Origin: Terriglobia bacterium
Lineage (GTDB): Bacteria; Acidobacteriota; Terriglobia; UBA7540
Direction: 5' to 3'
DNA: 64,000 nt
Assembly (NCBI GenBank): GCA_020073545.1
Contig: JAIQEZ010000009.1
Span: 528-64,527, forward strand
Part shown: in pieces, positions 1 through 64,000 of the stretch
How the letters are laid out: every line of letters starts with the position of its first letter
Numbering within the stretch: the stretch's first letter is position 1
The notes under the pieces: model-generated
Databases searched by the model: none
What the model was told of the DNA's origin: nothing
The model's input: the letters and a program-made list of their open reading frames with translations, nothing else
Made by a program: the position numbers and the translations under genes

Positions 1-239
1 CGGCGGAGTACTTCACCGTGGCCGTCCGGCTAAACCCACAGGATGTGGAGTCGCGATTTTTTCTTGGCACCTGCGCGCTGAAGCTCGGCGAGCCGCGTCA
101 GGCCGCCGCGCAATTTCGCGCGGCTCGCCAGGTCGATCCGACCTATATTGAAGCTTATGAAGCCGAGGCTCGCGCGCTCGAAGCGGCCGGCGACGCGGCC
201 GAGGCAGCGCGCGTCCGCGCTTTGGTCGCGAAGCGCTAG
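1..239 (+). CDS. 3' fragment (5' end lies outside the window) of a membrane/TPR protein, paralog of the next two genes
   Basis: The reading frame is open from the window edge. AEYFTVAVRLNPQDVESRFFLGTC...YEAEARALEAAGDAAEAARVRAL aligns position-for-position with the C-termini of 347..2179 and 2318..4099. TAG stop at 237-239. Confidence 0.8.
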   Translation, partial: AEYFTVAVRLNPQDVESRFFLGTCALKLGEPRQAAAQFRAARQVDPTYIEAYEAEARALEAAGDAAEAARVRALVAKR

Positions 240-346
240 TCGCGTGCCCGCCTGGTTAGGTGCGTTATGGAAGCGCCCGCAACCAACCAAGGCGTCGCGT
301 CGGTGGAATGCACTCGGGACTTGGTTAGGCTGTCTCGAGACTAGTC

Positions 347-2179
347 GTGGCAGGACCTTGCCTCGACGTTGCCTATTCCTGCTGTGAGGCTGACCCATTG
401 TTGAGTCGTTGCAACGAATTACTCAAAAACCATCGTGCGGTGGCCAACTGGCTGCTCGTGCTAGCGGTCGTCGCGGTCTTTCGCGGCATGCTCGCCAACG
501 GGTTTGTCTACGACGACGGCAGGCAGATTCTGGAAAATCCCTTCGTGCGCAATCCACACTTGTGGAGGCACATCTTCACCGGGTCGGTCTGGTCGTTCCT
601 GGGAGCGGCGGCGGAAACGAATTTCTACCGGCCCTTGCACATCTTTTCCCATTGGCTCGTCTGGCAAATCGCAGGGCCTGACCCGGGAGCATTCCATCTC
701 TATCAATTGGTTTTTTACGTGCTCGCTGTGCTGCTGGTTTACCGACTAGGCCGCGAGCTTTTTCGGAATCACTTGACCGCCTTCGCGGGCGCGCTGCTTT
801 GGGCGCTGCACCCCTTGCACGTCGAGCCGGTCTGCTGGATTGCCGGTGTTCCCGACGTCGGCTGCGGCCTTTTTTACGTGCTGGCCTTCGTGTTGTTTCT
901 TCGCGCGGAGAAAACTCCTGAGCGGCGCTGGGCGTGGCACGCTCTCGCGGCGTCGATCTTTTTTGTCGCACTTCTCTTCAAGGAAATGGCCATCAGTTTT
1001 CCGCTGCTGCTTGGCGTGTACTGGTTCGTCCTGGCGGGGCAGGAAAGCTGGCTGCGCAGAGCAATCCGCTGGCTTCCTTACGCGGCGGTTGTTGCCGCCT
1101 ATCTGGAGCTCCGCATCATCGTCTTGGGACACGTGTCGCACGCTGCGCATCTCTGGAAAGTTACGCCGCGTGTTGCGGCTGCGGGTGCAGGACTGCTGGG
1201 ACAGCACACCAAGCTTTTCTTCTGGCCCACGGGTCTGAACGATTTCCATACCTTCCAGCTGGCCGCGAGCCTGCATTCGCCTTGGCCGTGGATCACACTG
1301 CTGGTGCTCGCGTTGGCTGTGACCATGCGCAAGCGCGACCCCGTCTTGCGTTTCCTGATCCTGTGGTGGCCGGTGACGCTGCTTCCTTGTCTCGACGTGC
1401 GGCAGCTCAGCTTCCCGCTCCTGGCGGAGCGCTTCTCCTATGTGCCCTCCATGGGACTCTGCCTGGCGGTGGCGCATTTCATTCTGAGCTCTCTCCCTGC
1501 GAGCGCGCCGAACCTGCGCCCGGCTCGCGTGCTGGTTCCTGCCCTGGGGCTCGCTCTCGCCCTCTTTGCCGTCCAGGATTTGCGCGCCGTCCCGCGCTGG
1601 CGCGACAACGAGACCCTGTGGAGCTATTCCTACCGCGTTGCTCCGCAGGCGGCGCTCGTGCACGTCCACCGCGCGCTCGACCTGCAGTATCGTAACGGCA
1701 ATCTGGCTGACGCGACACAGGAATATGAGACGGCGCTCCAGCTCAACCACACCAGTTTTGTCGAGCTGTCTTCCGTCACCTACGACTGCCTGATCGGGCT
1801 CGGCCAGATCGCCTACACGCGGGGGCACACCGACGAAGCTGTGGCCTATTTCCGGAAGGCGGTCGAGCTCACGCCACGCTACAGCGCGGCCTACGATGCG
1901 CTTGGCTCGGTCTATTTCCCGCGCGGCGACTACACGCGGGCCGCGGGATATTTCCAGCAGGCGGTGCGCGTGAACCCGCAAGACGTGGTTGCGCGGTTCT
2001 TTCTAGGAACTTGTTGGATGAAACTCGGCAAGCCGGCGCTGGCGGCGGAACAATTCCACGCCGCACGCGAAGTCGATCCGGATTATTTTCAAGCCTATGA
2101 GGCTGAGGCTCGCGCGCTGGAAGCCGCGGGCGATCGAGCAGGCGCGGCGAGGGTTCGACGCTTAATTCCCAGGGCATAA
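347..2179 (+). CDS. Polytopic membrane protein with C-terminal TPR repeats (TMTC/PMT-like glycosyltransferase architecture, family tentative)
   Basis: 610-aa ORF. The N-terminal ~400 aa are hydrophobic with a FVYDD motif after the first helix. The C-terminal ~180 aa are TPR-like. The start is uncertain (GTG 347, or TTG near 398-401 by alignment with the paralog). Confidence 0.8.
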   Translation: MAGPCLDVAYSCCEADPLLSRCNELLKNHRAVANWLLVLAVVAVFRGMLANGFVYDDGRQILENPFVRNPHLWRHIFTGSVWSFLGAAAETNFYRPLHIFSHWLVWQIAGPDPGAFHLYQLVFYVLAVLLVYRLGRELFRNHLTAFAGALLWALHPLHVEPVCWIAGVPDVGCGLFYVLAFVLFLRAEKTPERRWAWHALAASIFFVALLFKEMAISFPLLLGVYWFVLAGQESWLRRAIRWLPYAAVVAAYLELRIIVLGHVSHAAHLWKVTPRVAAAGAGLLGQHTKLFFWPTGLNDFHTFQLAASLHSPWPWITLLVLALAVTMRKRDPVLRFLILWWPVTLLPCLDVRQLSFPLLAERFSYVPSMGLCLAVAHFILSSLPASAPNLRPARVLVPALGLALALFAVQDLRAVPRWRDNETLWSYSYRVAPQAALVHVHRALDLQYRNGNLADATQEYETALQLNHTSFVELSSVTYDCLIGLGQIAYTRGHTDEAVAYFRKAVELTPRYSAAYDALGSVYFPRGDYTRAAGYFQQAVRVNPQDVVARFFLGTCWMKLGKPALAAEQFHAAREVDPDYFQAYEAEARALEAAGDRAGAARVRRLIPRA

Positions 2180-2317
2180 GAAGTTGACAATCGTAATAGT
2201 AGTTGTAACCTACCCGTCGTCTGGCCCCGTGCTTCGGACAAATCCTCGAGCACTTGACTCTTCTCCTCCCTGGACGCGTCCTAAGACCGCCACGGGGAGA
2301 AACTTGAGGCCTGAGCT

Positions 2318-4099
2318 TTGTTAACCCGGTGGAATGCACAAATCGCCAGACACCCGCGGCTCGCGGGCGCAGTCTTGTTCCTGACCACCACACTCGTCTT
2401 TCAAAGAACTTTGGCGGGGTTGTTCGTCTTTGACGATACTGCGCTGATCCTGAGCAATCCCTACATCACCAACCCGAGCTACTGGCAGCGGCTTTTTCTC
2501 GGCTCCATCTGGTCTTTTCGCGGCGGGGCGGAGCAGAGCCATTTCTATCGCCCCTTCCAATTCTGGGTGTACTGGGTCCTGTATCGGATCGCGGGTCCGA
2601 ACCCGGCGGTTTTTCACGCTCTTCAACTGTGTGTCTATGCTGGCACGGTGTGGCTGGTCTTTCGGCTGGGACAAAAGTTGCTGCGCCACGATTTAGCCGC
2701 CTTCTTCGGGGCATTACTTTGGGCGTTGCATCCCTTACACGTGGAGGCCGTCGCCTGGATTTCCGCGCTTTCGGACACGGGCTCGGCATGCCTGGTGATT
2801 GGGAGTTTCTTGCTCTTCCTGCGCGCCGAGAGCGAGGCAACCCGTCCGGTCGCGCGCCACGCTTTGGCGGCGTTGGTTTATTTCCCAGCCCTTTTCTTCA
2901 AAGAGATGGCCCTCAGTTTTCCGCTCCTGGTTGTCGTGTACTGGGTCTTCCTTGGCGAGAAGGAGTCGTGGTCCCGCCGTGCGCTGCGATGGCTTCCTTA
3001 CGCACTCGCAGCGGCCGGCTATATTGCGGTGCGCATCGCGGCGCTGGGCCGATTTTCTGCAGCCCCACAGCCCTGGAAAATCTCACTGCGCATGATCACT
3101 GTGGCCGTAGGGGTTCTTGGTCAGCACGCCAAGCTCTTCTTTTGGCCCGTCAATCTGAACCTGGCTCGCACTTTTGACTTTTCAGGCAGCCTGCGCTCGC
3201 CTTGGCCTTGGCTGACGTTGCTGGCGATCCTCGCTGTGTTCGTCCTGCGGAAACGACAACCTGTGTTGGGGTTTCTCGTGGCATGGTGGGCCATAGCGCT
3301 TTTGCCTTGTCTGGACGTTCGGCAGCTTGTGGGCCTTCCAGTCGGGGATCGCTTCTCGTATCTACCTTCCGTCGGACCGTGCCTGGCCATCGCCTTCGCT
3401 GCGCTGGTGCTGCTGCCACAGTGTCTGCCGCACCTTGAGCCCGCCCGCATAACGCTCCCCGCTTTGCTCGTCGTGCTAGCGTTGTGGACGGTCCAGGACA
3501 TTCGCACCGTCCCAAACTGGCATGACGATGCAGCGCTCTGGAACCACACCGCACGCGCTGCTCCTGACTCGGCCCTGGCGCACTTGTTTCAAGGGATACT
3601 GTTGGAACAACAAAAGGGCGATCTCGACGGCGCAGCCCGGGAATACGAAACTGCGCTGCGACTGAACGAAGTGAGCTTCCGGCCCACCGCCGGGATGATT
3701 TACGAGTGCGATCTTGGTTTGGGCCGCATCGCCCTGATGAAGGGGCGCACCGGAGACGCTGTCGCTTACTTCGAAAAAGCCGTCCACGTGGCCCCTGTCC
3801 TGAGCCCGGCTTACCGAGCGCTCGGCGCGCTTTATTTCCCCCAGGGGAATTACGCCAAGGCGGCGCAATATTTCGTCCGGGTCGTGAAGATCAATCCGCA
3901 AGACGTCGAGGCCCGATTTTATCTCGGCACGTGCTGGATGAAACTCGGCAAGCCGGCGCAGGCGGCGGGCGAGTTCCACGCGGCGCGCGAAGTGGCTCCC
4001 GACTATTTCCAGGCTTATGACGCTGAAGCGCGAGCGCTGGAGGCCGCGGGTGATGCGGCTGGCGCTGCGCGCGTGCGCAGCTTGAAACCGCCCAGGTAG
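2318..4099 (+). CDS. Polytopic membrane protein with C-terminal TPR repeats, paralog of 347..2179
   Basis: 593-aa ORF collinear with the previous gene (FVFDD, HFYRP, LWALHPLHVE, FFKEMA.SFPLL and a C-terminal TPR tail are all shared). TTG start. Confidence 0.8.
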   Translation: MLTRWNAQIARHPRLAGAVLFLTTTLVFQRTLAGLFVFDDTALILSNPYITNPSYWQRLFLGSIWSFRGGAEQSHFYRPFQFWVYWVLYRIAGPNPAVFHALQLCVYAGTVWLVFRLGQKLLRHDLAAFFGALLWALHPLHVEAVAWISALSDTGSACLVIGSFLLFLRAESEATRPVARHALAALVYFPALFFKEMALSFPLLVVVYWVFLGEKESWSRRALRWLPYALAAAGYIAVRIAALGRFSAAPQPWKISLRMITVAVGVLGQHAKLFFWPVNLNLARTFDFSGSLRSPWPWLTLLAILAVFVLRKRQPVLGFLVAWWAIALLPCLDVRQLVGLPVGDRFSYLPSVGPCLAIAFAALVLLPQCLPHLEPARITLPALLVVLALWTVQDIRTVPNWHDDAALWNHTARAAPDSALAHLFQGILLEQQKGDLDGAAREYETALRLNEVSFRPTAGMIYECDLGLGRIALMKGRTGDAVAYFEKAVHVAPVLSPAYRALGALYFPQGNYAKAAQYFVRVVKINPQDVEARFYLGTCWMKLGKPAQAAGEFHAAREVAPDYFQAYDAEARALEAAGDAAGAARVRSLKPPR

Positions 4100-4220
4100 G
4101 CGCGAAGCGCTGTGGTGTGGCCGCGTGCCGCTGCGCTGAGATCGCGCCCTTATAGGAAGACGGTTTCTGTGCCCTCCACCAGGCAATAGGCGCGGGCAAC
4201 GCCCGGAAAACATACCCACC

Positions 4221-4260
4221 CGAATAAGAAACAGCCAGCCCTCTCCAGTGAGGAGAGGGC
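4221..4260 (-). terminator. Candidate intrinsic terminator downstream of the rhomboid/ybgA-like genes
   Basis: Perfect 9-bp stem gccctctcc/ggagagggc (4238-4246 and 4252-4260) with a 5-nt loop. On the minus strand it is followed by the T-rich tggctgtttcttatt. Confidence 0.45.
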
Positions 4261-4369
4261 CAATTTCCGAATACATGGGCGCAGCGCCGCCGGAAGTCGA
4301 ACGCCTTTTCTGCTACGGCCCGAATCTTCTCACTTCACGCGGCGCGTGCGCTCCGCATGATGAGGTTGG

Positions 4370-5332
4370 TTACACGTGATTCCTGAGCATGAGCTCCTTG
4401 GGGTGCGGCTCCAAGTAGACTTGTCCCTGCAGATAAGTGATCTGAAATTTCCGAAAGTAGTGGCGGACGAGCGTGAGGGGAACGACCAATGGAACCAGAC
4501 CCTGCCGATAATCTTCGATCAGGGAAAGCAATTCGCGGCGTGAACCGTCGTCGAGCTGCCTGCGGAAGTAACCTGCCATATGCTGCAGCACGCTGGCGTG
4601 CCGCTTGGGAGTGGCGATCACGCGCAGCGCGCTCATGAACTCCGCTGCATACCGCGCGCTGAGCGTCGAGCGGGGCAGGGCCCGGGCATTCGCCACCAAG
4701 CGCCCCAGGTTCCCATACATTCTCGGAGAGTGAGCCGCCAGCAAGAGCTTGTGCGTGGTGTGGAACCTCACCAAATCTCCTCGCTTCCACTTCCCCGCAA
4801 ACAGTAAGCGCAAGCGGTGATAGGCAAAGACGCGCTCGATGAAGTTCTCCCGCAGGCGCGGATCCGCCAGCCGGCCTTCTTCCTCGACCGGAAGATCAGG
4901 GAAGCGCTCGAGGAGCGCTGTTGCGAAGAGGCCGCGGCCGGACTTGGTCGGCACGCCATGGGCATCGAAAACCCGCACGCGCTCCATTCCGCAACTCGGC
5001 GAGCCCTTTTTCAGAACATAACCGCACAAATCCTGGCCGGCCAGTGCCCGCACTCGCCGGCTGGAAAAGCTGCGCATCCCTTCAGTGTGATCGGCGCCGG
5101 TCTTCGGCATGACCATGCGGATTGCTTCGCCGATGCGCACTAGCCGCAGAGTATCGCGCGGCGTGCCCAGGCCCATCTCAACCTCCGGGCAGACGGGTAC
5201 CCACTCGAGATAGTGGCCCAGCGTGTCAACAAGGTAAGCATCCCGCTTGTGTCCCCCGTCGTAACGGACCTGCTCACCCAGCAGGCAGGACGAGATCCCG
5301 ATGCGAATCGGCGGCGATGCTGTCTTACTCAT
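4370..5332 (-). CDS. YbgA-like protein (DUF523 + DUF1722 architecture)
   Basis: MSKTASPPIRIGISSCLLGEQVRYDGGHKRD... is a typical DUF523 N-terminus, and the C-terminal half is DUF1722-like. The start was moved to ATG 5332 so the gene no longer overlaps the upstream rhomboid gene, whose stop is at 5370. Confidence 0.75.
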   Translation of the reverse strand: MSKTASPPIRIGISSCLLGEQVRYDGGHKRDAYLVDTLGHYLEWVPVCPEVEMGLGTPRDTLRLVRIGEAIRMVMPKTGADHTEGMRSFSSRRVRALAGQDLCGYVLKKGSPSCGMERVRVFDAHGVPTKSGRGLFATALLERFPDLPVEEEGRLADPRLRENFIERVFAYHRLRLLFAGKWKRGDLVRFHTTHKLLLAAHSPRMYGNLGRLVANARALPRSTLSARYAAEFMSALRVIATPKRHASVLQHMAGYFRRQLDDGSRRELLSLIEDYRQGLVPLVVPLTLVRHYFRKFQITYLQGQVYLEPHPKELMLRNHV

Positions 5333-5369
5333 TCGGAAGGTATCTCGGCCAGGGACTCTGGGGTCGCAC

Positions 5370-6794
5370 TCAGATTCCGGCGGCCTCACGGTAACGAGAC
5401 ATGTGCTCCTGGAGTTCGTGGTTGTCGGGCTCGAGCGCCAGCGCCTTGTCCTGGGTAACGACCGCCTCTCGATAGTTTCCCTTGGCAAATTGCGCTTCCG
5501 CCAAAGTATCGATGAATCCGGCTACTTTCCATTGTGTCAAGTCCACCGCGCGCTGGGCATGGGCCAGCGCGGCCTGTGGGTCGCGAAACTTGAGATCTTC
5601 ACTCGTGGCATAGAGCCACGCCAGATTGTTGTGAGCTTCTGCCATATTGGGCTCAAGGCGCAAGGCTTCCTGGTAGTGGGCGATGGCGTCGCCATAGAGT
5701 TTCTGATCCGCGTAAAGATCCGCCAGCAGGCGCTGACCCTCGGCGGTCTGCGGATTCTTCCCGAGCACAGCTTCGAAGATCTGCTGCGCTTTCGCAAGGT
5801 CTCCCTTCAACCGATAAGCCATGCCGAGCCCGAGGCGGGACTGGGGATCGCCCGGACTTAGACGCTCGGCTGCCTCAAACTCCTGAATGGCCTGGTCGTA
5901 TTTCCTCTGCGCGAGGTAAAGGGCGCCCAGTTGCTGGCGCGGCCGCTCATCGCGGGGAGCTCTGCGCGCCGCTTCCTGGAAACTCTGGAGCGCGCGATCG
6001 TATCGCTGGGCAGCCTCGAAGCGAGCGCCTTCCACCAGCAGGCCGCTCACGGCCTGGGAAGTCCGGTAATGGTCCAGTGTCGCACCCATAGCGAAGAGCA
6101 CTACCACGAGTGGGAGGGCAACGATGGCTTGAGAAGGGGGCTCGGCAATTTCTCCGGGTGGGAGATCATGTCCGGGCGGGGCAATAACCAGAGCCAGCAG
6201 GACGCCGCTCGCCAGCCCGCCCAGATGTCCCCAGTTGTCAATACCGCGCACCGAGAATCCGAAGGCCAGATTCACGACGATGAAGGGAATCATTCCTCTG
6301 CCGAAAGCCCTGCCCCAGCGGGGAGGAATCACGTCACGGTGAAGGTAACCGGTGACCAGCATCGCGCCGGCAACACCGAAGATGGCTCCGGATGCCCCGG
6401 CGGCGATGTTATTCGAAATGGTCATGGAGAGGAGCGCGCTGCCAATCCCCGTGGCAACGTAAATCGCGGCATAGCGGCCGTAACCATACACGCGTTCCAG
6501 GATAGGCCCCAGGATATAGAGAGCGTAGCTGTTAACCAATAAGTGAAGCCAGCCGATGTGAAGGAACATCGGCATGACCAGCCGCCAGTACTCGCCTCGC
6601 CGAAGGTAGGGACCGTAAGAGGCGCCGAAGTCGAGTAGAATGCCGGGATTTTTCGATCCCCCGGCGAGGGTCTCCAAAACGAAAAGCAGGCCGTTGACCG
6701 CCAGGATGGCGAGTGTGGCGACGGGCCAGTAGCGCTGCGGGGCTACCCTGTCGTCGTGCCGGCCAGCGGGCGAAATCAAAGGTTGCTCGGCCAT
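5370..6794 (-). CDS. Rhomboid-family intramembrane serine protease fused to C-terminal TPR repeats
   Basis: WRLVMPMFLH, GASGAIFG (GxSG catalytic Ser) and HLGG (catalytic His) lie within about 6 TM helices. The C-terminal ~230 aa are TPR-like (AxxxYxxAL.L.P repeats). Confidence 0.85.
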   Translation of the reverse strand: MAEQPLISPAGRHDDRVAPQRYWPVATLAILAVNGLLFVLETLAGGSKNPGILLDFGASYGPYLRRGEYWRLVMPMFLHIGWLHLLVNSYALYILGPILERVYGYGRYAAIYVATGIGSALLSMTISNNIAAGASGAIFGVAGAMLVTGYLHRDVIPPRWGRAFGRGMIPFIVVNLAFGFSVRGIDNWGHLGGLASGVLLALVIAPPGHDLPPGEIAEPPSQAIVALPLVVVLFAMGATLDHYRTSQAVSGLLVEGARFEAAQRYDRALQSFQEAARRAPRDERPRQQLGALYLAQRKYDQAIQEFEAAERLSPGDPQSRLGLGMAYRLKGDLAKAQQIFEAVLGKNPQTAEGQRLLADLYADQKLYGDAIAHYQEALRLEPNMAEAHNNLAWLYATSEDLKFRDPQAALAHAQRAVDLTQWKVAGFIDTLAEAQFAKGNYREAVVTQDKALALEPDNHELQEHMSRYREAAGI

Positions 6795-6839
6795 CGGTCT
6801 CCGTCGAATGCCAGATCTTTGAAACGGGTGAGCCGCAAC

Positions 6840-7427
6840 TCAGGCGTCGCGGATCTCTTGGCAATAGCCTTCCCCGGCGCACGGGCGGCACAAAACCCGC
6901 CCATCGATGCGGCGTTCGCGTCCGTCGTTGATTCCCTCGCCACAACTTTCGCAGCTCACATGAGATCGCGGCCTGCCGGGAAGGTCGGCGGGACCGAGCG
7001 CCACGCGCACCCGCTGCAAGGTGAACAATTCCTCATCGCCCATCAGCCTGTAAGCTTCCAGTTGCGCCTCGTAAGGGTCGGAAAGGGCAGGGAACATGGA
7101 GTTGGCCCGCTCGCGTGAATCGTCCCGGGCCACGATCCGAACCGCACGCTCGGTCTCAAGATCCACAAAGGTCGCAGCCACCTTGCCGTAATCGCGGAAC
7201 TTGAGCGAACGTTTTCCCAGCCGGCAACCCGTGACCAGGCTGACGGCGTCCGTCGCGCAGCGGTCGATCTCAACAAAAGTCAACAGGCGCTTGCGGCATT
7301 CGACCGGATCGTCAAAGCCCAGCGCGTTGAGTCCGAACATCGCCATGCGAATTCCCAAAACCTGCCCCGGACACATGTGGCCGTGATTCTGCGCCGCGAG
7401 CGTGATGTACTCCTGGAGCGTCTTCAT
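6840..7427 (-). CDS. FmdE/FwdE-family protein with C-terminal Cys-rich zinc-ribbon
   Basis: The HGHMCPGQVLGIRM motif is typical of the FmdE domain. The C-terminus carries CESCGEG...CRPC. Confidence 0.75.
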   Translation of the reverse strand: MKTLQEYITLAAQNHGHMCPGQVLGIRMAMFGLNALGFDDPVECRKRLLTFVEIDRCATDAVSLVTGCRLGKRSLKFRDYGKVAATFVDLETERAVRIVARDDSRERANSMFPALSDPYEAQLEAYRLMGDEELFTLQRVRVALGPADLPGRPRSHVSCESCGEGINDGRERRIDGRVLCRPCAGEGYCQEIRDA

Positions 7428-7727
7428 GATCGAAGCGAACGGGATACGGCGAGGGGCAATTCGATCCCAAGGTTCCCAACCCTTTGAGCCCGCCCCACGC
7501 GTGGCAAGAAATTATACCATCCCGCGCCGGGTCGCGGCTTCATCAGCGCCATCAAAGGACCGTCATCCCGACGCAGAGAAGCTGTGGAATTATCGATGAA
7601 GTCAGGCTGCTTTCTGCTGCCAGGGCGGGGTTGAGCGGGGAGCCGCCGGTCAACTATCGCTTCCGACCTTTATGGTGATGGCATCCCAATTTCCTTTCGA
7701 CTTCGGCCGGGGCAGCACCTGCTAGGT

Positions 7728-8419
7728 TCAGGCCGGGGCGGTGAACTGCTGCGGTCGCCAGACGATTCGGAACCATTGCTGCAGGTTGTAAGTCAGCGCC
7801 GCCCACAGCGTCTCGCACAGGACTTTGTTCAACCCTCGCACCCGAAACTGCCGCAATCCGATTTTGGCTTTCAGCCAGGCGTGGGTGAACTCCGCCACTC
7901 GGGCGCGCTCCCGACAAATCTTTTGGGCCTCGGGGGTCTGCATCTTTTCCAGGAACACCGCCACTTCCGGGGAGTTTTCTGTGCGTGCGATGGTGCGGCC
8001 CTGCTGGCGGGTGGGGCAGCACTGCGGCCGCGACGCCCAGGCCCGGCAGTCCGCCGCTCGCGCGCCATAGACGTGTTGCCGAACTCCCGCCCGATCGTGC
8101 TGGGCTTGCTGATAGACCCAGCGTTGGCCCCGGGGGCAAGTCAGGGTGTGGGCCTGCGGGTTCAGGACAAAGCGCTCGGCCTGAAACTCCGGCGTCACCC
8201 CGCGCCGCGCATAGGCTTTCTTCACCCCTCGGGGTGCTCCGCCCGCCCCCTGCGCCCCGAAGAAATCCACAGGCTGATCAGCAACTGTGGATCGTAGGCT
8301 GGCCGCCCCGGCTCCCCCGCGGCCACTTCGATCGCCGCCCGGAATCCGCGCAGATCCAGCCGCCCCACCAACTCCCCAATCGCCCGCGCCAGATGGCCCG
8401 GTTCGATCAGCTTCTCCAC
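7728..8419 (-). pseudogene. Internally deleted, frameshifted IS1182/IS5-like transposase remnant
   Basis: ORF 8222..8419 encodes an InsH-type transposase N-terminus (GHLARAIGELVGRLDL...GRPAYDPQLLISLWI). ORF 7728..8270, in another frame, encodes only the C-terminal part (...FRVRGLNKVLCETLWAALTYNLQQW). The central DDE region is absent. Confidence 0.6.
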
Positions 8420-8934
8420 ATCCGCCGCCGGTTAACCACCTTCAACCGCAGCTCCTTCCGTACCTCGTTCCCTACCGCCGGCTCTTCTCTCCCCATGCTC
8501 GATCACCTGCCTCTGCCTAGCCCCTCCGAGCGGCCCTTGCCGCACTTCCACCGCTTCGCTGTCAAGACCAGCACTCACATCTCCACTTCCTCAACGCCCG
8601 CAAACAGAAGTGGGGAGATGATTTCACAGCTTCAGAACATCGGGACAAGTTCCCGCGAAGGCCTGTCTGAGCATGCAGGCGGGAATCCAGCGTGGCTGCC
8701 CGCTGCGCAAAAGCGCGGGTCAGCCATTTCACGAATAAGTTCCGGTCTCTGGGCTTTGTCGATTACAACGGCGGTCTGGCGGTCCATAGTTCCCTCCTGA
8801 ATGTCGTTTTCCACGACTAGTCCCTATTCCAAGCTCGCAAATAATCCCACCCAAGATGAGCAATATTGAACAGACAGGCTCTATCCGGGGGCGTAACATT
8901 TAGACTGGCGTCTTAAGATGCTGAGGGGGCGACC

Positions 8935-9528
8935 ATGGTCGGACAATTAAGCGATCGGGTCTTGCTGGTGGACGACGAGCCTCTTGTCCGAAGGCTTATC
9001 TCAGGATACTTGGTGGCTGCGGGGTATGTTGTTCGGGTCGCTGTTGACGGTCTCGATGCGCTCGGAAAACTCCGAGAGGGACTTCCGGACTTAATCATTT
9101 CCGACCTCAACATGCCCCGCATGTCAGGGTTTGAGCTTCTGGACGTGGTGCGCCAACGCTTCCCTCAAATACCCGTCATTGTAATTAGCGGAGTCGCCGC
9201 CGATGAAATGCCAGAAGGAGTGGCGGCCGACGCTTACTACCACAAGAATGGATTCGGATTTGATCAGCTCCTGCGAACTGTATCCGACCTGACCCGAAAA
9301 CCTCCCCTGCGGACTGCTGCCCCACGAGTCGACAACAAACCAGTCTGGGCAAGATGGGATGGGAACGGGCACTACACCCTCAATTGCGAAGACTGCTTGC
9401 GCTCGTTTAGTGTCCCCCGCGCCCCGAACATGGGGCGAGATGAAAAGTTGACCCTCTGCGTCCACTGTGGCAGAACAGTCCAGTTCCTAACCAGCGACGG
9501 AGATCCACAGGACCCTGCCTTGCCATGA
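8935..9528 (+). CDS. Response regulator receiver domain protein with C-terminal zinc-ribbon-like tail
   Basis: LLVDDEPLVRRLI...DLIISDLNMPRMSGFELL...PVIVISG is a CheY-like REC domain. The C-terminus has CEDC...CVHC. A purine-rich RBS (gaggggg) precedes the ATG. Confidence 0.85.
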   Translation: MVGQLSDRVLLVDDEPLVRRLISGYLVAAGYVVRVAVDGLDALGKLREGLPDLIISDLNMPRMSGFELLDVVRQRFPQIPVIVISGVAADEMPEGVAADAYYHKNGFGFDQLLRTVSDLTRKPPLRTAAPRVDNKPVWARWDGNGHYTLNCEDCLRSFSVPRAPNMGRDEKLTLCVHCGRTVQFLTSDGDPQDPALP

Positions 9529-9689
9529 TTTGATGTGGCCAATTCCCCTCCCGTTTTAAACCTGCGAGCGAAAAAATCAGTGATGGTATTGAGACCCGGG
9601 AGCACACAGTTGTTGTGCAAGTCTGCGGTTTTTAGGCTCCCGGCGGGAGGGGTGGCCGCCCGCTGCGCAAGAGAGTGGGGCGGTGGTCT

Positions 9690-10352
9690 TCAGCTTGCCT
9701 GTTCAATTGCCTTGAGGATGTCGAGCACCCTGTCCAGCCCGAAGCTATATTCGTGCCCGATGAAGGCTGACTCGGTCCGAACGGTCGTGCGGATAATCGC
9801 TTCGGCGCCTGCAGGGTCGGGCCGCACCGTCACAGATGCCTCCGGCAATTCTAGGAACTTCTTTGAGGCCACGAAACCAAAGAGCGGGGGCTCATAGCGG
9901 CGGCTGAGGCCGTCTTTGATTTTCTTCAGCAGCGGCTTCTGCGTTCCGAATCGCTCCGCGCCTGGACCTTCAACTTCGAGCTTCTCACTCAACAAGCCCA
10001 AGGATTTCTTGAAGGAAACCTCCGCCGTGATGGGAACTTTCAAGACCGCCCGGTAGAGGACGTCCGTGACGATACCTGAATCGGTAGTCATCACGACTAC
10101 CTGCAACGGCCATGGCGCGCCGGGAATCGTGGCGGCATAAAGGTGCGCATTCACCGTCGCCGCGCGCTGCATCACTAACGACTCGAACAGTTGCTTGCCA
10201 GTGCTCCATGCAGGGAGCTGGCCGCCGACTGGCGCATGCTCGATGGCAACCGTGCCACCCAGGCCGCACTTCCGCATTTCCTCTTCCCACCACACGCGCA
10301 ACTTCTCGGAGTCTTCCGGCGGGTTTCCACGCGGATAGCCTTGTTTTTTCAT
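9690..10352 (-). CDS. Hypothetical protein
   Basis: The long ORF was shortened to ATG 10352, which is preceded by gaaaggg. No motif was recognised. Confidence 0.5.
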   Translation of the reverse strand: MKKQGYPRGNPPEDSEKLRVWWEEEMRKCGLGGTVAIEHAPVGGQLPAWSTGKQLFESLVMQRAATVNAHLYAATIPGAPWPLQVVVMTTDSGIVTDVLYRAVLKVPITAEVSFKKSLGLLSEKLEVEGPGAERFGTQKPLLKKIKDGLSRRYEPPLFGFVASKKFLELPEASVTVRPDPAGAEAIIRTTVRTESAFIGHEYSFGLDRVLDILKAIEQAS

Positions 10353-10702
10353 CGATGAACCCTTTCCATGACGCCAACCCAGCTCCCCGGCTGGACATCG
10401 CACCGGCTGGCGCAGAGCGTAGCCCAGCAACATGGAGATGTGTGCGTAAGCCGAGCAATCATACTGCCTTTCATGCCCAATTACAGGCTGCAATTCCCCT
10501 TCGGTTAACCGCAATTCCTTACCACCAGCGCCGCTGTACCCCCGGCCTGCGCCCCGGCATGGCCAAATCTATGGTTGGCCCGGCGGACGGTGACCTGCGA
10601 CTCCGCCGCAGGGAAAGCGTTGGGGAGGGGAGCGTTGGTCGTCACATCAGTGGTGGAGAGCCCGTCCACGGAAAACTGGGGCGGCAGGCGCAGAGGGGGG
10701 CA

Positions 10703-11935
10703 TCATCCGGCAGCTCGCCCTTGCGCTTGCTTCATCAGTTCCAGCAGGCAACTGGCGGCGCCTCGGGCGAAGCCCTCGTCGTTGATGTGGGCGTCGACCT
10801 CGACAAGCCGGATTCGCACATCGAGGTTCGCCTTGAGGGCGTCGAGATAGCTTCTATCGGCTTCCGGCCAAGAGAAGGGCTGACCCGTGGAGTCGATAGC
10901 AGAAACGCCGCGTAAGGGCATGAAAAACACCACAGGGCCTTGCGCCCGGTTGAGCTTCTCGGCTGTGATACGGCCCAATTCAGCGCACTCCGCAGGGGTC
11001 GTACGCATCAAGGTCACGTTCGCGTTATGAACGTAGAGCCGACGCTGCCGGTATTTTTCGGGGACCGAATCGAGGGGACCAAAGTTGACCATGTCGACCG
11101 CACCAGGACATATAACCTGGGGAATACCCTTCAGTGCGGCTGCCTCGAGCCGATGCGGTCCCGCACTCATCACGCCGCCGGCCAGCTCATCCGCGAGCTC
11201 GGTCGTGGTGATGTCCAGAACCCCCGCAACGTAGCCGTCGGCGATCAGGCCCTCCATGGCCTGACCGCCCGCACCGGTGGCATGAAAGACCAGGACTTCG
11301 AAACCGTTTTGTTCCAAAATGTGCCGCGCCAGGGTTACACACGGAGTGGTCACTCCGAACATGGTGGCCGCAATCAGTGGCTTGGCCTCCCGATCTTCGA
11401 CCTCCTCCTGGTTCACCATGCCTGCGATGGCGGCGGCCGCATTCCCCAGAATCCGCCTCGACAGCCGATTAAGCCCGGCGATGTCGACAATCGGGTACAG
11501 CATGGCAATGTCCTTTGTCCCGACGAACGGGCGAGTGTCACCCGACGCCAGCGTGGAAACCATCACCTTCGGGAAACCTGCCGGTAGCGACCGCATCGCC
11601 GCGGTTCCGAGGGTAGTACCGGCCGAACCTCCCAGGGAGATCAACCCTTGGATCCTTCCCTCCTCGAACAGCCGCCGGACCACCACCGCAGCGCCTGCCC
11701 CCATGGCCGCGATACTGCTGCCGCGGTCATGCGTGGCAACGAGGTCTTCGAGGTTTTGTCCAGCGGCGCTGGCTACCTCCCGGCTGGAGACGTCCGGTGC
11801 AAACGCCGGTGCTTCCAGAACGCCACAATCGATGACGAGCGTGGCCAGTCCTGCCGACTCGATGCGGCTGCGAAGATAGGCAAACTCCTCTCCCTTCGTA
11901 TCGAGCGTCCCGACAATGGCCACCGTCTTTGGCAT
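10703..11935 (-). CDS. Tm-1-like ATP-binding domain protein (UPF0261 family)
   Basis: MPKTVAIVGTLDTKGEEFAYLR... and the overall 410-aa layout are typical of UPF0261. It is co-operonic with the TIM-barrel partner at 12440..13273. Confidence 0.75.
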   Translation of the reverse strand: MPKTVAIVGTLDTKGEEFAYLRSRIESAGLATLVIDCGVLEAPAFAPDVSSREVASAAGQNLEDLVATHDRGSSIAAMGAGAAVVVRRLFEEGRIQGLISLGGSAGTTLGTAAMRSLPAGFPKVMVSTLASGDTRPFVGTKDIAMLYPIVDIAGLNRLSRRILGNAAAAIAGMVNQEEVEDREAKPLIAATMFGVTTPCVTLARHILEQNGFEVLVFHATGAGGQAMEGLIADGYVAGVLDITTTELADELAGGVMSAGPHRLEAAALKGIPQVICPGAVDMVNFGPLDSVPEKYRQRRLYVHNANVTLMRTTPAECAELGRITAEKLNRAQGPVVFFMPLRGVSAIDSTGQPFSWPEADRSYLDALKANLDVRIRLVEVDAHINDEGFARGAASCLLELMKQAQGRAAG

Positions 11936-11980
11936 TATGTTCCAATTTCCTGTACGCCGCGGCGCCTGGCGATGCGGCGA

Positions 11981-12409
11981 CTACGATCTTCGGGGCGGCT
12001 CGCCCGGGGGAACTAACCGGCAGCCCGGCAACGTGCGGAGGATCGCTTCGGGACCGGGGGGAGAATAGACGGCAATCATTTTCAGGGGCTCCCAACCGGT
12101 ATTGATCGTGGCATGGAAAATGTCTGCGGGGATGTGAACCATGTCACCCGCCGCGATGGGTTGCCACCGCTCACCCTCGACGTCGATCATCTGGTTGCCC
12201 TGGCCGGACACGACGTAGAGGATCTCTTCACAACCCGGGTGATTGTGACGCTCGTGTCCTTTGCCGGGTTCGAGAAGTACAACTCCCATGGTAAAGCGTT
12301 GGGCGGCGGTCACCCGAGGCTCACTCATCCACTTGATGGTGCCCCAGTCGAACACCATCGTCTCAACGTCGGACGGTCGTACAAAGCGAAGTCCGGGAAG
12401 GTCCGCCAT
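11981..12409 (-). CDS. Cupin domain protein
   Basis: 142 aa with G.HERHNHPGCEEILYVVSG...GDMVHIP, which match cupin motifs 1 and 2. Confidence 0.75.
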   Translation of the reverse strand: MADLPGLRFVRPSDVETMVFDWGTIKWMSEPRVTAAQRFTMGVVLLEPGKGHERHNHPGCEEILYVVSGQGNQMIDVEGERWQPIAAGDMVHIPADIFHATINTGWEPLKMIAVYSPPGPEAILRTLPGCRLVPPGEPPRRS

Positions 12410-12439
12410 AAGTCCTCCTTATCGTGAACGCCTGATGGC

Positions 12440-13273
12440 TCATCGCTTCAGCGTAAGCGATTTGAATCTCTGTACCTGTTCAGTGATGGCCCGCTCCGCG
12501 GGGAGTCGCTCCACACTCGAAGCTCCAAAAAAGCCGGCGAGGCCGTGAGTCTTGCTCAGCATGTAGGCGACGTCGTCCGGCTCGGCCAGCGGCCCGCCGT
12601 GACAGATTACCAGGACCTCGGGGTTGACGGACACCGCGGCATCTCGAATGGATTGGACGAGTGTCGCAGCCTGATCGAGGGTCAGGGCCGTCCTGGCGCC
12701 GACGGTTCCCTTGGTGGTCAACCCCGCGTGGGCCACAATGATGTCCGCTCCGGCTCGGGCCATTTCCCGCGCCTGCTCCTCGTCGAATACATAGGGGCAC
12801 GTGAGCAAGCCCATCTCACTCGCCTGGTGAATCATCCGCACCTCAAGCTCGAAGCCCATCCCGGTCTCTTCCAGGTTGGCGCGGAAAACTCCGTCGATCA
12901 GGCCCACGGTGGGGAAGTTCTGCACCCCGGCAAAGCCCAGGTTGCGGAGTTCCGGGAGGAAGCGGCTCATCAGGCGAAATGGGTCGGTGCCGTTGACCCC
13001 AGCCAGCACGGGCGTCTGCTTAACCACCGGAAGGACTTCGCGAGCCATTTCTACCACAATGGCGTTGGCGTCGCCGTAAGCCAACAGGCCGGCCAGCGAA
13101 CCTCGTCCTGCCATGCGGTAGCGGCCCGAATTGTAAATGATGATCAGGTCTGCGCCCCCCGCCTCCGCGCACTTTGCGGAAATCCCGGTACCCGCGCCGG
13201 CGCCGATGATAGGCCGACCCGAGGCCACGACTTGCCGAAGGCGCTGGATATGCTCCGGTTTGGTAAGAGCCAT
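12440..13273 (-). CDS. Phosphoenolpyruvate hydrolase-like TIM-barrel protein (partner of UPF0261)
   Basis: 277 aa. IIGAGAGTGISAKCAEAGGADLIIIYNSGRYRMAG... is typical of this family. Confidence 0.7.
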   Translation of the reverse strand: MALTKPEHIQRLRQVVASGRPIIGAGAGTGISAKCAEAGGADLIIIYNSGRYRMAGRGSLAGLLAYGDANAIVVEMAREVLPVVKQTPVLAGVNGTDPFRLMSRFLPELRNLGFAGVQNFPTVGLIDGVFRANLEETGMGFELEVRMIHQASEMGLLTCPYVFDEEQAREMARAGADIIVAHAGLTTKGTVGARTALTLDQAATLVQSIRDAAVSVNPEVLVICHGGPLAEPDDVAYMLSKTHGLAGFFGASSVERLPAERAITEQVQRFKSLTLKR

Positions 13274-13337
13274 GGGATTAGTCCTCCGGGAGCTTGCTGC
13301 GCTTACGCACTTTTCGTCTCACGCGGGTCTCCCGATA

Positions 13338-13430
13338 CTGCCTGGTCCAGGCCTCCGACGTTGGTCCGCCCTCCCGCGAGATGCGGCCACTTGTTCGGTT
13401 TGCGACCCTACGGCCAATCAACTGCTCGTT
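13338..13430 (+). repeat. Intergenic repeat, copy A
   Basis: 13338-13388 matches 15960-16010 at 47 of 51 positions. 13380-13426 matches 60974-61020 at 44 of 47 positions (hand count). Confidence 0.8.
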
Positions 13431-13455
13431 TAGCTCTCTGCCGTTCCCGCGGCAG

Positions 13456-15780
13456 TTACGCGCGTTCGGGAGAAACCGCCGTGAGTTCGAATTGCACCTG
13501 CTGCTTGCCCAGTTGCGGGTGCGTCGCCGTAAGCTTCACCGTTCCCGGTTGTTCTTTGGCGCGAATCCAGATGGCACCCGTGCCGCCGATCAGGGCGAAG
13601 GGATTATCTCCGATGATTTCCGCAGGGCCGTCGAGTTCCAGTTTAATCGCGTCATTCGCAAATGGCCTGATGGCACCGAATTCGTCGGTCACGCGAAGGA
13701 CGACGCGGGTTGTGTCGGCTCCGTCGGCGTTTAATTTGGTGTCGTCCGGAAGCAGTACAAATTTCTGGTCTACTCCCCTTCCCGACAACGTTTTGGAGAT
13801 CACTTGCTTGCCTTGGAGGAAGCCGTCAATGCGCAAGTCTCCCCAATGGTTCACTGCCCTCGACAAATCAGCGACAAACGGCGCATAGCGGAGATGAGCG
13901 AAAGTCTTTGTGTCCGGATCGACTTCCGCGACCAGCTTGTCGGCAATATAGAACTTGAGGTGATCGCAGTTGGAGCAGACGACGGCCTTGGAGAATCCGA
14001 TGGACTCATCGCCTCTAGCCCAGTGGAAAGCCGGCTCGAGCGCGACTTCTTCCGCGGGATCGCACTGCGACTTGTAGAACCCGGCAGCGGGTTTGGGTTC
14101 GCGGAAAATATCGGTCACGCCGTGATAGCAGATGCGCTCTCCGCTACCGAAGTCAGCGTGCGTGTTGTAATCGAACGCGCACCAGCCGATGCCGCCGGCA
14201 TATTGCGGATTAGAAGCAAGTTGGTCGTGAATACGCGCGTGGCGCAGGGTATGTTCAGTGAGGCGTTCCACCTGGTCGATGGTCTTGGTGGGGTAGGTGT
14301 GACCGACGAATTCCGTGTTGAGATAGCGCGGGTGGTTCGGCGGTTTCAAAGGGAATCCGAAATCGTTCATGGTGAAGACATCTTCGAGAAATTCGGATTC
14401 CTGGAAGTAGCGGATGCCCCCTGTCTGACGAGTGGGATCGAGGCGGTGAGCTAGGGCGTTGGTGCGCGTGTAAAAGCCGTGGTCGTCCAAGGACTCGTTG
14501 ATGCGCACACCCCACAGGATGACGCTGGGATGATTCCAGTCGCGGCGGATCATGCGGCTGACGTTATCGATGGAGATCAATTTCCAGGGTTCATCCCCGA
14601 TGTGCTGCCAGCCAGGAATTTCCTCGAGCACCAATAGACCGAATTCGTCGCAGGCGTCGAGAAAATGGCGGGATTGCGGATAGTGCGAAGTACGGACGAT
14701 GTTGCACTTGAGTTTGCGGCGCAGAATGTCCGCATCTCTGCGCTGGACGCGGCCAGGCATGGCCTGTCCGGCAAAGGGGAACGTTTGATGACGGTCAAGG
14801 CCGCGGAGCTTGATGACTTTGCCGTTCAGTTCGAAACCGTGATCAGTGAATTGCGCTTCTCGAAAGCCAACAGTGCGCGTGTCGGAATCCACCAACTGGG
14901 TTCCGCGCAAGAGACGGACATGCACGGAATAAAGATTCGGGCTGGCGAGGTCCCAGAGTTTGATTGCGCCGAGTTTGTCCAAGTGGACGCTGTGAGCCAC
15001 CGGTTCGGTTGCGGCGTCCGAGGGCGAGATGGGCAAAGAGCCATTGGCGATGACGCGATCGCCGTCACGAAGATCAACCTCCAGGGTGAGGGGTTCCTGG
15101 GACGCTTCCAAGGGCATGAGGAAACAGTCAACGTCGAGAGACGGATGAGGGGTGAGAACGTCCTTGGGCTTTGCAAAAATGTTTTCGATGAAGGTGCCGG
15201 GAACGATGCGGAGTGAAACTTCGCGATAGATGCCACCAAATGTGAGGTAGTCGATTTGAAAACCGAAGGGCGGGATATCGGGCCGCTCGCGGGAGTCCAC
15301 GTCGACCGCCAGTACGTTTTCTCCATCGAAGTCGAGGTGAGGGGTGAGGTCAAAGGAAAAAGGCGTGTAGCCGCCTTTGTACTCGCCGAGGCGCACGCCA
15401 TTGATCCACACGGTAGAAGCGGTCATCACGCCTTCGAAATCAACGAAGACGTGGTTGCCCTTCGCTTCTGTCGGCAATTTGAAGCGGCGGCGGTAGAGGG
15501 AGACGAACTCATAAGATTTGTCGTCGAAGCTGTGCCAGGGCAGACGAGCATTGGTGTGAGGAATCACGACACGCTCGAATGCCGAGTCGTCGAACTCCCG
15601 CCGGTGTCCGCCTTCGACAAACGATTTGTTGTATCTCCAATTGCGGGTGATGGGAAGAACCAACCGTCCGTCAGACTTGGAGCCGGCCGGGAGAGGGGGA
15701 TTGCCCGCCAGTATGCGGGGAGCAAGAGTGGCGCCAGCGATTGCTGTGGTTGTGGCTTTGAGAAAGTCGCGTCGTTGCAT
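13456..15780 (-). CDS. Glycoside hydrolase family 2 enzyme (beta-galactosidase/beta-mannosidase type) with Tat signal
   Basis: 774 aa. The N-terminus MQRRDFLKATTTAIAGATLAP is a twin-arginine signal. The NHPSVILWGVRINES acid/base region and the multi-domain GH2 layout are present. Confidence 0.85.
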   Translation of the reverse strand: MQRRDFLKATTTAIAGATLAPRILAGNPPLPAGSKSDGRLVLPITRNWRYNKSFVEGGHRREFDDSAFERVVIPHTNARLPWHSFDDKSYEFVSLYRRRFKLPTEAKGNHVFVDFEGVMTASTVWINGVRLGEYKGGYTPFSFDLTPHLDFDGENVLAVDVDSRERPDIPPFGFQIDYLTFGGIYREVSLRIVPGTFIENIFAKPKDVLTPHPSLDVDCFLMPLEASQEPLTLEVDLRDGDRVIANGSLPISPSDAATEPVAHSVHLDKLGAIKLWDLASPNLYSVHVRLLRGTQLVDSDTRTVGFREAQFTDHGFELNGKVIKLRGLDRHQTFPFAGQAMPGRVQRRDADILRRKLKCNIVRTSHYPQSRHFLDACDEFGLLVLEEIPGWQHIGDEPWKLISIDNVSRMIRRDWNHPSVILWGVRINESLDDHGFYTRTNALAHRLDPTRQTGGIRYFQESEFLEDVFTMNDFGFPLKPPNHPRYLNTEFVGHTYPTKTIDQVERLTEHTLRHARIHDQLASNPQYAGGIGWCAFDYNTHADFGSGERICYHGVTDIFREPKPAAGFYKSQCDPAEEVALEPAFHWARGDESIGFSKAVVCSNCDHLKFYIADKLVAEVDPDTKTFAHLRYAPFVADLSRAVNHWGDLRIDGFLQGKQVISKTLSGRGVDQKFVLLPDDTKLNADGADTTRVVLRVTDEFGAIRPFANDAIKLELDGPAEIIGDNPFALIGGTGAIWIRAKEQPGTVKLTATHPQLGKQQVQFELTAVSPERA

Positions 15781-15959
15781 GTTTTTTCCTTTCGCGTATT
15801 GAAAAATAGCCGGGTGAATTGATTCCGGACGAACTCATCCACTTTTCGGCTTGCGCCGGTACTGCTAAGGAGCGGCAGAGTTTGGCGTCTCAGAAACTCT
15901 GTGGCTTTCCTGATCGAACGAACCGCAGGATTCGAAAAAGCCGAACTCTGCGCTACCGG

Positions 15960-16050
15960 CTGCCTGATCGAGGCCTCCGACGTTGGTACGCCCTCCCGCG
16001 GGATGCGGCCCGTTCGGCGCCAAGCCCGCCGGTAATAATAACCTGTTGTT
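15960..16050 (+). repeat. Intergenic repeat, copy B
   Basis: Same orientation as copy A. The 51-nt core differs from A at 4 positions, and the distal part is more diverged. Confidence 0.75.
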
Positions 16051-16413
16051 CGCCAAAACCGAAACGGTCCTGGGTTTGTGTACGACGGGTGTGGCAACTG
16101 GTGGGGGTTCATCACGAGCACCTTACCACTGCCGATCGGTACTTCGCGTCAGACATGCAGGGATTTGTGAACCTGGCGGGAGTCAAAGTGGCGGGCTGCG
16201 ACCGGCTGGTTCGCCCGGTTTGAACAGCGTACGGTTCCGCAGGCAAATCCCGTCGGCTACGTCGTCCGTACCGAGGATGCAGCGCTCCGGCTTGAGGAAG
16301 TACCAGTTATCAGAGGAAAGAACGTGCTTGCCGGTTCCCATGTGATAGAGTAATTATAATAGATCAACGATTGATGGGCGTGGAAGGACCCGCCCACATG
16401 GAGGTCCTCAACC

Positions 16414-17136
16414 TTGGAATCGCATGGAGAGATCGCGTTTGGAGAGCTACAACAAGTAAGTGTCCGGTCAACTTCGGAGACTGCCGCTGACATGTTGCGA
16501 AAGGCCATAATCAGCGGAGCTCTCAAGCCTGGGGAACGCCTGATCGAGCAGAAACTCGCCGCGAAGATGGGCATTGGCCAACCGACCTTGCGAGAGGCGT
16601 TGAAGGATCTCGAATACCAAGGATTCGTGAAGAAAATCCCCCAAAGAGGAACCTATGTAACCAAACTCGGCAAGGAGGACTGCCGTAAGATCCTCGAGGT
16701 CCGTATTATTCTGGAGGCTCTGGCAATCAGCTCGGCAGCTCGCAACATGAACCCCAGGATCGAGACCGAGCTGGAACACTTGGTGAGCGAAATGCGCAGC
16801 GTTACAGCATCTGGCGATTTGGCCAAGTTTCACGATTTGGATGTGAAGTTCCATCGACAGATCTGGGACGTGGCTGGCAATGAATACTTGACGAAGGCCC
16901 TGGAAGCTACGAGTTTCCAACTGTTTGCTTTTGCCCTGTTAGACCTCGGACCGGACCTCATAAAACAACGGCGCCTGGCCGTGGAGCAGCACAAAGGAAT
17001 CCTCGAAGGCCTCCGGACCCACGACTCCGTGAAGGCTCGGCTCGCTTTTGTTGGTCACACCGTGAAGTATTGGAATGAACTCTACCCTGTGGACCTAAGC
17101 CAGGAGCAACTTGTCGCGAGTTCCTCAACCCGCTAG
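16414..17136 (+). CDS. GntR-family transcriptional regulator (FadR/FCD subfamily)
   Basis: LRKAIISGALKPGERLIEQKLAAKMGIGQPTLREALKDLEYQGFV is the winged-HTH, followed by an all-helical FCD-like C-terminal domain. The TTG start is uncertain. Confidence 0.85.
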   Translation: MESHGEIAFGELQQVSVRSTSETAADMLRKAIISGALKPGERLIEQKLAAKMGIGQPTLREALKDLEYQGFVKKIPQRGTYVTKLGKEDCRKILEVRIILEALAISSAARNMNPRIETELEHLVSEMRSVTASGDLAKFHDLDVKFHRQIWDVAGNEYLTKALEATSFQLFAFALLDLGPDLIKQRRLAVEQHKGILEGLRTHDSVKARLAFVGHTVKYWNELYPVDLSQEQLVASSSTR

Positions 17137-17374
17137 GCTCTCGCTCGCCCTGGCGGCGATCGAGTCTGAGGATGCATTCTCATGGGGCCCGCACGATCGT
17201 GCATAGCGCGAAGTCGCTGGATCACGCGCACTTGCGTGAGGACGCAAGCCGTGACGGAACTTGTCGATCACACTGGGCTACGCTCCGTTCGGCCGGTGGC
17301 CTCTTGACGAACCTTGGTGAGCCTCTGCGAGACTCTTAAGCCGAGGCACTCCATCGACGGAAGGTTGATTCACA

Positions 17375-18574
17375 ATGGACCGAGCTGTTGAACTGAAGAA
17401 GGCCTTTGCAGGAATCTATCCGGGTGAACCCCGCGTCTTTCGTGCGCCGGGGCGGGTTAATCTGATCGGTGAGCACACCGACTACAATGACGGTTTTGTG
17501 ATGCCTTGTGCGATCGCTGCCTCCACGTGGGTGGCTATTGCGCCGCGGCCGGATCGGAGACTGGTGGCGTATTCGCAAGATTTCTCTGCGCACGCGGAGA
17601 TTGACCTGGACGATCCGCCTCCCGGTGCGGAGCATCACTGGAGCCGGTATGTCTTCGGAGTTGCTTGGGTGCTCGAATCGGCGGGCCACCGTCTGCGTGG
17701 TGCGAACCTGCTCATCAAAGGAGACGTGCCGATCGGCGCGGGTCTCAGCTCGTCCGCGGCTCTCGAAGTTGCCACGGGTTGCGCGCTGCTAGCCGCTTCC
17801 GAGATCCGCATGGGGCGTGTGGAGCTGGCAAAGTTCTGCCAGCGGGCTGAGAACCAGTTTGTGGGTACGCGGTGCGGAATTATGGACCAGTTCGTGTCAT
17901 GCTTCGGGGCAGTCGATAGTGCCTTGATGCTGGATTGCCGTACGCTCGAGCACCAGCTCGTGCGGATTCCTCCCAACGTTACGCTGGCCATGTGCAACAC
18001 GATGGTCAAGCATGAGCTGGCAAGTGGAGAGTACAACAAGCGACGTGAAGAGTGTGAACGGGGCACTCGCACCCTGGCCAAGAAAAAGGACGGCGTCCGC
18101 GCCTTGCGAGACGTAACGCTGGAGGACTTGACCCGCCCAGAGGCGGATCTCCCCGAAGTCGTGTACAGACGTTGCCGCCACGTGGTCAGCGAAAACGCTC
18201 GAGTCGCCCAGGCTGTAGAGGCTCTGCACAAGGGAGACCTTGCGAGGTTTGGCGCACTCATGGGTGAATCGCACGCAAGTCTGCGGGACGACTATGAGGT
18301 AAGCTGCTCTGAGCTGGATCTGATGGTGGATCTTGCCCGACAACTCCCAGGAGTATACGGCGCGCGTATGACGGGCGGAGGATTTGGAGGGTGTACGATT
18401 AATCTTGTGCGTAACGACTGTGTGGAAAAATTCAAGGAAGCAGTTAGTCGGGGATACGCAGCGGCAACGGGTAAAGTGCCGGAAATCTACACCTCGACCG
18501 CCGGTGAAGGAGCAGGAGAGGTGAGCATCGTCGATCGTGCTGAACCGGCACCGGCCACCTCTGAGGCTGCTTGA
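17375..18574 (+). CDS. galK: Galactokinase
   Basis: Carries the galactokinase signature GRVNLIGEHTDYNDGFVMPCAI and the GHMP kinase motif PIGAGLSSSAALEVA. Confidence 0.92.
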   Translation: MDRAVELKKAFAGIYPGEPRVFRAPGRVNLIGEHTDYNDGFVMPCAIAASTWVAIAPRPDRRLVAYSQDFSAHAEIDLDDPPPGAEHHWSRYVFGVAWVLESAGHRLRGANLLIKGDVPIGAGLSSSAALEVATGCALLAASEIRMGRVELAKFCQRAENQFVGTRCGIMDQFVSCFGAVDSALMLDCRTLEHQLVRIPPNVTLAMCNTMVKHELASGEYNKRREECERGTRTLAKKKDGVRALRDVTLEDLTRPEADLPEVVYRRCRHVVSENARVAQAVEALHKGDLARFGALMGESHASLRDDYEVSCSELDLMVDLARQLPGVYGARMTGGGFGGCTINLVRNDCVEKFKEAVSRGYAAATGKVPEIYTSTAGEGAGEVSIVDRAEPAPATSEAA

Positions 18575-18916
18575 CCCGGCGCTCTCCACCGTAACCTCAA
18601 AAGCCCAGCGTTTTGACTGACTCGGGCGCGTGGGTTCTGTCTGGCCTCGGGAGTGACTCTTGCGGGGGTCCAAGACGGAGTTCTTGCGGCGTTCTTGTAC
18701 CCGCCAATCTGCGTAGCGTCGCTATGGCGGTTCCCCCGACTCCGGGACCAGGTTTGGTTTTGTTGCCGCGCGAAACCTCGAAAGTTAAGTGCTCTCTCGA
18801 CCTTCACAAGGGAATCGCATAACAACAGGAAATCCAGAGCCAGCGCTGCAATTTCCACCGACGTGCCATGTTCTGTGGCAACGCGATACTAAAATGCAGC
18901 CTTGTGATGGCAGTGA

Positions 18917-19111
18917 TCATTGAATCCCATCGCTGGCGCGTCGTGGCCTGACCTCACGCTCCAGGTAAAGAGCCAGTTTGCTACGCAAGAAGAGGTTCTC
19001 AGCCATCAGCGCGGGTTTGGAGAGTAGCACCAGCCCGAGGAATCGGAGGGTGTCCCGCAACAGAGCGGCAAGGTTCAGTAGCAGGGGTGAGAGGCAATCG
19101 CGTTTTCGCAT
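18917..19111 (-). pseudogene. Possible N-terminal remnant of an IS transposase/integrase
   Basis: A 64-aa ORF with ...SKPALMAENLFLRSKLALYLEREVRPRR..., which resembles the leader helix of IS481/IS3-type integrases. No catalytic domain follows it. Confidence 0.3.
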
Positions 19112-19353
19112 CCGGTAGAGGATGGCATAAGTTGGAGATTCGTCAGACGTCTAGAAATGTCGGTCCTGTGAACGCTCAACTAGCAGAGCTGACGCCACGG
19201 TTCAGATGTTTTGCGGACGGCAAGTTTTGAGGCGAGAACCAGATCAGGCCAGTCAGTGGAATGGCCAGACGTGCCGCCTTTGCCACCCAACTGGGGCCAT
19301 GGCGATCATAAGTTGACACGAGAAAGCCAGCTGACCTATGGTCGTGTGTAGAG

Positions 19354-21132
19354 ATGGAGTTGAAATCCGAAATTCAGGTGGACATGTCCGACGGGAGCAC
19401 CGCCACTCCTGTCTCCCGTGGGTGGGGCGCAGAGTGGTGGCAGCCGATCCTGCGCAGCTTCAATCGCGACAGACGCCGGATAGCTAGGGTATTCGTATCT
19501 GCCATCACTCTGGGCAGCGGTCTTCTGAACCTCCTATCCGTCATGGGCGGGCCCTCACAGTCGAGGCTTCTTGCCGAAATCTTTCCCATCGAGTTCATCC
19601 AACTTTCTCGATCCCTTACGCTCCTCACTGGGTTCGTGCTGACAGTGTCCTCACTCAATATCTACAAGTGCAAGAAGCGCGCCTGGAACATCGTGCTTGC
19701 GTTGTCCGCGTTGTCCACGGTCTTTCACCTGATCCGCAGGTCCGACTATCGAGAGGCGGCCTTCTCGCTTGCGCTCGTCGTCTTGCTGCTGTTGACGCGC
19801 AACACGTTCACTGTGAAAAGCAGTGTGCCCGACATTGCCTCGGGTTTTTCACGTCTCGCGCTGGCCGGAGCGATTGCCATCGGATACGGTGTTGCCGGCT
19901 TTTGGTTCCTGGACAGGCAGCACTTCGGAATCAACTTTCATATCGGGGATTCCATCCGCACGACGATTCGTTTGCTCCTGCTCTCCGGCGATCCGCGACT
20001 CGTGCCACGCACTGAGTACGCGCGATGGTTTCTGGATTCCCTTTATCTCACCACTGCCACGGCCATCGTCTATTCCGGGTTCGCCCTCTTTCGGCCGGTG
20101 ATCCACCGATTCCGCGAGGTGCCGCGCGAGCGCGCCCTAGCGCGGGACATCGTGCTGCGGTACGGCCGCACTTCGCTCGATTTCTTCAAGGTTTGGCCCG
20201 ACAAGTCCTATTTCTTCTCGTCTTCCCATCGTTGCTTCATCGCCTACAAGGTGGGTGCTAACGTGGCGCTCGCTCTCGGCGATCCCGTAGGGCCAGAGGG
20301 TGAGATCGAGGCCACGATCCGTGGATTTCTGGAGATGTGCCATCAGAACGGATGGGGCGCAGGATTTCACGCGGCACTTCGTGACCTCATCCCAATCTAT
20401 AGGCGCGTGGGACTGCACAAGCTGAAGATCGGGGACGATGCTCTCGTCGAGTTGACCTCCTTTTCTCTCGAAGGCAAGCCCAGGAGGGAGTTGCGGCGAA
20501 AAGTCACCCAGCTTGAAGCCACGGGCCTCCGTACGGCCGAATTCCAGCCGCCCATGCCGAACCATATCCTCGCCCAATTGAAGGCGGTCTCGGACGAGTG
20601 GCTGAAAATCCCCGGCCGTCGTGAGCGCACGTTCACGCTGGGCCAGTTCGACACTCGGTATCTTCGCCACACTCCGATCTTCGCTGCTCTGGACAAGGAC
20701 GGGAAGGTGCTGGCCTTCATAAACCTGATCTCCACGCGCAACCAGAAGGAGATCAGCGGTGACCTGATACGCCGACGCACGCAGGCGCCCAATGGCACCA
20801 TGGACTACCTCCTCGCCAAGCTGTTCCTGCGCCTGAAGGAAAAAGGCTATGAGCGCTTCAATCTTGGCATGGCCCCCATGGCTGGATTCCACGAGCGCGA
20901 GGAGGCTACCGCGGAGGAACGCGCCATTCACAGCTTTTTCCAGCAGCTCAACTTTTTGTTCAGCTTCCGTGGACTGCGGTACTACAAAGCCAAGTTCCAT
21001 CCCATCTGGGAGCCGCGCTATCTGATCTACCGCCATATCCTGGAACTGCCCCGGCTGGCACTCGCGCTCCGCCGTGTCTCCGAAATCAAAGCAGCTGAGC
21101 GCGATCTGAATGTGGGGGAGCAGTACGAATGA
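19354..21132 (+). CDS. MprF-like aminoacyl-phosphatidylglycerol synthase domain protein (N-terminal TM helices + DUF2156/LPG-synthase C-domain)
   Basis: 592 aa. The N-terminal ~250 aa are hydrophobic. The C-terminal region (YGRTSLDFFKVWPDKSYFF...AYKV...LGDPVGP...MDYLLAKLF...FNLGMAPM) is typical of the MprF synthase domain. Confidence 0.75.
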   Translation: MELKSEIQVDMSDGSTATPVSRGWGAEWWQPILRSFNRDRRRIARVFVSAITLGSGLLNLLSVMGGPSQSRLLAEIFPIEFIQLSRSLTLLTGFVLTVSSLNIYKCKKRAWNIVLALSALSTVFHLIRRSDYREAAFSLALVVLLLLTRNTFTVKSSVPDIASGFSRLALAGAIAIGYGVAGFWFLDRQHFGINFHIGDSIRTTIRLLLLSGDPRLVPRTEYARWFLDSLYLTTATAIVYSGFALFRPVIHRFREVPRERALARDIVLRYGRTSLDFFKVWPDKSYFFSSSHRCFIAYKVGANVALALGDPVGPEGEIEATIRGFLEMCHQNGWGAGFHAALRDLIPIYRRVGLHKLKIGDDALVELTSFSLEGKPRRELRRKVTQLEATGLRTAEFQPPMPNHILAQLKAVSDEWLKIPGRRERTFTLGQFDTRYLRHTPIFAALDKDGKVLAFINLISTRNQKEISGDLIRRRTQAPNGTMDYLLAKLFLRLKEKGYERFNLGMAPMAGFHEREEATAEERAIHSFFQQLNFLFSFRGLRYYKAKFHPIWEPRYLIYRHILELPRLALALRRVSEIKAAERDLNVGEQYE

Positions 21133-21359
21133 GGCGCCGTGCCCAATCTGCCGGTTTGATCCTGCTCATCTTGTTTCTGGCTGCGCCGGCTCATGACGAG
21201 TGTCTCCCGCCCGAAACCACTCAGGCGCTTTTTGCTGCCGCGCACGACCTGAAGAAGTTGGTCGTGATCGACGCCAGCGATCCCAAGTACGACGGCAAGA
21301 ACGAGGAGTTCTTCCGCACGCTGAAAGAGGGCCTGAATTGGATCCAGCTACACCGATGA
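21129..21359 (+). CDS. Small secreted/lipid-anchored hypothetical protein
   Basis: 76 aa with the signal-like N-terminus MRRRAQSAGLILLILFLAAPAHDEC. ATGA start/stop overlaps occur at both ends (21129-21132 and 21356-21359). Confidence 0.55.
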   Translation: MRRRAQSAGLILLILFLAAPAHDECLPPETTQALFAAAHDLKKLVVIDASDPKYDGKNEEFFRTLKEGLNWIQLHR

Positions 21360-22426
21360 AGGCGGTCGCCGCCGGCACCCCGCCTACTGACGCCCCAACC
21401 TCGCGCCTGAAGCGCGCGCTGTTCTATCTGTTAGCGATCGCCTGCCTGGTCTGGGTCTTTCACGACGTTCATCCCCGGGCGCTGCGTGCCGCCATGGCTA
21501 TATCCAACTGGTGGTTTGTCGTGCTGGCGGTCGTCGTGGACATCCTCACCTATTGTCTGCAGGGCATCCGCTGGAAGCTGCTTTTGTCTCCGGTTGGACG
21601 CCTGAGCGCTCTCCGGACCACGCAGGCCATTTACGCCGGACTGTTCGTCAATGAACTAGTCCCCTTGCGGTTCGGCGAACTCGTTCGGGGGTTCCTGGTG
21701 TCGCGCTGGTTTTCATGCGGGATCACCGACGTGGTGCCTTCCATCGTCGTGGAGCGATTCTTAGATATTCTCTGGCTCGCCGTTGGGGTTGCGCTGGCAG
21801 CCCTGTGCGTACCCCTGCCGACGGACCTGATTGAGGCCGGCGACTTGCTCGGAGCCATCCTGTTGGTCATCACGGGGATATTCTTGTGGATCGTCCTACG
21901 GAGGAAAAATGAGCTGGAGTCCGGGGGAGCACAACCCGCTTCCTCATCGGGTATCGCTTCCGGCCTTTCGTCCTTCATTACGCGCCTGGCGCTAGGGTTG
22001 CGTCAGATCGGTACTTCGCGCTGGCTCTATTTCGCGGCACTGCTCTCGTCCGCCATGCTGATGTGCCAGGCCCTCGCCTTCTGGTTCATGATGCTGGCGT
22101 GTGGGATCCGTCGGCCGCTGGTAGTGGGTGCCATCGTCATGCTCATCGTGCGGTTGGGCACGATGATCCCCAACGCTCCTGCCAATGTCGGCAGCTTCCA
22201 GTTCTTCACCGTCCTGGCGCTCGGTCTTTTCGCAGTAAACAAGACAACCGCAGCCGGTTTCTCTATCGTTATGTTCGCCGCACTCACCGCGCCTCTTTGG
22301 ATCCTCGGTTTGTTCGCGATCAGTCGTACTGGCATGCGCCTGTCGACAATACGCGCGGAAGTTGCCAGCCTGCGTCTCCCCGCCCGCTGGGCCAGCGTAA
22401 CCCCGAAGAGAGAAAACCCGCGTTAA
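21356..22426 (+). CDS. Flippase-like membrane protein (LPG_synthase_TM / UPF0104 family)
   Basis: About 356 aa and polytopic. RALFYLLAIACLVWVF...GIRWKLLL...YAGLFVNELVPLRFGELVRG is typical of UPF0104. The start is set at ATG 21356. Confidence 0.75.
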   Translation: MKAVAAGTPPTDAPTSRLKRALFYLLAIACLVWVFHDVHPRALRAAMAISNWWFVVLAVVVDILTYCLQGIRWKLLLSPVGRLSALRTTQAIYAGLFVNELVPLRFGELVRGFLVSRWFSCGITDVVPSIVVERFLDILWLAVGVALAALCVPLPTDLIEAGDLLGAILLVITGIFLWIVLRRKNELESGGAQPASSSGIASGLSSFITRLALGLRQIGTSRWLYFAALLSSAMLMCQALAFWFMMLACGIRRPLVVGAIVMLIVRLGTMIPNAPANVGSFQFFTVLALGLFAVNKTTAAGFSIVMFAALTAPLWILGLFAISRTGMRLSTIRAEVASLRLPARWASVTPKRENPR

Positions 22427-22767
22427 ATTGACCTGCCCATGCCAAGAATTCCCTCGCCGCACGAAACCAATCGGCCAGACCTTCGTAGGCGCTCCATCCG
22501 GCATCCTCATTGTCCAGCATTCCGTCCACGCCCGCTGTTTTCGCCTGCCCGCAAGGCGCTCGGTAGCGCACAGTTTATGCAGCTCGAACTCTGCGGCCCT
22601 CGTATTAATGGCTAGGGTTATAAGCGCTTTAATATTTGTCTGTACCACCAAGCCACGGAGCGCCGGTCCCGCCCTGTGGGATAGCCCCTGGCGCAAGCCT
22701 GCTTGCCGGCAGGCAGGCCCGGGGTTCACGGCCCCCCCTCACCCCCGGCAACGGATCGGTTCCGCCT

Positions 22768-24018
22768 TCACCGGGTCCTGCGCTTCACTTGCCGGCTCGA
22801 GCCGCGGGCAGGCCGCCGGGGCGCTGGCTTTTGGATGGAATTCAGCATCTTGAGGTTCTTATTGATCAGAGCGTAGCGCTTCTCGACGCATGCAGAGCTG
22901 CGTAACGGATCCTCGGGGGTGTTCAACACGTAGTCCAGAAGCCTGTCAACCGTGCTGGTCGCCACATGGAGCCGGGTGTCCGAAGAGCCATAGTAGATGA
23001 AAACCCGGCCGTCCTGGCGCGCGACCCAACCATTGCTGAAGACGACGTTGGAAACATCCCCGATGCGTTCCTCTCCCTGCGGGGCAAGGAAATAGCCCGC
23101 CGGACGGTGCGTGATCACTTGGGGCCATTCGAGTTCGCAGAGGAAAAGGTAGAGCACGTAACGCAAGCCGGCCGCCGTGTTGCGCACACCGTGGGCCAAG
23201 TGCAACCAGCCTTTGTCGGTCCGGATGGGTGCAGGGCCAAGACCGTTCTTCACCTCCTTGATGGTGTGGTATTCGCGGCTGTCGATGATGGTTTCCTCCT
23301 CGATGATGGGGTTCTCCATGCTCGTCGCGAGGCCCCAGCCAATGCCTCCGCCTTTGCCTGCTTGAATGAAGTCGTCTTGCGGCCGCGTGTAGAACGCGTA
23401 TTTGCCCTCCACAAATTCGGGATACAGCACGACGTTCCTCTGTTGCGGGGATTTGGTCTTTAAATCGGGCAGGCGCTCCCAGTTCTTCAGGTCCTTGGTT
23501 CGGGCGATGCCGCACTGGGCCACGGCCGATGAGGTGTCCCAGGAGGGAGCCCGAGGGTCTTTGCGCTCCGTGCAAAAGAGCCCGTAGATCCAGCCGTCCG
23601 CATGCCGCACGACGCGAATGTCGTAGACGTTGACGTCAGGATCCTCAGTCTCCGGCATCAAGAGGGGATAATCCCAGAAGCGGAAGTTGTCGATGCCGTT
23701 TGGACTCTCGGCTACGGCGAGGAAGGATTTCCGTTCCACCCCTTCAACGCGGGCCACTACGAGGATCTTCCCCTCGTGTTCTATGGCCCCGGCATTAAAA
23801 GTCGAATTGATCCCCATTCGTTCCATCAGATGCGGGTTGGTCTCCTGATCGAGGTCATAGCGCCAGAACACGGGTGTATGTTCAGCGGTAAGCACGGGAT
23901 GCGTGTAGCGATCGAAGACTCCATTGCCGGCCTCGATTCGGTGATTCTTTCGCGTCACCAGCTTCTCATGATTCCTGAACAATTCCCGAATCCGGCTTCT
24001 GAATTCAGCTTGATTCAT
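22768..24018 (-). CDS. GH130 glycoside phosphorylase (4-O-beta-D-mannosyl-D-glucose phosphorylase type)
   Basis: 416 aa. The N-terminus ...[44 protein letters not shown]... and the beta-propeller-type sequence are typical of GH130 subfamily 1. Its ATG overlaps the stop of the upstream epimerase (ATGA). Confidence 0.8.
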
Positions 24019-25258
24019 GGCTGTTCTCCCTCGGTCCGAGAACTAGGCCCCGTCGTGTCATGGTTGGCATGCCCCATGCAGTCCAGCCGTTCAATGACTT
24101 CGAAGCACGTGCGGCTGTTGTGGTACGGGCACTTCCACTGATCTACTTTGAACCGCTCCTGGCTGGGTACGCCCGCTCGGGAGACCTTCCAAAACCACTC
24201 GCCATGTTGGCCATCGACGATGTACTTCTCGATGAAGTCCCAACTTCTGCCGGTGGCCGCCCGGAATTGTTCCCGGCCCGAAAGCTGATAGGCGTTCAGG
24301 AATCCCACTACGGCTTCCGCCTGCGGCCACCATTCCTTGTCCGTGTTAATGATCCCGCCGGAGTCCGCCTCATAGAGCAGCCCGCCATCGGGATCGACTG
24401 CCTCGTCGAGCACGGCTTGCGCTATCTTGACGGCCGCTTGCCGCACCTCGGCCAGGAGCCGCTGGTCCCCGAGGATTTCGGCTGCCTCGCAGAGGAGCCA
24501 GCTTCCTTCGATATCGTGACCGAACGAGACGTGATCGGATTTGGGGTGCCAATCCTCATCAAAGAACATTCGGAAGTGGTGCGTCTCGGGGTCGATGATG
24601 TGCTCCAGGAAAACACGGATGAGTTCCTCAAGGCGGCCGCGCAAGCTGCCATTCTCCCAGGAGCGCAACAAATTTGCGTAGGCTTCTAGAAGGTGGAGAT
24701 GGGTGTTCATGGATTTTTTTCGTCCATGTCCACGGCGCTTAGCCGCTGTTCCCGAGCCAGCGCCCAGTCACGCTCGAATGTTTCAAGGTATCCCCGGTGC
24801 AGCGCATCGTGACTGACGGCTTCGATCGCTTCATAAAGACGGATCGCCTTCCGCAGTGATTCCTGATCGTGGGTTGCGCGGTGGTATTCGGTCAGCGCGT
24901 AGACGGTGAACGCCTGACCATAGATGCGCTTCTTAGATTCGAGGTGCCGGCCAAGATAATCCAGGAGCCAGAAGACGCCGTTGAACTCGGCATCCCAGAA
25001 AAACTGGGCAATGTAGTCGTGGGCGCGGCGGGCCGTTCGCAGGTAGACCTCCTCACCGTAAACGCTGAACGCTTTGGAGAAAGTCCAGAGAATACGCGCA
25101 TTCAGGATCAGCCCTTTGGGCGCGAGCGGATCAATCGTAAGGTCATTCGCGATCTGGCCCCTGAAACCGCCGTATTGTTCATCGATCGCGTACTGGACCC
25201 AGAAGGGCAAGATATTCGACCGCAGTTCGGTCTCAACTCGCTGTCGCAGGTTCTGCAC
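24015..25258 (-). pseudogene. Cellobiose/mannobiose 2-epimerase (AGE superfamily) split by a frameshift in an A7 run
   Basis: ORF 24707..25258 (N-terminal half) ends ...[12 protein letters not shown] 24015..24710 starts [11 protein letters not shown]... One extra A in the run at 24714-24720 would give a contiguous ...[18 protein letters not shown]... Confidence 0.8.
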
Positions 25259-25346
25259 GGCTTAACTCCACGGGAAGCAAGTCGAAAGCCGAAAGTGAAA
25301 GGAGCCTGGTGCTTTTCGACTTTCGACTGTTAACTGTCGACTGCTT

Positions 25347-27239
25347 TCAAGCCGTCGCCAAGGGCTCCGCGGCCCTGCGCGGAGCGCTTGCCTGATCGAA
25401 AGCTTCTCGAACCTTCAGGTGGTTGTACCAGGTGAACTTCAGCACGATCGAGGTCACGGCGATGATTGCCGCCGTGAGCGCGGCGCTGCGGAACTTCTGG
25501 ATCACGATGTAGATGGGCAAAGCCACGAGACTGATCTGCCAAGTAATGCCGACCACGACGTTGAACATATCGCGCCAGAAGTCCTTGTTGCGCTTAAACG
25601 TTGGATCTTCGGCGCGGACCTTCGCCAGGATGGGCCCCCAGAACCCCCACGGTCGCACGCGGCGATAGAAGTCTTTCAAGACTTCTTCATCTTCCGGCTT
25701 AGTCAGCCATGTCCCCGCCAGACATCCCACCAGGGAGAGCGCAAAGGTGAGCGGGAACACCAGCGCCACATCCGCGTTCACCGGATGCGCCTGCAAAAGT
25801 CCCCTGACGATGGAAATCCCGGGGAGAAGCTTCGGCAGGATCAACGAGCTGGCGATGCCGGTGACCATTCCCCAGAAATACCCGTAGCCGTTAAACCGCC
25901 ACCAGTACCACTTCAGAGCGTTGGAAGCCGTGTACCCGCCCCAGAGCCCGGAAACAATCCAAAGGACCACGGAGTTTACGGACGTCACATACCAGCCGAT
26001 CAAAACGCCCACAACCACCACGGCAAACGAACTCAGGTAGCTCAACCGGACGTAGGTCCTGGGGCTGGCATTCGGGTTGATGAAGCGCTTGTAGATATCG
26101 TTCACAAAGTAGGGCGGCGCGGCGTTCACCGTGGCCGCGAAGTTGGACATGAACGCCGCCAGCAATCCAGCGATCAGGAACCCGAGCAGGCCGGTCGGAA
26201 CAAACCGGCCTAGCGCGTAGGGAAGCACCAGCTCAAAATCCATGTTCGTTCCCATCGCCCGAATCTGATCGCTGAAGAAAACCAGGGCCAGGACGGTCAA
26301 CCCGGTGATCAGGAAGTAGCGCGGAAAGGTCAGCACCACGTTCACCCAACTGCTCATCATGGATGCTTCACGGGCATCTTTCGACGAGAGGACCCGCTGC
26401 ATGTCGTAATTCGGCGCCGGGCCGGCCATGCTGATCAGCACGCCTTTGAACAACAACATCATGACGAAAAACCCGTAGATTCCGTAGCCGTCTTCCGCGA
26501 TCTTCGCGTTCGCCGCGACGATGAGCGATGACCAATCGAGGTTCAGATGCCAGCCGAAGAAGATCTGGTCCCAGCCGGCGGGGACAACATGCTGAAGCGT
26601 GCCGGGCGAGACTTTGGCCATGGCAATGATGCCGACCGCGAACGAGGCAACCGACAGAATGCAGAATTGGATGACCTCGGTAATCACAACGCTGAACATA
26701 CCGCCCTTGATCACATAAATGGCGGTGATCGCGATCAAGATGGTTGCGTATTGGTTGGGAGAGAGGTGCCAAGGCAGGAACGTCGCCGCAAACTTTCCGA
26801 TCCCTTTGAACCCATAACTGAAGAAGCCAATGATGCTGACGAACGCGTAGATGACGACGATCAGGTGAGCAAGCTGCGCGCCACGGCCCGTCCCGAACCG
26901 CGTCTTGATCCACTCCGCCCCGGTCATCACGTTGGAACGGCGCAACCACGCCGACAAGTAAACCATCAGGAAAACTTGGTTGAAGGTCGGCCACAGCCAC
27001 GGGATCCACACGCTCTTCAGGCCGTAAATGAACATCCAGTAGACGAGCAGCATTGTGCCGCTAATGTCGAACATTCCCGAGGCGTTCGAAATGCCCAGCA
27101 CATACCAAGGCATGACGTTGCCGCCAAGAAAATACGCCCTCATGTCACGGGAAGCGCGATGGGAGACCCAGTAGCCGATCACCACGGAGGCCGCGAGATA
27201 AGCCAAGATAATCGCAATATCAATGAACTGCAAATTCAT
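25347..27239 (-). CDS. Sodium:solute symporter family (SSF) transporter
   Basis: 630 aa with about 13-14 TM helices. The N-terminus MNLQFIDIAIILAYLAASVVIGYWVSHRASRDMRAYFLGG is typical of SSF. Confidence 0.85.
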   Translation of the reverse strand: MNLQFIDIAIILAYLAASVVIGYWVSHRASRDMRAYFLGGNVMPWYVLGISNASGMFDISGTMLLVYWMFIYGLKSVWIPWLWPTFNQVFLMVYLSAWLRRSNVMTGAEWIKTRFGTGRGAQLAHLIVVIYAFVSIIGFFSYGFKGIGKFAATFLPWHLSPNQYATILIAITAIYVIKGGMFSVVITEVIQFCILSVASFAVGIIAMAKVSPGTLQHVVPAGWDQIFFGWHLNLDWSSLIVAANAKIAEDGYGIYGFFVMMLLFKGVLISMAGPAPNYDMQRVLSSKDAREASMMSSWVNVVLTFPRYFLITGLTVLALVFFSDQIRAMGTNMDFELVLPYALGRFVPTGLLGFLIAGLLAAFMSNFAATVNAAPPYFVNDIYKRFINPNASPRTYVRLSYLSSFAVVVVGVLIGWYVTSVNSVVLWIVSGLWGGYTASNALKWYWWRFNGYGYFWGMVTGIASSLILPKLLPGISIVRGLLQAHPVNADVALVFPLTFALSLVGCLAGTWLTKPEDEEVLKDFYRRVRPWGFWGPILAKVRAEDPTFKRNKDFWRDMFNVVVGITWQISLVALPIYIVIQKFRSAALTAAIIAVTSIVLKFTWYNHLKVREAFDQASAPRRAAEPLATA

Positions 27240-27500
27240 GGACCACCTTTATCCGCCCTCGTCGAGGCGTCTCACCACAGGGACGCGGAGGCACGGAGCA
27301 GGAATGCCAGAGGCGGAAGGATGAAGGATGAATTGAAGACGGCCGTTCGTTCAGCATTGCATGGTCAGCGCGCATCGCTTCACTCTGGGTCTCTGTGTCA
27401 ATGTGGTGAAGACTCACAAGTCCTCAAGACTGGAGTTGGACCCAGCCGCACAACTATACAACAGATGTCAAATCGCGATTGGGGACTGCCGCTGGCTACC

Positions 27501-29258
27501 TCATGGCAACGCCCCGGCGAGCAGGAAAACCAGCAGTGCCTGCCAGTTTATGCAAACCTCATTGCTGGCGTATGAGCTCTGATCATCAGCGTAGACCTTG
27601 GCGGGCGGCAAATCGGGGAGCAGGGCCTTGAGTACGGGGTCTTGTCTGGCAGCATTAGGACCCCTGGAGAGCAACCCAGGCCAAGCTTCGGGGTTTTTGT
27701 CAGCGCCGCTGGGGCGATGATGCGGATGACGGAAAGGATTCGCGCCGACTTGTGTTACCCACGAGATCGAGAAGGTGTTACGTCCCAACAGGTAGTGGAC
27801 GTTGTCGAGAGCGGTCTCCACGAAAACGCGGTCCGTGGAGAGAGCGTTCGCGATCAGCAACTCCATGCCGTAATTCGCGGCAAGCCCGTTCGAACCCCAG
27901 AGAAAATCCCCCGCGACCAAGCTAACGTGGTACGGGTTGTGGCGCGTGCGCTCTACCGTCTCGTGCGCTGCCGCGAGGGCTGCATCTCGAACGTCGGCAA
28001 GAGCGTGCGGATCCGAGTCTGGGCAAGTCGCCAGCGCGTACGCCCACAAGCCCATCGGTGCCACCACCCTCCAGGACTCGGCATCGAGAGCGCGCAGGGT
28101 CGGCAGATATTTCGCATGATGGTCGACAAAGTAGCGATTGTATCGAGCCTCGCCCGTCGTTCGCCATAACTCCGCGGCCGCCCACAGCCGCTCGTCCCCG
28201 CAATCCGCATCCCCATACTCTCCGGTGGAGATTCCGGGCGGGTTCTTGAACGTTACGTCCGGATAGCGCTCGGCCCAGGCCCAAGCTTTTCGCGCCGCGC
28301 GCAGGTTCCGGGCGGCAAAAGTCTTGTCGAAGGGCTCATACACACGGGCCGCGATCGCTGCCACCGCAGCCAAGTCAGCGGTGGCGCTGGTGCTTTTGTA
28401 GGGCGCCTTCCCGGTGCCAATCACTTCACTGGGAAGGCGGTCGTCTTCCGGCATCACGACATCGCAAAAGTGCTCGCTCGTTTGTTTGTGCCAGACACCC
28501 CCGTCGTCGTGCTGCATCTTGAGCATCCACTCCAAGTTCCAACGGATCTCGCTCAGGATGTCAGGCGTACCGTTCCCGCTCTCCGGAATGTTCAGCTTGA
28601 TACTTCCCAGCTTCGAACCGAACATCTCCCAGGCCCAGAGGAGAGTGCCCGTCGCAATCCCCGAGTTCACCATGTAGCGGCCATAGTCCCCCGCGTCATG
28701 CCAACCGCCGACGATATCGCGTCGACCCTCTTTGCCGGAAGACGGATGGAAACTTCCCTTGAGATGGCACGCCGCATGGGTGTATCCGGGAAACTCTGGC
28801 CCCAGGTCCACCGCGGCCCCGCACCGTTGTCCATAAAACGCGCGCATCGCCAAATAACACGTGCGGGAAAAGACCTCTGGGCCGATGGAAAAAGTCCAAC
28901 TGCGGCCCACCCCGGGGACGTCGAGGTAGTACGTTCCCGGTTGCCGAAGGCGGGAAAAATCTGCAGCCTCGACCTGGTCTCCCGAACTCGCGTCCATGGT
29001 GCGGGCGCTCAATTTTCCTTGGAACGCCGTAACGTTATCGCCAACGCGCTTCACCTCGAAAGTCTGGGCGGGGGCGCTCACCATGGCAATCTTCGGACCG
29101 TCGAGGGGGTAACCCACCTGATCCAATTTGATGCTGGTGCCACCGCTCTCCCCCACTCTTGCGACGGCCACTGAAAAGCAGACAAGGAAGAACGCCAGCG
29201 TCGCCAACCTTTGAGGCCAGGGTGCTTTGATCAAAGAACCGCCAGAAGGATTCGACAT
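27501..29258 (-). CDS. Glycoside hydrolase family 9 endoglucanase-like enzyme with N-terminal Ig-like (CelD_N) domain and signal peptide
   Basis: 585 aa from ATG 29258 (MSNPSGGSLIKAPWPQRLATLAFFLVCFSVAVA). Contains the GGWHDAGDYGRY motif and an (alpha/alpha)6-type sequence. The rest of the 1238-aa ORF in the track is antisense to the GH94 gene. Confidence 0.8.
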   Translation of the reverse strand: MSNPSGGSLIKAPWPQRLATLAFFLVCFSVAVARVGESGGTSIKLDQVGYPLDGPKIAMVSAPAQTFEVKRVGDNVTAFQGKLSARTMDASSGDQVEAADFSRLRQPGTYYLDVPGVGRSWTFSIGPEVFSRTCYLAMRAFYGQRCGAAVDLGPEFPGYTHAACHLKGSFHPSSGKEGRRDIVGGWHDAGDYGRYMVNSGIATGTLLWAWEMFGSKLGSIKLNIPESGNGTPDILSEIRWNLEWMLKMQHDDGGVWHKQTSEHFCDVVMPEDDRLPSEVIGTGKAPYKSTSATADLAAVAAIAARVYEPFDKTFAARNLRAARKAWAWAERYPDVTFKNPPGISTGEYGDADCGDERLWAAAELWRTTGEARYNRYFVDHHAKYLPTLRALDAESWRVVAPMGLWAYALATCPDSDPHALADVRDAALAAAHETVERTRHNPYHVSLVAGDFLWGSNGLAANYGMELLIANALSTDRVFVETALDNVHYLLGRNTFSISWVTQVGANPFRHPHHRPSGADKNPEAWPGLLSRGPNAARQDPVLKALLPDLPPAKVYADDQSSYASNEVCINWQALLVFLLAGALP

Positions 29259-29540
29259 GGAAGGTGTCTCGCCTCGCCGCGATCTGGAAGACTCAGGCCG
29301 CCGAGTTTCCCGCTTTCCGGTTGGCTTTGCAAACGATTTCAATGTTGGGTGTCGATGTTTCCCGCTTCGCGAAAAAGTCACTGACATGGAGGCGTGGCGC
29401 GGAGCTATCTGTTTTCGCGCCCGATTCAGATATAATCGCGCGTCCCTTTGGCGACAGATCCGTGCCGCTGCACGAACGGCCACCAAGATCCGCCGCGGAT
29501 ACCTCAGTAACCGCGGATATTTATTCCAGGAGCAGTCCTT

Positions 29541-31985
29541 ATGAAATGTGGTCATTTTGACGATGAGAATCGAGAGTATGTCATTACGCAGCCGGATACT
29601 CCCTTGCCCTGGATCAATTACCTCGGATGCCAGGCTTATTTCGGAATCATCTCGAACACGGCGGGGGGGTATTCGTTCTACCGCGATGCACGACTGCGAC
29701 GCATCACGCGCTACCGCTACAACAACGTCCCCTACGACTTGGGTGGCCGCTACATCTATTTGCGCGATGATGAATCGAGCGATTTTTGGTCGCCCTCCTG
29801 GCAGCCGACTCGGCACGAGCTCGAGAATTACACCTGCCGCCACGGGATGGGTTACACGGTCATCGGCTCGAGCTACGGCGGTATAGATGCCCAGACCAAC
29901 TACTTCGTTCCGCTGGACGAAAACCTCGAGATCTGGCGGCTCACCCTCACGAACCAGCGCTCCCGGCCCGCCAGGATCTCCGTCTTTTCCAGCATCGAAT
30001 TCTGCTTGTGGGATGCACAGGACGATGCCACGAATTTTCAACGCAATTTCAGCATCGGCCAGGTGGAAATCGAGGACGGCATCATTTACCACAAGACAGA
30101 ATACCGCGAGCGGCGTGACCACTTCGCCTACTTCGCCTGCTCGCGCGAGCTGGCAGGATTTGACACGCAGCGCGAGGCGTTTGTGGGACCGTACCGCGGC
30201 TGGGACAAGCCGGCGGCCGTCGAGCGCGGACGGTTGTCGAATTCCGTCGCGCACGGATGGGCCCCGATGGGCGCGCACCATGTCAGGCTCGATCTGGGAC
30301 CTGGTGAAACGCAGCACATCATCTTCGTGCTGGGCTACCACGAGAACCCACAGGACCAGAAGTTCGATCCACACGATTCGCAGACGCTTAACAAGAAAAC
30401 GGTCAAGCCGGTAATCGCCAAGTATCTGGACTCTGCCCACGTCGATGCGGCTTTCGAACAGTTGCGCCAGTACTGGAGCGGACTGCTCGGCATCTGCCAA
30501 GTTGAGACACCGGACGTGCACACCAACCGCATGGTCAATATTTGGAACGCTTACCAGTGCATGGCGACCTTCAATATGTCGCGCTCGGCATCTTTCTACG
30601 AGTCCGGGATCGGGCGCGGTCTGGGCTTTCGGGATTCCAACCAGGACTTGCTGGGGTTCGTGCACATGATTCCAGCCCGCGCGCGCGAACGCATAGTGGA
30701 TCTTGCCGCCACGCAATTGCCGACGGGCGGTGCTTATCACCAGTATCAGCCGCTCACCAAGCGTGGCAACGACGATGTCGGCAGCAACTTCAACGACGAT
30801 CCCCACTGGCTCATTCTGGGCGTGGCGGCTTATCTGAAGGAGACGGGCGACTGGAGCATTCTGGACGAGCCCGTCCCGTACGATAATGCTCCGAGCTCGG
30901 AGCAGCCCCTCTATGAGCACCTGCAGCGCAGTTTCCAATACACACTGGACCGGCTGGGACCGCATGGACTGCCGCTGATCGGCCGCGCCGATTGGAATGA
31001 TTGCCTGAATTTGAACTGCTTCTCCGACACCCCGGGACAATCGTTCCAGACCACGACCAACAAAGATGGCAAGGTCGCCGAGTCTGTCTTCATTGCCGGA
31101 CTGTTCGTGCTGGCGGGCAGGGAACTCGCGGATATTGCCCGATGTCGTGGCCGGAAGGCCGAGGCGAAGCGTTATTTCGCCCAGGTGGCGAAGATGGAAG
31201 ACACCGTCCGCAAACACGGATGGGATGGCGACTGGTTCCTGCGCGCCTACGATGACTTCGGCCGCAAGGTCGGCTCAAAGGAATGTGCGGAGGGAAGGAT
31301 CTTCATCGAGACTCAGGGCTTCTGCGTGCTGGCGGGAATTGGATTGGACGACGGCATGGCCGCGAAGTCGATGGAATCGGTCCGCAAGCATCTCGCTACT
31401 GAACATGGGATCATTCTGCAGCAGCCCGCGTATTCGAAGTACTATCTCGAATTGGGTGAAATCTCATCTTACCCGCCGGGCTACAAAGAAAACGCCGGCA
31501 TTTTTTGCCACAACAATCCCTGGGTGATGATTGCTGAGACGCGAATCGGAAACGGCGATCAAGCCCACGACTATTATTCGCGCATCAACCCCTCGGCCCG
31601 AGAGCTGATCAGCGACTTGCATCGTTGCGAGCCGTATGTTTATGCCCAGATGATCGCCGGACGGGATGCTCCCGCGCACGGTGAAGCGAAGAACTCCTGG
31701 CTGACGGGAACTGCAGCGTGGAATTACTACGCCATCACCCAGTGGATCCTGGGTATTCGCCCCTCTTATGAAGGGCTGCAGATTCGACCCGTCGTCCCGA
31801 AGAGCTGGCGGGGATTCAAGGCCACTCGCATCTTCCGGGGTGTGACTTACCACATCACGGTCAAACGCGCGGGTGATGGCAACCGAGTCGCGCTTGAGGT
31901 TGATGGCGTGCCGCTGGGGGGCGAGGTTGTGCCTCCCCCAGCCGACGTGCGGCGAGAGGTCACGGTAGAAGCGATACTGACTTAG
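29541..31985 (+). CDS. GH94 cellobiose/cellodextrin (or chitobiose) phosphorylase
   Basis: 814 aa. [29 protein letters not shown]...[23 protein letters not shown] is a typical GH94 N-terminus. Confidence 0.85.
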
Positions 31986-32243
31986 AGACCGTGAAGTTGA
32001 GAACTTGCTGTGAATGAGTCGACTCTTTCCCGCTCTGGAAGGGCGGGGCGGAACTTGCCCCGATGCCTTTTATCGGGAGCGCTGTCCTTCCGACCACGCG
32101 ATGAAACCAACGGAGTCCGGTGGGAAGTTGGGGCTAGATGAAACCTGCCCCCTGCCCAACCGCAGAGTCTTTGTGGAGTCGACGTGGAGGGGTTGGCCTG
32201 GAGGGTTCAGGACGGCATCCGTAGACCGTCCTCGAACAAACGG

Positions 32244-33872
32244 CTACTCCGGTTCCTCCTCAACTTCAACGCCGTTTACGCAGGCATAATCCTTCACGGG
32301 GACAAAGCTGAGGACGAGTTTGCCTTGGGCATCAGGCTGGAGATTATGAAAAGTCTTGTCGATGGCGGTCAATGGACCGCCGGCCTCCTTGAAGATGTTG
32401 AAACTGCGCAACAGGGCCGTGCCGTTGCAATAGACATCGAAGATTCGACTCCCGACTCCTCCCAGGGGCGAGCCATCCTGGTCGGGCAAGGTGTGACGCT
32501 GATTTTCTATGCCCCAATAAGTCTCCGCAAACCGGAGGGTGACCTTGTACTTGCCCGGCGCCACCGGAATCGTGTAGCTGAAATGGCCAAACCTCTCCCC
32601 GGAGTAGAGGCTGGGATCCAAGGTTTGCCTGACGGGCGTGGGCGCGATATGCAAAGCCAGTTGACCACCGCTGTAATAGCGGTCGGGACTCCAAGCGTTG
32701 CCCGCGTGGTCGGTGTAGGAACTGTTCTGAGCCACGATGCGAATGGGATTGATTCTCCCCCTTGGGGCCGGCACGATTGCGATCGCATTCAGAACCGGCA
32801 TGTCGTTGAGCGCCTGAAAGCCCAAGTGCAGGGCTCCGTCGGCGGCCGGGGTTACGTCCTTGAAAACGCGCTCATCCCCGACGTTGCTCCCTCCGCCGTC
32901 CTTGATGATATCGAAGCTTTTCAGCAGGAGTTTCCCGTTCAGCAGCATGTCGAACAGGCGGCTGGTCTCCCCGCCACCGGAAAGGTTTCCCGGCCCATAG
33001 TGCGTCTCCACGAAGAAGAGATGCAGCTCGTAGTTACCGGGCTTGAGCGGGATGTTGTATGAAAAATTCCCGAAGCGGAAGGTCTGGTACAACGTCATAT
33101 CCGCTGCCCGCGCCAGAAATTGCTGGGGCTGGCTGGACGTCACGCCCCCGGAATAGTACCGGTCACCCAGCCAGACATTCCCGGCGTGGTCGACATACTT
33201 GTCTTTGGGATAACCGCACAGGATGCGCACAGAATCGAGCGGTCCGGCCACCACCGGGGAACCTGCCATTGCTGAGGGACCAGCCGTAGGCGATCCCTTT
33301 ACCCAAGCTCCCAACTGTGCCCCGAACCTCAGAAGAATTGCTCCCACCAGGACCGCGAGAACAAGGCCCCCTAAAGCAAGACGCCATGCGCCGACGCCCG
33401 CCCGTTTGACACTCGCAGTAACCCGGCGGCGCAGGGGTTGAGGGGATTCCAGAACCTGAGCTTCCCAGGAATGGGAAGTTTCCGACCTCGCCTCAGGCGC
33501 AAGCGCGGAGTTTTTTTCGCGGGGAACGAACCGAGGGACGTACTGCCCAGGGTCGATCACAATGTGCAGGGAGTGCCCCGATCCCTCGCCCTCGTAATAC
33601 TCTTTCAGCTTCTTGCGCAGGCGGTGCAGTTCCACCCGCACGATGGCGTCACGGTTCTGGTCGAAATCCGCTGCCCGGCCGAGGGCTTCGGTGGCCAGAG
33701 TGTATTCCTTGATCTGGTCGGCCCGGCCCCCGAAGTACTCTTCGCAAATGTGCTTAAGCAGTTCTGCCTGGCTCGGAGCTTTGGCAAAGATGCCCGAACT
33801 GAGGACACTCTCGAGTTCGTCCCTTTCCTGGCGATTTGAAACGGGTGCGGCCATGCGACTGACCAGAGACAA
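32244..33872 (-). CDS. Single-pass membrane protein with cytoplasmic N-terminal domain and two extracytoplasmic malectin-like carbohydrate-binding domains
   Basis: 542 aa with a TM segment WRLALGGLVLAVLVGAILL. Two repeats carry D.AGN.W..DRYYSGG ... LY...RFG.FSY.IP..PG.Y.., which is malectin-like. The N-terminal ~110 aa resemble the segment found after the wHTH in ToxR/CadC-like regulators. Confidence 0.65.
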   Translation of the reverse strand: MSLVSRMAAPVSNRQERDELESVLSSGIFAKAPSQAELLKHICEEYFGGRADQIKEYTLATEALGRAADFDQNRDAIVRVELHRLRKKLKEYYEGEGSGHSLHIVIDPGQYVPRFVPREKNSALAPEARSETSHSWEAQVLESPQPLRRRVTASVKRAGVGAWRLALGGLVLAVLVGAILLRFGAQLGAWVKGSPTAGPSAMAGSPVVAGPLDSVRILCGYPKDKYVDHAGNVWLGDRYYSGGVTSSQPQQFLARAADMTLYQTFRFGNFSYNIPLKPGNYELHLFFVETHYGPGNLSGGGETSRLFDMLLNGKLLLKSFDIIKDGGGSNVGDERVFKDVTPAADGALHLGFQALNDMPVLNAIAIVPAPRGRINPIRIVAQNSSYTDHAGNAWSPDRYYSGGQLALHIAPTPVRQTLDPSLYSGERFGHFSYTIPVAPGKYKVTLRFAETYWGIENQRHTLPDQDGSPLGGVGSRIFDVYCNGTALLRSFNIFKEAGGPLTAIDKTFHNLQPDAQGKLVLSFVPVKDYACVNGVEVEEEPE

Positions 33873-34200
33873 CAGTGCAAATTAAGCATACCACTAGACT
33901 GCTTTCTTCGGAAGAGTAACTCGTTACAACTGAAACCCCACTTGTACCGACTTGAATCAAAACCGGTTATCAGAGTAACGGGCGGTGGAGAAGAATTAAC
34001 TGGGACAACCTTGTGTTACAGCTTGCATGTGTGGTACTGCTGTTCGCGCATTCTTGGTGGTCTCTGAGCGGCGTGTGTCTTGCCGCACTGCGTGTTCCCA
34101 TTTGCAGGGTGTAGTCGAGTCTTCGGGCGATTGAGCCTCAGAGTGCTCTACTGTGTGTGCAAGACATGGAGTCTTGGGCGTCATTCACTGGGAGGTGAAC

Positions 34201-37200
34201 GTGAAGCAGCTTAGTCTTCGAGGAATCTTCCTCATTTGCGGATTCCTGGGCGTGTTCTGTCTTTCGGCACTAGCTCAGGAAGCGACCATCGTTGGAACTG
34301 TGACGGACCCGTCGAATGCCGCAGTTCCCAACGTGGCCATTGCAATCACAAACACCGATACCGGTCAGGTTCACCGTATTTCCAGCAACGAAGCTGGACA
34401 ATATGTAGCCCCTGACCTTCACATCGGCCACTATGTTGTCCGCGCGGAAGCGGCGGGCTTTAAGGTGGCCGAACAAAAGGGTATTGTGCTGGCCGTCGGT
34501 GATCGAACCCGTGTGGATTTCCAGTTGGAACTCGGCAGCACACAACAGAGCATTACCGTTGAAGCGACCCCCGTCGCTGTCCAAGCGGACACAGGCGAGG
34601 TCAGCCACTTGATCAGCGGCCAGCAGATCACTCAGATCGCCACCAACGGGCGGTCCTTCTACAATCTGGTCGCGCTGCTGCCGGGGACCGCCAGTAACAT
34701 GCCCGACAGTCAGGTCCCCGTTCCGGTGGGTGGTAACGCCGACGTGAGCTTTAACGGCAACCGGATGGCGCACAACATTTATCTGATCGATGGCGGGGAA
34801 GATCTGGACCGCGGGGGATCCGGCACGATAAGCGTCATGCCTTCCCAAGACGCCATCGCGGAATTCCGCGCGCTCAGCTCAAACTACAGCGCGGATTATG
34901 GCTTGTCCTCCGCCGGAACCATGTCCATGGTTCTAAAGTCCGGAACGAGCCAGTTCCGTGCTTCGGCGTGGGAGTTTGTTCGCAACGACTACCTTAATGC
35001 CACCAACGCCTTTGCCACATCGAAGCCGGAGTTGAGATTCAATGTGTTTGGCTTCAACGTTGGCGGCCCGGTTACTCTCCACGAAAAGGCCGCCCAACAC
35101 AAGACCTTCTTCTTCTATAACATGGAGTGGCGCAGAATCATTCAGGGCGGTCTGCTGAACACGAACGTTCCTGACCCCGGCACTTACAGTGGTGCGTTTC
35201 CTTCCTCGATGACCGCTGCTCAACTGCACACGCCCTGCTCGAACCAAGTCTCCGCGGCGATTGCTGCACAATTTGAAGCCAACGGTCAAACCCTCAGCAC
35301 TGCTGGCTCCGGGGGAGCCTGCACGGAGGCGGGCGGCGCCACCTTAGTGCCATTCACCAGCAACACGATCCCTGGGGGCGCTGGGGGATTGCTCGACGCG
35401 AACGCGCAGGTCCTGCTGACGACTGCCAAGATTTTCCCTACTACAAACCTTGTAGCTGTATCTGGAACACCTTGGATCGATCAATACAGGGGCGGCAACA
35501 ACGCACCGACGAACGTGAAGGAAGAGATTGCCCGGGTTGACCACCACTTCAGCGATAAGGTCTCGATTTTCGGGCACTGGATTTCCGAGCAGATCCTGCA
35601 GACCTACGGAACAACCATGTGGAGTGGCGATAACGTGCCCTCCATTGGCAACACGTTCGGCAATCCCTCTTATAGCGCCGTGGCCCATGCGATCTATACC
35701 ATCAACCCGACGCTAATCAACGAGACCGCGTTCAACTACAACGGCAACCGCATCAACATCCTTCCCTTTGGCACGTACACAGCGCCCAGCGGGTTCACGT
35801 TCGGCAGGGTGTTTACGGGCCCGAACTCCTACGACCGCATCCCGTCGATCAACCTGGGTGGCGGCACGGGCACAAACTACACTGCCAATTGGGTCCCGTG
35901 GATTAACAAGGCGGACGATTACCAGATCCGCGACGACATTTCCTGGGTGAAGGGATCCCACCAGCTCAAGTTGGGGGCCAGTTGGGCGCTCTACAAGAAG
36001 ATCCAGGACGTGTTCGCCAGTACCCAGGGTTCGTTCGGCTTCAACGGCTTCTACACAGGGAATGACATTGCTGATTTCCTGCTGGGTTATGCCAACTCGT
36101 ATTCCGAGGACGGCGTTCACGACAGCGGTCACTGGAACAACGTTTCCTGGGCGGCTTATGTTCAGGACAACTGGCGTGCCACGAGGCGCCTGACCTTGAA
36201 CCTTGGCCTGCGGTGGGATGGAGCCCCGCATACGTACGAGGCGAACAACCGATTTTCGAACTTTTATCCCAACCTGTACGATCCGGCCAACGCGGCCGTC
36301 TTTCTGGCGAATGGTACGATCGACCCCGTCAACACTCCAGCGGCGGCCCTGGGCACGAGTCCCAATGCCATTTTGGCGGGCTATCAATTCTATTTGAACG
36401 GCGTGGGCATCTCCGGCCAGCCCGGAATTCCTAAGGGTATGGTGGACAACCACTGGGCCGTTTTTGGGCCGCGCATCGGCTTTGCTTACGATCTCACCGG
36501 CTCGGGCAAGACCCTTCTTCGCGGCGGATTTGGCATGATGTACGAGCGCATCCAGGGCAACGACATGTACGACGGCGGTACGGACGTTCCGTTCAGTGCG
36601 AATGTCGGGCTCAACAACGTTTCTTTTGAGAATGCTAAAACCAACCTCGCCACTGGCACCACGGTGACTATCCCGCCTGCACCGATCGTTGTCGCCAGTT
36701 TTACTGGCCTCGCGCGTGATGACTACAAGATGCCGGTGAGCAACCAGTACAGCCTTGGCGTGGAACGCCAGTTGGGAGCCAAGGCCGTCTTGTCCGTTGC
36801 TTACGTCGGAAACCAGAACCGGCATCAGAGCTACTACCAACAGATCAATAACCCGCCTGAGGCCGACTTGGCAACCCTGGTCGCGAATGGTGGGGCCACC
36901 TTCAACCAACTGGTTCCGTATCTCGGTTTCCGCACGATCAACATGGCTACGAATGCGCAAAACGGCCATTACAGCAGCCTCCAGGTTAGCCTCCACGGAC
37001 AGATCAAGAGCGACCTCTCGATCCAGGCCGCTTACACGTATGCGAAGGCTATTGACCCGACCACCGGTGGTGCGAATGGCACCGATCTCTGCAATGGTTC
37101 AAATCCTTACGACCGGAATTACGATACCGGGCCGTCCCTTTTCGATCGTCGGCAGGTCTTCGTCGCCAACTTCATCTACCAGATCCCGCTTCTCAAGAAG

Positions 37201-37674
37201 AGTCCGAACCGAGCCCTGAGAACGGGGCTGGGCGGATGGGAACTGGCAGGGGTCGTCATTGCCGAAACCGGTGTGCCGATGAACATCACTCTGGGCGGGA
37301 CGGCCGGCAGCAATGGCCTCCCCACCGCCACGAACCGGCCAGACCTCACCGGGAGCGTCTCGTATCCGAAAAACCAGGGCGAGTGGTTCGATACGTCGGC
37401 TTTTTCGGCACCGGCGATTGGAGAGTGGGGCAGTGTCGGGCACAACGCGGTCTACGGTCCTGGCCGCCACAACTGGAACCTGTCGCTCTTCAAGAGCTTC
37501 GCCATCAGCGAAGCGCGCGGCAGCCGTCTCGAATTCCGCTTCGAGACGTTCAACACGTTCAACCACGTGCAATGGAACGGCGTTCAGAACAGCTACTCGT
37601 CCAGTGTCTTCGGCCAAGTCACTTCTGCCTTCGACCCGAGGACGATCCAACTTGGGTTGAAGCTGTACTTCTAG
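34201..37674 (+). CDS. TonB-dependent receptor with N-terminal carboxypeptidase-regulatory-like domain
   Basis: The GTG at 34201 is preceded by gggagg. Signal peptide ...FCLSALAQEATIVGTVTDPSNAAVPNV is followed by CarboxypepD_reg, plug and a long beta-barrel. The C-terminal ...IQLGLKLYF ends in an aromatic residue. Confidence 0.85.
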   Translation: MKQLSLRGIFLICGFLGVFCLSALAQEATIVGTVTDPSNAAVPNVAIAITNTDTGQVHRISSNEAGQYVAPDLHIGHYVVRAEAAGFKVAEQKGIVLAVGDRTRVDFQLELGSTQQSITVEATPVAVQADTGEVSHLISGQQITQIATNGRSFYNLVALLPGTASNMPDSQVPVPVGGNADVSFNGNRMAHNIYLIDGGEDLDRGGSGTISVMPSQDAIAEFRALSSNYSADYGLSSAGTMSMVLKSGTSQFRASAWEFVRNDYLNATNAFATSKPELRFNVFGFNVGGPVTLHEKAAQHKTFFFYNMEWRRIIQGGLLNTNVPDPGTYSGAFPSSMTAAQLHTPCSNQVSAAIAAQFEANGQTLSTAGSGGACTEAGGATLVPFTSNTIPGGAGGLLDANAQVLLTTAKIFPTTNLVAVSGTPWIDQYRGGNNAPTNVKEEIARVDHHFSDKVSIFGHWISEQILQTYGTTMWSGDNVPSIGNTFGNPSYSAVAHAIYTINPTLINETAFNYNGNRINILPFGTYTAPSGFTFGRVFTGPNSYDRIPSINLGGGTGTNYTANWVPWINKADDYQIRDDISWVKGSHQLKLGASWALYKKIQDVFASTQGSFGFNGFYTGNDIADFLLGYANSYSEDGVHDSGHWNNVSWAAYVQDNWRATRRLTLNLGLRWDGAPHTYEANNRFSNFYPNLYDPANAAVFLANGTIDPVNTPAAALGTSPNAILAGYQFYLNGVGISGQPGIPKGMVDNHWAVFGPRIGFAYDLTGSGKTLLRGGFGMMYERIQGNDMYDGGTDVPFSANVGLNNVSFENAKTNLATGTTVTIPPAPIVVASFTGLARDDYKMPVSNQYSLGVERQLGAKAVLSVAYVGNQNRHQSYYQQINNPPEADLATLVANGGATFNQLVPYLGFRTINMATNAQNGHYSSLQVSLHGQIKSDLSIQAAYTYAKAIDPTTGGANGTDLCNGSNPYDRNYDTGPSLFDRRQVFVANFIYQIPLLKKSPNRALRTGLGGWELAGVVIAETGVPMNITLGGTAGSNGLPTATNRPDLTGSVSYPKNQGEWFDTSAFSAPAIGEWGSVGHNAVYGPGRHNWNLSLFKSFAISEARGSRLEFRFETFNTFNHVQWNGVQNSYSSSVFGQVTSAFDPRTIQLGLKLYF

Positions 37675-37775
37675 ACGGATCGTGCACTTCGCCCCGCTCG
37701 CGCCCCTACGGGCGAGCGGGGCGGCGTTCCTAACGTCGACCCCACGCACAAAGGGGACAAAGGTTTTACCTACCT

Positions 37776-37820
37776 CCGGCCAGCAGCCTTGTTAGCGAGA
37801 CTGCTGGCCGGCTGTTTTTC
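37776..37820 (+). terminator. Candidate intrinsic terminator after the TonB-dependent receptor gene
   Basis: An 11-bp stem ccggccagcag/ctgctggccgg (37776-37786 and 37801-37811) is followed by ctgtttttct. A second GC-rich hairpin lies at about 37690-37723. Confidence 0.55.
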
Positions 37821-37946
37821 TGGAGCGGTAGTTAGGCGTCAGCCGTGAGCAATTAGCCGAGACCAGAAAAGGTCCCTTTTGAGTTGAAGGCCGACGGCTG
37901 ACCGCTGAAAGCTGTCTTTGCTGCAAATGAACTGGGGAGCGCCCGG

Positions 37947-39665
37947 TTACTTCGGGGGTTCTTTCACTTTGACAACTTGATCAGCGGGTACGTTTCTGAG
38001 CTCCTGCGTGATACCTGAAGGCCAGCGGATTTCCACCAAGTCAGCAGACTTGTTCGGGCCCAATCCGAAGTGAGTGGGTCCGGCACTCGAAGAGGCATAC
38101 CCGGCGGCAAAAGAGACGTGGTTGTATTGAGTGGTCCCTCCGGCCACCACCTTGATTCTGGCTCCGATGCCATCGCGATTGCTCTTCGTGCCCTCCAGCT
38201 CGAACTCCAGCCAGTGGTTGCCCCCCGGGCTGTCGTTGATCCAAATCTCGGCCGGAGCGCTGAGCGCGCTGACCACGACGTCCAGGCGCCCGTCCCCATT
38301 CAGGTCTCCTACCGCCGAGCCCCGATGCCGGCTGGGTGGCTGCGCAGTCAAACCTGCCTCCGCGGTGAGGGCCCGAAATTTCGCCCCGCGCTGGTTCCGA
38401 AACACGGTGTTCGGCTGCGCCACGGGCGCTCGCGAGGCATAATCAAGCGACTGAACGTGCCCGCGCGTAACAAAAATGTCTTTCCACCCATCGTTGTCAA
38501 AATCGGCGATGGTGGGTGAATAGCCCGCCATCGGCACGCTGAGCCGGGCCATCGCGCTGGGTTCGCTGATATCCTCAAATTCGCCGTCCCCTAAGTTTCG
38601 GAACAACGGAAAGGTCTCATTGTCGAGCGCCGCGAAAGCGATGTCGGGATAACCATCGTTGTCGATGTCTCGAAAGTCTACCCCCATCCCTGAAATAAAC
38701 GCTCCGTTCGCGGTGAGCGCCAGGCCGGCCTGGAAAGCAATCTCCTCAAATTTCGCGCCGCCTTTGTTATGGAAAAACGAGTTATACATCTTGTCGTTCG
38801 TGACGAAAATATCCATCAAGCCATCCAGGTCGTAGTCCGCGATGCCCACGCCCATGCCCTTCCCGGGATGGGCGCGGATTCCCGATTCCGCCGAAACATC
38901 CCGGAAAGTCCCGTCGCCGTTGTTCAGGAACAACTGATTGGGAGTGGGCTTGTAGAATCTCGGATGGCAGTAATCGAACCGGCCCGGCGCCGCCTCGCAG
39001 GGGGGTTCGGTGTTGACGTCCCAAGCGAGATAGTTGATCACAAAGAGGTCCAAAAGCCCGTCGTTATTCACGTCCAGCCAGGCGGCGCCGACCGACCACA
39101 AAGGGCCATATTGGCTGTCCGGTTTGTTCAGACCCGCCTTCGCCGTGACATCCGTGAACGTGCCGTCGCCGTTGTTATGGTAGAGGTGGTTGCCGTGAAC
39201 GCCGCCCACAAACATATCTTCGTAACCGTCGTTATCGTAATCACCGATCGCGACGCCGTTGTCGAAGCCTGCCCCCGCGAGCCCGGCCTTCTCGGTGACA
39301 TCCTTAAAGTTGCCTTTTCCGTCGTTTTCGAAGAGCCGGTCGGAGTACTTGGGCGAGTCCTTTTTCAGCGTCCGAATATCGGCTCCGTTGGTGAAGAAAA
39401 CATCCAGGTGGCCGTCGTTGTTATAGTCGAAAACAGCAACCCCGCCGGCCATGGTTTCCGGCGCATGGCGCTCCGGCGTCTCACAACTGTCGAGACGGAA
39501 GTCGATCGGCTGATAAACGAAATGGATGGGTGCCCCGGTATCGGGGCTGGAAGCGGCTACCCAAACGGCAGCCAACAGTGCTGCCGCCGTCCAAAGAACC
39601 GGCGACGCTGCCACGGACCGTAGGAGGACGTTCCTTCCGCGCCACGCGAACGATGGTCTATTCAT
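37947..39665 (-). CDS. CRTAC1-family protein (FG-GAP/VCBS repeats + ASPIC/UnbV C-terminal domain)
   Basis: 572 aa with repeated D.DNDG..D.F motifs. The C-terminus NHWLEFELEGTKSNRDGIGARIKV...EIRWPSG is the ASPIC/UnbV signature. Confidence 0.85.
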   Translation of the reverse strand: MNRPSFAWRGRNVLLRSVAASPVLWTAAALLAAVWVAASSPDTGAPIHFVYQPIDFRLDSCETPERHAPETMAGGVAVFDYNNDGHLDVFFTNGADIRTLKKDSPKYSDRLFENDGKGNFKDVTEKAGLAGAGFDNGVAIGDYDNDGYEDMFVGGVHGNHLYHNNGDGTFTDVTAKAGLNKPDSQYGPLWSVGAAWLDVNNDGLLDLFVINYLAWDVNTEPPCEAAPGRFDYCHPRFYKPTPNQLFLNNGDGTFRDVSAESGIRAHPGKGMGVGIADYDLDGLMDIFVTNDKMYNSFFHNKGGAKFEEIAFQAGLALTANGAFISGMGVDFRDIDNDGYPDIAFAALDNETFPLFRNLGDGEFEDISEPSAMARLSVPMAGYSPTIADFDNDGWKDIFVTRGHVQSLDYASRAPVAQPNTVFRNQRGAKFRALTAEAGLTAQPPSRHRGSAVGDLNGDGRLDVVVSALSAPAEIWINDSPGGNHWLEFELEGTKSNRDGIGARIKVVAGGTTQYNHVSFAAGYASSSAGPTHFGLGPNKSADLVEIRWPSGITQELRNVPADQVVKVKEPPK

Positions 39666-40696
39666 GGCGACGGCTTACTCCCGGGTCCTGATACCTTGAT
39701 GAGGGGCGCCTGCTGCTCTTCTTTCGCCAGCTCCTTCACCTTGGCGAACTCGGAATCTGCTTCCTGTTTACGGCCCAAAGAACTCCACAGCCTGCCAAGC
39801 TGGTAATGCGCGTCTGGCTTCGACGGATCGATGCGGATCGCCTCACGAAAATGACGTTCGGCTCCGGTGGAGTCGTTCCTGCTCGCCAGAAGGATGCCGA
39901 GATCCAGATGCGCGAGCCGAAAATTCGGATCCAACTTCAACGCCCGCCGCAGATGTTCCTCGGCTTTTTTTTCGTTTCCCGCATGCATTTCTGCGTCGCC
40001 CAAATATGCCAAGGCCTGCGTGTGCTGCGGTTGATTGGTCAATTCCTCCTGGAATTCGCGGCGGGCGTCTTCGTACCGCTTCCGCTTCCAATAGAGGTAT
40101 CCAAGACCGAAGTGAACCTCGGGCTCGCGAGGCGAGGCTTTCACCGCAGCTTCAAACTCCGCCGTGGCCTGGTCTTCCTGGTTTGCCGCATCGAGCACTT
40201 CGCCCAACAGCATGTGAACGGGCGCGGAATCCGGATTCTTGGTCAGCAAAAACCGGAACTCATCGATCGCGCCCTGGTATTGTTTTGACCATAAGTAGCT
40301 TTGGGCCAGCTTGTATCGCAATTCCGTGTTCTCGGGCTGCTGCGCGGCCGCAAGTTTCAGTTGGGCCGCGGCGGCATCGAATCTGCGGCTGCCATAATAG
40401 CTCATCCCAAGCAACACTCGGGCCTGAAAACTGGTGGGGTCGGCGTTTGTGGCCTGTTCGAATGCGGAAGCGGCTTCGCGGAGCTTGCTCAGCTTAAAGT
40501 AGGCCAAGCCGAGATTCAGGTAAATGCCGGGCAGATGAGGATCCAGCGCGATGGCCGCCCGGTAATGCGGAATGGCAAGTTCGTACTTTCCCTGGCGCGC
40601 CAGCGCAAGGCCCGTGCTGGCCTCGGCCACAGCTCCAGGGTTAGTAGAAGCCCATAAGCATGCGGCACACGCCAGGACAGCCAGTACGGACTTCAC
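39662..40696 (-). CDS. Secreted TPR-repeat protein
   Basis: Signal-like VKSVLAVLACAACLWAS is followed by about 8 TPR units. The start was placed at GTG 40696 and is uncertain. The stop overlaps the ATG of the CRTAC1 gene (ATGA). Confidence 0.75.
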   Translation of the reverse strand: MKSVLAVLACAACLWASTNPGAVAEASTGLALARQGKYELAIPHYRAAIALDPHLPGIYLNLGLAYFKLSKLREAASAFEQATNADPTSFQARVLLGMSYYGSRRFDAAAAQLKLAAAQQPENTELRYKLAQSYLWSKQYQGAIDEFRFLLTKNPDSAPVHMLLGEVLDAANQEDQATAEFEAAVKASPREPEVHFGLGYLYWKRKRYEDARREFQEELTNQPQHTQALAYLGDAEMHAGNEKKAEEHLRRALKLDPNFRLAHLDLGILLASRNDSTGAERHFREAIRIDPSKPDAHYQLGRLWSSLGRKQEADSEFAKVKELAKEEQQAPLIKVSGPGSKPSP

Positions 40697-41476
40697 GAAA
40701 TCAATACGGAGGCTGTCATTCCTTTCGACGTGGCTGCGGCCACGTCTCCAGGTGCCTTGGAGGTGTAGGCAGGTTTTGCGTGGCGCCCTTGAAAATGGCC
40801 TATTCCGCGCACCGCAAACCGTCAATCTCTCGGACTTTACACCGGACATTCTCATGAACGCCCAAGGCACCGAGCCGGCGGCGATTCTCGACCCGCAATG
40901 TCGAGTCACGGATTCCGCCGGGATTTCCATTTTTGGCGTTGCGCTCCGGCGGAGTATACCATGAATGCGGACGGCCCTGAGCCTTCGAGATGTAGTTTAG
41001 CGGTTTCGGAAGCCAGAAGTCGGGAGGAGAACGAGAAACAACGGCAGGGCAGCTTCCAGGCCTGAGGTGAGGCGTTGGGAGAACTATTCCTGAACAGGAA
41101 ATCCTACAACGAGGCGCAGGCTGAACCGGAAAAAAACTTGGCGCTCGATTCTTCCCGCGCGCGGAACTCCGCCCTTGGGTGGCCGGCGGGAGCCAACGCA
41201 AGATTCAGCACATGCTGCCCAAGCTGGTTTCTCCCGGGGGGTGCCGTTTTCCGCCGACCAGACCATGAGTCCCGGCCAGCCTAGCGGGTGCCCTTGCACA
41301 CAAAGGAATCTCAGAAAACCCTCAGTTTGTACTTGCGGAGCCGGGTCAGCCACTATGCCCTACCGGCTTCTGCGATACGGTCCCCCTTCAAGCCTCTACT
41401 AAGGGCTTCACGACCCTATACAGCTCCCGCAATTGTTCGAAAGTGCAGTGACGGAGCAGTCCGTCTATATTCTTCC

Positions 41477-41710
41477 TCAAGACCTTCTCATCGCCTTCCT
41501 CCCTGTCAAGTCAAAAAAAGACCTACGGCGAAACCTGTAGGGCCTTCCGAGCGACATGACAGCATCGAAAGAGGGACGCTTCACTCCTCTTGCGATCTGG
41601 CCAAGCCATTTTGGATTCAAGCGGGCTCCTTCAGCGGCCTCTTCTTGGGTGAGTCTTCCTGCCTTCCTCACGGTACGCAGCCGCCTTCCGAAAAGCTCTA
41701 GCTGGTTCAT
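41477..41710 (-). CDS. XRE-family helix-turn-helix protein
   Basis: MNQLELFGRRLRTVRKAGRLTQEEAAEGARLNPKWLGQIARGVKRPSFD matches the HTH_XRE pattern. Confidence 0.6.
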   Translation of the reverse strand: MNQLELFGRRLRTVRKAGRLTQEEAAEGARLNPKWLGQIARGVKRPSFDAVMSLGRPYRFRRRSFFDLTGRKAMRRS

Positions 41711-42104
41711 CCATTCTCCCCTCCTAGACGTTAGCGGGAAGCAGGTCGGCCCATAGCGCATATCCTAGGTCGGCAAAGCCTCGTTCTTTCTTCGTGCTGA
41801 CCCCGCCTTGCGGGGTCAGTGCTAGGACGGCGCGCGAGGAACGCGGCCCGAAGCGAGGTGGTCATGCATTACCGAGAGCCTCCGGCTCCCGCCTTGACAG
41901 TGGATCTCGATTGACAGGTCTCGAAAGGAGTATGAGGTCAGAGAACTCTGCTGCCCGTTCCGCTGTCAGTTTCCTCTGACGACCCAAAGCCGAGAGTGCC
42001 GCGGACGACAAAATAGCCGAATCGGGGCCTCATGTTTGCCGCAAGTTAGCATCACAAAAGGGCTAAATCCTTGGCTGGCGACGGCCGATATAAAGAGGTG
42101 CCGC

Positions 42105-42450
42105 ATGACTGAACGCGGACCAACGCCGCGCGTCTTGTTCGCTGATGACAGACCCGCGGTGTACGAGCTACTGAGCGGAGTACTCCCTTAGGGAGACTAT
42201 GGGTGCAGGACAGATTCGGGTGGGACCGAGGCGTTCGAGTCGGTGTGGCAAGAAGGGAGGTCTCGGGTCTCGCGATGCCGCGAATTCTCGGTCCGAACCT
42301 CTCACGTGAAGCTCAAGACAGCTCTCAACGTAAGGGAGCTCTGGAGAGGGCTTGCGATGAATCCCTCCATGCCGCTGGAGATCCGTTCTTTGGGTTCAGT
42401 CGAGCATGTGACATGGCTTCTGTCCGTTTTTTACCCGGGCCCATTTGGAG
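42105..42450 (+). pseudogene. Decayed single-domain response regulator (REC)
   Basis: MTERGPTPRVLFADDRPAVYELLSGVLP runs into an in-frame TAG at 42189. REC-like sequence continues in frame (GTEAFESV), then only in another frame (GLAMPRILGPNLSRE...DESLHAAGDP...). That implies a nonsense mutation plus at least one frameshift. Confidence 0.4.
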
Positions 42451-42798
42451 CAGCAGATGCTCGCGAGCGGCGAGGAGTAGCAATCGGAGGGTGTTCGCCG
42501 GGTGGCCGAAAGCTGCGCGTAAGTCTAGGACCACTCTTTTGATGTTGAGAGAACAGGGGGTGATGTCTTTCCCGAGCTTTGCGGCGGTCTGTTGAGCACG
42601 AATCCCTATGCCAAGACCGGCGTAAGTTCTTGCTCCCAGGCGGTTGCTTCTCCAGGCAAAGCACAATGGGTGAGGTTATCTTTCATGACGATGCGATTGC
42701 GTGGAGACTTCCCGAAAACACTCGATGCTCCACCGCACCTCGATGGATTTATTTCCATGGTGCGGATGCGACATGTGCCATTTTGATACAGTTATGCT

Positions 42799-43467
42799 AT
42801 GGGCGGACCAACCGAGAAGAGCGTTGCAGGGGTCAAAGTTCCTGGATCTGGTGAAAGGACGCTCGTCTACATTCCGATTATCCACACCCAAGCGGATATG
42901 GGAGCGCTGAGCGAGTCAATCCAGCGCCTGAAGCTCAAGAGGCTAGGTAGAAAGGGCTGGGAGCGCAACGTGAATCTGGTCGGCCAATTGTGGGGCCAGA
43001 TCGAACAAGCCATCGAGAGTCTGACCCTTCCCTACGAACGGGTTCGTCTTTATCAGGACGGACTGCCGGTTTGTGGTCGCGAGGTGGAGATTGTTACGGA
43101 GCTCGCAAAGGCGGGGAGCCGGAACCATCGGCTGCTTCTTCGCTTAAGGGAGAAGGGCGCCACGATCATGGGCACGGAATCCTCCCAGCTCCTGGTGGAG
43201 GAATATCAACTCGTCAAGGAGGTTTTCGCTTCCGCGAAGCCTGCGGTCGCCACCCGAGGAGGGGCGCGCCAGGCAGCCTTGCGGGATTCCTTGCTCAAAC
43301 GGCGTGATCAATATATTGCCCGCCGGATCAACGACACGCTTCTCCCGGGGGAAACAGGCCTGATCTTCCTGGGAATGCTTCATGCCGCGGGGCACTGGCT
43401 GGATGCGGACATCCGAGTCGTCCATCCGCTTCATCAACCCTTGGATCGTGGAGAGAGGAAACCGTGA
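42799..43467 (+). CDS. Hypothetical protein, first gene of gvp block 1
   Basis: 222-aa ORF. Its stop overlaps the GTG start of the sigma-54 activator (GTGA at 43464-43467). No motif was recognised. Confidence 0.6.
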   Translation: MGGPTEKSVAGVKVPGSGERTLVYIPIIHTQADMGALSESIQRLKLKRLGRKGWERNVNLVGQLWGQIEQAIESLTLPYERVRLYQDGLPVCGREVEIVTELAKAGSRNHRLLLRLREKGATIMGTESSQLLVEEYQLVKEVFASAKPAVATRGGARQAALRDSLLKRRDQYIARRINDTLLPGETGLIFLGMLHAAGHWLDADIRVVHPLHQPLDRGERKP

Positions 43468-44873
43468 AACCCCTGGGAAGCAAGATCCTCATTTCGGACG
43501 ATAAAACCGAGATTCGAGCCATCCTTTCCGAATACATGGAGCGTGAGGGACTAACCCCCGTGGTGGCGCAGACTGGGCAAGAGGCCATGGAGAGGATCCG
43601 CGCGGAACATCCCGACGTTCTAATCGCAGATTTGAAGCTGCCCGATATGGACGGGATGCAAATCATGAAAGGAGCGAAAGCCCTGGACGAGGACCTCCCG
43701 GTCATTCTGATTACGGGCTTCCCGGACATTCGGGGCGCCGTGGCGGCCATGCGGGCTGGCGCTCACGATTACCTGGCGAAACCTCTCAAACACCACGAGG
43801 TGCTGCGCGTAGTCTTACGCGCGCTGAACGAACGCGCGCTCAAGCGCAAGCTCCGGCGCCTGTCCTCCCAGATTCAGGATAAGTCTTCGCTCCGAGAGAC
43901 CATGGGGCCCAGCGATGCCGTGGGCCGGTTGATCTCCGATGTAGGCCGGGTAGCCAGAACCAACTTCAGCGTCTTGATTCTGGGGGAAACCGGCTCGGGG
44001 AAAGAGTTGGTGGCACACGCCATCCATCAGAGCAGCCTTCGCTGCGAGGCAGCTTTCATGGCAGTCGATTGCGGGGCCATCCCGGAAACGCTTTTGGAAA
44101 GCGAATTGTTTGGCCACGAAAAGGGGGCCTACACCGGAGCCGACCGACAGAAGATCGGCAAGATCGAAATGGCCCGTGACGGAACACTCTTCCTGGACGA
44201 AATCTCCAACATGCCTCTCGGTTCCCAGGCCAAACTCCTGCGCGTGCTGCAGGAGAAGACGATTTGCCGCATCGGCGGCGCGCAGCCCATCAGCGCGGAT
44301 GTCCGCGTTCTGGCGGCCAGCAACCAGGACTTGCATCGCTTGGGGGAATCGGGCTCATTTCGCCGTGACGTCTATTTTCGGTTGAACGAATTCACCATCT
44401 GGGTTCCGCCCTTGCGGGAACGCCAGGAGGACATTCTCTATCTGGCCAAGCGGTTCATGGATCTCACCAGTCTTGAGTTGCAGAAGAAGGTGAAGGGCAT
44501 GACGCAGCCGGCGGTGGACGCTCTGCTCGCCTATCCCTGGCCCGGCAATGTTCGGCAGCTCCGTTCCATGATCCGCCGGGCGGCGCTTTTGGCGGACGAT
44601 ATGATCACCGAGCAGCACCTGGGGATGGATTGGGTATCCCCCCAACCCGCAAGTCCGGGCCCGGGATGCAGCCAGGAAACTCAGGACACACCCCAGGGAG
44701 ACCTTTCCCTCAAAGAAATCAAGCATCGTAAGATCGTCGCCATGGAGCGGGAGATCTTGGCTCAAGTGTTGCGGGAAACGGGCGGGAATAAGGCGAAAGC
44801 CGCTCGCTTGCTTCACATCGATTATAAAACCATCTATTCAAAAATCAGGCAATACGGTATCTCGGTAGACTGA
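43464..44873 (+). CDS. Sigma-54-dependent response regulator (REC + AAA+ + Fis-type HTH; NtrC class)
   Basis: REC domain (ISDDK...VLIADLKLPDMDG...YLAKP), Walker A GETGSGKE, a GAYTGA variant of the GAFTGA loop, and C-terminal HTH GNKAKAARLLHIDYKTIYSKIRQYGI. Confidence 0.9.
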   Translation: MKPLGSKILISDDKTEIRAILSEYMEREGLTPVVAQTGQEAMERIRAEHPDVLIADLKLPDMDGMQIMKGAKALDEDLPVILITGFPDIRGAVAAMRAGAHDYLAKPLKHHEVLRVVLRALNERALKRKLRRLSSQIQDKSSLRETMGPSDAVGRLISDVGRVARTNFSVLILGETGSGKELVAHAIHQSSLRCEAAFMAVDCGAIPETLLESELFGHEKGAYTGADRQKIGKIEMARDGTLFLDEISNMPLGSQAKLLRVLQEKTICRIGGAQPISADVRVLAASNQDLHRLGESGSFRRDVYFRLNEFTIWVPPLRERQEDILYLAKRFMDLTSLELQKKVKGMTQPAVDALLAYPWPGNVRQLRSMIRRAALLADDMITEQHLGMDWVSPQPASPGPGCSQETQDTPQGDLSLKEIKHRKIVAMEREILAQVLRETGGNKAKAARLLHIDYKTIYSKIRQYGISVD

Positions 44874-44890
44874 AAGGAATAAGGTGCGTT

Positions 44891-45409
44891 ATGACGGAAA
44901 AGAGAAGAGACCAAACTTCACACGGCGGGATGGAAGGCGGCCTCGGGGGGATCCTCAAGGGCCTGGGAGACCTGGTGGAAAAGCTCGGCGAACTGGACGA
45001 AACCGGTCAAGAGCTTTCCAAAACGGGAGAAATTAACGGTCCCGGGAAACAGCTCCGAGGGATTTACGGATTCACCGTTAAGGTCGGGCTGGGCGATCAA
45101 GGGCCTCGCATCGAGCCCTTCGGAAATATTCGCCGAGACATCAAATCCGGGCGAACCGAGGTTCAGGAGGTCCGTGAACCCATGGTCGATATCTTTGAGG
45201 AAGACGACCACCTGCTGGTTTTGGCGGAGTTGCCCGGCATCGGCAAGGAGAACCTGCGGATTGACCTCAAGGACGATGTGCTGACGATTTCCGCCGAGAA
45301 AAGGGACAAGAAGTACCGCAAGGAGGTCCTCTTGCCCCGCAGCGTCTCCAAGGAAAAGATGCAGATCTCGTGTAACAACGGGGTCTTGGAAATTGAATGT
45401 CCTAAGTAA
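44891..45409 (+). CDS. Hsp20/alpha-crystallin family small heat shock protein (GvpH-like position)
   Basis: 172 aa. EPMVDIFEEDDHLLVLAELPGIGKENLRIDLKDDVLTISAEKRDKKYRKEVLLP...NNGVLEIE is an alpha-crystallin domain. Confidence 0.85.
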   Translation: MTEKRRDQTSHGGMEGGLGGILKGLGDLVEKLGELDETGQELSKTGEINGPGKQLRGIYGFTVKVGLGDQGPRIEPFGNIRRDIKSGRTEVQEVREPMVDIFEEDDHLLVLAELPGIGKENLRIDLKDDVLTISAEKRDKKYRKEVLLPRSVSKEKMQISCNNGVLEIECPK

Positions 45410-45426
45410 CTCCCTAGAAAGGCGCC

Positions 45427-47583
45427 ATGAGTGAAGCCGGAGAGAAGTCTCTCAAACTCAAAGTCAGCGAGGCCCTCAGCAAGGACGTGAGCCGGGCTTA
45501 CGCCCGCTTGGGGCCGGAGGACCTCGCGCGCTTGCAGATCGATGTCGGCGACATCGTGGAAGTGGTGGGCAAGGGCAGGACGGTCTGCAAAGCGATGCCG
45601 GCTTACAAGGAGTTGCGCGGTCAGTCCCGGATTCAACTGGACGGACTCACGCGCGAGAATGCCGGGACAGGGCTCGATGAATTCGTTCGAGTGCGCAAAA
45701 TTGCGTGCCCGCCCGCCGAACGCGTGGTGCTGGCCCCCACGAACGTTACTCCTTCCGAGCGCGATTTGGATTACATCGGCAGCCGCCTCGATGGCCTGCC
45801 TGTCCTAGCCGAGAACCGCATCCGGGCCATCCTCTTTGGCGCCCGCTGGGCGGATTTTAAGGTGGAAAGCACCGTGCCCAAGGGTCCAGCCCTCATTCAC
45901 CCGACGACACAACTCGTGATCTCCAAAGGGGCTCAATCCGAAGAGGTGTCCGCCCGTGCGATTTCCTACGAAGACATCGGCGGACTGAGGCCCCAACTCC
46001 AGCGCATCCGCGAAATGATTGAGCTCCCCTTGCGTTACCCCGAGGTCTTCGAACGCCTGGGGATTGATGCGCCAAAAGGTGTGCTTCTGCACGGACCTCC
46101 CGGATGCGGAAAGACGCTTATTGCCCGGGCGATTGCCCATGAGACCCAGGCGAACTTTTTTGCCGTCAGCGGGCCCGAAATCATCCATAAGTTTTACGGG
46201 GAGAGTGAAGCCCATTTGCGGAAGATCTTTGAAGAGGGCAGCCGCAAGGCCCCCAGCATCATCTTCCTGGATGAGATCGACGCCATTGCCCCGCGACGCG
46301 AGCAAGTCGTGGGCGAGGTCGAGAAGCGGGTAGTCGCCCAGCTCTTGGCGTTGATGGACGGGCTCGCCAAGCGCCGGAAGGTTATCGTCATTGCCGCGAC
46401 CAACCTGCCTAACATGCTCGATCCGGCTTTGCGGCGGCCGGGCCGGTTCGACCGCGAGATTGCCATCCCCATTCCTGACCGTAACGGACGGTTGCAGATC
46501 CTCGAGATTCACAGTCACGGCATGCCTCTCGCCGAAAAGGTGGACTTGAATCACTTGGCGGAGATCACGCACGGTTTTGTGGGGGCCGACCTCGAAGCTC
46601 TTTGCCGCGAAGCCGCGATGATCTGCCTGCGGCACATCATGCCTGACGTGGACTTTGGCTTGGCGCAGATTCCTTATGCGCAACTGGCCAAGCTCGAGGT
46701 GGGAATGGACGATTTCCTGGAGGCCCTGCGGGATATTGAGCCTTCGGCGCTGCGCGAAGTGTTTGTGGAGGTTCCCGACGTGCACTGGAACGACGTCGGG
46801 GGGCTGGCCGAGGTCAAACAGCGCCTCGTGGAAGCCGTCGAGTGGCCTCTCCAGCACCCGGAGCTGTTCACCCAGGCGGGGATCCGGCCACCCAAGGGAA
46901 TCCTGCTATCGGGCTCCCCAGGCTGCGGAAAAACTCTCCTCGCTAAAGCGGTTGCCAGCGAAACCAAGGTGAACTTCATCTCCGTCAAAGGGCCGGAATT
47001 GCTCTCCAAGTATGTGGGGGAATCGGAGAAAGGCGTGCGCGAGGTATTTCGCAAGGCGCGCCAAGCCGCTCCCTGCATCGTTTTTTTCGATGAGATTGAC
47101 GCCCTTGTGCCCAGCCGGAGCGCTGGATCGTCCGACTCGCACGTGGCTGAGCGTGTCCTGAGCCAGTTTCTCGCGGAATTGGACGGGGTGGAAGAGCTGA
47201 AAGGAGTCTTGGTTCTTGGCGCGACCAACCGTTCAGACCTGCTGGATCCCGCTGCTCTCAGGCCCGGCCGGTTTGACGAGATTGTGGAAATTCCGGCCCC
47301 CGACGAGGAGGGGCGCCGCGAGATTTTCGCTATCCATCTGCGAAACAAACCTCTCGGCCGGGGCATCAGCGTGAAGGAACTGGCCTCCCGAACTGACGGG
47401 TTCGGCGGCGCCGACATCAGTTCGGTTTGCACTCGCGCCGCTCGCCGCGCCGTCCGGCGAGCCGTTCAGGCGGGCGAAAAAGCACCCGCCGACAAGGTGC
47501 GGGTGATTATCGAGGTCAGCGACCTCGAGGCGACGCTGGAAGAGACTCGCCAGCAGACTCTCAAAGAGATTGGTGAACGGTAG
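45427..47583 (+). CDS. Cdc48/VAT-like double-ring AAA+ ATPase
   Basis: 718 aa. The CDC48_N-like N-domain (LKLKVSEA...DVGDIVEVVGKGRTVCKAMP...IQLDGLTRENAG) is followed by two AAA modules with GPPGCGKT and GSPGCGKT Walker A motifs. Confidence 0.9.
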   Translation: MSEAGEKSLKLKVSEALSKDVSRAYARLGPEDLARLQIDVGDIVEVVGKGRTVCKAMPAYKELRGQSRIQLDGLTRENAGTGLDEFVRVRKIACPPAERVVLAPTNVTPSERDLDYIGSRLDGLPVLAENRIRAILFGARWADFKVESTVPKGPALIHPTTQLVISKGAQSEEVSARAISYEDIGGLRPQLQRIREMIELPLRYPEVFERLGIDAPKGVLLHGPPGCGKTLIARAIAHETQANFFAVSGPEIIHKFYGESEAHLRKIFEEGSRKAPSIIFLDEIDAIAPRREQVVGEVEKRVVAQLLALMDGLAKRRKVIVIAATNLPNMLDPALRRPGRFDREIAIPIPDRNGRLQILEIHSHGMPLAEKVDLNHLAEITHGFVGADLEALCREAAMICLRHIMPDVDFGLAQIPYAQLAKLEVGMDDFLEALRDIEPSALREVFVEVPDVHWNDVGGLAEVKQRLVEAVEWPLQHPELFTQAGIRPPKGILLSGSPGCGKTLLAKAVASETKVNFISVKGPELLSKYVGESEKGVREVFRKARQAAPCIVFFDEIDALVPSRSAGSSDSHVAERVLSQFLAELDGVEELKGVLVLGATNRSDLLDPAALRPGRFDEIVEIPAPDEEGRREIFAIHLRNKPLGRGISVKELASRTDGFGGADISSVCTRAARRAVRRAVQAGEKAPADKVRVIIEVSDLEATLEETRQQTLKEIGER

Positions 47584-48402
47584 ATGAAGAAGATTGAGGG
47601 GGCGCTCTATCTTTTTTGCTTTGCCCGCGCGGACCTCGTCGGCGAGCTCGAGGGGACGGGTGTGGATGGCCACCATCCCCTTTTCGTCCTACGAGGCTCG
47701 CCGGATCTAGGTGCGGTCGTCAGCGAGGTGCGCCTGGAAGATTTCTGCGGCCCGGTGGCGGAACTTCGAATGCAAGACCTGGCTTGGGTAGGGCCACGCG
47801 CCTTCCGCCACGAGGCCGTAGTCGAGCAGGTGATGCGTCATTCTCCCGTGCTGCCTGCCCGCTTCGGAACCCTTTTCTCATCGCAGGAAAGCTTGGCGGA
47901 ATTTCTTGCTACACATCGCAAGACCATTTCGCAGTTTCTCGAGCGGGTGGCCGACCAAGAAGAATGGTCAATCAAGGGGCTGCTCGACAGAAAGCAAGCC
48001 CTGCAGGCCCTCATGTCCGGAAGCTTGGCCGCGCAACAGGTGCAGCTTGCCGCGCTGCCTCCGGGAACCCGTTACTTTCAAGAACAGCGCATCCGATCGG
48101 CTGCGGAGAAGGAACTGAGCCGCTGGCTAAACGAAACCTGCCGGCAAGTCGCGAGCGACATGAGGAAGCAGGCTTCGGATTTCCGCGAATGCCAAGTTGT
48201 ACCTCGCGAGCCCCCAGAGAGCGGAACCGAGGTTGTGCTGAATTGGGCCTTTCTACTCCCGAGGAGTGCGACCACGGCATTTCGCTTGCGAATCGATCGG
48301 GTGAACGAAACCCATGCCACCCCGGGGCTGGTTTTCGAACTCTCCGGGCCCTGGCCCCCATATCGCTTCGTTCCTCCCCTATCGATGGGAACGGCCCCAT
48401 GA
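47584..48402 (+). CDS. GvpL/GvpF-family gas vesicle protein (copy 1)
   Basis: The N-terminus YLFCFARADL...GAVVSEVRLEDF...HEAVVEQVMRHSPVLPARFGTLF and the C-terminus LSGPWPPYRF are GvpF/L hallmarks. The ATG directly follows the Cdc48 stop. Confidence 0.85.
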   Translation: MKKIEGALYLFCFARADLVGELEGTGVDGHHPLFVLRGSPDLGAVVSEVRLEDFCGPVAELRMQDLAWVGPRAFRHEAVVEQVMRHSPVLPARFGTLFSSQESLAEFLATHRKTISQFLERVADQEEWSIKGLLDRKQALQALMSGSLAAQQVQLAALPPGTRYFQEQRIRSAAEKELSRWLNETCRQVASDMRKQASDFRECQVVPREPPESGTEVVLNWAFLLPRSATTAFRLRIDRVNETHATPGLVFELSGPWPPYRFVPPLSMGTAP

Positions 48403-49172
48403 GTTGCCTGCTTTACTGCATCTTCCGCAGCCCGGCACAGCCAAGACCCGGAATACCTCCCGGCGTCGGAGGGAAACCGGCATTCGTGGTGACGCGGAAT
48501 GGTTTGAGCGCAGGGCTTTCCGAGCTTGCGGAATCGGACCGGGTTCCTGATATCCCACAAATCCTCGCCTACGAAAGGGTGGTTGAATTCTTCTGTCGCG
48601 ACCTCACCATAATCCCCGTGCGGTATGGATGTCAGCTTGAAGACGCACGCGGGGCCCTCCGGTTGCTGGAAAGACACCGCGAGGAATACAGCGCGCTTCT
48701 CGACGAACTCGAGGGCCTAGGGGAGATGGGCATCCATCTTCTCCTCGACGGTTCCCGAGATGCAACGGAGAACGATGCACTGCCTGTCGCTCCCCAATCC
48801 TTTCCCCTTCCCTGTAGTTCCGGTGCTGCCTACCTTGCAGCAAAGCGACAACGTTATTTGGGTCTGGACCGGTTAGCCCTGCACGAGCGCTTGTTGGTGG
48901 ACGAGGTTTGCGGCTCCCTGTCCGGCCTCTTCGTCCGGCACAAGGTGGAATTTCCCGACTCGACCAGGAACCAACTGCTCTCCCTTTATTTCCTCGTGCC
49001 CCGCGGTTATGTCGAATCCTTTCGCCAAGCCGCTCGCAACCTCCGCTCGAAGGAGCCCGTCAAGCTGCTCTTGAGTGGCCCCTGGCCACCCTACAACTTC
49101 GTTCATTCCCTCGAAACGGCGATCCTGCCGCCACACGCTAGCCCCGAAAACAGCCTGCCCCTCAAAGGGTGA
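48399..49172 (+). CDS. GvpL/GvpF-family gas vesicle protein (copy 2)
   Basis: The ATG at 48399 overlaps the upstream stop (ATGA). MSCLLYCIFRS...ILAYERVVEFFCRDLTIIPVRYGC...LLSGPWPPYNF. The N-terminal half of the 518-aa track ORF is out-of-frame overlap. Confidence 0.8.
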   Translation: MSCLLYCIFRSPAQPRPGIPPGVGGKPAFVVTRNGLSAGLSELAESDRVPDIPQILAYERVVEFFCRDLTIIPVRYGCQLEDARGALRLLERHREEYSALLDELEGLGEMGIHLLLDGSRDATENDALPVAPQSFPLPCSSGAAYLAAKRQRYLGLDRLALHERLLVDEVCGSLSGLFVRHKVEFPDSTRNQLLSLYFLVPRGYVESFRQAARNLRSKEPVKLLLSGPWPPYNFVHSLETAILPPHASPENSLPLKG

Positions 49173-49358
49173 CCACTGGGGACTACCTACCCCGCAACTA
49201 GCGCCTGCATTGTATGGAGTGAATTCCTCAATGACCTGTTCCAGGTGCAACAATTCTCCCCGCGATGGCGCCTTTCTCTTTCGAATCAAGCTTTTCGGGA
49301 GGGAAGTATGCACTTTACGCAAGGGGTCGGCTTTCTAGCTAGCATGGCGCACCACCGA

Positions 49359-49550
49359 TTACTTCGGCCATCCCTCGGGCGGTTTCTTCTTCGCCAGCGA
49401 CTTCTTTATTGCCTGCTTCCAGTTGCCCTTAACCTTGAGGAGTTCCGGCTTTGGGCCTGGAGCGGCCTTATCCTGGCGCATGGTATTTTTGCTTTTCTTT
49501 CTCCGGTTATTTATGGGCTTAGGAAACATAGTACTTTTGTACCTTGACAA
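49359..49550 (-). CDS. Possible small basic hypothetical protein
   Basis: A 63-aa Lys/Arg-rich ORF in the lower-GC insertion. No motif was recognised. Confidence 0.25.
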   Translation of the reverse strand: MSRYKSTMFPKPINNRRKKSKNTMRQDKAAPGPKPELLKVKGNWKQAIKKSLAKKKPPEGWPK

Positions 49551-49710
49551 GCCCCTTGCGTCCCTTGTACTCTAAAGACGCTTCCAAGGCTTGTGCGTCC
49601 GATGTTCCGCTAATCGGGCTTCGGCCACAACACAAAATGTATGCCTCTCCAATAAAATGAAGAGGTTTACGTAATAAAGGGGGCCAATCCAATGAGCCCC
49701 CATTTTTATT

Positions 49711-50232
49711 TCACGCCTGTTTTCTCTCAATTCGAGCACGGATCGTTTCCAAGTCCAAAAACTTATTCGCAACGTTGATTAGGTCGTTAGAGATCGATCC
49801 CTTTCGACCAACAATGGTGACGACCTTTCCGATTGCGCGCAAGTGGCCAATGACCGGAATATAGTCGCTATCGCAGCCCATCAAGACAATTTCATCGTAA
49901 GTGTTGGCCTCGGTAAGCAACCTGAAAACCAACTCGATGTCCAGGTTCCCCTTGATCCTCAGGGGAACATCCGATGTCTCACTTTTGATGACTCTGACTT
50001 CCTTGTCCACAACGCTATAACCGATGCTCTGTAAGGCTGTCTTGAAATGACGATATTTTGTAACTCTCTCTGAGTCGCCAACCGGCGGCGTTGCAGTGAA
50101 ATAGTAAGCTGCGGCCTTTTCCTTGTTATCCGTAAAAAAGTTAAAGACCAAGCGCCAGTCAATATGCCAGTGATTGTCTCGCTGGGCATAGAACATGTTG
50201 GCTCCATCTACAAACAGTCCTACTCTTTGCAT
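49711..50232 (-). CDS. NYN (LabA-like/DUF88) domain protein, putative RNase
   Basis: MQRVGLFVDGANMFYA...DIELVFRLL...IVLMGCDSDYIPVIGHLRAIGKVVTIVG is the NYN pattern. The start is set at ATG 50232, which is preceded by ggagga. The upstream part of the track ORF is antisense to a tRNA. Confidence 0.8.
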   Translation of the reverse strand: MQRVGLFVDGANMFYAQRDNHWHIDWRLVFNFFTDNKEKAAAYYFTATPPVGDSERVTKYRHFKTALQSIGYSVVDKEVRVIKSETSDVPLRIKGNLDIELVFRLLTEANTYDEIVLMGCDSDYIPVIGHLRAIGKVVTIVGRKGSISNDLINVANKFLDLETIRARIERKQA

Positions 50233-50315
50233 TTTGTTCCTCCAAGGCGGCGGGACTTCCAAGGCCCGTACCTCATGGGGTATTATATCAGAGTCAGCCA
50301 TTAGAGTCCTCCTGT

Positions 50316-50399
50316 GCGGGGGTGGCGGAACCGGCAGACGCAACAGCCTTGGAAGCTGCTGGACGCAAGTCCGTGCGGGTTCAAATCCCGTCCCCCGCA
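50316..50399 (+). tRNA. Type II (long variable arm) Leu-like tRNA; hand-folded anticodon UGG
   Basis: Hand fold: acceptor GCGGGGG/CCCCCGC (7 bp) with discriminator A; D-arm GCGG-AACCGGCAG-ACGC; anticodon stem ACAGC/GCTGC (A:C mismatch at the top) with loop CTTGGAA; 15-nt variable arm with a GGAC/GTCC stem; T-arm GCGGG-TTCAAAT-CCCGT. No encoded CCA. Confidence 0.8.
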
Positions 50400-50400
50400 C

Positions 50401-51360
50401 TCACCTAACAAGTGGCTCTTTGTACATCAACCGCCTTCCCTCAGCCGCTTTAATCGCTATTACCGTGCGCTCTCCGTCGTTCAGCCCACGGTTATTCCAC
50501 AGAAAGTCGAACTGCCACAAGTAGCGGTGCAAGTATTCCTTGCTAACGTTGTGATAGATTCCCGCGATTCCGCGCTTGATGATGGCGAAAGATGATTCCG
50601 CCGTATTTGTGTGCGCCGTTCCCCGGACGTACTCTCGCTTGCTGTGCCGGACTCTTCGATGGCCGCCAGCAAACTCTTTCCCAATGCCGTCATAGGCGGA
50701 GAAATCGTCTGTGAAAATCCGCGCATTCGGATCGACTACTTCCCGAATGGCTGCCTTGAGAGTCTTGCCGCTAACATCAGCAACCACGCGCCGTCGGATT
50801 TCACCTTGCCGCTGCACAGCCGCGAACACCGGCGTCTTTCTCGTACCGCGTCCCGGCAGGCTATGCCCACGATAGCGCGGTTTGCCGCCCACATAGGTTT
50901 CATCACATTCGACCGTGCCCGTTAGTTTGGGTGCCGTGGCTTGATCTGGGGCCATCGCAAAACGAATCCGGTTCATAAGGAATAGCGCCGACTTGTAACT
51001 GATCTGACAATGCCGCTTGATCTCAAGGGCAGCCACACCTTTCTTCGATGTGGAAGCACGCCAAAACGCATAGCACCAGTGGCGAAGGTCAAGACGGCTC
51101 TCTTCATACACCGTGCCAATACGCACCGTGTATTGCCCCTTGCAATCATGGCAGCGCCAGAGAAACCGCTTGTTTCGTTTACCGCTGGCCGCATCAGTCA
51201 TCTTATAAACCGCCACGCTTCCGCAATGGACGCACGCGGGAGTCTGTCCCCAGCGCAGTTCTTCCAAGAGTTCCACCGCAGCCAATTCATCTGAGCAAGC
51301 CAGTGGAATCTGCTCCACAGTGACGGACCTTGATAGGTTGTGTCGTTTCTCGTTTTCCAT
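50401..51360 (-). mobile_element. IS1595-family (ISXO2-like) transposase gene; IS ends not defined
   Basis: 319 aa. An N-terminal zinc ribbon (CVHCGS...WRCHDCKGQYTVRIGT) is followed by a DDE_Tnp_IS1595-type domain (VECDETYVGGK...IFTDDFSAYDGI...HNVSKEYLHRYL). The stop codon abuts the tRNA 3' end. Confidence 0.85.
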
Positions 51361-51606
51361 GGTCTAATGTTATACATAACACAAGCCTTGTGTCAAGTAA
51401 AAAATGGAGTCTCCCCCACGCTTTTTAGAGTGTATTGTAAAGTTTCTTGATTACTGATATAAGTGTCACAGGTCTACTCGATTCTTCGTCTGTGAGGACA
51501 TCATCTTGGACCTCGGCGACGAAGCGTAAAGACTAGATATATCAGCCCGCCGATGCCCCCCACGACTACATAGAAGGAGAAGTATTCCTCATCGAAATCA
51601 TTACCC

Positions 51607-52437
51607 ATGAACAAGACAGAACTCGTATCCGCACTTTCGGCCCTGGGAACTTGGATACAAGTATTCGGAGTACTTGTAGCGATTGGAATTGTCGGCGAAG
51701 TTGGCGTTGGTGTTCGGAGTTGGATACTCAATAGAAGGTTGCAGGCCATCGAGCGCGTCGAGGACATGGAACAACGGACGGAAATAGCTCGATTAAACCG
51801 AGAGGCTGGAGATGCCCGTAAGGATGCAGCGCTCGCGATAGAACGCGCAAGCAGTGCTGAAGAAAACCTAGCTGGAGCAAATGAGCGAGCTGCACTAGCC
51901 GAACAACATGCCGCAGAGGCAAGCGCCAAAGCGGAAGGGTTCCGTCTTGATATTGCTAAGGCCAATGAACGTGCCGCAGATGCCAACCGAATTGCGGAGC
52001 AAGAAAGACTTGCTCGACTCCAACTAGAAGCTAGGCTTGCGGATCGAGTCTTGACCCCCGACGGGCAATCCCGGCTCACAGCCTTGGCCGCTACCTTTCC
52101 GCATGGCACTCGGATCGACATATTCATGTTCGGCGGCACCTTGGAGATTGCCAATATTACCCAATCAATCAATAAGTCATTGGCAGCCGGGGGCTGGACG
52201 GTACGGCAGTGGCAAGTAACCGGGGGAGGAGCCGTTCGTGGAATATTGGTCGGCACTAACCCCAGTGCCGATGCCGCGACAGCCCGAGCCGCTTCTGGGA
52301 TTATCTCCACGTTAGTTTCGGCAGGGGTAGGCGCAGGCCCTTGGAAGTTCGATGAGTTGGTCATGAGTGGAATGGCGCAGGGACCGGGCGAGCCGATGGA
52401 CGCGCCCATAAGAATGTTCATCGGCAGCAAGCAATAG
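51607..52437 (+). CDS. Hypothetical membrane-anchored coiled-coil protein
   Basis: 276 aa. An N-terminal TM helix (WIQVFGVLVAIGIVGEVGVGV) is followed by an Ala/Glu/Arg-rich coiled coil and a globular C-terminal domain. It is preferred over the low-complexity antisense ORF 51501..52490. Confidence 0.6.
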   Translation: MNKTELVSALSALGTWIQVFGVLVAIGIVGEVGVGVRSWILNRRLQAIERVEDMEQRTEIARLNREAGDARKDAALAIERASSAEENLAGANERAALAEQHAAEASAKAEGFRLDIAKANERAADANRIAEQERLARLQLEARLADRVLTPDGQSRLTALAATFPHGTRIDIFMFGGTLEIANITQSINKSLAAGGWTVRQWQVTGGGAVRGILVGTNPSADAATARAASGIISTLVSAGVGAGPWKFDELVMSGMAQGPGEPMDAPIRMFIGSKQ

Positions 52438-52528
52438 AAAATCCCACCAACAGTCCAAATTAGGACACTACGTCCTTGCGTAAAGTGCATACTTCCGTTT
52501 CGGGAAACCCACCGATACTGAACTCGCG

Positions 52529-52544
52529 TGGCATCAGTCCTGCT
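52529..52544 (+). promoter_or_regulatory. Candidate sigma-54 (-24/-12) promoter of gvpA
   Basis: TGGCAT-cagtc-CTGCT compares with the consensus TGGCAC-N5-TTGCW. GG (52530-31) and GC (52542-43) have the canonical spacing. It lies about 85 nt upstream of the gvpA ATG, and a sigma-54 activator is encoded in the locus. Confidence 0.55.
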
Positions 52545-52629
52545 ATTAAGGTTGGCGGGGCCGGTCTCTTGTACGCGAGGCTTGCCCTAATCAAACTTGG
52601 GTAACTTTTTACCCGGAAGGAGAACGGCC

Positions 52630-52848
52630 ATGGCAAAGGTCGCAAAGTCGACTGACTCCTCAAGCCTGGCGGAAGTAGTTGATCGGATTCTCGACAAGGG
52701 AATCGTGATCGACGCCTGGGCCAAGGTGTCGCTGGTCGGGATCGAGCTGTTATCCGTCGAAGCCCGCGTGGTGATCGCTTCGGTCGAGACCTACCTGAAG
52801 TACGCCGAAGCTATTGGTCTGACAGCGAATGCTGCGGCTCCTGCTTAA
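52630..52848 (+). CDS. gvpA: Gas vesicle structural protein GvpA
   Basis: 72 aa. [55 protein letters not shown] is the canonical GvpA core. The RBS ggaaggag lies 7 nt upstream of the ATG. Confidence 0.95.
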
Positions 52849-52955
52849 TGCTCGCTGGGAGACCGATCGCTGCCGATTGGGGGGCCGTGGTATGGCCCTC
52901 CGTTTGGCAGTGAGAGGTGAGATGAAGGGACCAGAAGATCAAAGGGAGGGGAACC

Positions 52956-53246
52956 ATGGGTAGATTGTTGGAAGACATGACTCGACTGAGCGAGGAAATC
53001 CAAGCGCTGCGCGGAAGCCGTCGGGCGTTCCGAAAAGAACTCGCGGACGGCAACAAGGATCGCCAGATGGATGTCTTTGAAATGTGTGTCGACCTTGCAG
53101 ACACACAAGCTCGAATGGCAAAGAGGGCGAAAGCGGAGCGTCTTGCTTTCTTGAACAACCTGAAGCGAAACGTCGGCGGGCAGCAACGGGAAATGAGGGC
53201 TGATATTGCTGGCGCGCGCCGTGCCTGGGCGGGCGGGGGCGCGTAG
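52956..53246 (+). CDS. Coiled-coil protein, gvp-associated (paralog 1)
   Basis: 96 aa with a strong RBS (agggagggg). The N-terminus MGRLLEDMTRLSEEIQALRGSR is shared with the next gene. Confidence 0.7.
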   Translation: MGRLLEDMTRLSEEIQALRGSRRAFRKELADGNKDRQMDVFEMCVDLADTQARMAKRAKAERLAFLNNLKRNVGGQQREMRADIAGARRAWAGGGA

Positions 53247-53384
53247 CGGCTTGGCGATTAGGAAACCTCCGGAGGTTGGAATTGAACCCTCCCCTTTGAC
53301 CCCGCCGGCGCACTCAACGGCAGGTAGCTGACCGAATGGGGGGCAGCGAGGACGACGAGGTTAAGAAATCTTAAGGAGAACAAC

Positions 53385-53792
53385 ATGGGGATGCTAACCG
53401 AAGACATGACTCGATTGCGGGACGAAATCCTGGCGCTACGAAGCTCGCGCCAGGGACTGATCCATGATCTGGCGCGCGAGACCGAGAAGCGACGGGCTGA
53501 CGTGTCAAGTATGCTCGCCAACACTTCCGAAGCCCTCAGTGCCGTCGCCAAGGCGACGAAAGCCGATCGTTTGGGTTCCATCGCGGACCTCAAAAGCGCC
53601 GTCGCCGACATTCTGAGTGGCGTTAGCACGGATCTGTGCGGCATTCGACAAGTCTGGCTGGCCTCGGGCACTCCAGCGCGCTGGGCTGGGGGGGAATGCG
53701 GAAAACAGACAAGGCAGGTAGCCGCGGCCGACTCGAAAGGAAGCCGGAGTGTGACAGGTCGCAAGCCCGCGCCGGTACGCAAGAAGCGATAG
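53385..53792 (+). CDS. Coiled-coil protein, gvp-associated (paralog 2) with basic C-terminal tail
   Basis: 135 aa with RBS aaggag. MGMLTEDMTRLRDEILALRSSR... is collinear with 52956..53246 over about 90 aa. Confidence 0.7.
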   Translation: MGMLTEDMTRLRDEILALRSSRQGLIHDLARETEKRRADVSSMLANTSEALSAVAKATKADRLGSIADLKSAVADILSGVSTDLCGIRQVWLASGTPARWAGGECGKQTRQVAAADSKGSRSVTGRKPAPVRKKR

Positions 53793-53867
53793 CATTAAGT
53801 CTCCAACAGCCGGGATGCGGGTTAAGCTCCGACGAGCTCGAGATGCTTGGAGAGAGGGAAAAACACG

Positions 53868-54884
53868 ATGAATGGTGACGAGGCGAAGGATGTCCTGGTG
53901 GCCAGCGAAGTAGTCGAACCCCAAGGACACAGTATTGTGCTTGAGCCCAGCGATGAGTTCGTCTTGACCCCGCAGATCAAGGCGCTGGCAGACAGGGCGC
54001 TGAGCTACCTGGATGTCGGATACGCGGTCCACTTCGCAGGGCCGGCAGGCACGGGAAAGACGACCCTCGCCCTGCACGTGGCTGCGCAGATCGGTCGGCC
54101 GGTTGTCCTCATCCATGGCGACGACGAATTTGGCAGTTCCAACCTGATTGGCAAGAATTCCGGCTTCCGCACGTCCAAGCTCATTGATAATTATATTCAC
54201 TCCGTGGTGAAGACCGAAGAAAGCTTGAGCACGCTTTGGGAGGACCATCAGCTCACCACCGCCTGCCTCGACGGACACACCCTCATTTACGATGAGTTCA
54301 ACCGTTCCCGGCCCGAAGCCAACAATGTGCTCCTCAGCATCCTGGAAAAGAGGATTCTCAATCTGCCTAGCCTGCGCCGGTCCGGTGAGGGGTACGTACA
54401 TGTACACGAGAACTTTCGGGCCATCCTGACGTCGAACCCTGAGGAATATGCCGGCGTCCACAAGACGCAGGACGCGCTGGTGGACAGGATGATTACCATC
54501 GACCTCGGACATTTCGATCGCGAAACGGAGATTCAAATCACCAAGGCGAAGTCAGGCATTCCCACCGAGGATGCCGAAAGGATCGTGGACATTGTCAGGG
54601 AGCTCCGCGGGGTGGGTGTGAACAACCACCGCCCCACGATTCGGGCCTGCATCGCCATCGCCAAGATCCTTTCCCGCCGCAATGGGCGCGCCCAGATAGG
54701 GGATCCCACCTTTTGGTGGGTATGCTGCGACGTTCTCAAAACGGACACGGCCAAGGTTACTCATGATGGCCAGTCACTTATGTTGGGGAAGGTGGAAGAG
54801 GCGATCAGGAGAATCTGCGGGAACCATGGGAACGGCAACCATGCGAAGCGCCGAAAGAATCACCACCGGGGCGCTACGGCCTGA
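53868..54884 (+). CDS. gvpN: Gas vesicle AAA+ ATPase GvpN
   Basis: YAVHFAGPAGTGKTTLALHVAAQIGRPVVLIHGD...LIYDEFNRSRPEANNVLLSILEKRIL is the GvpN/CbbQ-type pattern. The start could be 53847 or 53868. Confidence 0.9.
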   Translation: MNGDEAKDVLVASEVVEPQGHSIVLEPSDEFVLTPQIKALADRALSYLDVGYAVHFAGPAGTGKTTLALHVAAQIGRPVVLIHGDDEFGSSNLIGKNSGFRTSKLIDNYIHSVVKTEESLSTLWEDHQLTTACLDGHTLIYDEFNRSRPEANNVLLSILEKRILNLPSLRRSGEGYVHVHENFRAILTSNPEEYAGVHKTQDALVDRMITIDLGHFDRETEIQITKAKSGIPTEDAERIVDIVRELRGVGVNNHRPTIRACIAIAKILSRRNGRAQIGDPTFWWVCCDVLKTDTAKVTHDGQSLMLGKVEEAIRRICGNHGNGNHAKRRKNHHRGATA

Positions 54885-54898
54885 AAAGGAGCGCAAGT

Positions 54899-55204
54899 AT
54901 GCCTATACCGTTAAGGGGTCTAAGGACCATTCGTACGTTGGCTGGTCGAGTGGACCGCCTCTTTGTCCCCCACAGAGCGCACATGCGAGTCGCATGCCTG
55001 GAAATCGAAAAGGCTCGGCGCGCCACCGAAAGAATAACCGCGAGCCGGCGGGTGGCAGAGCTTGATGCCCGTCTCCACGAGATCGAGGCCGAAGAGGCGG
55101 CCCTCTTGCAGGGTCTGGCCGGACGCAAACGGGTTGGTCTGCCTGGGGCTGGGACAAGGCCCACACCGCGGGGGAGTGCCGGTGCGTTTAGGATCAGGTA
55201 CTAA
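54899..55204 (+). CDS. Small hypothetical protein in gvp block 2
   Basis: 101 aa. The RBS aaggag lies 8 nt upstream. Central helix ACLEIEKARRATERITASRRVAELDARLHEIEAEEAALL. Confidence 0.6.
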   Translation: MPIPLRGLRTIRTLAGRVDRLFVPHRAHMRVACLEIEKARRATERITASRRVAELDARLHEIEAEEAALLQGLAGRKRVGLPGAGTRPTPRGSAGAFRIRY

Positions 55205-55281
55205 GGTGAGGGAGCGCGGTGTGGCATTGAAGAGACCCGCTACCTGGAACCTCTGAAATCGTCGCAAGGGGACGAGGAGCG

Positions 55282-55629
55282 ATGATTCTGGAAACCGAAA
55301 AGGAGCTCCGGCAGGTCGTGCAGATTGCCGTCGCCACGGCACTGGCTTGTTGGGGCTTTCCTTTGCTGGCGCTCTTGCTAGTTCTTCTAATCTTGCCGTG
55401 GCAGCCGATCTATCGGATGGCCGCGTATCTCGGGGGTGTGGTCCTGGAAGTCAAAGCGCAAAGGACGGTCAAGCGGGCGATGAAGAAGCTGCACGAGGAA
55501 CCCGCGCACGTCACCCAGCCCAGCCCGGGGGCGGGGGGGGCCGAGCGGGGTTCTCCCGCACATCGTCGTCCTGGGAACTCGGAGGAGAGGATATGCGAAT
55601 CAACTGTTTGGGCTGCGGGTACAAATTAG
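55282..55629 (+). CDS. Small membrane protein in gvp block 2
   Basis: 115 aa with RBS gaggag and a hydrophobic segment VVQIAVATALACWGFPLLALLLVLLILPW. Its 3' end overlaps the next small ORF, so the true stop and extent are uncertain. Confidence 0.45.
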   Translation: MILETEKELRQVVQIAVATALACWGFPLLALLLVLLILPWQPIYRMAAYLGGVVLEVKAQRTVKRAMKKLHEEPAHVTQPSPGAGGAERGSPAHRRPGNSEERICESTVWAAGTN

Positions 55630-55712
55630 ACCTGGACGAGGCTTACGACGACTATGATGGCCCGGTGAAATGCTTCGCATGCGAGGCAATTCTTGAGATC
55701 CGCACGGAATAG
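55593..55712 (+). CDS. 39-aa zinc-ribbon protein in gvp block 2
   Basis: MRINCLGCGYKLDLDEAYDDYDGPVKCFACEAILEIRTE contains two CxxC pairs. A strong RBS (ggaggagagg) precedes the ATG. The TAG stop is followed by 44 in-frame sense codons. Confidence 0.6.
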   Translation: MRINCLGCGYKLDLDEAYDDYDGPVKCFACEAILEIRTE

Positions 55713-55913
55713 GGCTACATCAAAGCGGTCCAGCAAGCGAATATCGCACGGCACCCTTCGGCCAAGGAGGCCTTCGAGCGCGTTCTCAACCCGATGGACG
55801 AGGCTGCCCAGCGGGCGTACGCTTCCGGCCATGCCCGCACCGGTTAAAGGAGAGCGAAGAAACGGCCGATATATCCCCTCAGAGATCATGTTGATGAAAG
55901 GAGTAAGGCAGCC

Positions 55914-56171
55914 TTGGGTGGAGAAAAGCCTGAGGAGGCAGCAAATCGCCGGAATCGACAAAGACCCGAGCTGATGGAGCGCGACCATGCTCGAGCCTCC
56001 CAGACCTTGCTCACCCGTATCTTGGACCTCCACATCTCGGGCCGCACAGCGGACGAAATCGCCGCGCAGCCTCTTACCACCGAGCCCGAGGACGCCATGT
56101 TCCGTGCCGCGATGCTGGTGGAGATGATCCTTCACTACGCCCGCCGCTGTCCGGGGGAGACAAACCAGTGA
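55914..56171 (+). CDS. Small protein with possible helix-turn-helix (LuxR/sigma region-4-like) segment
   Basis: 85 aa from TTG 55914, or 65 aa from ATG 55974. Contains LLTRILDLHISGRTADEIAAQ. The stop overlaps the GTG start of the next gene (GTGA). Confidence 0.45.
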   Translation: MGGEKPEEAANRRNRQRPELMERDHARASQTLLTRILDLHISGRTADEIAAQPLTTEPEDAMFRAAMLVEMILHYARRCPGETNQ

Positions 56172-56971
56172 GTATGGGCCAAACAACGACCGCGAAAGCG
56201 CCTGAGAAGCAACCGCCGAGTCAACCTGCAGCCAGGGGCAGGACGTACCTTTACGCGGTCATAGGCGACGCGCAGGGCCGGACGTACGGTGACTTCGGCG
56301 TCGATGGGCGAAAGGTATATTCCATCCCTGCTGGGAAAGTGGCGGCTGTCGTCAGCGACGTGCCCAGCGGAACGCTCCGCCCGGAACGCTCCCGTCTCGC
56401 CGCCCATCAGGAAGTCCTCAAAAAACTCATGGCGGAGGCCACGCCGCTGCCCATGTCCTTCGGGATCCTTGCGGACAGCCCGCAGGCCGTTCGAAACATG
56501 CTTTCTCGCAACCAGCATGCCCTCCGCGAGCAACTCCGTCGCGTGGCGGGCAAAGTGGAGATGGGTTTGCGAGTCACTTGGGACGTGCCCAACATCTTCG
56601 AGTATTTCGTGAATACCCATCCGGAACTGAGGCTCGCCCGGGACCGATTACTGGGAGGCCAACGCGAGCCCACGCAGGAGCAGAAGATCGAAGTCGGAAG
56701 GCTGTTCGAGCGTCTTCTCAACGAGGATCGGGAAGCCTACGCCGACAAAGTGGAAGCAATCCTAGCGCCCCACTGCTTTGAGATCGAGCCGAACAAATGC
56801 CGCAACGAAGGCGAGGCGCTGAATCTGGCCTGTCTCGTCGAGCGTGCGGCGATGCCACAATTCGAAAGCAGCGTCTTCGAGGCCGCGAAGCAGTTTGATA
56901 ACAACTTTGCCTTCGACTATAACGGACCGTGGGCGCCCCACAACTTTGTCGAGGTCGACCTCGAGCTTTAA
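56168..56971 (+). CDS. GvpL/GvpF-family gas vesicle protein (copy 3)
   Basis: YLYAVIGDAQ...VYSIPAGKVAAVVSDVP...LAAHQEVLKKLMAEATPLPMSFG...YNGPWAPHNF. Confidence 0.85.
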   Translation: MSMGQTTTAKAPEKQPPSQPAARGRTYLYAVIGDAQGRTYGDFGVDGRKVYSIPAGKVAAVVSDVPSGTLRPERSRLAAHQEVLKKLMAEATPLPMSFGILADSPQAVRNMLSRNQHALREQLRRVAGKVEMGLRVTWDVPNIFEYFVNTHPELRLARDRLLGGQREPTQEQKIEVGRLFERLLNEDREAYADKVEAILAPHCFEIEPNKCRNEGEALNLACLVERAAMPQFESSVFEAAKQFDNNFAFDYNGPWAPHNFVEVDLEL

Positions 56972-56994
56972 GACCGGCGATACGGGAGGAAGCC

Positions 56995-57291
56995 ATGGTG
57001 CTCGTGGATGACGTCTTGATGTTTCCCATCCGCAGTGTGCTCTGGATCTTCCGTGAGATTCACAACGCCGCCCAGGAGGAGCTTGCCAACGAGAGTGAAT
57101 CCATTACCGCGGAGCTGAGTGGTCTTTACATGATGCTGGAAACCGGAAAGATCTCGGAGGAAGAGTTCGCCGCGGAAGAAAAGACCTTACTCGACCGGTT
57201 GGACAGAATCCAAAAGCCTGACAGGGGCCTCGAACGGGAGGATGGCAGAGAGCAAAAGCAGGACCAACGTGAAGAGAGAAGCGTCGCGTGA
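56995..57291 (+). CDS. gvpG: Gas vesicle protein GvpG
   Basis: MVLVDDVLMFPIRSVLWIFREIHNAAQEEL...LSGLYMMLETGKISEEEFAAEEKTLLDRL is the GvpG pattern. RBS gggagga. Confidence 0.85.
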   Translation: MVLVDDVLMFPIRSVLWIFREIHNAAQEELANESESITAELSGLYMMLETGKISEEEFAAEEKTLLDRLDRIQKPDRGLEREDGREQKQDQREERSVA

Positions 57292-57316
57292 GGGGCGCAT
57301 TAGATGCGCAGAGAGC

Positions 57317-59263
57317 ATGGCAGCTCCACCGTTTTTGGACAACCGAGGCTTACAACTGCTTGTCTTTGGAGGCAAAGGCGGAGTCGGAAAGACGACGTGC
57401 GCTACCGCAACGGCGCTGAAATTGGCCAGACGCTCACCCAAATCATCTTTTCTCCTGGTTTCCACGGACCCCGCGCACTCCCTCACGGATAGCCTGGCGG
57501 GCTCGCTTCCACCCGACAATTTGAAGGTATTCGAACTGGATGCGCAGGAATACCTCGCCACCTTCAAGAAGAGCCATCACGCCAAACTCCGGGAAATCGC
57601 CTCGCGTGGAACCTTCCTCGATGACGACGAAATTAGCCGCTTCCTGGATCTCTCCTTGCCGGGCTTGGATGAACTCATGGGCTTTCTGGAGATCTCCGCC
57701 TGGGTGGAAAATCGGAGCTACGATTGCATTATCCTGGACACCGCCCCCAGTGGTCACACGCTACGCTTGCTTGCCATGCCGGAATTCCTCCGCAAATGGC
57801 TGGACATGCTGGAAACGCTGCTGGCGAAGCACCGCTACATGAAGTGGGCCTTCACCCGCTCCAACCATCGCGACGAGCTCGACACCTTCCTCGAGGGGTT
57901 AGCGGCATCGGTGAAACGGATGGAAGAATTACTCCAGGATCCGGTTCGTTGCCGGTTTGTCCCGGTCATGCTCGCCGAGGCGATGAGCATCCGCGAGACC
58001 ATGGCAATCGTGAAGGAACTGGATCGTCTCAAGCTTCCAAGGACCGACGTCGTGATCAACGGGCTCTATCCGGATAACGCCTGCGCGATTTGTCGGGACG
58101 GGCGCCCCCGCCAGATTCGGGAACTGCAGAGTCTTTTCCGTCAAACCCATCTGTCCAAGTTGGCATTCTGGGCTGTCCCGTTTTACGCCGAGGAGGTCCG
58201 CGGGCGGGAAGCTCTCGAATCGTTCTGGGATCAGGTGGAGCAAATCAGCGCAGCGCCACGCGCGGGGCGCGGACCGTCGGTGGCTCCGCCGCTAAGCGTG
58301 GAGGCAGCCGCACCGTGGCCTCCCCCTGAGACTACCCTTCTGATCTTTGCGGGCAAGGGTGGTGTGGGAAAGACAACCCTGGCCTGCGCCACAGCACTGC
58401 AACTGGCGCACACCGGTTCAGGGAAGAATGTCCTTCTGTTCTCGACGGGACCTGCTCACTCGTTGTCAGGGTGTCTCGAGACGCAGATCGACTCCCGGCC
58501 GAAGGTCGTGAGCTCCGGCCTCACGGCCCTGGACATTGATTCGGAGGCGGAATTGGAGGCTTTGAAAAAACAGTACGCGGGGGACATTGAGAAATTCCTG
58601 CACTCGCTGGCGAGCAACTTTGATCTGACTTTCGACCGCGAGGTGCTCGAGAGGATTCTGGATCTCTCCCCTCCCGGCCTGGACGAGGTGATGGCCCTGA
58701 CGCGCGTCATGGCCCTACTCGCCTCAGGCAGCTACGACGTTCTGGTCCTCGACTCAGCATCGACGGGTCACCTGGTTCGGCTGCTGGAGCTCCCGGAAAT
58801 CATTGACCAGTGGCTGAAGCTCTTTTTCGAACTCTTCCTGAAATACCAACAGGTCTTTCGCCTGACGAAGTTTTCTCAGGAATTGGTGACGATGTCGAAA
58901 AATCTCAAAAGACTCAGAGAACTGTTGAGCGATCCGGCTAGGGCCGCTCTGTATGCCGTTAGCATTCCGACAGATATGGCCTTTGAGGAAACACGGGATT
59001 TGGTGGCCGCCTGCGAGCGCTTAGGCATCCGGGTGCCCGGGATGTTTCTCAACCTCGTCACGCCGCGCAGTGATTGCGACTTGTGTTCCGCCCTGTACCG
59101 CCGGGAGTCTCGAGTGCGCCAGAAGTTTCAACAGAGCCTTTCGGGTAGGGACGTCACAGTGGTTTATCGTCGCGGAGACATGCGAGGCCTTTGCCGGCTG
59201 GGAGAACTGGGGAAGGCCCCTTACCAAAGCAGCCGCGTGGAATCGAGAGCCTATGTCTGTTGA
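57317..59263 (+). CDS. Tandem-duplicated ArsA/Get3 (TRC40)-family ATPase
   Basis: It has two homologous halves. Each carries a deviant Walker A (FGGKGGVGKTT and FAGKGGVGKTT), an STDPAHSL/STGPAHSL motif, and a DTAP-type switch (ILDTAPSGHTLRLL and VLDSASTGHLVRLL). The start is set at ATG 57317. Confidence 0.85.
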   Translation: MAAPPFLDNRGLQLLVFGGKGGVGKTTCATATALKLARRSPKSSFLLVSTDPAHSLTDSLAGSLPPDNLKVFELDAQEYLATFKKSHHAKLREIASRGTFLDDDEISRFLDLSLPGLDELMGFLEISAWVENRSYDCIILDTAPSGHTLRLLAMPEFLRKWLDMLETLLAKHRYMKWAFTRSNHRDELDTFLEGLAASVKRMEELLQDPVRCRFVPVMLAEAMSIRETMAIVKELDRLKLPRTDVVINGLYPDNACAICRDGRPRQIRELQSLFRQTHLSKLAFWAVPFYAEEVRGREALESFWDQVEQISAAPRAGRGPSVAPPLSVEAAAPWPPPETTLLIFAGKGGVGKTTLACATALQLAHTGSGKNVLLFSTGPAHSLSGCLETQIDSRPKVVSSGLTALDIDSEAELEALKKQYAGDIEKFLHSLASNFDLTFDREVLERILDLSPPGLDEVMALTRVMALLASGSYDVLVLDSASTGHLVRLLELPEIIDQWLKLFFELFLKYQQVFRLTKFSQELVTMSKNLKRLRELLSDPARAALYAVSIPTDMAFEETRDLVAACERLGIRVPGMFLNLVTPRSDCDLCSALYRRESRVRQKFQQSLSGRDVTVVYRRGDMRGLCRLGELGKAPYQSSRVESRAYVC

Positions 59264-59540
59264 AACCAGCACCGGAAACCGGCCACCCGTGGTTTCCGAA
59301 CTCGCGCTCGATGACGCCAAGCGGGTCTCTTTGTGTGAGGTGCTCGACCGGGTGCTGAACAAGGGGGTTGTGGTGGCCGGGGATGTGACGATCTCGGTCG
59401 CTGATGTCGACCTCATTTACCTCGGACTGCAACTCGTGCTCACATCCATGGAGAAGGCGCGCCAAGGCTTTCGCCGAGCGCCGGTACAATTGGACGCAGA
59501 CCTGGGCATCGAGAAGGAGCTGGCCAGTGGATTCCGCTGA
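59253..59540 (+). CDS. GvpA/J/M-family gas vesicle protein (GvpM/S-like)
   Basis: 95 aa. SLCEVLDRVLNKGVVVAGDVTISVADVDLIYLGLQLVLTSMEKA. The start overlaps the ArsA-like gene by 11 nt. Confidence 0.85.
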   Translation: MSVETSTGNRPPVVSELALDDAKRVSLCEVLDRVLNKGVVVAGDVTISVADVDLIYLGLQLVLTSMEKARQGFRRAPVQLDADLGIEKELASGFR

Positions 59541-59904
59541 GCTGCCGTGGGTCGAGTCTGAAGCCCTCAGTGACTTCGCTCGGGTGATGAAAGTAGGCCC
59601 GTTACCTCGGTCTCAACCGTCTAAAGGTCGGCAGGGGCGGAACGCCCGCCTGAACCTCGATGAGAATGATATAAAGAACGGCCTCGGACAACTGGTGCTG
59701 ACTCTGGTCAAGCTCTTGCACGAATTGCTGGAGCGCCAGGCCATCCACCGCATCGAGGGCGGCGACTTGAGTGACCAGCAGATTGAAAGGCTCGGAATGA
59801 CGCTGATGAGGCAAACCCAGGAAATCACCCGGCTCCGAAAGGAATTCGGCCTGGAAGAAGAAGATCTTAACCTGGATCTCGGCCCGCTGGGCAAGCTTTT
59901 GTAA
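59527..59904 (+). CDS. gvpK: Gas vesicle protein GvpK
   Basis: LGQLVLTLVKLLHELLERQAIHRIEGGDLSDQQIERLGMTLMRQTQEITRLRKEFGLEEEDLNLDLGPLGKLL. The GTG start at 59527 overlaps the upstream stop and is tentative. Confidence 0.85.
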   Translation: MDSAELPWVESEALSDFARVMKVGPLPRSQPSKGRQGRNARLNLDENDIKNGLGQLVLTLVKLLHELLERQAIHRIEGGDLSDQQIERLGMTLMRQTQEITRLRKEFGLEEEDLNLDLGPLGKLL

Positions 59905-59915
59905 AAGGAGATGTC

Positions 59916-60239
59916 ATGGCGCAGCAACGCAGCCTGTCACACGCGGTGCAAAGTTCAACTTTGGCGGACGTGTTGGAGCGGGTTTTAGACAAAGGGGTCG
60001 TCATCGCTTGCGATATCCGAGTGAAGCTGGTCGATATCGAACTCCTGTCCATCCAGATCCGCCTGGTCATCTGCTCGGTCGACAAAGCCAAGGAAATGGG
60101 GATGGATTGGTGGGTGAACAACCCGATCTTTCGCCGGGAAGAGGACCGTGAAACGCTGGCAACCTCTCTCGCCAGCATCGAGGAAAGGATGGCAAGGCTG
60201 GAGGCCTCTCTCCCGAAAGAGGAAGTGCGTGCTGGCTAA
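59916..60239 (+). CDS. gvpJ: GvpA/J-family gas vesicle protein (GvpJ-like)
   Basis: TLADVLERVLDKGVVIACDIRVKLVDIELLSIQIRLVICSVDKAKEMGMDWW. Confidence 0.85.
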   Translation: MAQQRSLSHAVQSSTLADVLERVLDKGVVIACDIRVKLVDIELLSIQIRLVICSVDKAKEMGMDWWVNNPIFRREEDRETLATSLASIEERMARLEASLPKEEVRAG

Positions 60240-60973
60240 CCCGCCCCTTCCCCGCAATCCGTCCATAGGTCTTAAGGTTACAACTAGAATCGCCGCCCCG
60301 CTCGATCCCTTTGGAATTGCGGCTTCGATGTCGCCGCCGTCGGTTTCAAGGCGAGCAGAGAAACCGCTCATCAAGGGATTTCCTGCGGCAGACCTGGCAA
60401 GCTGGCACGCCCCTGTCGAAGCCCTGAGATTCCCGTACAGGGACAGCTCGCGTTGAGACTTCGCCCAGTTTCGGTTGATACGCTCCCTGGCTCCTGCCGC
60501 CAACTCGCAAAACCCCATTCAATCCCCATACCTGGCCGCGTCCGCCACGAGTGCCTCAACCATTACCAGTGGTGTCTGGACATCTGGCCTCAGATCCAGA
60601 GAGAAAGCTGGCTGAGGCTTGTGGACAAGGCGTTGGCGGAAGTTGTCACCCAGGCTGTGAAAGAGCGCAAATCAGGCCTCGGGGACTAGGCTGCCGACCA
60701 ATTCTAAAAACCTCGAAGACCTCATCCTTCGTCACTCGCGCGTGTTCTCAACCGTGGTCTAGAGGCGACCCCCGGCACGGCCGAAGTAAAGCCGCCCCCT
60801 TTGAGGTGGAAAGCCGCGGTCTTCTTAACCGTTGCTCTACATATTCCCGCCTCTCTGGATTGAACGGTCACCCCTTCACCGCTGGCACCGACGAGGAATC
60901 TTCGCGGGAAAAGTCTGGATTGTCTGGTGTGAAAATCCTTTCTCGGCGCTTGCCCGGCGCGGCGCACCAAGCC

Positions 60974-61022
60974 GATGCGGCCACTTGTCCGGTTTGCGAC
61001 TCTACGGCCAATCAGCTGCTAA
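60974..61022 (+). repeat. Intergenic repeat, copy C (distal half only)
   Basis: gatgcggccacttgtccggtttgcgactctacggccaatcagctgct matches 13380-13426 at 44 of 47 positions. Confidence 0.75.
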
Positions 61023-61631
61023 CTGTCGGGGAGTGACTGCGGACGATTGTTTCCGAGTACGCGACGATTCGCCCAGAACCGGTCCAACGCGTGATGAAGT
61101 GGTGGCTGGCGAGCATAGTTGGCCACTTGCACCCGTAGCGCCTCGGGCGCAATCCTCCCTGGCCCGCGGCTGTCCTTTCAGCATGATTGCCCAGTCCCGT
61201 GGGTGAACTGCAGAGTGCTTTATCGGGACCCGCAGTTCGAAGATCCACACTGGAAGCCCTGAGGTTGGGACGCCAAGGCGTAATGTCTCGAGGCCGTTGG
61301 TAGTGAACGGATGGGTTCTTCGCGAGCCACGGCGCGTTTTGGTCTGTCCGCTTACTCTAAGGCGGGAAATTCATCCGGCAGAGGAGGGTTTGGTACGGCA
61401 GGTCGGACTCACTCGTCGGTCTCATTTCGGCATGTCTGCACGGCAGCAGGCTCAGAACCCGAGCTGACTAGCGTGCAACCAGCCGACAACTCACTCTGAA
61501 GTTGGTACAAAAACCCCGGACCACGCAACAGGTGGATTCTCTCTCATTCCACTTGGCACGAAAATCCGGTCCAGTCAGACCAAGGCACTTGGCGCCCTGG
61601 GGGTGCTGCTCAAGCCGGATTCTCTCGGCGT

Positions 61632-64000
61632 TTAAAGCGGGGCGACCTCCTCCGTGTATTCGGTCTCAACGTTGTCGAAGACCAGTCCCCGGAACTGGTC
61701 AGGTTTCAGTTTCGGAAGGGTGAGTTGAACCCGATGTTCCATGCCGGGTGACAGGTAAGAAACATCCGCGTAGAAACCGACAAAGGATGGCCGATGCACG
61801 CGAATTGAGGCATAGGCTTTCCGCAGCTCGACCGGCTGACCGTCGATCTTGAGGTGAATCTCCATGGCGTCATCATGCTCCGCGACTTGCACGAACAGGA
61901 GCAAGCGTTCGGGCGCGAGCCAGGTGGTTTTCAGATCTTCTTCCGTCCAGGGAATGGGCCAGGACTTCTTCCTCGCCGCCAGTTGTTCAAAAACGCGGGA
62001 GGGAATCCGAAATGTTCCTTGAAGCGTGCCGCCCTCTCCGCCTGCGGGCCCGTTCATTTCCACGGCCTGGCTTCGTCCGAAGTAGGCACCGGCAAACCGG
62101 ACGGGGATGGTAATGACGCCGCCCACCTGCTGGAATTTCGCAGTTCGGCCGTTGACCGTCACTTGCTTGACGGTGGCGCCTTTCGGAACCAGGGCCAGCA
62201 CCTTTTCATCCGTCCCAATCTCGCCACGAATCCCGGTCAATGCCAGCGATCCACCGGCAAGGGCCGCCTGGCCCGGTGCGTTGAAGAGGAGCGCGCTGGA
62301 GATCGGTTCGGAGGCCGGCACGACTTTCAGGACCAGCGCGCTCGTGCCGTCCAGGGTGAGGGAGACGCTATCCCCGTATGACCAGAGACCGGCCTCCGCT
62401 TTGCCGAGCAGGCGTCCTTCCAGGGGATAAATCTCCTTCAGCAGGTAATGGCCTTGCTTCTTGAGACCTATTGAACCATCCAGAGCGAATCGCGCGAGCG
62501 TCTTGTTGCCGTTGGAATTAAAGAGGAAGAGGTATCCACAATTCTTCACGATGGCCGAGGTCCCGTCCGCCTTCCCGATGGCGGGCTGGCCGAGAATCGG
62601 ACGGGTGTTTCGCAGGAAGTCCCGGTTCGTGTCGGCCCAATCCAGCCAGTGACGGAACCATTGCTTGTCCGGCTCGGAAAACAGGTGGAACTCCTCGGGG
62701 TCGCGCGCCGGAATCATGTCAATCACATTGTTCCACCCCGCTGTGGCAATCGAGGAGAGCACTGAATACCGCCACCCCAGATAGTCCCAGTCACGCTGGC
62801 GGAACGGCACCAACATGTCTCTTGATTTCGCTGTACTGATGTGGGGCATTTCCCCGCTTTCATCATTCCGGGGAGTCTGATGTGTGAAAAACCCCGGCAT
62901 GATCTCCGTCGGGCAGAACTCATAGCTGCGATACCAGTATGCCGTGTAGCGCTGCCGGTTGGCAGAGACCCGGTCGATGTGCAGGTCGGGGAAAACCGTG
63001 AAGCTTTCCGGCTGCTCGTCGGTGGACGTGGGGTGCGGGTAGCTGCCGGCCAGCCAGATCCAGGGGCCGTACCTCTGATAGAGTTGCCGGCCGTCTATCG
63101 CCATATCCGGAACTTGGGTGCGGAGAGTTTCTAACACCCGTCGCCAGCCCCACCATTGCGCATAGCGGCTCGTGCCGTCGTACCAGAGGAAGGTATAGTC
63201 GAAACAGAATCCCCCGATGCCGGTTCGACGATAAAACGCCAGCAGGTTTTCAATCAGCCAATCCTGAAAGCTACGAACACCGAGGCTGGCATAGAGCGTC
63301 TGACCCTGAAATTTGGTGTTGCGCGCCAGCCACTCCGGATTTTGTGAGAACGGCAGCACGGGATAAACATAGGCAACCAGTTTGAGTCCTTTGGATCGGG
63401 CGAGGTCCAGCAGCCACTCGACCGATGCGGGAAGCGGGTCGGCCTTGGGGTCCCACTCGCCCTTGCGTATCTTCTGGCCCAGGTTCAACCAGAGTTCGTA
63501 CTCCCACTTCCAGTCGTCGACGCTGTCTTCGCGGCGGGCCAGCGCGGAGTTGCTAGGGGTGGTGAGGACATACTCCGCGCCAAGTTCAGCCGCGCGGTCG
63601 AATATCCGCTCGATCTCTACCCTTCCGGCCGGAGAATCGATATCGAGCTGATAATCATTTTCGCACCAGCCGACGTGAATCCTTAGCGGCTCGTTCGGTT
63701 TGTGGAGCAAAAACGCCCGCACGCAGTCCGTGAACGCCTGGACCTCAGCCTCATCCGGGCCGGACCCGGGCGGGGACGGAGCCTCTCCAGGCAGCTTCCA
63801 TTCAGGGAGCATCTTTTCGGGAAGCCGCCGGCCCGTCAGCCTGTAAGTGCCAAGGCACCCCCGGTCGGACTCGAATGGTCCGTACTCAGCCTTCCAATCC
63901 ATTTCGGGATCGTAGGAGATCTCGAGGGAGGCGCTATCCTGATGAACCTTCAGGAAGGGGTTCTGAACCAGAACAAGAATCCCAAATGCCTCATCAAACC
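61632..64000 (-). CDS. Putative glycoside hydrolase-like TIM-barrel protein, 5' end outside the window
   Basis: The frame stays open upstream of the annotated Met to the window edge. The central region (...GLKLVAYVYP...GFCFDYTF...) looks like a glycosidase-like barrel followed by beta-sandwich domains. The family was not assigned. Confidence 0.6.
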   Translation of the reverse strand, partial: FDEAFGILVLVQNPFLKVHQDSASLEISYDPEMDWKAEYGPFESDRGCLGTYRLTGRRLPEKMLPEWKLPGEAPSPPGSGPDEAEVQAFTDCVRAFLLHKPNEPLRIHVGWCENDYQLDIDSPAGRVEIERIFDRAAELGAEYVLTTPSNSALARREDSVDDWKWEYELWLNLGQKIRKGEWDPKADPLPASVEWLLDLARSKGLKLVAYVYPVLPFSQNPEWLARNTKFQGQTLYASLGVRSFQDWLIENLLAFYRRTGIGGFCFDYTFLWYDGTSRYAQWWGWRRVLETLRTQVPDMAIDGRQLYQRYGPWIWLAGSYPHPTSTDEQPESFTVFPDLHIDRVSANRQRYTAYWYRSYEFCPTEIMPGFFTHQTPRNDESGEMPHISTAKSRDMLVPFRQRDWDYLGWRYSVLSSIATAGWNNVIDMIPARDPEEFHLFSEPDKQWFRHWLDWADTNRDFLRNTRPILGQPAIGKADGTSAIVKNCGYLFLFNSNGNKTLARFALDGSIGLKKQGHYLLKEIYPLEGRLLGKAEAGLWSYGDSVSLTLDGTSALVLKVVPASEPISSALLFNAPGQAALAGGSLALTGIRGEIGTDEKVLALVPKGATVKQVTVNGRTAKFQQVGGVITIPVRFAGAYFGRSQAVEMNGPAGGEGGTLQGTFRIPSRVFEQLAARKKSWPIPWTEEDLKTTWLAPERLLLFVQVAEHDDAMEIHLKIDGQPVELRKAYASIRVHRPSFVGFYADVSYLSPGMEHRVQLTLPKLKPDQFRGLVFDNVETEYTEEVAPL

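Follow-up and report, generated by a model that had tools for sequence, protein, structure and literature searches.

Two-domain ArsA homologues inside gas vesicle (gvp) operons were reported from four phyla, one of them from Acidobacteria bacterium Ellin345 (Aba1) (Castillo and Saier, 2010; PMC2963123). The residues Cys113, Cys172 and Cys422 were found to be missing in these gvp-operon homologues, and it was proposed that the proteins energise a biogenic step of gas vesicles, alongside GvpN. The homologue of M. xanthus was not linked to gvp genes. Among the papers examined, which were a part of the literature matches, the link between gas vesicles and ArsA was drawn by Castillo and Saier alone; in the Nodularia genome paper, nsp15480, whose number comes next after those of the gvp genes, is given merely as an arsenic gene. 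No paper naming gas vesicle and Get3 together was found in the library searched, and none of the best-ranked literature matches joined gas vesicles to tail-anchored, TRC40, SIMIBI, Cdc48 or holdase. Tandem Get3 proteins of bacteria ("Group 8") were described with a TRC40 insert, CxxC motifs and a predicted hydrophobic groove, and their function was given as unknown; eukaryotic tandem Get3 forms were found without CxxC (Bodensohn et al., 2019).

In our study, a 64-kb stretch of acidobacterial DNA (the window), from the same broad lineage as Ellin345, was found to contain a gvp locus with a gene of this kind (Table 1). The window protein is a member of the group formed by clusters 4 and 6 of Castillo and Saier (Ellin345 Aba1 and the Anabaena/Nostoc homologues) and differs from it in nothing essential; the two domains, the length of ~635-650 aa, the siting in a gvp operon, the loss of Cys113/172/422 and the absence of ars genes or arsR nearby are the same. 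An earlier note on this DNA knew of no such role described for gas vesicles, which has to be corrected, as energising of gas-vesicle biogenesis was already proposed in 2010 (PMC2963123). Added over that study are the explicit Get3 traits, a far wider phylum range, the degenerate site of the C-terminal (C) half and the operons without the gene.

The likeness to Group 8 lies in one chain with two domains, each with a CxxC motif and a helical subdomain that carries the insert. However, the description of Group 8 covers Myxococcales and some Proteobacteria and makes no gas-vesicle link, whereas the window protein is acidobacterial and embedded among gvp genes. ArsA1 of Chlamydomonas reinhardtii (5zme/5zmf), the best match among solved structures, is also a single-chain pseudo-dimeric Get3 without an arsenite site, but it is ~23% identical to the window protein with a high rmsd over the whole chain, and its clients are chloroplast TA membrane proteins, which are delivered to a lipid membrane. 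The CxxC zinc motif and the length of the client-binding helical subdomain are shared with archaeal Get3/TRC40 (3zq6, M. jannaschii 3ug6) and yeast Get3. These are one-domain homodimers with two equivalent active sites, whereas the halves of the window protein are fused and, in its clade, catalytically asymmetric; in eukaryotes, Get3 has Get1/2 and Get4/5 as partners. The ArsA proteins of E. coli and L. ferriphilum (1f48, 9nbw) have the same tandem architecture and nucleotide-binding core, but they contain the metalloid Cys triad, are linked to ars operons, are devoid of paired CxxC motifs and have helical subdomains 14-20 residues shorter.

Table 1. Features of the gas-vesicle locus and of the Get3-like protein (positions in the window; residues numbered from ATG 57317).
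Feature	Position	Strand	Basis or remark
NtrC-type sigma-54 activator	43464-44873	+	upstream module; same order in L001
Hsp20/GvpH	44891-45409	+	upstream module; same order in L001
Cdc48-like double AAA+	45427-47583	+	upstream module; same order in L001
gvpF/L, two genes	47584-48402, 48399-49172	+	upstream module 43464..49172; same order in L001
Sigma-54-type promoter-like element TGGCATCAGTCCTGCT (GG-N10-GC)	52529..52544	+	86 nt 5' of gvpA
gvpA, 72 aa, start ATG 52630, opening the operon that includes the Get3-like gene	52630..52848	+	PF00741; sequence and RBS
gvpN (AAA+)	53847..54884	+	PF07728 E 5e-17; tblastn 2e-148 to the syntenic gene of L001
gvpF/L paralogue, 5' of gvpG	56168..56971	+	PF06386 E 3e-66
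gvpG, directly 5' of the Get3-like gene, N-terminal hydrophobic helix MVLVDDVLMFPIRSVLWIF	56995..57291	+	PF05120 E 1.7e-16; hydropathy scan
Get3-type tandem (pseudo-dimeric) ATPase gene, 648 aa	57317..59263	+	ORF list, PF02374, TIGR00345, AF2 model
N-half deviant Walker A/P-loop GKGGVGKT, aa 19-26	57371..57394	+	G, K, T virtually invariant across the 121 family sequences
N-half switch I STDPAHS, aa 49-55, catalytic Asp51 intact	57461..57481	+	Asp in 119/121 family sequences
N-half switch II DTAPSGH, aa 141-147	57737..57757	+	motif scan, family alignment
N-half extended helical subdomain, following switch II, TRC40-insert-like, aa 148-211	57758..57949	+	~14 residues longer than true ArsA
N-half CxxC CAIC, aa 256-259, at the Get3 zinc-motif position	58082..58093	+	aligns with CEFC of M. 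thermautotrophicus TRC40
C-half Walker A GKGGVGKT, aa 346-353	58352..58375	+	G and K invariant in 121/121 sequences
C-half degenerate switch I STGPAHS, aa 376-382, Asp to Gly378	58442..58462	+	homologue comparison
C-half degenerate switch II DSASTGH, aa 479-485, Pro lost	58751..58771	+	homologue comparison
C-half extended helical subdomain, aa 486-542	58772..58942	+	~20 residues longer than true ArsA
C-half CxxC CDLC, aa 587-590	59075..59086	+	motif scan, homologue comparison
GvpA-family gene, GvpJ/M/S-like, 95 aa	59253..59540	+	PF00741 E 2.4e-18; start lies 11 nt inside the Get3-like gene
gvpK	59527..59904	+	PF05121 E 2.7e-31
Second GvpA-family gene, GvpJ-like, 107 aa, last in the operon	59916..60239	+	PF00741 E 3.8e-16

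The earlier note had placed a 648-aa ATPase gene between gvpG and a GvpA-family gene of the same operon, and this was confirmed. The enclosing reading frame (57242-59263, + strand) was intact and encodes 648 aa when read from ATG 57317; two matches to PF02374 ArsA_ATPase (Pfam, E 2.7e-111) were found in this protein, which scored 381 bits with TIGR00345 GET3_arsA_TRC40 (NCBIfam; cut-off 135). Alternative starts were present at GTG 57269 (664 aa) and ATG 57242 (673 aa). GTG 57269 and ATG 57317 are equally plausible: the GTG has AGGA 5 nt on its 5' side, aligns to the called ATG start of the gene in L001 and matches the 664-aa length at which many homologues are called. The close follow-on of a start 26 nt past gvpG was found as described for ATG 57317, with a 25-nt spacer after the gvpG stop (57289-57291), whereas the GTG start would overlap gvpG by 23 nt. 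The gene is packed into the operon whichever start holds, and it is co-directional with the other gvp genes. The 11-nt overlap of its 3' end with ATG 59253 of the next GvpA-family gene (PF00741), also claimed in that note, was recovered in L001, a relative with 69% identity; across the window, L001 and L003, the Get3-like stop was overlapped by 8-11 nt.

The start of gvpG is likely ATG 56995, judging from the alignment with L001 and L003. That of gvpK is likely GTG 59527, which is preceded by AAGGAG and gives a 14-nt overlap with the preceding gene, as in L001. The element TGGCCACCGGTTTGCC was present at a similar spacing 5' of gvpA in L001. Between 52000 and 61600, sigma-70 promoter-like and terminator-like sites inside the operon were not more numerous than in shuffled sequence, and the idea that the Get3-like gene is uncoupled by an internal promoter or terminator was rejected on these counts.

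By sequence, both halves of the protein are of the Get3 type and not of the ArsA type, with a CxxC motif in each and longer helical subdomains. The distance from switch II to the Asn was ~100 residues in the N-terminal (N) half and ~93 in the C half. Most single-domain archaeal Get3s had 91-109 residues here, and the 24 tandem ArsAs, with few exceptions, 80-86/73-77. The N-half subdomain aligned end to end with archaeal TRC40 (3zq6), and helices were modelled at residues 145-180 and 187-207 (AF2). The helices contained a conserved i/i+3/i+4 hydrophobic (amphipathic) periodicity, a pattern that ordinary helix packing would also give. The closest solved structures by sequence were Chlamydomonas ArsA1 (5zme, 2.6e-46) and archaeal TRC40/Get3 (3zq6, 1.6e-40, and also 3ug6), with E. 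coli ArsA ranking behind the Get3 structures (2.5e-34). The AF2 model was confident (pLDDT 85.7, pTM 0.85) and superposed on closed ArsA and, per half, on Get3-TA complexes with target-normalised TM-scores of 0.75-0.82; for each half on archaeal Get3/TRC40 and yeast Get3, the range was 0.72-0.82. In a neighbour-joining tree, which had no bootstrap support, both halves grouped on the Get3 side, away from the ArsA halves. The duplication in the gvp-linked protein appears to be independent of the duplication in ArsA (1f48, 9nbw), a separate event, which is a new observation. A hydrophobic groove may lie between the extended helical subdomains, and the two CxxC motifs are predicted to bind zinc.

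Each half had been described as having a deviant Walker A and a DTAP-like switch. Both elements were present in both halves, but the switch of the C half was degenerate. In the test for Get3/TRC40 motifs, with DPAH expected at switch I and DTAPTGH at switch II, the N half contained all of them; the C half contained an intact P-loop, GPAH at switch I and DSASTGH at switch II. The switch I Asp of Get3 (D57 in yeast) is catalytic, and its mutation traps clients. In the C half this position was occupied by Gly in 117 of the 120 close homologues. The 10 representatives that come next in distance had Asp there, as did 117/121 sequences of the wider family. The Pro of switch II was substituted by Ala or Ser in 115/120 close homologues and was present in 9/10 of the next representatives. 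The predicted second catalytic site of the acidobacterial clade is thus degenerate and fixed in this state, which is new here. The four cysteines of the CxxC motifs were invariant in 120/120 close homologues, and across the family the paired motifs were kept or lost jointly (83 both, 28 neither, 10 one alone).

A survey of ArsA-like genes in gvp clusters, as the earlier note had suggested, showed that the linkage recurs. In the genome scan, 13 of the 14 family loci were linked to gvp genes, spanning about seven phyla of bacteria (Chloroflexota, Acidobacteriota, Gemmatimonadota, Myxococcota, Rokubacteria, Planctomycetota and Chlorobiaceae), whereas none of the 66 other ArsA/Get3 loci was gvp-linked. 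Beyond the scanned loci, L001 and a Nostoc plasmid were also gvp-linked, and in every gvp-linked case the Get3-like gene was co-directional with the gvp genes. In a metagenome scan seeded with GvpK, which mostly recovered window-like clusters (56-89% GvpK identity), the gene was present in 24 of 30 syntenic operons, a proportion that holds for this operon type only. It was cleanly missing in the other 6, where gvpG runs straight to the GvpA-family gene. The gene is therefore dispensable in cis, and its product is accessory and not core.

Get3 acts in TA targeting and also as a holdase. We propose that the pseudo-dimeric Get3-type SIMIBI ATPase may serve as an accessory ATP-gated holdase for the small hydrophobic Gvp proteins, a reading for which we see an even chance. 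The protein would share its transcript with the gas-vesicle proteins, and its two halves would fold face to face like the Get3 homodimer, probably clamped by one zinc ion between the two CxxC motifs. On ATP binding, the extended helical subdomains would close into a hydrophobic cradle, which would shield the hydrophobic segments of very small, aggregation-prone Gvp proteins past the ribosome exit. Candidate clients are the downstream-encoded GvpA-family proteins (J/M/S) and/or the N-terminal helix of the upstream-encoded GvpG; we infer GvpA/J/M as clients, and the ATP cycle given here is a putative one. Hydrolysis in the N half would let the client go at the growing vesicle, whereas the C-half site, without its catalytic Asp, likely binds nucleotide only, which would give a slower, one-stroke clamp in the acidobacterial clade. 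A further step would be to see in the family a dedicated post-translational holdase and delivery system of the Get3 type for shell proteins of a protein-walled organelle, GET-like but membrane-free and Get1/2-free, with cluster-encoded Hsp20 and Cdc48-like proteostasis partners in many lineages and a single catalytic site in the acidobacterial clade; this we offer only tentatively, leaning somewhat against it.

Several observations count against the holdase reading. No classical tail-anchored protein was found among the cluster-encoded proteins in the hydropathy scan, and the hydrophobic segments of the Gvp proteins were only moderately hydrophobic (maximum KD15 ~1.6-1.8). The reading is also weakened by the 6/30 syntenic operons without the gene and by the family members of Lyngbya (L007) and M. 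xanthus, which lie away from gvp genes. The hydrophobic segments of GvpA form a beta-hairpin and not a TM helix, and a lipid membrane for insertion is absent from the gas vesicle; no candidate for a Get1/2-like receptor was seen in the gvp cluster. The gvp clusters of the model vesicle makers (Halobacterium, B. megaterium, Serratia) are not known to contain a Get3-like gene.

A genuine arsenite/antimonite-stimulated pump ATPase, present in the gvp cluster by chance, is what automatic annotation states, and JGI names the homologues arsenite-transporting ATPase. The tandem two-domain architecture of ~600-650 aa agrees with this, as do the top whole-chain Foldseek matches of the model, which were ArsA structures (9nbw, 1ii0), with a query-normalised TM-score of 0.58-0.67 for the E. 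coli and L. ferriphilum proteins (1f48, 9nbw). However, the score with the ArsA equivalog TIGR04291 was 168.2 bits against a cut-off of 650 (NCBIfam), and with the haloarchaeal ArsA model NF041417 it was 170 bits against 800. The earlier note had called for a check of the metalloid-binding Cys triad: in the alignment to a Citrobacter ArsA from an arsRCDA-ACR3 operon (Cys114/173/422, equivalent to Cys113, Cys172 and Cys422 of E. coli), none of the three positions was a Cys in the window protein. All 24 control tandem ArsAs contained the Cys pattern, none had paired CxxC motifs, none was gvp-linked and nearly all had the shorter helical subdomain; the pattern was absent from nearly all gvp-linked proteins, with a Cys in one scanned segment of L012. 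Homologues of ArsR, ArsC, ArsD and ACR3 were not detected in the 64-kb window (tblastn, E <= 0.01), as had been claimed for the neighbourhood, and no arsB was present. Together with the position of the halves in the tree, this makes a pump ATPase highly improbable, and identity as a true ArsA was rejected on the equivalog score, the loss of the triad, the subdomain length and the ars-free window.

Two further roles have to be weighed against the proposed holdase. The protein may, in place of a holdase, be an ATP-driven switch or motor for another vesicle step (nucleation, spacing or the regulation of assembly factors such as GvpF/L), similar to SIMIBI ATPases that act in positioning (MinD/ParA) or gating (NifH). 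The deviant Walker A class is common to MinD/ParA, and weak CbiA/ParA Pfam matches were found, but the scores were far under the cut-offs for ParA_partition (53.5 against 180 bits) and MinD (26.7 against 212.9 bits). The commonest constant neighbour of the Get3-like gene across phyla was gvpF/L and not a GvpA-family gene, which suits such a role, and the earlier proposal was itself limited to energising a biogenic step alongside GvpN (PMC2963123). On the other hand, the differences from ArsA are exactly the client-binding elements of Get3 (the extended helical subdomain and CxxC), and the C-terminus was short, of low model confidence and with no appended extra domain evident (AF2); we regard a switch or motor as unlikely, though worth keeping in view. 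It is likewise doubtful, in our judgement slightly more so, that the protein is a general holdase for hydrophobic or stressed proteins, or a bacterial tail-anchor insertion factor, that merely often stands beside gvp genes, possibly acting with Hsp20 and the Cdc48-like protein in quality control of misassembled or collapsed vesicle protein. Hsp20/GvpH and a Cdc48-like AAA+ shared the locus with the Get3-like gene in the window, L001, L004, L012, L013 and the Nostoc plasmid, but about half of the gvp-linked loci had no Hsp20 or Cdc48 within 10 kb, and in the window the gene lies inside the structural-gene operon, overlapping the next GvpA-family gene, and not beside Hsp20/Cdc48. In Lyngbya the Get3-like and AAA+ pair was kept with no gvp gene within 10 kb; this, the unlinked M. 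xanthus homologue and the dispensability in cis agree with a general function, whereas the linkage in 13/14 family loci against 0/66 others is far from casual. The CxxC cysteines of Get3/TRC40 act as a redox switch to an ATP-independent holdase, which also counts for a general holdase.

The solubility of the extremely aggregation-prone GvpA-family proteins and their feeding into the growing vesicle are a standing question, and assembly efficiency and toxicity often limit the heterologous expression of gas vesicles for acoustic reporter genes. A Get3-type clamp in many bacterial gvp operons is a concrete candidate chaperone, and its co-expression could raise yields. If the holdase reading is true, it would give the first function for the tandem bacterial Get3 proteins, which were flagged by Get3 researchers as unique but unexplained. 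Three things narrow the impact: the gvp association has been in print since 2010, the gene is clearly accessory and the support is computational.

One homologue (P0104, 754 aa) contained a GvpG Pfam domain, as in a GvpG-Get3 fusion (the Rosetta-stone idea). This fusion was rejected. Compared with the window and L001, its contig, L003, has lost one base in the 3' portion of gvpG, which shifts the reading into the frame of the Get3-like gene, open on the 5' side of that gene, and the fusion is therefore a frameshift or an assembly error.

The Get3-like ATPase gene of the window is a real and well-defined feature of a large + strand gvp locus, and adds a new member to the previously described gvp-associated ArsA/Get3 family. 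The Pfam model PF02374 (ArsA_ATPase) was found twice in the protein (E 2.7e-111), and the NCBIfam GET3/ArsA/TRC40 subfamily model TIGR00345 scored 381 bits (cut-off 135). The gvpG gene (PF05120) ended at 57291, leaving 25 nt before the ATG, and the stop codon of the ATPase gene was overlapped, by 11 nt, by the downstream gene (ATG 59253; PF00741, Gas_vesicle). The position between gvpG and a GvpA-family gene and the 11-nt overlap described in the earlier note were thus borne out by the ORF, Pfam and spacing data. The start is uncertain between ATG 57317 and GTG 57269; the GTG has an AGGA 5 nt upstream, falls in alignment on the ATG called for a 69%-identical relative and gives a 664-aa form, as called for many homologues. 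The gene is tightly packed into the operon whichever start is used. Promoter-like and terminator-like matches in 52000-61600 were found at shuffle level only.

Features of the gvp locus and motifs of the Get3-like ATPase (motif positions are residues counted from ATG 57317)
Feature	Position	Strand	Remark
NtrC-type sigma-54 activator	43464-44873	+	first in locus
Hsp20/GvpH	44891-45409	+	second in locus
Cdc48-like double AAA+	45427-47583	+	after Hsp20/GvpH
two gvpF/L genes	47584-49172	+	after Cdc48-like AAA+
NYN-domain ORF	49711-50400	-	in interruption
tRNA-Pro(TGG)	50316-50400	+	in interruption
IS1595-family transposase	50401-51360	-	in interruption
276-aa ORF without assigned identity	51607-52437	+	in interruption
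gvpA	52630-52848	+	after interruption; then two paralogous small ORFs
gvpN	53847-54884	+	after the paralogous ORFs; then another small ORF
gvpF/L	56168-56971	+	then gvpG, then ATPase
Get3-like ATPase ORF	57242-59263	+	intact; 648 aa from ATG 57317
Walker A, N half	19-26		GKGGVGKT
Switch I, N half	49-55		STDPAHS
Switch II, N half	141-147		DTAPSGH
CxxC, N half	256-259		CAIC
Walker A, C half	346-353		GKGGVGKT
Switch I, C half	376-382		STGPAHS
Switch II, C half	479-485		DSASTGH
CxxC, C half	587-590		CDLC
GvpA-family gene	59253-59540	+	directly after ATPase
gvpK	59527-59904	+	after GvpA-family gene
second downstream GvpA-family gene	59916-60239	+	last listed

The ArsA equivalog model scored 168 bits on the window protein against a cut-off of 650. 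The comparator ArsA, from the arsR-arsC-arsD-arsA-arsC-ACR3 operon of a Citrobacter plasmid, contained Cys114, Cys173 and Cys422, which correspond to the C113/C172/C422 triad of E. coli. In a three-way alignment including this protein, the check for the metalloid Cys triad called for in the earlier note, no Cys was found in the window protein at the three triad positions, and about 14 (N half) and about 20 (C half) extra residues followed switch II relative to ArsA. No homologues of ArsR, ArsC, ArsD or ACR3 were found across the 64-kb window, in agreement with the earlier note, which had seen no ars genes nearby. The score, the absent triad and the lack of ars genes ruled out a true arsenite-pump ArsA, a reading that we consider extremely improbable.

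Judged by its sequence, the window ATPase is of the Get3 type. Among solved structures, the top sequence match was the Chlamydomonas tandem Get3 'ArsA1' (5zme, 2.6e-46), followed by archaeal TRC40/Get3 (3zq6, 1.6e-40; 3ug6, 2.4e-38) and, lower, by E. coli ArsA (2.5e-34). The N half aligned end to end with M. thermautotrophicus TRC40, insert region included, and its CAIC lined up with the zinc-binding CEFC. A confident AlphaFold2 model built from 30 diverse family members (pLDDT 85.7, pTM 0.85) gave target-normalised TM-scores of 0.75 for the whole chain against closed ArsA and 0.72-0.82 for single halves against TRC40 and Get3-TA complexes. An ORF census of 80 genome loci from the GTDB genome scan separated three groups. 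The 24 tandem ArsAs showed a switch II-to-Asn distance of mostly 80-86 (N) and 73-77 (C), and contained the Cys triad pattern in all cases, the paired CxxC in none and gvp linkage in none. In the gvp-linked tandem proteins the distance was about 100 (N) and about 93 (C), the full triad pattern was found in none, CxxC occurred in both halves of 8/14, and all were gvp-linked. The single-domain archaeal Get3s showed a distance of 91-109 in most, no triad, CxxC in about half and no gvp linkage. In a neighbour-joining tree of the separated halves, all gvp-linked N halves formed one clade and all C halves another, both grouping with single-domain Get3s at a distance from either half of ArsA; from this tree, which is without bootstrap support, we infer with moderate confidence that the internal duplication was independent of that of ArsA. 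Among 121 family sequences (33-59% identity), the CxxC motifs of the two halves were kept or lost jointly (83 both, 28 neither, 10 one only; Fisher p = 1.6e-17, phylogeny ignored), as predicted for a single Cys4 site shared between the halves.

A DTAP-like switch in each half had been reported in the earlier note; switch motifs were present in both halves, but those of the C half were degenerate. In the 120 closest homologue clusters (65-99% identity), the Asp of C-half switch I (58442-58462) was substituted by Gly in 117 and the Pro of switch II (58751-58771) by Ala or Ser in 115; both lysines of the C-half Walker A and all four CxxC Cys were invariant in 120/120. The next ten more distant representatives contained the switch I Asp (10/10) and the switch II Pro (9/10), and the Asp was found in 117/121 sequences of the wider family. 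The equivalent residue of yeast Get3, D57, is catalytic; the second site, fixed in the window lineage, is therefore probably able to bind nucleotide without hydrolysis. Degenerate switch I loops are also on record for Get3d.

Linkage to gvp genes, seen across phyla, is a property of the family. The co-occurrence survey proposed in the earlier note was carried out by tblastn of the window Gvp proteins against the GTDB genome-scan loci. The gvp genes were found within 10 kb of the family member in 13/14 loci, co-directional in 13/13, and no match to GvpA, GvpF/L, GvpG or GvpK was found in the 66 other ArsA/Get3 loci. Linked loci came from Anaerolineales, Dehalococcoidales, Blastocatellia, Thermoanaerobaculia, Terriglobia, Vicinamibacterales, Gemmatimonadaceae, Labilithrix, Rokubacteria, Phycisphaerales and Chlorobiaceae; named close homologues were Terriglobia, Candidatus Korobacteraceae among them, which marks the window as acidobacterial. 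The exception was a Lyngbya MAG (L007 8062-12001), where the Get3-like and AAA+ genes formed an adjacent, divergent pair and gvp genes were missing from the surrounding 10 kb. In a Nostoc sphaeroides plasmid (p4), gvpA-A-C-N-J-K-F...F was followed by an 'ArsA family ATPase' and an AAA ATPase, and this Get3-like/AAA pair (L084 9801-13584) ended the gvp cluster. The Lyngbya and Nostoc tandem proteins were 60% identical and the AAA+ proteins 72%. In cyanobacteria the tandem gene was paired with a Cdc48-like AAA ATPase of approximately 613 aa. The Get3 homologue in the gvp cluster of a Chlorobiaceae MAG (L013 4328-5257), encoded between Hsp20 and Cdc48-like AAA+, was single-domain (about 325 aa), so the gvp association is not limited to the fused form. 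An apparent GvpG-Get3 fusion (P0104, a 754-aa homologue at L003 104-2368, one MAG contig) was rejected; a single base was deleted in the 3' part of gvpG, probably by assembly error or frameshift mutation.

The Get3-like gene is accessory and dispensable in cis, as a natural presence/absence polymorphism. A metagenome scan seeded with GvpK gave mostly window-type clusters, 30 of them with enough upstream sequence to judge. The order was F-G-Get3x2-A-K-A in 24/30 and F-G-A-K-A, without the Get3-like gene, in 6/30 (L112, L114, L138, L140, L147 and L156), where only about 100-700 nt separated gvpG from the GvpA-family gene and the rest was as in the window (N-x-F-G-A-K-A). No such gene is known from the gvp clusters that have been studied well, those of Halobacterium, B. 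megaterium and Serratia.

The earlier note knew of no such role described for gas vesicles, a statement that the literature does not support. Two-domain ArsA homologues without C113/C172/C422 were already reported inside gvp operons of Bacteroidetes/Chlorobi, a delta-proteobacterium, cyanobacteria and Acidobacteria (Aba1, strain Ellin345), and were proposed to power, together with GvpN, a step in gas-vesicle biogenesis (Castillo and Saier, 2010; PMC2963123). Tandem bacterial Get3 homologues with the TRC40 insert and CxxC were independently called 'unique in all domains of life', with function listed as unknown and gas vesicles unmentioned (Bodensohn et al., 2019; PMC6593721). With both studies in print, what the earlier note observed is a rediscovery. 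The idea of an explicit Get3-style chaperone unites these two published threads; no paper was found in the searchable literature with 'gas vesicle' and 'Get3' together.

In the reading with most support, to which we give about even credence, the window ATPase is an ATP-gated, zinc-clamped, pseudo-dimeric Get3-type holdase for Gvp proteins, with a putative hydrophobic groove, a predicted zinc site and a presumed ATP cycle. Once the very short Gvp proteins leave the ribosome, their hydrophobic segments would be captured and handed over to the assembling vesicle. Candidate clients are the GvpA-family J/M/S proteins, encoded directly downstream, and GvpG, encoded directly upstream, through its hydrophobic N-terminal helix. 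At a length of 72-107 aa, the short Gvp proteins would still have most of their hydrophobic parts within the ribosome exit tunnel at termination, the logic by which tail-anchored proteins require Get3. It is rather unlikely that the protein is a non-chaperone ATP switch serving another assembly step, and unlikely that it is a general or quality-control holdase working together with Hsp20 and Cdc48. Tandem Get3 function in bacteria, like gas-vesicle assembly, finds a good experimental lead in the window ATPase.

The gvp locus was broken between the second gvpF/L and gvpA by an insert at about 49700-52440. In L001, the 4.36-Mb contig carrying the 69%-identical protein, the gene order was as in the window, the interruption was absent and the equivalent gap was only about 440 nt. 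A sigma-54-type -24/-12 element, TGGCATCAGTCCTGCT (GG-N10-GC), was found at 52529-52544, 86 nt 5' of gvpA, and L001 contained TGGCCACCGGTTTGCC at about 6235-6250, at similar spacing 5' of gvpA. With the NtrC-type activator encoded in the locus, these elements suggest that expression of the operon, and with it of the Get3-like gene, may depend on sigma-54.

The paralogous small ORFs between gvpA and gvpN (52956-53246, 96 aa; 53385-53792, 135 aa) shared the N-terminus MG.L.EDMTRL..EI.ALR.SR, had no Pfam match and were kept at the equivalent position in L001 and many metagenomic loci; they may encode a lineage-specific Gvp accessory or GvpC-like protein. About 960 nt (55205-56167) separated the small ORF 54899-55204 from gvpF/L and had no counterpart in L001, where the flanking genes stand 22 nt apart. 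This stretch contained overlapping small ORFs without family match, one (55282-55629) with a strongly hydrophobic segment and another (55347-55712) with a CxxC...CxxC zinc-ribbon-like C-terminus. Directly downstream of the locus, a 756-aa ORF on the opposite strand (61632-63902, -) had no Pfam match at E <= 0.001. Hsp20/GvpH scored above the Pfam threshold for PF17886 (ArsA_HSP20; 23.8 vs 22.5 bits), an alpha-crystallin domain found fused to Get3d proteins; in the window, Hsp20 and the Get3-like protein are encoded by two separate genes of one locus.
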